DNA from: Chiloscyllium plagiosum
Lineage: Eukaryota
Assembly: GCF_004010195.1 (NCBI RefSeq)
Contig: NC_057757.1
Span: 5,969,202-6,003,619, forward strand
Direction of reading: 5' to 3'
DNA length: 34,418 bases
The notes beneath the pieces were generated by a model, which saw only the letters and a program-made list of their open reading frames with translations, was not told the origin of the DNA and did not search any database. The position numbers and the translations under genes were made by a program. Positions 1-34,418 of this stretch are shown in pieces (position 1 is the first letter of the stretch; each line of letters begins with the position of its first letter).

Positions 1-194
1 ATGTTCCCTGACTCACTAGTGCAAGTGTGGATGTGCCCCCCCCCGACCCCCGACACCCTCACACACCCAACTCCTGCCTAATTAGCCCCGAGCTCTTTAC
101 AGATAAGGCAACAGTATATCGCAGCCACAGTAAAAGGTGCCATTTGGCACCTCCAACTGGGCTGGTTCTGGATAAGGGCATATGGATGATTGAG

Positions 195-1830
195 GGCCAG
201 AGGATATGGGAGCAGGATCAGGCCATTCGGCCCACTGAGTCTCTTCCGCCATTCGATCATGGCTGACATGTTTCTCAACCTCGCTCTGCTGCCTTCTCCC
301 CCTGTAACCCTTGACCCCTTTAATCACCAAGACCTGTCTACGTCTGTCTTAAATACACTCAACGACTTGGTCTCCACAGCCCTCTGAGGCACTGAGCTCC
401 ACAGATTAACCAGCCTCTGGGCTAAAGAAATTTCTCCTCATCTCCGTTCTCAAAGGCCGTCCCTGAGGCCATGCCCTGGGGCCTTAGTTTCTCCTACACC
501 TTCCTCTCTATCCAGGTCTCTCACTATTCTGCAAGTTTCAATCAGATACCCCTCACCACAACCCCCCCCCCCCCCCATCCTTCTAAACTCCCCAACTGCT
601 CCTCATTTGACAAGACCTTCATCCCCGAGGCCATTCTTAAAAACTCCATCCAATGCCAACACATCCTTCCTTTGACGTCAGGCCCAAAACTGCTCACAAT
701 ATTTCAAATTTTCCTTCGACAGCCTCAGGAGTGCGTCTCTTGTATTCTAGCCCTCTTGAAATAAACGCTAACACTGCATTTTTACTAACCGCCGAGTGAG
801 CCTCTAAGTTAACCTTCAGAGAATTCCAAACGAGTACGCCAAACTCCCTTTGCGCTTCAGATTTCCGAAGCCTTTCCCCATTTATAAAACAGTCCCCGCC
901 TCTATTCTCCCCACCTCACACTTTCCCACGTTGTATTTCATCTGCCACTTCTTTGCCCACTCTCCTAACCTGTCCTTCTTCAGCCTCCCTACTACCTGCC
1001 CCTCCACCTATCACTGCCTCATCTGTAAACCTAATAACAAAGCCCTCAGTTCCTTCATCCAGATCATTGATGTATCGCGTCAATAGGGATGGCCCCAACA
1101 CTGACCCCTGTGCAACTCCACGAGTCACCAGCTGCCACCCTGAAAAAGACCCCTTTCTCCTGATTCTCTACCTTTTGCTAATCAGACAATCATCTGACTA
1201 TGTAAGTACCTTGTCCCTAACACCATGGCCTCATCTTATTCAGCAGCCTCCTGTGCAGCACCTTGTCAAAGGGCTTTCGGAAATCCAAAGCGATCACATC
1301 CACTGGCTCTCCTTTGTCTAACTTGCTCATTTGCCATTCTACAGAGGCCGCGGTCCTGTCATCAAGTCACCCTTTATTTACAGTCCTTGACTTTAGTACC
1401 GTCTCTCAAGAGTGCCAATATCTCTAAAGATCCGTTTCCATGGTGTACATCTCGATGCCGTTTTTTTGTATCTGCCAGGGCTCCCTGATTGGACCAGACT
1501 AACAGCCCCAATCAGGGATCTCATATTCCATCAGTTCCAGTTGGCTGACCTTGTTACAATAATTATGCTACCATGCACTTTTCAGGTACTCCACAGGCTT
1601 ATCCTTAATAATGGACTCTAAAATCTTACCAACAACTAAGGTCAGGCTTTGGTTTCCTGGTTTTTGCCTTCCTCCTTCCTTAAACGGAGATGTTACATTT
1701 ACCATTTTCCAGTCTTCTGGGATCCTCTCTGACTCTGTCGATTCCTGGAAAATCACCACCAGTGCCTCTCAGCTATCTCCTGGGACATAGCCCATCTGGT
1801 CCAGGTGATTTATCCAACTCAAACCTTTCA
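195..1830 (-). mobile_element. Degenerate CR1-clade LINE 3' fragment (RT region), interrupted by a solo LTR
   Basis: Minus-strand RT remnants GVAQGSVLGPSLL.YINDLDEG and IPEDWK..NVT..FK.G.RQKPGN...LT.VVGKILESII; CR1 3' tail near 200; frameshifts and deletions. Confidence 0.85.
1337..1563 (-). mobile_element. Solo LTR-like element nested in CR1
   Basis: About 230 bp unrelated to the flanking RT sequence. On the minus strand: inverted CCAAT pair (ccctgattgg...ccaatcaggg), a TATA-like A-run, then AATAAA, the U3-R order of an LTR. Confidence 0.55.
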
Positions 1831-1902
1831 GGGACACGGTTTGGTTTGGTCCCAGGTCATAGATGAATAGGCCGGTTTTCAACCTATAACCTACATGCCA
1901 TT

Positions 1903-2242
1903 GGGTGGCACGTTGGCTCAGTGGTTAGCACTGCTGCCCCACAGCGCCAGGGACCCGGGTTCGATTCAACCTCAGGCGACTGTCTGTGTGGAGTTTGCAC
2001 ATTCTCCCCCTCCGTGTCTGCGTGGGTTTCCTCCGGATGCTCCGGTTTCCTCCCACAGTCCAAAGACGTGCAGGTCAGGGTGGACCGGCCACAGTAAATT
2101 GCCCGTACTCTCCAGGGATGGGAAATGCAGGATTACAGGGATAGGGTAGGGGTTGGGTCTGAGTGGGATGATCTTTGGAGGTTGGTGTAGACTCAATGGG
2201 CTGAATGGCCTGCTTCCACACTATAGGGGTTCTAAGATTCTA
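1903..2242 (+). mobile_element. HE1/V-SINE-type tRNA-derived SINE
   Basis: A box TGGCTCAGTGG, B box GGTTCGATTC, central ctgtgtggagtttgcacattctcc...gggtttcctccgg domain, CR1-like tail. Confidence 0.9.
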
Positions 2243-2307
2243 CATGTAGGTGAGGGATAGATCAAAGCCCAGATCCAGGAAGAGTGGGCTCTGGGCCCAG
2301 GAACCAA

Positions 2308-2609
2308 ACGGTGGCTCAGTGGTTAGCACTGCTGCCTCACAGCACCAGGGACTTGGGTACGATTCACCCCTCGGGCGACTGTCTGTGTGGTGTTTGCACA
2401 TTCTCCTTGTGTCTGTGTGGATTTCCTCCCACAGTCCAAAGATGTGCAGGTCAGGGTGAATTGGCCATGCTAAATTGCCCGTAGTGTTAGGTGCATTAGT
2501 CAGAGGTAAATATAGGTTAGGGGAATGGTTACTTTTTGGAGGGTCGGTGTGGACTTGTTGGGCCGAAGGGCCTGTTTCCATACTGTGGGGAATCTAATCT
2601 AATCTAATC
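2308..2609 (+). mobile_element. HE1/V-SINE-type SINE
   Basis: Same consensus, ending in (AATCT)n. Confidence 0.9.
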
Positions 2610-4881
2610 AAGTGAGGGCTGGTTTGGGCTATGAGACCCAGGCACACCACTGGATTTGAGGCCTCAGAGTGAGTGGCAGGGCTGGGATTGGACCCTGAAT
2701 GAGCAGTAGGCCGGGATTTGGTTCTACAGATCCAGGTGGGAGGATATAGGGCTAACGTCCCCCCTAGGAATTGGTATGGCTGGATTTGGGCTCAGGCACC
2801 CAAATGAGCCGATACAAGGCCCGGGTCTTCCAGCTTAGGCCGCAGGCTGAATGGTAGGCCTGGATTTGGGCCTGTAGGCACAGACAACCTGAGGAGGTGG
2901 GGATGGGTATAACGCACTCTCCCAGCCTTCAGCTGCCAAGTACCGTGCTCTGAGGTCCACCCCAGAATCCCCCCTTCCTCATTTCAAATGGCTGTTTGGC
3001 GTCAAATTTTGTCCGATTAACTCTCCTGCGAAGAGCCCGTGAGGCATTTAGCAAGGTGCTATGTCAATGCAGGTTGTTGTTATTTTGATGATGCCCTGGA
3101 GTTTTGTACCACCCAAGTGGAACTAACTCCCTGCCCTGGGGTGAGACGCGTCTATCAGGCCTGTCCTTTTGCCCCTTGACACCAAGCTGTCCACACGAGA
3201 GAGAGAGAGGGGAGAGGGCCAAAAGCCCCGATAGTGGAGATTGCCTCACGGACCACAAGGCCCAGGGATTGTCACGGCATTTATTCAGGTTAGAGACTGC
3301 AGATGCTGGAGGTTAGAATCAAGAAGGAACAACATTTATTCGCCCTCTACCCCCCCCACCTTTGCAAGTTGTTTACAACACTGAAGAAAGATTAAAGGAA
3401 ACAATTTAACTGCGTCAATCAGCTCTTTGGAAAAGATAAAGATTAGCGCCATATTTCATATTTTATTGTCCATTGGCCTGATTGGACGTAGCCTGTCAGA
3501 CTTCCCCATTAATCTCTCCCAGTAAAAGCTGACTGATCTACTTGAAGTCACTTTACTGTCCTGGCAACACTAAGCCCATTAATTAATGGAAACTCGGAGT
3601 AATTCAGTGAGCAGGTCTTGTTTAACCCTTTACCTCCTCATCCAGGCTCCCCACCCCATCCCCCAACAGGGGAGCTCACTCAACACAAGAAAAGACAGAA
3701 CTTGCATTTCTGTAGCACCTGGCCATGTCAACTTGCCTCACTGCCATTGACCTCCGGCTGTCGTTCACATTAGGATAGCCAGCAACCGAACTGCCCAGTG
3801 CAAATTCCCGCAGACGGATAATGTGATCATCACCAAATTGTCCTGGTGTGAGCGATTTGGGTTGAGTGGTAAAAATGTGACCTCCCCCCCCCCACCCCAG
3901 ATGCCCCCAGTACTGCCACAAACTCGCGTTGGGCAATTCACCTTGGTGAAAGATGCGCAGGTTGGCCGTGCTAAATTGCCACGGCGTGTCCAGGGATTTG
4001 CAGGATAGGTGGATTAGCGGTGCGGGGTTACGGAGGTCGGGTGGAGGGGGAAGGGGGAGCTGAGTGTAGGCAGGATGCTTTTCAGAGTGGTCTCCTTCTG
4101 CATTGCACCGACTCCATGATTCTAACTCCAAGGTCGGGCGTGAACCCACGATCATCTGACAGAGGACTTGGCGTTTTTGCGATAATTTCACAGGACGTCT
4201 CTGTGCCGAATCGCCTTTGAAATGACTGGCTCAGTTGGCCATTAAGAATCAGCGCCATTGCTGTGGGCCTCGGTGTCACATGTAGGCCAGACGGGGTACA
4301 GAGAGCAGATTTCCCCTCTCTTAAGGGCGTTAGCGAACCAGATGGGTTTTAAACACATCGGGGGTGAATAGTTGGGGATCTCTTTGTTCAGATGGTCATT
4401 GCTTGGTGGCTCACGCAGCCTGAGCTGGCGTCACCTGGCCATTGGTAGGAGAACTCAGAACGCTCCCCAACCTACCCGAGGGCCGATCTGTTATCGGATT
4501 ATCCGCGGTCCAAGCTGACACTTGCGCTGGGTCCTACAACGTACCTCTTCGCAATCAAGATGGTGGAGTCGCAGTGAGTACCCCAAGGAACATGCAAGGC
4601 ATGCTGGGAGCTGAAACAGTTGGCATCTCATAACCAACATCTCGGGTGTCCCCAAGGAGGCCCACCCCAGACCCTGAGCCTCTGGATGACTCTTGTCTCA
4701 CAACCAACACCGGCTTTGTTTTCAAAATGTGGATCACCTCGTTATCGATCTTCATGGGATCGTACTGTGCGGCAATTGGCTGCTGAGTTTCTGTCACTGA
4801 ATTTTGACGGGCACTTCAAGCAGCTGGTGAAATATTCTGAGAGTGTACTGTATTGACCTTCTTTGTCCCGTTCCTCTCCAG

Positions 4882-4992
4882 ATCCCCAGCTGAGGGGCAT
4901 CATTACCCGTCTATTCTGCCAACTTGGATACTATCTACAGTTGGTGCCCGACGGGAGGCTGGATGGCACCAAGGATGAGATGAGTACATACG
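4882..4992 (+). CDS. FGF11: Internal coding exon (exon 2 equivalent) of an intracellular FGF / FGF homologous factor (FGF11-14 subfamily; FGF11 most likely)
   Basis: Acceptor ttcctctccag|, donor G|gtgaga, 111 bp, phase 1-1. Translates (D)[36 protein letters not shown], matching the FHF motif PQLKGIVTxLxxxxGyyLQxxxDGtxxGTkD. Subfamily is secure; the paralog call rests on the LFC motif and proximity to ZAN. Not in the ORF track. Confidence 0.85.
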
Positions 4993-5047
4993 GTGAGACG
5001 ATGCCATCTGGGACATGGGCCTACAGTTGGAGTGGGTGAAGACGAGG

Positions 5048-5547
5048 NNNNNNNNNNNNNNNNNNNNNNNNNNNNNNNNNNNNNNNNNNNNNNNNNNNNN
5101 NNNNNNNNNNNNNNNNNNNNNNNNNNNNNNNNNNNNNNNNNNNNNNNNNNNNNNNNNNNNNNNNNNNNNNNNNNNNNNNNNNNNNNNNNNNNNNNNNNNN
5201 NNNNNNNNNNNNNNNNNNNNNNNNNNNNNNNNNNNNNNNNNNNNNNNNNNNNNNNNNNNNNNNNNNNNNNNNNNNNNNNNNNNNNNNNNNNNNNNNNNNN
5301 NNNNNNNNNNNNNNNNNNNNNNNNNNNNNNNNNNNNNNNNNNNNNNNNNNNNNNNNNNNNNNNNNNNNNNNNNNNNNNNNNNNNNNNNNNNNNNNNNNNN
5401 NNNNNNNNNNNNNNNNNNNNNNNNNNNNNNNNNNNNNNNNNNNNNNNNNNNNNNNNNNNNNNNNNNNNNNNNNNNNNNNNNNNNNNNNNNNNNNNNNNNN
5501 NNNNNNNNNNNNNNNNNNNNNNNNNNNNNNNNNNNNNNNNNNNNNNN
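5048..5547. other. Assembly gap, exactly 500 N
   Basis: N run with a round length, suggesting a fixed scaffolding spacer of unknown true size. Confidence 0.95.
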
Positions 5548-5744
5548 GCAATCAAACGTGGCCAGTTTTTAATTCCCACTTCCTTATTACCTATTCCAAA
5601 GTCTAACAGTCATCTCCCTGTGTCCGTCAGCAGCTGATGCTAATGTGCAGGTATTTCCCTGAACCGACAAGGAGATTTGCATGAATTGTGCACGCTCCTC
5701 GCAATTCCCAGACCTGTTCCCTGACCAACAGCTCATCATTTAGC

Positions 5745-7480
5745 ATGGATACATCCAGCACAGACACAGACTCTTCGGTCCAACCACTCCATGCCAACCA
5801 TTATCCCAAACTACATTAGTCCCACACCTGCCTGCTCCTGATCTATATCCCTCCAAACCTTTCCTCTTCATGCGCTTATCTCAGTAGCTCAGTATGTTGT
5901 AAGTGTGGCCTCATCCTCTGGAAGTTTATTCACACACGAATGTGTAAAAGATTTGCTCCCCCTGCTTTGTTTTTTTAAAATGTCTCCCCTCTCACCTCCA
6001 AAACATTACCCCCTAGCCCCAATCCTAGGGAAAAGACACCTGTCATTAAGGAGGAGAAAGTGAGGACTGCAGATGCTGCAGATCAGAGTCTAGATTAGAG
6101 TGTGGTGCTGGAAAAGCACAGCAGGTCAGGCAGCATCCGAGGAGCAGGAAAAGCGACGTTTCGGGCAAAAGCAGAAAACATCAATTTTCCTGCTCCTCGG
6201 ATGCTGCCTGACCTGCTGTGCTTTTCCAGCACCACACTCCAACCACCTGCCATTAACCCTATTTCTACCCCTCACGATTTTATAAATTTCCATAAGGTCA
6301 CCTCTCAACCTCCTACCCTCCGGTGAGAAACCTCTCAGCCTATCTCCTCGGGGGTGGAGTCGGAGGTAGATAGGATAGTGAAGAAGACGTTTGGTATGCT
6401 TTCCTTTATTGGTCAGAGTATTGAGTACAGGAGTTGGGAGGTCATGTTGTGGCTGTACAGGACATTGGTTAGGCCACTGTTGGAATATTGCGTGCAATCC
6501 TGGAAAGATGTTGTGAAACCTGATGTTGTGAAACTTGAAAGGGTTCAGAAAAGATTTACAAGGATGTTGCCANNNNNNNNNNNNNNNNNNNNNNNNNNNN
6601 NNNNNNNNNNNNNNNNNNNNNNNNNNNNNNNNNNNNNNNNNNNNNNNNNNNNNNNNNNNNNNNNNNNNNNNNNNNNNNNNNNNNNNNNNNNNNNNNNNNN
6701 NNNNNNNNNNNNNNGGTGCTGGCAGGTGGGACTAGATTGGGTTGGGATATCTGGTCGGCATGGACGGGTTGGACCGAAGGGTCTGTTTCCGTGCTGGACA
6801 TCTCTATGACTCTATGACTAGGGGGTAGATTTTTAAGGTCAGAGAAGAAAGATTTAAAAAGGACTTGAGGGGCAACATGTTTAAGCAGAGGGTGGTTCGT
6901 GTGTGGAATGAGCTTTCATAGGAAGCGGTGGATGTGGGTATGGTTACAACATTTAAAAGACATTTGAAGAGGTACATGAATAAGAAATGTTTGGAGGAAT
7001 ATGGGCAGAGCAGAGGCAGATGGGACTAGTTTAGTTTGGAAACGTGGTTAGCATGGCTTGGTTGGGCCAAAGGGCCTGTTTCTATGCTGTATGAGTCTAT
7101 GACTCTAGTACCACCCCACCCAGGAATGAATTTACAATGGACTGAACATCATTGACCCATGATTAATGTTCGAGCGGTGAATGTACGTGGCAGTTTTTAT
7201 GAGCTCTGTTTGGATTTATTGCCAGCATTTGTGTCGTAAGAGCTGAGGAGCTGAGAAAAAATTCAGGTACAAAGAACACAGAAATGACAGTGCTCTCATT
7301 TAGATGGGCATAACTCTTATTGCTTTCCACTGGGGTAGTGTCACAGAGTCATCCGGCACTGAAAGAGACCCTTCGGCCCAACCAGCCCGTGCCGACCACA
7401 ATCCCAAACTAAACTAGTCCCACCTGCCTGCTCCTGGCCCAGATCCCTCCAAACCTTTCCTAGTCATGGACCTATCCAGT
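5745..7480. mobile_element. Cluster of CR1 LINE 3' fragments in both orientations (includes 142-N gap at 6573-6714)
   Basis: Plus-strand EYRSWEVML.LYRTLVRPLLEYCVQ...LERVQKRFTRMLP; several CR1 3' tails (gggccgaagggcctgtttc...(ctatga)n). Confidence 0.85.
6050..6243. mobile_element. Short inverted (palindromic) Penelope-like remnant, family A
   Basis: Two opposed arms (gtggtgctggaaaagcacagcaggtcaggcagcatccgaggagcagg and its reverse complement), flanked by a 13-bp duplication cacctg(t/c)cattaa at 6037-6049 and 6244-6256 inside a CR1. Confidence 0.65.
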
Positions 7481-7625
7481 AGATGCAGGAAGGATGTCTC
7501 CACCCGGCCAGCTGAGGAAGGGGTGGGGCCTAGTTAACCAGGCGCAGAGTCTCAGGATCAGGAGCTATTTCGGACTGAAACGTGGAGGAATTTCTTTGGA
7601 ATCTTTGGAAATCTCTACCCCAGAG

Positions 7626-7848
7626 TTAAAAGTCACACAACACCAGGTTACAGTCCAACAGGTTTATTTGGAAACACTGGCTTTTGGAACGGTGCTCCTT
7701 CTGAACCACCTGATGAAGGAGCGTCGCTCCGAAAGCTAGTGCTTCCAATTAAACCTGTTGGTCTATAACCTGGTGTTGTGTGATTTTTAACTTTGTCCCC
7801 CCCCCCCCCCCCCCCCCAAGTCCAACACCCGGGGTCTCCAAATCATGA
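7626..7848. mobile_element. Short inverted Penelope-like remnant, family B, containing a hammerhead core
   Basis: Arms tcacacaacaccaggtta.agtccaacaggttta and taaacctgttgg.ctataacctggtgttgtgtga; second copy at 20209-20428. Confidence 0.65.
7704..7744 (+). ncRNA. Minimal type I hammerhead ribozyme motif
   Basis: aaccac-CTGATGA-a-GGAGC gtc GCTCC-GAAA-GCTA-gtgctt: intact core, 5-bp stem II, palindromic AGCU stem III, stem I CAC/GUG. Confidence 0.65.
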
Positions 7849-8075
7849 CTATCCCGGCACGCAGTGGAAGGTCAGTGATTGTGTCCGAAGGGAATGTGGT
7901 GATAACGCAGCGTTGAGTGAGATGGTTCAGAGACTCTGCAGGAGGCCCGAGGAGGCCCGAGCGGCCTGTTTCCGCTGACACAGTGTGCTGACTGCAGATG
8001 CGAGCCCGAGAACAGGGAATGGGAAAAAACCTAGTGATCAGAAGAAGGCCCCCCCAACACATTGGTGCCTGACAC

Positions 8076-8170
8076 CACAGTGGCTCAGTGGTTAGCACTG
8101 CTGCCTCACAGCGCCAGGGACCCGGGTTCAATTCCTGCCCTGGGTGACTGTCTGTGTGGAGTTTGCACAT
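8076..8170 (+). mobile_element. HE1-type SINE, 5' part only
   Basis: A and B boxes present; truncated after gtttgcacat. Confidence 0.85.
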
Positions 8171-8919
8171 CACCAGCAACCATCACCGCTGGTCACAGGG
8201 TTCCAGTCCAAAAAGCAACCTCCCCCCCCCCCCTCCCCCGACCATCACTCTCTGTCTTTGACAGTGAAGCCAATTTTGTACTCAGTTGGCAATCGGAGAC
8301 CAATTGCTTTGGTCTGTTCAACAGTCCGCATACTCTGGGAGTAGAGTTCAGAAGCCCTGGCTAAGTGATTACAGAATTGTTACTCTGCAGGAGGAGGCCC
8401 ATCGGCCCATCACAGGCACTTCCAATGAGCATCGCTACCGAGTGGATAGGAACTCCTGGGCTGAACGGCCCACTCTCCCAGCAGCCCGTGAGTCCCGGAA
8501 AGCTGCGTCTCCGACAGTGCCGCCCCTCAGTGCTGACACCACCCAAGTGGGGGAACAGATTTTGTGTGTGTGTGTGAGTCTCTGGAGTGAGGCTTGAACC
8601 TATGACCCTTTGACTCAGGTACAGTAGTGCGCACCGTTGTATCATGCTGGTAATCACTTGTGATCCATACCATCAATGCAATAAAAAAAAAACACCCTTC
8701 TTGGAAACTCCATTTCCTTCTGATAATTTAATGCATAATTCTTCCTGTATGGTTTCATCCCTTTCAGTCAAGATTCCTCTGATACTGAAGCACTCCTTGA
8801 GTTTCACCTTGACCAGAAATTTAACTTTACCTGCTGTACTAATACCATGGCCAGAAGAGCAGATCAAAAGCTAGGAAGCCTAGAACCTACCTTCTCATTC
8901 CCCTGTCTATCGTCTACAG

Positions 8920-9980
8920 GGCATGTGAGGTATTGCATTTTGGTAATACAGGGACTGGACTCATGCTATTAAAAGTAGGGCCCAGGGTAGTGTTGTAGAA
9001 CAGGGAGACTGAGGGGTTTAGGTATATAATTCTTTGAGGTTTGCTTCATGTATAGACAGGTTTGTTAGGAGGGTGTTCAGCAAGCCTGCCTTCATCGCTC
9101 AGAGCTTTGAGCATCGGAGTTGGGACGCTGTGTTGTGGTTGTACAGCACGTTGTGAGGTCTCTTTTAGAGTACTGTTCTGGTCACTTTGTTAGATTAGAT
9201 TAGATTCCCCAGGGTGTGGAAACAGGCCCTTCGGCCCAACAAGTCCACACCGACCCTCCAAAGAGTAACCCACCCAGACCCATTCCCCTACCCTATATTT
9301 ACCCCTGACTAATGCACTAGCACTATGGGTGATTTAGCACGGCCAATCCACCCTAACCTGCACACCTTTGGACTGTGGGAGGAAACCGGAGCACCCAGAG
9401 GAAACCCATGCAGACACGGGGGAGAATGCGCAAACTCCACACAGACAGTCGCCTGAGGCTGGAATCGAACCTGGGACCCTGGTGCTATGAGGCAGCAGTG
9501 CTAACCACTGAGATACCGTGCCCCCGCCCCCTGTTACAGGAAGGTTACAGGAGAGGATTCAGTCAATAGAGGGTTTGAGATCTGACTGGAAAGACTGGGA
9601 CTGTTTTTCACTGGAGCGTAGGACGTTGAGGGGTCACCTTTTTGAGGTTTATAAAATCACGAGGGTTATAGATAAGGGGAATGACCAGGGTCTTTTGCCT
9701 AGGGTGGGGGGAGTTCAAAACTATTTTTAAGATGAGAGGAGAAAGATTTAAAATGGACATTGGGGCAACCTTTTTACACAGAGGGTGGTTCGGGTGTGGA
9801 ATGAACTGCCAGAGGAAGTGGTGGATGTGGGTAGAGTTACAACGTTTAAAAGACATTCAGATAGGTACATGGGTAGGAAAGGTCTGTTCCAGGCTCAGGC
9901 AAGTGGGACTAGCTTAGTTTGGGATTCTAGTTGGCATGGACTGGTTAGACCGAAAGGTCTGTTCCCATGCTGTGTGACTC
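8920..9980 (+). mobile_element. CR1 LINE 3' fragment with an HE1 SINE (9190-9523, minus strand) nested inside
   Basis: FSLERR.LRG.L.EVYKI and RVWNELPEEVVD remnants; the reverse SINE starts with (ttaga)n. Confidence 0.85.
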
Positions 9981-9989
9981 TCAGTCAGG

Positions 9990-10475
9990 AGTATGATGGA
10001 ATATTCCTGACTTGTTGAGGGCAGCTCCAATAACGCTCAACAAAATCTGACACCATTCCAGGACAAAGCAGTCTGCTCGACTCGCACCAGATCTAATACC
10101 GTCAACTATCCACTCCATCCACCATCGACGCACAGTCGCAGTAGTGTGTACCGTCTACAAGATGCACCCCTGCACCTGCCAAACCCACAGCCACTTCCAT
10201 CCAGAAGGACAAGGGCAGCAGATACATGGGAACGCCACCCCCCCTCGCAAGTTCCCCTCCGATCCACTCTCCCTCCTGACTTTGGAAATGCGTAGCCATT
10301 CCTTCAGTGTCGTTGAGTCAAGATGCTGGAACGTCCTCTCCCCAGGGGCACTATGGGAGTTCCTCCAGCTGTTCAAGATGGTGGCCTCGCCACCGCCTTC
10401 TCAAGGGGCAATTAATGCTGTGCCCAGCCAACGGCACCTAAATCCTGTCAGTGAAATAAAAATCAATGAGTAAAA
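9990..10475 (+). mobile_element. 3' end of a second LINE family (CR1/L2 group)
   Basis: cagctccaa.aac.ctcaa...gacaccat.caggacaaagcag...gtgtgtacc.tctacaagatgcac motif and an A-rich end. Confidence 0.55.
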
Positions 10476-11910
10476 ACCCCTTCTCCCATCCCGACCCATT
10501 TTCTCTTTTGGAATAGTCAAACAGGAAGGAAACCTCAGGTTCAAAAGCGACAGAGAACATTCCAAAAAAAATTCCTCTCCTTTGATCTCCAGTGATCTGT
10601 GCCAGCAAATTGACCATGTGTTATGGAATCACAGACACAACAGTACAAGAAACAGCCCAATGGGTCATTCCAGTAAATCAATGAGGGGTTAGCCAGTCTA
10701 ATCCCTCTTCCCATTAATTGGTCCATATCTCTGCAGATCCTGACACCCTTTAAATGCATTGAGGGTTTGAACCATCTGAGGCAAGGATTTCCATCCTCTA
10801 AGTCGAAAACAACTTCCTCGTCTTCCCTCTACTAGAAACAGGGGCAGGGCATTCAGACCATGACACCGTCATGGCTGAGCGATTCCTTCAATGCCCTTTA
10901 CCCAAGTCCCCATTACCCTGTGTGCTCCTGGTAAACAGAAATCTCTCAATCTTACCCAAAACATACTCAAAGACTGAGCTCCTGCAGCCCTCCGTGAGCA
11001 GGTCTACAACACTCTGAGTAAACAAGTTGCAATTCATCACAGGCCTGAGTTTTAAAAATCTGTTGTGGTTCTGCTCAATGTTTGTGAGAAGATTTGTAGC
11101 TCGGGTGCTCGTTAAAAATCTGTGCCCCTAATCTTTGACTCTCTGCTGAGTTAAAGGGATCCCTTCCCGACCATTCTGTTCAGGCCCCACAGGAACCGCA
11201 ATCAAATTTCCCATCAGCCGTCTCTGCTCCAAGCTGAGCAGTTATCTGGGCAGACGCACTCCTTCAAGATAGCATGATCTCTCCACAACCCACCGCGCCC
11301 TCTGGGTAAAGGGTGACGCAATCCCAGCTGAGGCCCACGCTAGTTTGTGTCATTCATTCCCAAGCTGGCTGGTCGAGGCTGGTATTTATTACCTATCACT
11401 AACCGCTCTTGAACTGACTGACTCACTCAGCCGTCTGAGAGCGGAATTCAGGGTCAATGTGTGGCTCGCTGTGAGCTGAGAGCCAAGTGTAGGCCAAAGC
11501 CCCTGTAAGGTTGGCAGATTTGCTTCCCTGAAGGGCGTTAGTAAACTGGATGGGGCTTTTCAACTATCTGGTTCATTACAGATACTAATTCCTTTAATTG
11601 CAGTTGTATTAATCAATTTCATTTAAGTGACCCAGTTGCTTTGATTGGATTTGAACCCATATCTCCAGAGCATTGGACCAGGCCTCAGCCTTACTGGTAC
11701 AGCAATGTAACCTAATGTTAATATTGTTGGGAGACCTCTCGTTGCTTAAAGTGTGATCGTTAGCCTTGCCTGCCTGTGTAGATAGAGAGGCTGGTGAAGG
11801 TGGCTAGGTCAATGGAACACAATCTTAAGTGAAAAGCCTTGCCAAGCGAGAAGCTGATATCAGAATCCCTTTAGGAATTCAATCCACATGAGTGTGAGGC
11901 GATGCATTTT

Positions 11911-12246
11911 GGGTGGCACGCTGGCTCAGTGGTGAGCACTGCTGCCTCACCGCTCCAGGGACCCGGGTTCGATCCCAACCTCGGGCGACTGTCTGTGTGG
12001 AGTTTGCACATTCTCCCCCCCCGTGTCTGCGTGGGTTTCCTCCCACAGTCCAAAGATGTGCACATTACGATGGATTGGCCATGGGAAATTTTCCCATAGT
12101 GCTCAGGGATGTGTGGGATGTATGAATTATTAAGGAATAATGCAGAGTAATAGGGGAGGGGAATGGGTTTGGGTAGGATACGCTTCGGAGGGTCGGTGTT
12201 CACGTGTTGGGCCGAAGGGCCTGTTTCCACACTGTAGGGATTCTAT
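11911..12246 (+). mobile_element. HE1-type SINE inserted in a CR1 fragment
   Basis: Full-length consensus; CR1 sequence (gaggcgatgcattttggg ... aacaaggcaagggaatac) resumes after it. Confidence 0.9.
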
Positions 12247-12326
12247 AAACAAGGCAAGGGAATACATGATGGACAGTAGGACCCTGGCAAACACTGAGGA
12301 TCAGTGTGCAAGTCCACCAGTACAGG

Positions 12327-12645
12327 TTAGATTAGATTAGATTCCCTACAGTGTGGAAACAGGCCCTTCGGCCCAACAAGTCCACACCAACCCTCCGAAG
12401 AGTAACTCAATCAGACCCTTTTTCCCCCTGACTAACGCACCTAACCTGTGGGCAATTTAGCACGGCCGATTCACCTGACCTGCACGTCTTTGGACTGTGG
12501 GAGGAAACCGGAGCACCCGGAGGAAACCCACACAGACACGGGGAGAATGTGCAAACTCCACACAGTCAGTCGCCCGAGGGTGGAATTGAACCCGGGTCTC
12601 TGGCGCAGTGAGGCAGCAGTGCTAACCACTGAGCCACCATGCCAC
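12327..12645 (-). mobile_element. HE1-type SINE, tail-to-tail with the previous copy
   Basis: Reverse complement of the consensus. Confidence 0.9.
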
Positions 12646-13076
12646 ACCAAAAAGGTATCAGAATATAACATGTTAATAAGGCATAGGGCTTACTTACCTT
12701 TATTAGCCAAGGGATAGAGTTTAAGAGCAGGGATATTATGGTGGAATTGTATAAAATGTTGGTTAGGCCACAGCTAAAGTATTGCTTGCAGTTCTCAAAT
12801 TTCACATCGTAAAGTAAAGATAAACTCCCCATAGTCCAAGCAGATCATGGAACTGGTCTCACCACCAACTGGTGGTGGTTTAACCTGACGGTGACCACGC
12901 CTCAGGTGAGGGGACAGGTTGAGAAGGAGAATCCTTCACAGTTACGTCACTGAGCAGAAACTGAAAGCACTCCATTGGCATCATTGTGCATTGCAAACTA
13001 GCCATCGAATATAACGAAACCCTGTCAATCCCCATTCTAGGAAGCAGGTGATAGCACTGGACAGGTTACAGAGAAG

Positions 13077-13590
13077 ATTTACCAGGATGTTGCCCTGGGG
13101 CTGGAGGGATTTACCAGGATGTTGCCCTGGGGCTGGAGGGATTTACCAGGATGTTGCCCTGGGGATGGAGAGAGTTACCAGGATGTTGCCCTGGGGTTGG
13201 AGGGATTTACCAGGATGTTGTCCTGGGGCTGGAGGGATTTACCAGGATATTGCCCTGGGGCTGGAGGGATTTACCAGGATGTTGTCCTGGGGCTGGCGGG
13301 ATTTACCAGGATGTTGTCCTGGGGGTGAAGGGATTTACCAGGATGTTGCCCTGGGGCTGGAGGGATTTACCAGGATGTTGCCCTGGGGCTGGAGGGATTT
13401 ACCAGGATATTGCCCTGGGGCTGGAGGGATTTACCAGGATGTTGCCCTGGGGCTGGAGGGATTTACCAGGATGTTGTCCTGGGGCTGGAGGGATTTACCA
13501 GGATGTTGCCCTGGGGCTGGAGGGATTTACCAGGATGTTGTCCTGGGGCTGGAGGAATTTACCAGGATGTTGCCCTGGGGCTGGAGAGAT
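13077..13590 (+). repeat. 32-bp minisatellite (about 16 copies) expanded within a CR1 fragment (about 13035-13900)
   Basis: Unit accaggatgttgccctggggctggagggattt recurs at 13081, 13113 ... 13561; flanks read RLQRRFTRML and ERLDRLGMFSFE. Confidence 0.95.
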
Positions 13591-13904
13591 TCAGTGTTGA
13601 AGAGAGATTGGACAGACTGGGAATGTTTTCCTTTGAGTAGAGGGGATTGAGAGGGGAGCTGGTTGAGATGGATCAAGCTGAGGGGCACAGGCAGGAAGAA
13701 CCTTATCTCTTTGGGGAATTACAGGGGGGGGGGTGAGAGCGGGGGGAATAGATTTAAGGGAAAGTGCAGGAGGCTTCCAGGAGATGTGGAGACAATCGAT
13801 TTCTCCCAGAGGAGTGTGAAAGTGGAACTCGCTGTCTGTGAGGAGGGTAGGCGCAGAAGTCTTCAGAACATTTATCAAGTGTTTAGTTGTGATGCTAAGA
13901 CATA

Positions 13905-14570
13905 CATCATCATCGTCGTCGTCATCATCATCAGCGGCCCATCGTAGATGAGGGGGATTCACTTCCACCCTCAGCGCAAGTTGTGTAGGTGGCTGTACAC
14001 ACTGATACCGCTACGGCAGGGGCAGTTTGTGGTCATGGAGGGGGTGGGTGGGGTGTTGGTGTGGCAGCGTGCCCCTTCCTCCTTTTCCCCGACGGCAAGT
14101 CTCGAGGTGCTCCACACCTTCCTCCCATTTGGATGGTCTCGGGCCAGAGATTCCTGGGGAAGAGTGTGTGGGAACGCTGCACTTCCCCATTGAGGCCCTT
14201 GAGGGGCATCCTCTGTCCGCTTGGGGCTGGCCTGCCGTTTCGGAGGGCTCCTGGTCGGGGACTCTCGTGTGGGTCACATGGACGACGTGCCCAGCCCCCC
14301 ATCGTAGTCAGTCGAGGCAGGGGGGAGGGGGGTCAGTGCCTCGATATTGGGGATATTGGCTTGGTCGAGGATACTGGTGTTGGTGACTCTATCTTCCCAG
14401 CGGATTTGTAGGATGTAGCTCAGTCAGGATTGGTGGGACCGCTCCAGCACTTTGAGGAGCCCGCTGTAGACAGTCCGTATCTCAGAGCCATCCAGGAGGG
14501 TGGGAACCACCATAGCCCTGTATACCATGAGCTTGTTGTCAGATCTGATGTTATAGTCCTTGAAGACATA
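13905..14570 (-). mobile_element. RTE-clade LINE 3' fragment
   Basis: Minus-strand KLMVYRAMVVPTLL.GSE...LKVLER.HQ and ASMGKC...EGVEHLE; (GAT/GAC)n 3' tail at 13905-13933. Confidence 0.75.
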
Positions 14571-14838
14571 CAAGGGTATGGGCCAACTGCTGGGAAATGG
14601 GGTAAGAATAGTGAGGTGACTGTTTTTGACTGGCATGAAAGCAATGGGCCGAAGGGCCTTTTCCTGTAGAGATCCACACCTTTCTCGTGTAAAACACTGC
14701 AGAGACATGGAACCTCTCTCCCACTAAACATAGCGACGACTTGTTTAATTAATCGATTCAAAATCTGATAAAAAGTCAAGGACGTTAGGTGACACAAAGC
14801 CAAGATGGATGGCATTAAGACAATCTCATTGGCTCTCA

Positions 14839-15038
14839 TTTCCTCTGGAGGCTCCAGTTTCCTCCCACACTCCAAAGATGTGCAGGTTGGGGTGAATTGG
14901 CCACACTAAATTGCCCGTGGTGTTAGGTGCAGTAGTCAAAGGGAAATGGGTCTGGGTGGGTTACTCTTTGGAGGGTCGGTGAGGACTAGTTAGGCCGAAG
15001 GGCCTGTTTCCACACTGTAGGGAATCTATTCTGATCTA
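14839..15038 (+). mobile_element. HE1-type SINE, 3' half
   Basis: Consensus central domain and tail. Confidence 0.85.
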
Positions 15039-15051
15039 AAAGAAGCAGATG

Positions 15052-15500
15052 GGAGGCAATGGGGGTTTCATCGTGAAACGATTAACTCTACAGACCCAGG
15101 TAGTGTTCTGGGATATCTGAGTTGGAATCCCACTGGGGTAAATGGTGGAATTTGAACTCAGTTAAAAAATAAATCTGGAATTAAGAGTCTAATTGTCAGA
15201 TTTATTTTTTAAAAAATGCACCCAGATCAGTAATGCCATTGAGAGAAAGGAAATCTGCTGTCCTTACACAGTCTGACCTATGTGTGACCCAGTCCTGATG
15301 AAGGACTTCTGCCCGAAACGTCGATTTTCCTGCTCCTCGGATGCTGCCTGACCTGCTGCGCTTTTCCAGCGCCGCTCTGATCTAAACTATGTGTGACTCC
15401 AGATCCACAGCAATATCGGGGACTCTTCACTGCACTGTGGGCGATTAGGGACGGGCTAATTAATGCAGGACTAGCCAGTGATGCCCACATCGCGTGAATG
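15052..15500 (+). mobile_element. Second tRNA-like SINE family, interrupted by a Penelope-like fragment
   Basis: ggtggaatttgaa...aaatctggaattaagagtct...ggaaatctgc..tcctta...atgtgactccaga.ccacagcaa core. Related copies at about 4200-4360 (-), 11360-11710 (-), 18800-19470 (-), 19500-19790 (+), 21730-21990 (-) and 28225-28440 (+). Confidence 0.65.
15293..15386 (+). mobile_element. Penelope-like family A fragment beginning with a hammerhead core
   Basis: tc-CTGATGA-a-GGAC ttct GCCC-GAAA-CGTC-gatt, flanked by the duplication ctatgtgtgac(t)ccag at 15278-15292 and 15387-15402. Confidence 0.65.
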
Positions 15501-15764
15501 TCATACAGCAAAGGCAAAAGGAACTTTCATACCGGGAGTCACAGCGATAGCTGGGGTAGGGCTGGAGAGGGAAATTGCAAAGATCTGGAGATATAGGAGA
15601 GGTGTGGGTGACAAGAGGGACGACTTGGATGGATGTTTCAAAGGGTCAGGACGAGAACAATGGGGTTGGGTTGAACATGTGAAGACTGGGCTGGTGCCAA
15701 GACGGAAACTGAGTTTGACAGAGACCTTTGGACGCCCCGTTATCGGCTCGGGTTAGTGCTGGGC

Positions 15765-15926
15765 TGTGATTTAATCCTCCTGGAGGTTAATGTGTGCAAT
15801 AAAACCATACCAAGATGCAATTAAAGATTGGTAAGGCCACACCTTTGGTGATTAAGCGCCTTTAAAGCTGCCAGTGACCCTCGGGTGCTGCTATTTCGTC
15901 ACGCCCCGAGACTGTGGGTGCTGCAA
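15765..15926 (+). promoter_or_regulatory. Candidate proximal promoter / 5' UTR of the ZAN-like gene
   Basis: Non-repeat sequence directly upstream of the ATG with TATA-like TTTAAAG (15861), ATTGG (15827), GCAATAAAA (15796), GGTTAAT (15785) and TAATCC (about 15772). Motif inspection only. Confidence 0.4.
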
Positions 15927-15994
15927 ATGGGCCGCTCCAAGTTCCAATTTTTGAAGACTTTGGCTTTTCTCGCGTTGAGTGTCGGGCATGTGAG
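15927..15994 (+). CDS. ZAN: Zonadhesin-like gene, first coding exon (signal peptide)
   Basis: ATG (caaATGg) MGRSKFQFLKTLAFLALSVGHV: basic n-region plus hydrophobic core. Ends at a perfect donor AG|gtgagt in phase 2, exactly the phase needed by the 22153 exon. Confidence 0.72.
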
Positions 15995-16413
15995 GTGAGT
16001 ATCCAGAATCAACTCGTTGGCAAGGGGGAGGGTGGTCTTGTTGTTGACTCGTCCCTCACTCTTCTGGTCGAGATTTGAGTTGGATGTCGTCCCTCTCTGC
16101 CCGGACTGGGCTGGCGTTTCCCCAATTTGTTCACGGTTATGTCAGGCGGAGTTGCCATCACCTCACTGGCCCACACCATCACCAGCTTGTGAGCTCCAAG
16201 GGCGAGGGAGGCCTCACTGGGATACCCCGGCTGTTCACATTCCAAGGAAGGCTCACCGTGTCCGAAACGTCAACTCTGACCTCTCCCCACAGATGCTGCC
16301 AGGGCCTGCTGAGCTTTACCAGCAACTTCTTGTCGAGTTATCCCCCCCCCCCCCTTCACTGATGACTTGTTAAAATAAAATTTCCGAGGAGGTAAGCCAT
16401 AGCTAGCAAGCCT

Positions 16414-16695
16414 GGCGGCACAGCGGCTCAGTGGTTAGCACTGCTGCCTCACAGCACCAGGGTCCCAGGTTCGATTCCAGCCTCGGGCGACTGTCTGTGT
16501 GGAGTTTACACATTCTCCCAGTGTCTGCGTGGGTTTCCTCCCACAATCCAAAGGTGAATTAGCCATGTTAAATTGCCCCATAGTATTAGATACATTAGTC
16601 AGAGGGAAATGGGTCTGGGTGGGTTACTCTTCGGAGGATCAGTGTCGACTGGTTGGGCCGAAGGGCCTGTTTCCACACTGTAGGGAATCTAATCT
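16414..16695 (+). mobile_element. HE1-type SINE
   Basis: Consensus with internal deletions. Confidence 0.9.
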
Positions 16696-17654
16696 TATAA
16701 CATTGAGAAGGTGGGGATGAGGAACCTTCTTTGACCCACTCGCAGTGCTCTCCTGGGTTTTGACTCAGTCACAGTAAAGAATTAAAAGCAGGAGGAGGCC
16801 ACTCGGCCCCTCTGGCATTCGATAAACTCATGGCTGAGTAAACTGTGGTTTCAACTGCTTGTTTCTGTGACCCCTTTTTTAGCCGAGAACCCATCTCCGT
16901 CCAAAGTATCCGATGATCTCCATCTCCACAGGTCTCTGTGATCACATGACCCTCTGAGAGAAAAGGAAATCTCTCTCTTATCGATCAAAAATTCATTTAA
17001 ATAAGCTTTACAAGCACCCCACCTCCACTTACTTTCTAGGGAAAAGAAACCTAAAAACTAACGACCCTCTGAGAGTAGAAACGTTTCCCCGTCTCCTTCC
17101 TCAACTGGCCGGCACATTTCTGTGTTGTAGTCTCATCACTTAAAAGCAAGCAAGCAAGAGGAAATGTCATGCGAGCTTTGCCCCCGTTGTCACTGAGATT
17201 TAAAAGCTACCATTACTGAGAGTGATTCAAAGTGTACAGTTTGAATAACGTGTTTCTTCTGAATCATAGTCTCACTCAGCATTACCACTGCACTCTGTTC
17301 CCAGCCAGATATAGACCCATTTATATAATTCAGTCACTTCCAAATGTGGCTGGGCACTGTCATCCCACTAATTGCTTGGAAGAGGCTCTTGCTATGTTGG
17401 CAAGTGCAGCGGCTGTCCTGCACACAGCGATCTCCCAGCCTCAGCACCACACTGAAGGATTACTTTCATCTGCTCTTGAACTGGAGCTGCTCTTCCAAGG
17501 GAGCTCTGCTGACCCTGGCACTGGGAATGTTTGCTTGCTGTTCCCAGTAGGTAGCTGGCAGTCAGTCTGTGTGTGGGACAGGTGGGAGAGTTTCAGAGTT
17601 TCAGTCAGTAACAGTGGGGCTGATGGAGATAAAAATGTAATTACACAACCTTGG

Positions 17655-18520
17655 TGTCTGTATATCTGTGTGTGTGTGTCTGTGTGTGTGGGTGTGTGTG
17701 TGTGGGTGTGTGTGGGTGTGTGTGTGTGNNNNNNNNNNNNNNNNNNNNNNNNNNNNNNNNNNNNNNNNNNNNNNNNNNNNNNNNNNNNNNNNNNNNNNNN
17801 NNNNNNNNNNNNNNNNNNNNNNNNNNNNNNNNNNNNNNNNNNNNNNNNNNNNNNNNNNNNNNNNNNNNNNNNNNNNNNNNNNNNNNNNNNNNNNNNNNNN
17901 NNNNNNNNNNNNNNNNNNNNNNNNNNNNNNNNNNNNNNNNNNNNNNNNNNNNNNNNNNNNNNNNNNNNNNNNNNNNNNNNNNNNNNNNNNNNNNNNNNNN
18001 NNNNNNNNNNNNNNNNNNNNNNNNNNNNNNNNNNNNNNNNNNNNNNNNNNNNNNNNNNNNNNNNNNNNNNNNNNNNNNNNNNNNNNNNNNNNNNNNNNNN
18101 NNNNNNNNNNNNNNNNNNNNNNNNNNNNNNNNNNNNNNNNNNNNNNNNNNNNNNNNNNNNNNNNNNNNNNNNNNNNNNNNNNNNNNNNNNNNNNNNNNNN
18201 NNNNNNNNNNNNNNNNNNNNNNNNNNNNNNNNNNNNNNNNNNNNNNNNNNNNNNNNNNNNNNNNNNNNNNNNNNNNNNNNNNNNNNNNNNNNNNNNNNNN
18301 NNNNNNNNNNNNNNNNNNNNNNGTGTGTGAGAGCAAGTATGTGTGTGTGTGAGAGAGCAAGTATTTGAGTGTGTGTGAGAGAGTGAGTGTGAGAGAGTGA
18401 GTGTGTGTCTGTGTGAGAGAGAGAGTGAGTGTATGTGTGAGAGAGAGTGAGTGTGTGTGTGTGCCTGTGTGTGAGAGAGAGAGAAAGAGAATGTGTCTGT
18501 GTGTGTATCTGTGTGTGCAC
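17655..18520. repeat. (TG)n/(GA)n compound microsatellite spanning a 594-N gap (17729-18322)
   Basis: Directly visible. Confidence 0.95.
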
Positions 18521-19071
18521 TATCTCTGTATCTACTTAATCAGAAAATGGTGAACAGTGTGAGTGGGAACCGCTATGGTCAGTTGGCAGATCACACAGGC
18601 ACATTAATCTCGGGACAGTCTGATTGCTTGTATTCAAAATGTTTGATAGTACAGTACAGAAACAGGCCATTCAGCCTGACAGATCAATGTTGGCATTTAC
18701 TCTTCCCCCATTTTACCTCACCCTATCTTCCTTTATTTAGCTTCCTCTTAGCATCTGTCCCACTTGCTTCCTTTGGACTGGGACAGTGACTTTTTGTAAT
18801 TCACTCATGGATGTCACAACTTCTCTGACTAGGCAGAATTTGTTGCCCATCCCTAATTGCCCAGAGGATAGTTAAGAGTTAACCACATTGCTGTGGGTCT
18901 GGAGTCACATGTTGGCCAGACCAGGTAAGGATGGCAGATTTCCTTCCCTCACGGATAATAGGTTTTCCCGGTATTTGGCAATGGTGGTCACGAGACTCTT
19001 AACTTCAGATTATTTTTATTTAATTCAAATTCCACCCACGGCGAGATTCAAACCCAGGTCCCCAGAACATT

Positions 19072-19414
19072 GGCAGCACGGTGACTCAGTGGTTAGCACT
19101 GCTGCCTCACAGCACCAGGGTCCCCGGTTTGATTCCAGCCTCGGGTGACTGTCTGTGTGGAGTTTGCACATTCTCCTCGTGTCTGCGTGGGTTTCCTCCG
19201 AGTGCTCCGGTTTCCTCCCACAGTCCAAAGATGTGCAGGTTAGGGTGGATCGGCCGTGGGAAATTACCCATACAGTGTTCAGAGATGTGTAGGTTAGGTG
19301 CATTAGTCTGGGTAAATATAGGGTAGGGGAATGGGTTTGGGTGAGAGACTCTTTAGAGAGTCGATGTGGACTTGTTGAGCCAACTGGCCTGTTTCCACAT
19401 TATAGGGATTCTAT
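19072..19414 (+). mobile_element. HE1-type SINE nested in a minus-strand SINE of the second family
   Basis: Full consensus; the host resumes at ttagctgagtttctggattaat. Confidence 0.88.
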
Positions 19415-19864
19415 TAAAAAAAATTAGCTGAGTTTCTGGATTAATACTGTAAATAGTGAAAATACCACCAGCTCATCACTCCCCCTTTAACCCCCAGAAT
19501 GGCAATCTGAGAATATTCCGGGAGGGGCAGTTTTAAATCCCGTAGCGGCTGGCAGAATTCCGTTAATAAAATGTGCAATATAAAGCCAGTCTCAGACTGG
19601 GACACCTTTTATTGATGGTTGCAAAAACACCCCACAGATTCGCGAAAGACCTTGAGGGAAGGGAAACGGATCAGTGTCTAGCCTACATGTGACTCCAGAC
19701 CCACAGCAAAGTGGTTGACTCCGAACTGCCCTCTCAGGTCAAGGGGGGCCAGGGACTTTGGGCCTTGCTAGCGGTGCCCATATCTGATGCGAAACATAAA
19801 GAGAGTTTTACAATCCTCATCAATGTGAAATCTCTGCTGTAAATTGGGGAAATTCTTGCTCAAA

Positions 19865-20640
19865 TGAATATGGCGTACAGCACGGAAACAGACCCTTCGG
19901 CCCAACCCGTCCATGCCGACCAGATATCCCAACCCAATCTAGTCCCACCTGCCAGCACCCAGCCCTTATCCCTCCAAACCCTTCCTATTCATACACCCAT
20001 CCAAATGCCTCTTAAATGTTGCAATTGTACCAGCCTCCACCACATCCTCTGGCAGCTCATTCCATACACACACCACCCTCTGTGTGAAAAAGCTACCCCT
20101 TAGGTCTCTTTTATATCTTACCTCTCTCACCCTAAACCTATGCCCTCTAGTTTTGGACTCCCCTACCCTGGGGAAAAAGACCTTGTCTGTTCACCCTATC
20201 TCTGCCCATCATGATTTGGAGGTGCCGGTGTTGGACTGGGGTGTACAAAGTTAACTATCACACAACACCAGGTTATAGTCCAACAGGTTTATTTGGCAGC
20301 ACTAGCTTTCAGAACGCTGCCCTGTATACTCCACAACCCCCTGGTGAAGGAGCAGCGCTCCGAAAGCTAGTGCTTCCAAATAAACCTGTTAGACCATAAC
20401 CTGGTGTTGTGTGATTTTTAACCCTGTCCGTCGTGATTTTACAAACCTCTATAAGGTCACCCCTCAGCCTCCGACGCTCCAGGGAAAACAGCCCCATCCT
20501 GTTCGGCCTCTCCCTGTAGCTCAAATCCTCCAACCCTGGCAACATCCTTGTAAATCGTTTCTGAACCCTTTCAAGTTTCGCAACATCCTTCCTGTAGCAG
20601 GGAGAGCGGAACTGAACGCAGTATTCCAAAAAGTGGCCGA
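19865..20640 (-). mobile_element. CR1 LINE 3' end with a family B palindromic insert (20209-20428)
   Basis: LEYCVQF.SPCYRKDV.KLERVQKRFTRMLPGLEDLSYRER...LFSLERRRLRGDLIEV.KI on the minus strand. Confidence 0.9.
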
Positions 20641-20767
20641 ACCAATATCCTGCACAGGCCACTTAATGAAGCCTCTTTGGAATTTTTTCCTCAGTGGAAG
20701 TTGGATCATTAAATGCATTCAAGGCTGAGTTAGAGGGGTTTCTGATTGACAAGACAGTCAGGAGTTA

Positions 20768-21075
20768 TTAGATTAGATTGCTTACAGTGTGGAAACAGGC
20801 TCTTCGGCCCAACAAGCCCTCACCGGCCCTCTGGAGAGCAGCCCACCCAGACCCATTCTCCTACACCTAACACTACGGACAATTTAGCATGGCCAATTCA
20901 CCCTGACCTGCACATCTTTGGACTGTGGCAGGAAACCGGAGCACCCGGAGGAAACCCACGCAGACACGGGGAGAATGCGCAAACGCCACACAGTCAGTCG
21001 CCTGAGGCGGGAATTGAACCCGGGTCCCTGGCGCTGTGAGGCAGCAGTGCTAACCACTGTGTCACCGTGCCGCCC
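20768..21075 (-). mobile_element. HE1-type SINE
   Basis: Reverse complement of the consensus. Confidence 0.9.
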
Positions 21076-21371
21076 TGGAGAGGCTGGGTGTACCTGGGGA
21101 AGGATGTGGGGGGAGGGGTGGTGGATGACAGGAACATGGAGCCAAGTGTTCAGTCAGGTCAGAAATGACCTTATCACACGGTAGAAGAGGTCCAAGAGGC
21201 CAAATGGCCCGCTTCAATTCCTTATGACTTGACATCTTAAGTGTCTTGTCAAGTGTGGGATGCCTGTTTTTTAATCTTATTGCTTCTGTAGGATGTGGCC
21301 TTCACTGACAAGGTGAACAATTATCCCCCTGTACTGAGTGATTTACTCAACCATTTCACAGGAACGGCAGC

Positions 21372-21705
21372 CGGGGTTTGAGGGTTTGAGCTGCAGGGAG
21401 AGGCTGAATAGGCTGGGGCTGTTTCCCCCTGGAGCGTCGGAGGCTGAGGGGTGAGGCTTGTAAAATCATGAGAGGGGCACGGATAGGGTGAATAGCCATG
21501 GTCTTTTTCCCCAGGATTAGGGGAGTCTAAAACTGGAGGATGTGGTGGAGGCTGGTACAATGACAACATTTCAAAGGCATCTGCATGGGTATATGAATAG
21601 GAAGGGGTTCAGAGGGATATGGGCCAATGGAACCAGATTTATTTAGGATACCTGGTCGGCGTTGAGAGTTGGACCGAAGGGTCTGTTTCCGTGCTGTATG
21701 ACTCC
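21372..21705 (+). mobile_element. CR1 LINE 3' fragment
   Basis: ctggagcgtcggaggctgaggggtga and tail ttggaccgaagggtctgtttccgtgctgtatgactc. Confidence 0.8.
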
Positions 21706-22152
21706 GTTTGCTCTGCGGCGGCTGAGAGTCAGCCATGTTGGTGTGGGTCTGGAGTCACGTGTAGGCCAGACCAAGTAAGGGTGAAAGGTTCCCCTCCTTA
21801 AAGGAGGCATGTGAACCAGTTAGGGATTTTTTTTTCCTCACTCTCAGACAACAATCAGCCACCACTGTCAAGCTCCCCCTCACCAAAGCTAGACCCTCGG
21901 TTCCAGATGTATTAATTTCGCCAGCGACTGTGACAAGATTTGAACCCATGATCCCACAGCATTGGCCAGGCCCATTGGGTTATGGGTCGAGTGGCATTCC
22001 ACCACTGTTGCTTCTCCTTGCGCCCCCCTCCCCATCCCAAACCGATGTTGTTGGGTGAGCACACCAGGGACAGGCCCGTTGCCATGGAGATTTTACTTGA
22101 CTGCCCCAGCGTTCAGGAATAACCCTGATCTTTTCCTTCTCTTCCCTTGCAG

Positions 22153-22196
22153 AACGTCTTCTCCCCAGGATTGCCATGGAGATGGCCCTGTTAAAG
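22153..22196 (+). CDS. ZAN: Zonadhesin-like gene, short linker exon
   Basis: Long polypyrimidine acceptor tttttccttctcttcccttgcag|, donor AAG|gtacgg. 44 bp, phase 2-1, encoding (R)TSSPQDCHGDGPVK; joins the signal exon to the MAM1 exon in frame. Confidence 0.7.
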
Positions 22197-22387
22197 GTAC
22201 GGTGGGGGCAGGGAGGCCGGGTGGGGAAGACATGACCGACTGTCAGGCAGCATTGGCATAGAGAACTGAGATGTCTCCTGCCTGAGGACTGGGAGACAGT
22301 TCAAGCCTTAACATCCTCAATGACTAGATTTCATTGAGAATAGCTGACTTGTACTCACTGGGTTTGTAATGGGTTACCAAACTAGCA

Positions 22388-22535
22388 AGGAGTCAAGATT
22401 AGAGTGGTGCTGGAATGAGGATGAGGCTATTGCCTGAAACGTCGATTCTCCTGCTCCTCGGATACTGCCCGACCTGCTGTGCTTTTCCAGCACCACACTC
22501 TCGACTCTAATCTCCAGCAGTGCCCACTCTCGCTT
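22388..22535. mobile_element. Penelope-like family A remnant, degenerate, with a short inverted arm
   Basis: gaaacgtcgattctcctgctcctcggat.ctgcc.gacctgctgtgcttttccagcaccac. Confidence 0.6.
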
Positions 22536-22614
22536 ACTTTAAACTAGCGCGGCGTTCCCGTTGCCAAGTGGGGGAAAGGGACAAATCTATGGAAAATGAC
22601 AGACAAAACGGACG

Positions 22615-22850
22615 CAAAAAACGGAAATTGCTGGAAAAGCTCAGCAGGTCTGGCAGCATCCGGGGAGAGAAATCAGAGTTAATGTTTTGGGGTTGAGTGA
22701 CCCTTCCTCGGAACTGTTCTGTCCTCAGTTCTGAGGAAGGGTCACTCAAGCCGAAACGTTAACTCTGATTTCTCTCCCCAGATGCTGCCAGACCTGCTGA
22801 GCTTTTCCAGCAATTTCTCTTTCTGATTTACAGCGTCCCCAGTTTCCTCA
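22615..22850. mobile_element. Palindromic Penelope-like remnant, family C, with a hammerhead-like core at 22727-22764
   Basis: Long inverted arms (gaaattgctggaaaagctcagcaggtctggcagcatc...); agtt-CTGAGGA-a-gggtcactcaagcc-GAAA-CGTT-aact. Related copies at about 24020-24210 and 16245-16330. Confidence 0.62.
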
Positions 22851-23244
22851 ATTTTTACTCAGACAAAAATGGCTGGCCATTCCCTTCAGTGGGCCCCGTG
22901 CTAACCTGGAAATGACTCCAAATTTCAATTAGAGGAGCGCAGTAAAGCTGATCTATCCTCTTTAGGATAAAGTGAAAACTACCTTTTACCTTCCACTCTC
23001 CCGGGTACAGAGGGACTCTTACTGACATGACCTTGCTTTTCCCCAATTGATTACTGCTCTTAATCACAGCGAGAGCATTAGCACATGCACACGCCGAGTC
23101 AAGAGACCGGGATTCACATCCCATCCTCATGAGCAATGCATCATCATACGTTTGCACGGGTTACTTAGAAATTATTTAGTGTACACACATTCAACCGACA
23201 AAGAATTTGTAACACTAGCACTCCAACCTGACTCTTTCGAAGGT

Positions 23245-23648
23245 GAAAGTGGGTGCTGCAGATGCTGGAGATTAGAGTCAAGATTAAGTTTGTGTTGGAA
23301 AAGCAAGGGGTGGCACGGTGGCTCACTGGTTAGCACTGCTGCCTCACAGCACCAGGGACCCGGGTTCGATTCCAACCTCAGGCGACTGTCTGTGTGGAGT
23401 TTGCACATTCTCCCCGTGTCTGCGTGGGTTTCGTCTGGGTGCTCTGGTTTCCTCCCACAGTCCAAAGATGTGCGGGTTAAGGTGAATTTAGTCAGAGGGG
23501 AAACGGGTCTGGGCGGGTTACTCGTCGGTGTGGAACGCGTTGGGCCGAAGGGCCTGTTTCCACACTGTAGGGAACCTAATCTAAAAAAGTCAGCCAGCAT
23601 CCGCTGAACAGGACAATCGACATTTCGGGCAAAAGCCCTTCATCAGGA
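23245..23648. mobile_element. Family A Penelope-like arm (minus-strand hammerhead core at 23619-23646) split by an HE1 SINE (23308-23583, +)
   Basis: Reverse complement reads CTGATGA-a-GGGC tttt GCCC-GAAA-TGTC; full SINE consensus in the middle. Confidence 0.75.
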
Positions 23649-24406
23649 ACACTTTCTAACCCAATCGCATCCGATGAACAGTCCCACCCCATCTATTCAG
23701 TCACACCACAATTGCCATCTCTTTCGCCATCGAGCCAGAAGGTTGTGGGTTCATGCCCTATCCCAGGATTTTAGTGTGTAGTTGAGTCCCACACTCCCGG
23801 CTCTTGAGGAAGAGCTGTCGTGTCAGAAATTCCGTCTTTCCGGATGAGGTGATAAGTTGTTACCGCTCCCTCTTACAAACGTCCCCACGGCTCCTGTTGG
23901 GAGAAGAGACGTTGTGAGGGTGGTGGGGTGAGGTGAGTTCTCCGTAGTGTGTAAAGTGCCTAATTCCTAAACCTCAACCGACAGCGAAAACTGTCAAGAC
24001 AAAAAAAAAACCCAAATGAACCGCGGATGCTGTAAATCACAAACAAAACACAGAAATTGCTGGAAACAAAGCTCTGAGGCAAGAAATCAGAGTTAACGCT
24101 TCAAGTCGAGTGGCCCCTTCCTCAATGTTAGGGTCACCTGACCCGAAATGTTAACTCTGCTGTCTCTCCACAGATGCTGAGCTTTTCCTGCAAGTTCTGT
24201 TTTTTGTAGCTGGAACTGCCATTCCCCCATCCCCATTTTAGTGGGAGCTTGCTGCTGCGTTTCTGATGTTCCAACGGTGTGCGTGTTTATCGTCTGTCCA
24301 GGATTTGGCCAAGGGATTACCTCTGTGCGGGTTCCACCTCCTTGGTTACAGTTCCCTCCTGGGGCCCAGGTTACTTGGTTGAAGTGAGTGTCCTTCCTGT
24401 TTGCAG

Positions 24407-24568
24407 ATTACATCACACGCTGTGATTTCAACGATGACGCCAAACCCTACTGCGACTGGGTCCAACCAGTAGGCAGCGACGATGGAGACTGGGACCGCTC
24501 GAAAGGTTCGGTATTAACCAAGCCATTGGAGGACCATCCTGCTCCTTGGGACGGGGCCAACAGGACAG
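24407..24568 (+). CDS. ZAN: Zonadhesin-like gene, MAM domain 1 N-terminal exon
   Basis: Acceptor tccttcctgtttgcag|, donor CAG|gtaggg, 162 bp, phase 1-1. Encodes (D)YITRCDFNDDAKPYCDWVQPVGSDDGDWDRSKG...; resembles mammalian zonadhesin MAM1 (CDFEDDAKPLCDW, recalled). Confidence 0.9.
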
Positions 24569-24708
24569 GTAGGGTGGTACCCAAGTTGGGGCAGCGAGCT
24601 GGAATGGGCAAGTCATTCCTAGCCTTCAGCCGAGGGCCGGGAATGGGAGGCTCCCGTGAAACCCAATATGTTGCGATCTCGTGATGGAACTGCAGGGCTG
24701 AAGGAGCG

Positions 24709-24944
24709 CTGTCTGTGTGGAGTTTGCACATTCTCCCCTGTGTCTGCGTGGGATTCCTCTGGGTGCTCCGGTTTCCTCCCACAATCCAAAGATGTGCAGG
24801 TCAGGGTGAATTGGCCATGCTAAATTGTCCCATAGTGTTAGGTGGATAAGTCAGAGGGAAATGGGTCTGGGTGGGTCACTGTTCGGAGGGTCGGTGTGAA
24901 CTGGTTGGGCCGAAGGGCCTGTATTCCACACTGTAGGGAATCCA
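24709..24944 (+). mobile_element. HE1-type SINE, 5' truncated
   Basis: Central domain and tail. Confidence 0.88.
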
Positions 24945-25269
24945 ACCTTAGCTCATTCTCCCCACTCTCTAGCAGGAGAGATATCTCGTGAAGTCTCATT
25001 TGGATTTGTTGGTGACCTTCTTATACGGATGGCTGTATTGGACTGCCCTGGTTTGAGACGCATCTGTAGCCTTGAGGCTCCCCTCTCTGACTGTACTGCC
25101 CCCCTCCCCCATTCTGAACCTCTTTCTGCTGTGGCTTTGCCTTCTCTCAGAATGACCACTGGCGGGCTCCTCCCATTTCTTCACATGTTAATGTAGGTAG
25201 CTCTTCCACCCTCCCTTTCTCAGAGTCTCGACACCGTGTGAGTACTGATGACTGATTGACGTATGTACC

Positions 25270-25541
25270 TGCATTGCTGCCTCACGGCGCCAGGGCCTCG
25301 GGTTCGATTCCAGTCTCGGGGGCGTCTGTCTGCGTGGAGCTTGCACATTCTCCCTGGTGGGTTTCCTCCGCTCTCCTCCAAAGATGTGCAGGTCAGGCCA
25401 CAGCGTTTAGAGATGTGTAGGCTAAGTGGATTAGCCATAAGAAATGGAGAGTTATGGTTGGATGGGGGGGGGTGGATCTGGGTGGGAGGGTCAGTATGGA
25501 CTTGATGGTCCGAATGGCCTGCTTCCGTGAAGTAGGGATTC
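25270..25541 (+). mobile_element. Degenerate HE1-type SINE
   Basis: B box gggttcgattcc and a diverged central domain. Confidence 0.8.
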
Positions 25542-26090
25542 AGTGATTCAACATCTCCTGACAGGTGCAAACACCTTCTCTACATCCATACGACCAAATT
25601 ATTTTATAAAGACATCATCTCCTCTCAGCCTGTGCTGGAGAACGCAACCCAGTCCTTTCTATGATAGTTCTATGCTCTCGGTCCCTTACTCTATCCATCA
25701 TTCCACTCCACCTCCCCTAGCTCTCTACATCATTTTCTTATTATGAAGGCGAGAACTGGGGGCAGTATGAGTTAGCAGGGATCCACGGGAATGGTGTGGA
25801 TCAGGAATTCCCAAATGCTTCCGAAGCTGATCCAATCTTGGGGCTCGAAAGTTTTGGCCGTTGAGCAGTGAATTGGAGGGGGCGGTGATCGATGGGAAGA
25901 GGTGGATAAAGACTAGCATGAAACCTGTTGGGCTGAATGGCCTGCTGTCGTGCTGTGTCTATTCGGTCACAGAGCTCCATGTGTGCTCGAGCCAAGGGGA
26001 GATGGAACAGCAAGTCCCACCTTTTTAATAAAGTCTTATCTCGAAAGTCTGATTGAATAAGTAATTATTATTTCCTTGTCTTTGAACCAG

Positions 26091-26353
26091 GTTACTACAT
26101 CTACCTGGATACTGTCAAATATCATCCCAAACAGTTCATCCGTCTGGAAAGTTCGACTGTGAATGTCACTGGCGATGTGTGTGTCGAGTTCTCTTACTAC
26201 ATGTATGGAGGGTTTGATAATGGACAGACCCTCAGAGTCCTACTCGCTCAAGACCCAGGCGACATGCAGCTGTGGAGTCGCAACGTATCCCAGAGCCACG
26301 CCTGGCTGTCGGGGTCAGTCACCATCCCGGGGCAGACCAGCGGCACCGTCCGG
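26091..26353 (+). CDS. ZAN: Zonadhesin-like gene, MAM domain 1 core exon
   Basis: Acceptor tttccttgtctttgaaccag|, donor CGG|gtgagg, 263 bp, phase 1-0. Encodes (G)YYIYLD...IRLES...GDVCVEFSYYMYG...LRVLL...LWSR...W...SVTIP, the MAM signature. Confidence 0.92.
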
Positions 26354-27101
26354 GTGAGGCGCTATATCAATCCTCGGGATTATCGGGGGTGGGGGGTGGG
26401 GGGGGCTCCCCTTCCCCTTGGTTCATTCCTTACACCCATCCCGCTGTGACCCAATTTACCACCCTGGGCACCAACTGAATTCAGATAGCGCCTCAGCGTA
26501 TTCCCCTTCGCCCTGCAGTGCAGTGATGGAAGGAAGTGTGGCAGCCATTTGGGCACAGCAAGATCCCACACACTGCAAGGTCACAGTAACCAGGTGATTG
26601 ACTTTACGGGAGGGGGAGATTTTGTTGGCGAAGGCCCCCCCTCACTTGAATAGCACCATTCAATCTTTCACACTAACCTGAGAGAGAAGGAAAGAGAGAT
26701 TTGGGTGGCTTTGTTGAAACACACAAGTTTTATTTCAGACAGTTTTTAAGGTTGCCTGTCCTGGTTCTAGCCCATAAAGCATGAAGCTTCTTGTGGAAGT
26801 TAGTTCCGTAACAATCGAGGGTGATTGAAATCATGGTTGACATCTAATTGTCAAAGCCATTTCCAAAATGGAGTCAGGCAGAAGGGGACAGCAAGCGGTT
26901 TTGATAAGGGGCGATGGATGTCACGCCAATGCCCCCACCCCGATCAGTAAGGTTGATCTTTACCCTTGAGGCACAGTGTGCCCTTTCAAAAATGCAGGTG
27001 TACATCCTCCTCCATTAGGACTCCGAGTGCCTTGTCAATTGTGTGCCCCTCCCCCAGCCTGCTGACATCGTTCAGCGTGACTCTGTCTCCTTTTCCAACA
27101 G

Positions 27102-27186
27102 GTTATTTTTGAGGCGACCCGAGGCGGGAACGACTCGGCTCAAACGGCGCTGGATAACGTTGCCATAACGATGGGGCCTTGCTTCG
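27102..27186 (+). CDS. ZAN: Zonadhesin-like gene, MAM domain 1 C-terminal exon
   Basis: Acceptor ctccttttccaacag|, donor G|gtgagt, 85 bp, phase 0-1. Encodes VIFEATRGGNDSAQTALDNVAITMGPCF (MAM end motif FE..RG......ALD......G.C). Confidence 0.92.
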
Positions 27187-28623
27187 GTGAGTCCAACCCG
27201 AAGCCTAACCTGTAGGTGGTGGTGTTGATGAATGGAGACACTGAGGGGGGGTGGTTTCCAACAGGTCAGCTGGTAGGAATGGGGCCCAGTTCTGACCTGG
27301 ATTGAAGTTAGCGGAAGACACAATCAGATTCTCTGCGGGTGGGGGAAATCACAGCTCATATGCTGGTGAAAAATCAACCATAATTTCTTCATTTTAAAAC
27401 TGGCCTAAGCGTGTCTACAAGAGGCCTAGAGGCCGTGAGGGAATCTCAAAGTTAACAGATTGCTGACTTACGATAGCATTGTTTCTTCTTCTGTCTGCTT
27501 GGATCTTTTTTTAAGGATCAGGAAGGCGGTATTTTTCAGTTTAATACATTTGTTAGGACTCCCAAGCATATCTATCAACATTACAATGTGAGATAAATAA
27601 GCAAGCGCAGACCATTCGGGCCCTCAATCCCATTCGATAAAATCATTGTGTCCACAACCCGACTTTCCTTTTCCATCTCCCATAATCCTTTATGCTCTTG
27701 TCAATTGGGCCTAGCTTGGTCTTGAATATATTCAATGATCTGGCCACCACTGCCCATCTGGGGAAGAGAGTTCCAAACCCTCCAGGGAGGAGAGGTTCCT
27801 TCTCATCTCCACCTTCAGTGGGAAATCTGGCTGAGACCCCTGATTCGACCCCCAACCACAAGGGGAAACATCCTCTCAGCATCTACCCTCTCAGAAGCTT
27901 CCAGGCTTCAGTACGACCGCTTCTGGGTTTTCTCAAACTCTAATGAACGCAGGCCTAACGTGCCCAAGCCACTCCCAAGCACACCAGTGCCCGGCAGTAT
28001 CTCCAGCTGGCATGGAGCTCCCCATCCACGGGTAAAAGACCAATGGTGGAGGTAAGCACTGGGCACACCCCATGTCAAACACCATTCCATTCCATTTTAC
28101 AGCCCCCCCCCCTGTATCTGCTAACTTGGGAGGGTTAATAGGCAGTCCTTCATAAAATTCCAGTCAACTAACTGATAAATTTTGGAGCGTGCCTTACTTC
28201 AATGTTAATATATTCATACCCGAGGCCATGACAATGTCACTGGGCCAGTGATCAGCTTAGTACTGTGCAGAGGCGGGGGTTTCAAATCTCACCCCCGGAC
28301 AGTTCAATGGAGTTTCAATTCAATTAATAAATCCAGAGTCTGCCATGGTGGAAATGGCAACCATTATCCACCGTTGTAAAGGCCCATCCGGTTCACGAAT
28401 GTCCCGGGCAAAACTGCGACACCAATATTCCCTGAAGACAGAAGGCTCCAGAAATTTAGGGACCGGAATTCCAGTTTGAGGCTTGTTGTCCGAGATAATG
28501 GTTCGAAAAGGGATAATATTGGTGAATGTATTGAACTCCAAAAACCTAATATTGTCCCACACTCCTCGGAGGAGGACCAGGTAAGGCTAGGTAAGGCAAA
28601 TGGAGACAGATGGATCACTTTTG

Positions 28624-29135
28624 GGGTAGCACGGTAGCTCAGTGGTTAGCACTGCTGCCTCACAGCACCAGGGACCTGGGTTCGATTCCAGGCTCAGGCG
28701 TCTGTCTGTGTGGGTTTCCTCCGGGTGCTCCGGTTTTCCCCCACAGCCCAGGGATGTGCAGGTTAGGGTGGATTGGCCGTGCTAAATTACCCATGGTGCC
28801 CAGGGATGTGTAGGTTAGGGATAGTGTCCAGGGATGTGTAGGTTAGGGTGGGTTGGCCGTGCTAAATTACCCATAGTGTTCAGGGATGTGCAGGTTAGGG
28901 TGGTTTGGCCGTGCTAAATTACCCATAGTGTTCAGGGATGTGCAGGTTAGGGTGGATTGGCCGTGCTAAATTACCCATAGTGCCCAGGGATGTGCAGGTT
29001 AGGGTGGATTGGCCATGCGAAATACAGGGATAGGGTAAGGGGATGGATTGAGGTGGGATACTCTTCAGACGGGTGATACGGACACAAAGGGCTGAATGGC
29101 CTGCCTCCACACTGTGGGGGGGGTCTATGTTCTAT
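28624..29135 (+). mobile_element. HE1-type SINE with an internal 52-bp tandem expansion
   Basis: Unit starts at 28749, 28801 (28-bp short unit), 28829, 28881, 28933 and 28985. Confidence 0.9.
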
Positions 29136-29796
29136 GTCACCTCAGGCCCTGGTTAGTCTTTGAAATTATACCTAACTAGTTAACGTCATTTGTACATTGT
29201 TGGTGCAATGGAATAAACTATATCGGGTTGTTAAGACAAGTGCCTCTTCCGAAGGGAGACCCAGCAGTGATTAATCCTGTTATTACTGCTAATCAGATGG
29301 ACCCGAGACTCAGCAGGGAGAGCAGCATTGGCACAGCAGAGGTTACTCAAGACTGATGGGCACCACAGGGACTGGGGTACATTAGCACTCCAGAGAATGT
29401 CACTTTAGTTTTTAGTAAAGTTTCCCTGTAGTCTCTTATGAGATGCTATCGTGCATTTGGTGATACCTTTGTTCCAGGGCCCCATTAGGGGCAGTTTAAT
29501 TTTCATAAGTTTTTTTCTTTTAAGTGAGTAGAGAGGAGCATTTTCTCTATGACCTGGGCACCATATGGCCTGGCTTGCAATATTAATCCTTGAAACGATA
29601 TTTTCATTGCAATCTGACCCATTTGATTTTTGTTAGAACCCCACTCAGAGGCCGTCAGTTCATATTTTGCTTTAATTTGGTTAATTCTCTTGTTCTAAAA
29701 GAATACAAAGGAAGACTGATGGTAGACCAATCACCACAAGTCACTGGTGGCTGGTACATCAACAGACAGCAAGGATTTCGAACGTCCAGTAGGCTC

Positions 29797-30574
29797 GATA
29801 GCTCATTGGTTAGCACTGCTGCCTCAGGGCGCCAGGGACCCAGATTTGACTCCAACCTCGGGCAACTGTGCATGTGCAGTTTGTACTTTCTGACCATGTC
29901 TGCGTGGGTTTCCTCCAGGTGCTCTGGTTGCTTCCCACAGTCCAGGGATGTGCAGGTTAGGGTGGATTGGCCGTGCTAAATTACCCATAGTGCCCAGGGA
30001 GGGGCAGGTTAGGGAGGATTGGCCGTGCTACATTGTCCCATAGTGTCCAGGGATGAGCAGGTTAGGGTGGATTGGCCATGCTAAATTACCCATAGTGCCC
30101 AGGGGTGTGCAGGTTAGGGTGGATTGGCCATGCTAAATTACCCATAGTGTCCAGGGATGAGCAGGTTAGGGTGGATTGGCCATGCTAAATTACCCATAGT
30201 GCCCAGGGATGTGCAGGTTAGGGTGGATTGGCCGTGCTAGATTGTCCCATAGTGCCCAGGGAGGGGCAGGTTAGGGTGGATTGGCTATGCTAAATTACCC
30301 ATAGTGCCCAGGGATGTGCAGTTTAGGGTGGATTGCTGTGCTACATTGCCCCATAGTGTCCAGGGATGTGCAGGTTAGGGTGGATTGCTGTGCTACATTG
30401 CCCCATAGTGCCCAGGGATGTGCAGTTTAGACAGGTTCGCCATGGGAAATGCAGGATTACAGATATGGGGGGTGAGTGGGGGGGGGGGGGGGGAGGGGGG
30501 GCAGGCTCCTCGTTGCGGAGCTGTTGTGGACTTGATGGGCCAAATGGCCTGCTTTTGCGCTGTCGGGATTCTAT
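29797..30574 (+). mobile_element. HE1-type SINE with an internal 52-bp tandem array (9 full units plus a partial)
   Basis: Unit cagggatgtgcaggttagggtggattggccgtgctaaattacccatagtgcc starts at 29943, 29995, 30048, 30100, 30152, 30204, 30257, 30309, 30361 and 30413. Confidence 0.92.
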
Positions 30575-30925
30575 CTCATTCCATGCATGGCAAGATCCCA
30601 TAAAGCCTCCTGCCATATGGAACTAACCACCCTTTGTGGTCTGGTGTGGGCACTGGAGGAGGGGCCTGTTGGCATGTCGTGTCCTGTGGATTGTCACACA
30701 AATCCCCATCACCGACAGATCACAATTTTGATTTGATTAGATTAGATCCCCTACAGTGTGGAAACAGGCCATTCGGCCCAACAAGTCGACAGCAACCCTC
30801 CGAAAAGTAAGATAAATCAACGCTTCTTTTAATGGTCCCAAAGATTTTTCTTCTTAGTTGCTCATTGCACTCATTCACGTTCGAGAGAGACAGTCCGAGA
30901 GGCGTTATTAATTCTGGTCAAATTA

Positions 30926-32680
30926 CAGACATAGAACATAGAATGTTACAGCGCAGTACAGGCCCTTCGGCCCTCGATGTTGTGCCAACCTGTGATATTA
31001 ATCTGATGCCCATCTCAACTACACCATTCCATTATTATCCATATGTCTATCCAATGCCCATTTAAATACCCTTAATGTCGGCGAGTCTACTACTGTTGCA
31101 GGCAGGCCGTTCAACCCCCACTACTACTCTCTGAGTAAAGAAACTACCCTTGATATCTGTCCTGAATCTGTCACCCCTCAATTTAAAGCTGTGTCCCCTC
31201 ATGTTAGCCTTCACCATCCGAGGAAAAAGGCTCTCACAGTCCACCCTGTCGAACACTCTGATTATCTTATACGTCTTGATTAAGTCACCTCTCAACCTAC
31301 TTCTCTCCAACGAAAACAGCCTTAGTTCCTTCAGTCTTTCCTTGTAAGACCTTCCCTCCATACCAGGCAACATCCCAGTCAATCTCCTCTGAACCCTTTC
31401 CAAAGCTTCCGCATCCTTCCTATAATGTGGTGACCAGAACTGTACGCAATACTCCAGGTACAGCCGCACCAGTGTCTTGTACAGCTGAAGCATGACTTTG
31501 TGGCTCCAAAACTCAATCTCCCTACCAATAAACGCCAACAGACCATATGCCTTCTGAGGAACACTCTCAAACTGGCTGGCAACTTTCAGGGATTTATGCA
31601 CCTGGACACCAAGATCTCTCTGCCAAGCATTTTACCATTAGCCCAGTATTCAGTATTCCTGTTACTTCTTCCGAAGTGAACTTTTCTGCATTAAACTCCA
31701 TTTGCCACCTCTCAGCCCAGCTCTGCATCGTATCTATGTCCCTCTGTAACCCACAATATCCTTCGGCACTATCCACAACTCTGCCTATCTTAATGTCATC
31801 TACATATTTATTAACCCATCCTTCAATGGCCACCTCCAGATCATTTATAAAAATGACAAACAGCAGTAGCCCCAAAACAGATCCTTGCGGTACACCACTG
31901 GTAACTGAGCTCCAAGATGAACATTACCCATCAACTACCACCCTCTGTCTTCTTTCAGCTAGCCAATGTCTGATCCAAACCGCTAAATCACCTTCAATTC
32001 TGAAACTCTGTATTTTGTGCAACAGCCTACCGTGTGGAACCTTATCAAACACCTTACTGAAGTCCATATACACCACATCAACCACTTTACCTTCATCCAC
32101 CTGTTTTGTCACCTTCTGTAAAGAACTCAATACGGAACTCAACCCTTCACAAAACTGTGTTGACTATCCCTAATCAACTTATTCCATTCTCGATGATTAC
32201 AAGTCCTATCTCTTATAACCTTTCCCAACACCTTACCCAGAACTGAAGTAAGGCTCACTGGCCTATAATTCCCAGGGTTGTCCTGACTCTCCTTCTTAAA
32301 CAAGGGAACAACACTTGCAGTCCTCCAGTCTTCTGGCATTACTCCTGTCGACAATAATGACATAAAGATCGAAGCCAAAGGCTCTGAAATCTTCTCCCTG
32401 GCTTCCCAGAGAATCCGAGGATAAATCCCATCCAGCCCTGGGGTCTTATCTATTTTCAGATCTTCCAAAATAGCTAAAACCTCCTCTTCGTCAACCTCAA
32501 TCCCATCTAATCATGTAGCCAGTATCTCCGTATCCTCACTAGCATTGCCCTTTGCCAATGTGAATACTGACAAAAAGTATTCATTAAGCGCATCCCCTAG
32601 GTCCTCAGACACCACACACAACCTTCCACTACCGTCTTTGATTAGCCCAAATCTTAGTCTAGTCATTCATTTATTCCTGG
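30926..32680 (-). mobile_element. 5'-truncated CR1 LINE (about 1.75 kb, dead RT ORF2)
   Basis: PG.DGIYPRIL.E, PEDWR.A.VVPLFKK...PGNYRPVSLTSV, VDVVYMDFSK.FDKVPHGRL, INDL, YVDD and LEYCVQFWSPHYRKD, broken over several frames; (catagaa)n tail. Confidence 0.95.
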
Positions 32681-32717
32681 CACTAATTCATGACATTTCT
32701 CATCCTGCTCTGCACAG

Positions 32718-32870
32718 CTTGTATCAGAGGTTGCGATTTTGATGAGGACCTGTGTGGTTGGACGACAGAGAAGTATGTGGGTGATAAAGATGATTTTGGC
32801 TGGCAACAGTGGACAGGCAACACACCCACAGATCACTCAGGCCCTGATGATGACTTCTCCAAGCCTGGCT
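32718..32870 (+). CDS. ZAN: Zonadhesin-like gene, MAM domain 2 N-terminal exon (gene continues beyond the window)
   Basis: Branch-like cactaat (32681) and acceptor ctgctctgcacag|, donor T|gtaagg, 153 bp, phase 1-1. Encodes (A)CIRGCDFDEDLCGWT...W...GNTPTDHSGPDDDFSKPG. Confidence 0.9.
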
Positions 32871-33035
32871 GTAAGGAAACAGTGTTTTTAAAATCATACT
32901 CACAGAATTACTGCAGCACAAATCAACTTTAGAAAACTCATTTGATAGACACAAGCATGATCACAAACATTCACATACAATCTCACACATTCGCAGACTG
33001 ACACTCATTCACAAAAACTCATGTTCACATTCTTC

Positions 33036-34418
33036 TCCACACTCACACACGTTCACGCAGATACACCGTGCTCAGATACAACTCCATATCCACTCTCACA
33101 CACGTTCACACAGATACACCGTGCTCAGATACAACTCCATATCCACTCTCACACACGTTCACACAGATACACCGTGCTCAGATACAACTCCATATCCACT
33201 CTCACACACGTTCACGCAGATACACCGTGCTCAGATACAACTCCATATCCACTCTCACACACGTTCACACAGATACACCGTGCTCAGATACAACTCCATA
33301 TCCACACTCACACACGTTCACACAGATACACCGTGCTCAGATACAACTCCATATCCACACTCACACACGTTCACACAGATACACCGTGCTCAGATACAAC
33401 TCCATATCCACACTCACACACGTTCACACAGATACACCGTGCTCAGATACAACTCCATATCCACACTCACACACGTTCACACAGATACACCGTGCTCAGA
33501 TACAACTCCATATCCACACTCACACACGTTCACACAGATACACCGTGCTCAGATACAACTCCATATCCACACTCACACACGTTCACACAGATACACCGTG
33601 CTCAGATACAACTCCATATCCACACTCACACACGTTCACACAGATACACCGTGCTCAGATACAACTCCATATCCACACTCACACACGTTCACACAGATAC
33701 ACCGTGCTCAGATACAACTCCATATCCACTCTCACACACGTTCACACAGATACACCGTGCTCAGATACAACTCCATATCCACACTCACACACGTTCACAC
33801 AGATACACCGTGCTCAGATACAACTCCATATCCACACTCACACACGTTCACACAGATACACCGTGCTCAGATACAACTCCATATCCACACTCACACACGT
33901 TCACACAGATACACCGTGCTCAGATACAACTCCATATCCACACTCACACACGTTCACACAGATACACCGTGCTCAGATACAACTCCATATCCACACTCAC
34001 ACACGTTCACACAGATACACCGTGCTCAGATACAACTCCATATCCACACTCACACACGTTCACACAGATACACCGTGCTCAGATACAACTCCATATCCAC
34101 ACTCACACACGTTCACACAGATACACCGTGCTCAGATACAACTCCATATCCACACTCACACACGTTCACACAGATACACCGTGCTCAGATACAACTCCAT
34201 ATCCACACTCACACACGTTCACACAGATACACCGTGCTCAGATACAACTCCATATCCACACTCACACACGTTCACACAGATACACCGTGCTCAGATACAA
34301 CTCCATATCCACACTCACACACGTTCACACAGATACACCGTGCTCAGATACAACTCCATATCCACTCTCACACACGTTCACGCAGATACACCGTGCTCAG
34401 ATACAACTCCATATCCAC
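33036..34418. repeat. 53-bp tandem repeat, about 26 copies, running off the window end
   Basis: Unit atacaccgtgctcagatacaactccatatccac(a/t)ctcacacacgttcac(a/g)cag; period 53 (33061, 33114 ...). Confidence 0.97.

Follow-up and report, generated by a model that had tools for sequence, protein, structure and literature searches.

Minimal hammerhead motifs in short, probably Penelope-derived insertions at a predicted zonadhesin-like locus of Chiloscyllium plagiosum

Minimal hammerhead ribozymes (min-HHRs) of metazoan Penelope-like elements (PLEs) are type I motifs without helix III, with a palindrome at positions 15.2-16.2, an extra nucleotide lying after position 9 and before 10.1, and a G10.1-C11.1 pair (Cervera and De la Pena 2014, PMC4209133). 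In the portion of that article used here, they are mostly dispersed single motifs, with some opposite-strand pairs 100-700 bp apart, reported in the Xena, Poseidon and Neptune PLEs of fishes, coelacanth, Xenopus and reptiles; the same portion of the main text names no sharks. Insertions of endonuclease-bearing (EN+) PLEs show an inverted, 5'-truncated pseudo-LTR (pLTR), an optional tail of 30-40 bp and target-site duplications of 8-10 bp (PMC3846280, PMC8557442). In PAc, the Poseidon element of Anolis carolinensis, the hammerhead is followed by two adjacent reverse-transcription start sites that define the tail, and in vitro, cleavage and extension occur on both strands of the target (Frangieh et al. 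2024, PMC11167929).

The motifs that we analysed in a window of 34,418 nucleotides of Chiloscyllium plagiosum are the genuine minimal PLE hammerhead signature, a further instance of the class described in 2014. The cores at 7710(+), 15295(+), 22731(+) and 23646(-) share one layout: CUGANGA, an extra A, stem II, GAAA, two nucleotides, UH and stem I. A structural descriptor matched the window at exactly these four copies, confirming the coordinates given in a preliminary description of this DNA. Dinucleotide shuffles gave a mean of 0.23 matches (maximum 2; none of 300 reached four), and this mean fell to 0.02 once the 2-nt stem III spacing was required. All four copies have the conserved core CUGANGA...GAAA...UH in type I order, the extra nucleotide between 9 and 10.1 and the G10.1-C11.1 pair; with the missing helix III and the palindrome, this is the anatomy of published min-HHRs (PMC4209133, in part), although the stems are shorter (2-4 bp for stem I and 4-5 bp for stem II, against 4-5 and 7-8 bp in Schistosoma). 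The suggested check with Infernal-type models recovered nothing, as no Rfam hammerhead family matched the whole window or positions 7690-7770 at E<=10. Identity with the canonical type I hammerhead is rejected, given the lack of both a model match and a stable helix III.

Most copies are damaged. The preliminary description had perfect stems and a palindrome in every copy, but only the one at 7710 (1/4) is completely intact. At 15295, stem II was given as GGGC/GCCC and actually reads GGAC/GCCC, with an A.C mismatch; at 22731 just 2 bp of the claimed stem II are in register. The palindrome replacing helix III (AGCU or ACGU) is kept by three of the four, and the fourth, at 23646(-), reads GAAA-UGUC, so that the claimed ACGU is in fact AUGU and no longer palindromic (calculated self-duplex energy +2.6 kcal/mol, vs -1.7 for ACGU). 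Its sister copies A1L, A2 and A3 do have ACGU. Read from such sister arms, paired stems I and II that differ in sequence by family hold at the family level; the paired form of stem II missing at 22731, for example, is visible at about 24131-24144. The predicted cuts at A7738 and C15322 were correctly numbered.

Table 1. Hammerhead copies, insertions and host-gene exons in the window (positions are those of the window; insertion boundaries were placed by eye).
Feature	Position	Strand	Description
Hammerhead, family B	7707..7741	+	Intact minimal; stem I 3 bp, stem II 5 bp, AGCU palindrome; predicted cut after A7738
Hammerhead, family C	22727..22764	+	Decayed minimal; core and 4-bp stem I retained, stem II 2 bp; sequestered in C1 hairpin
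Insertion A1	6053..6239	.	Head-to-head pair; long tail on left arm; 13-bp target duplication; truncation inside stem II, CUGAUGA gone
Insertion B1	7621..7847	.	Head-to-head inverted pair; short left arm (-), right arm (+) with long tail including poly-C run
Insertion A2	15291..15387	+	Single arm; hammerhead 15291-15326, A.C mismatch in stem II, predicted cut after C15322; 10-bp target duplication 15279-15288 / 15388-15397
Insertion C2	16240..16332	+	One degraded arm; mutated core; intronic
Insertion B2	20210..20426	.	Head-to-head pair; left arm long-tailed; right-arm core mutated (CUGGUGA); within LINE fragment; possible 12-bp target duplication, borderline vs null
Insertion A3	22389..22532	+	Degraded core; 8-bp target duplication; short inverted tail piece on 5' side; intronic
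Insertion C1	22615..22856	.	Head-to-head pair; right arm long-tailed; intronic; 9-bp target duplication 22600-22608 / 22860-22868
Insertion A4	23239..23648	-	Single arm; hammerhead 23617-23648, AUGU for ACGU, stem I 2 bp; tail split by SINE-like repeat at about 23307-23585; intronic, antisense to host gene
Insertion C3	24005..24207	.	Degraded head-to-head pair; long tail on left arm; stem II fully paired in right arm; intronic
Host gene, first coding exon (predicted)	15927..15994	+	ATG, hydrophobic signal peptide-like stretch, GT donor
Host gene, short exon (predicted)	22153..22196	+	5' of intron containing A3, C1, A4, C3
Host gene, exon	24407..24568	+	MAM domain start, zonadhesin-like
Host gene, further exons (predicted)	26091-26353 and 27102-27186	+

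The motifs are parts of nine short insertions, among them five head-to-head inverted pairs; the copies at 7710 and 22731, previously taken as stand-alone units, each occupy one arm of a long inverted repeat. In all five pairs, one arm ends 63-74 nt past G12 and the other 98-117 nt past it, with the longer tail confined to one arm (arm difference 30-52 nt, the 52 including the poly-C run), and the centres between GAAA anchors vary from 12 to 64 nt (B1 45, B2 51, C1 64, C3 42, A1 12). Target duplications exceed the 95th percentile of random flank pairs in four of the nine insertions (8, 9, 10 and 13 bp); B1 is among the five that do not, and in four of these no duplication was found. Head-to-head arms, a tail at one end and a variable target duplication are also traits of EN+ PLE insertions (PMC3846280, PMC8557442), but here truncation leaves both arms at 60-120 bp, and the entire insertion amounts to a small hairpin with no ORF. 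Non-LTR retrozymes are likewise short, non-coding, PLE-derived and equipped with type I hammerheads; according to the parts of the sources used here (PMC7229834; bioRxiv 10.64898/2026.07.22.740005), they form head-to-tail tandem arrays with a hammerhead in each unit. Hammerhead-bearing tandem arrays are absent from the window, where arms are single or inverted, and a retrozyme identity is therefore rejected.

The motifs had been assigned to three unrelated families, yet the tails of A and C align with scores of 61-70, against shuffle maxima of 29-36 (0/1000 as high), whereas alignments of B with A and with C are at chance level. There are therefore two lineages, B and A/C. The portion of a Repbase review used here (PMC5753468) holds no name for these repeats.

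The proposal that the hammerheads lie in PLE remnants is supported by the anatomy of motifs and insertions, and by PLE protein fragments beside the motif in contigs of other animals, but the window itself has no PLE ORF. There, tblastn with 120 PLE-type proteins and locus fragments found only LINE-type reverse transcriptase (RT) pieces, none at the hammerhead elements; the ORF link therefore rests on other organisms. A search of metagenome contigs with the core pattern returned at least 121 loci; this sample comes from few data sets and families, its loci are not independent, and their likeness to our cores is partly built into the pattern. Among the matches listed, 25 of 121 have a PLE protein fragment, which lies 5' of the motif in 24 (18 on the same strand, 6 inverted); all 25 come from the 106 loci whose GC is under 50%, against none from the other 15. 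Two features that the pattern did not select also hold: the palindrome is present in 53/54 distinct motifs of low-GC hits, vs 8/14 of high-GC hits, and a stem I of at least 3 bp in 25/54 low-GC motifs, vs a partner-swap mean of 5.3. A B-specific pattern had no match in viral and prokaryote genome contigs, and the general pattern had a single match in viral contigs, high in GC and without stem I.

Some of these loci resemble individual families. One (L052) matches B at 33/35 nt and sits in inverted orientation next to a piece of RT. The relatives of this piece are RT+GIY-YIG proteins, and of the 35 in which a GIY-YIG motif can be recognised, 33 carry the Zn-linker of Neptune/Nematis PLEs. In another (L100) the core is B-like, and of 129 tails its tail matches that of B best, albeit modestly (score 32, reached by 0.25% of shuffles); its upstream peptide resembles a PLE C-terminus by eye only and was not reported by blastx. 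In L105, a PLE C-terminal match (blastx E 3.8e-5) is followed downstream by a C-like core, and a further locus (L039) has two direct motif copies 2.4 kb apart, with no PLE ORF between them. The tails of A and C have no clear relative among the loci listed. As to PLE type, the B-like loci favour the one with the Zn-linker (Neptune/Nematis) over Poseidon. In PAc, the ORF begins in stem II, whereas the core ATG of B and A in the window meets a stop within the arm.

Our results make it very probable that the insertions are remnants of the 3' ends (the end of the pseudo-LTR, the minimal hammerhead and the tail) of two endonuclease-bearing PLE lineages, B and A/C, which were heavily 5'-truncated and have since decayed. 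The hammerhead of the parent element would form stems I and II, and the 4-nt palindrome would pair with a second copy, or the element's protein would help, to complete helix III; the literature suggests a cut after position 17. Insertion would proceed by nicking, followed by target-primed reverse transcription that begins downstream of the hammerhead, at two sites about 30-45 nt apart, and an early stop would leave remnants of 90-250 bp. A second short inverted copy, joined head to head, would give the anatomy that we observed, one arm long-tailed and the other short-tailed. The two-strand cutting and extension of PAc would account for the asymmetric pairs.

The palindromic units might instead be dedicated non-autonomous elements mobilised in trans by PLE protein, and not one-off truncations of full-length PLEs. 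Consistent with this, all nine copies in 34 kb are short and without ORF sequence, mobilisation in trans through pLTR sequences has been reported (PMC3846280), and hammerhead-bearing, non-autonomous PLE derivatives are known, in one chondrichthyan too (bioRxiv 10.64898/2026.07.22.740005). Master copies would not explain, however, why centres differ within a family and the long tail switches sides, as in independent truncations, and a palindromic transcript would bury hammerhead and tail alike; we thus regard dedicated elements as improbable. Much less credible are MITE-like DNA transposons with long terminal inverted repeats, in which the hammerhead would be an incidental or inherited passenger: five of the nine copies are indeed short inverted repeats with flanking duplications, but the ends are asymmetric in 5/5 pairs, the centres vary, the length of the duplications runs between 8 and 13 bp, a single full arm is all that four copies have, and elsewhere this motif is found with its two-end pattern next to PLE ORFs. 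Since termini are not symmetric or fixed, nor is the length of the duplication, we reject a MITE identity.

Several of the insertions lie in introns of a predicted host gene. Five predicted, in-phase AG/GT exons on the + strand lead from a signal peptide-like start to a MAM domain, and place 22731 in the intron 22197-24406. Its reported position, sense-oriented in an intron of ZAN, thus stands in broad terms as to intron and orientation; the gene itself can be called zonadhesin-like, by its MAM domain and by its best named relative, which comes from Chiloscyllium punctatum and is a MAM+VWD protein (56% identity over 89 aa), and no VWD exons were found within the window. In equilibrium folding, the stems of the 7710 hammerhead form with p 0.82-1.0 in isolation and with p<1e-10 in context, where 22731 likewise stays below 1e-10 and 15295 at about 0.01 or less. 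The copies at 7710 and 22731 are enclosed in hairpins of 85-100 bp (B1: arms 87% identical, MFE -127 kcal/mol, z -16.8; C1: 95%, -184 kcal/mol, z -21). These long hairpins also cause matches to MIR856, bantam, mir-2131 and similar Rfam families, all far below gathering scores. Because three of the four copies have broken stems or palindrome, and the two in inverted pairs would be locked in hairpins in read-through RNA, the window copies are most likely inert as ribozymes.

Domestication of 7710, 15295 or the intronic 22731 as active ribozymes regulating the host gene is rated even lower than a MITE origin, in spite of the intact core at 7710, the sense orientation of 22731 and the location of 15295 about 600 bp upstream of the start codon. 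Stem II is broken at 15295 and 22731, in both pairs transcription reaches the antisense arm first, min-HHRs are weak as dimers and inactive as monomers (PMC4209133, in part), and none of the six intronic copies is at once intact, unsequestered and in sense. Cutting of the zonadhesin-like pre-mRNA, as implied for 22731, is unlikely on these folding predictions: although this copy is intronic and in sense, its stem II is broken and its core sequestered, 7710 is hairpin-locked as well, and we reject cleavage of the host intron. Least probable of all is a chance resemblance, for which the missing Rfam match and the unremarkable isolated folds (z -1.5 to +0.1) might be invoked: none of 300 shuffles reached four matches, one core carries different stems in two unrelated lineages, and unselected features recur in other animals.

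Because the class was described in 2014 and the copies are mostly dead, these PLE remnants have little value as a ribozyme discovery. They matter for annotation, since such hairpins look like MITEs or like precursors of miRNAs (one has a score of 81.7 bits against a miRNA model), and as material on PLE transposition, in particular on the origin of inverted ends and of the one-sided tail, and on whether the hammerhead acts as a catalyst or as structure only. Arms end about 55-75 or about 90-120 nt past G12 in unrelated families (B, A, C and two invertebrate-type families), with one of each in every inverted pair. A tentative reading, which we consider doubtful although conceivable, is that the hammerhead fold serves mainly as a landmark setting the start of PLE reverse transcription. 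The two kinds of end would then be left by target-primed reverse transcription of both strands, each from a single start site, while inversion silences the ribozyme and yields a dsRNA hairpin of 60-100 bp; shark introns may then hold very many such hairpins, intact and unsequestered sense hammerheads having been purged. If this is true, the genomes of sharks would offer a large natural data set on two-strand priming versus self-priming.

The four minimal hammerheads put forward in the preliminary description, in insertions B1, A2, C1 and A4, are all present at its positions (see table). They are not a chance set, because a descriptor comprising CUGANGA, GAAA and UH, with stems I and II each required to have 2 bp or more, matched exactly these four on both strands of the whole window, against a mean of 0.23 and a maximum of 2 in 300 dinucleotide shuffles (mean 0.02 once 2-nt spacing was demanded). 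Rfam hammerhead models gave zero matches in the window at E ≤ 10, as would be expected of a form without helix III. The stems and palindrome originally drawn hold for B1 only: stem II has an A.C mismatch in A2 and 2 bp left in C1, and A4 has AUGU where the palindrome is expected. Since stem II is fully paired in the sister arm of C1, the family C form is intact and the C1 copy decayed.

Features of the window (insertions named by family letter; hammerheads by position and strand)
Feature	Position	Strand	Location or remark
A1	within 6037-6300		
B1 hammerhead	7710	+	
A2	within 15260-15460		
A2 hammerhead	15295	+	
B2	within 20150-20500		first coding intron
C2			first coding intron
C1 hammerhead	22731	+	second coding intron
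C tail	22760-22811		
A4 hammerhead	23646	-	second coding intron
C1 sister arm	~24131-24144		
A3, C3			second coding intron
AATAAA/ATTAAA in B arms	7749-7754; 20379-20384		
SINE-like repeat	copies within 1903-30580		e.g. 19071-19420, 20871-21075, 23307-23585
Expanded 52-bp unit	28821-29023; 29942-30430		
LINE-type RT fragments	31062-32742	-	
LINE-type RT fragments	~800-1490; 6327-7100; 19929-20662		
RVT_1 match	31597-31923		E 7.6e-10, LINE-type
32-bp tandem array	13076-13591		
53-bp tandem array	33036-34418		
Second MAM-domain exon	32711-32881		

Self-comparison of the window gave 14 arms in nine insertions. The three families had been described as unrelated, but by sequence they form two lineages, B and A/C, because A and C align over ~90 nt downstream of the hammerhead (scores of 70 and 61, where shuffles reach at most 36 and 29; 0/1000) while B versus A/C tail comparisons were at chance level in 4/4. 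In the A/C tail comparison the degraded C3 scored 27, with a shuffle maximum of 26. The co-variation proposed between families is real, as A and C differ in the core (CUGAUGA versus CUGAGGA), stem I and stem II, but it is partly between relatives.

Five insertions (B1, B2, A1, C1, C3) are head-to-head inverted pairs whose hammerheads meet at a variable centre, the GAAA anchors being 12-64 nt apart. In 5/5 pairs the shorter arm stops 63-74 nt past core residue G12 and the longer one 98-117 nt past it, leaving a tail on one side, and the longer arm may be either one. With boundaries set by eye and 1500 random flank pairs as the null, direct repeats at the flanks lie above the 95th percentile in 4/9 insertions (A1, 13 bp; A2, 10 bp; A3, 8 bp; C1, 9 bp); by the same test B2 is borderline (p 0.09) and no such repeats were seen at B1, A4, C2 and C3. 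A1 and B2 both lie within LINE-like sequences that resemble each other, at almost equivalent positions, and ~8 nt at the long-tail end of B2 are homologous to the target, which suggests junction microhomology. A2 interrupts another repeat, which resumes past the 10-bp duplication and which we take to resemble an old SINE of cartilaginous fishes. The AATAAA/ATTAAA signals of the B arms lie ~10-15 nt past the predicted cut site. In the inverted, 5'-truncated copy and the 30-40 bp tail, which is often confined to one end, these insertions share the structure described for Penelope-like elements (PLEs), and the flanking repeats of some of them resemble the 8-10 bp duplications that also belong to it (PMC3846280, PMC8557442).

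No PLE ORF was found in the window, where PLE-type queries matched LINE RT pieces only. The window also holds at least nine copies of an abundant SINE-like repeat, presumably of tRNA origin, with an internal 52-bp unit that has expanded in tandem. The LINE-type RT fragments are broken, the 32-bp array derives from such sequence, and the very homogeneous 53-bp array (26 copies, 99% matches) continues past the window end.

Matches to the core pattern in at least 120 stretches of metagenome contigs and one in viral contigs gave 121 loci. PLE protein fragments (tblastn E ≤ 1e-4, self-hits left out) occur in 25 of the 121 listed, all among the 106 below 50% GC; the fragment is 5' of the motif in 24/25, on the same strand in 18 and inverted in 6 (orientation counted from the table). 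Pfam identified GIY-YIG in 3/19 scanned ORFs of the loci, 2 above cut-off. Loci L052 and L106 are identical to B at 33/35 nt, and in L052, whose tail also has AATAAA, the motif is inverted beside an RT fragment. Among the 120 listed relatives of this fragment are proteins of turtles, crocodilians and amphibians that carry both RT and GIY-YIG; 35 of the 120 have a recognisable GIY-YIG motif, 33/35 with the Zn-linker that marks Neptune/Nematis PLEs (PMC8557442). Locus L100 is the best B tail match among 129 tails, a modest signal (score 32, next 25.5; 0.25% of shuffles), and the core of L105 is C-like and lies downstream of a match to a PLE C-terminus (E 3.8e-5).

The search pattern itself fixes the core and some of stem II, so we examined unselected features in 123 occurrences, dropping duplicates (L001, L040) and edge cases. 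Among the loci listed, the 4-mer is palindromic in 53/54 distinct low-GC motifs versus 8/14 high-GC ones, and stem I reaches at least 3 bp in 25/54 low-GC motifs, against counts of 1, 7 and 1 after sliding and an average of 5.3 (maximum 12) after partners were swapped. Judged by eye, with ends that run a few bases too far, two large families among these loci likewise show one short and one long class of ends. Six invertebrate-type contigs (L013, L037, L062, L066, L071, L083) have two opposite-strand hammerheads close together, with one arm short and the other long, like the window pairs, in L013/L037 and L071. In L039, AGCU-type minimal hammerheads with a 6-bp stem I form a direct repeat 2365 bp apart (5648 and 8013), with no recognisable PLE ORF between them. 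The loci stem from few data sets and support the motif class, not ORFs of families A, B and C themselves.

On the + strand, five predicted exons bounded by AG/GT can be joined in phase to encode a MAM domain and, at the start, a signal peptide-like stretch. Among named relatives a MAM+VWD protein from Chiloscyllium punctatum is nearest, which is compatible with, though no proof of, a cartilaginous fish and a zonadhesin-like gene. Database proteins P0001 and P0002 look partly mis-predicted, because P0001 starts with LINE-derived sequence and the N-terminus of P0002 matches the second MAM-domain exon in another frame. As the C1 hammerhead falls in the second coding intron of this + strand gene, it is indeed intronic and sense, as first suggested. 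The C tail, also sense and intronic, looks like a splice acceptor, with a branch-like motif and a pyrimidine tract followed by CAG and an ATG. It may represent the end of a PLE intron, or else a cryptic exon, although it lies within the C1 hairpin; A and C tails hold more sense pyrimidine-CAG motifs in the intron.

Cutting of the host pre-mRNA by these copies is unlikely, because they are predicted to be sequestered in hairpins or misfolded, A4, whose palindrome is of wobble type, lies antisense to the gene, and minimal monomers are reported to be inactive and dimers of low activity (PMC4209133; dimer work of Lunse et al. summarised in PMC6765202). In equilibrium folding, both B1 stems form alone (p 0.82-1.0), and in native context an arm hairpin of -127 kcal/mol leaves a stem probability below 1e-10; C1 stems do not form even alone and are negligible in context (-184 kcal/mol). 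A2 is predicted to misfold. These predictions are for equilibrium, but in the B1 and C1 pairs transcription reaches the antisense arm before the sense one.

According to PMC11167929, two RT start sites delimit the tail, cutting and extension take place on both target strands in vitro, and hammerhead cleavage occurs only with protein present and is dispensable for in vitro insertion; RNA-seq reads ending at the cut site are absent. The minimal class is already known. Our literature search brought up no paper specifically on PLE hammerheads of sharks, though supplements of PMC4209133 and bioRxiv 10.64898/2026.07.22.740005 may list shark motifs; the latter describes retrozymes with hammerheads from a single chondrichthyan. 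The asymmetric pairs would have arisen when both strands were primed, at the two start sites; the published alternative invokes self-priming with an antisense template (PMC3846280). We conclude that the minimal hammerheads are real, that most of them have decayed and that they lie in remnants of PLEs. These remnants would stem from truncated target-primed reverse transcription of endonuclease-bearing PLEs, parent elements that may have cleaved as dimers or with protein assistance.
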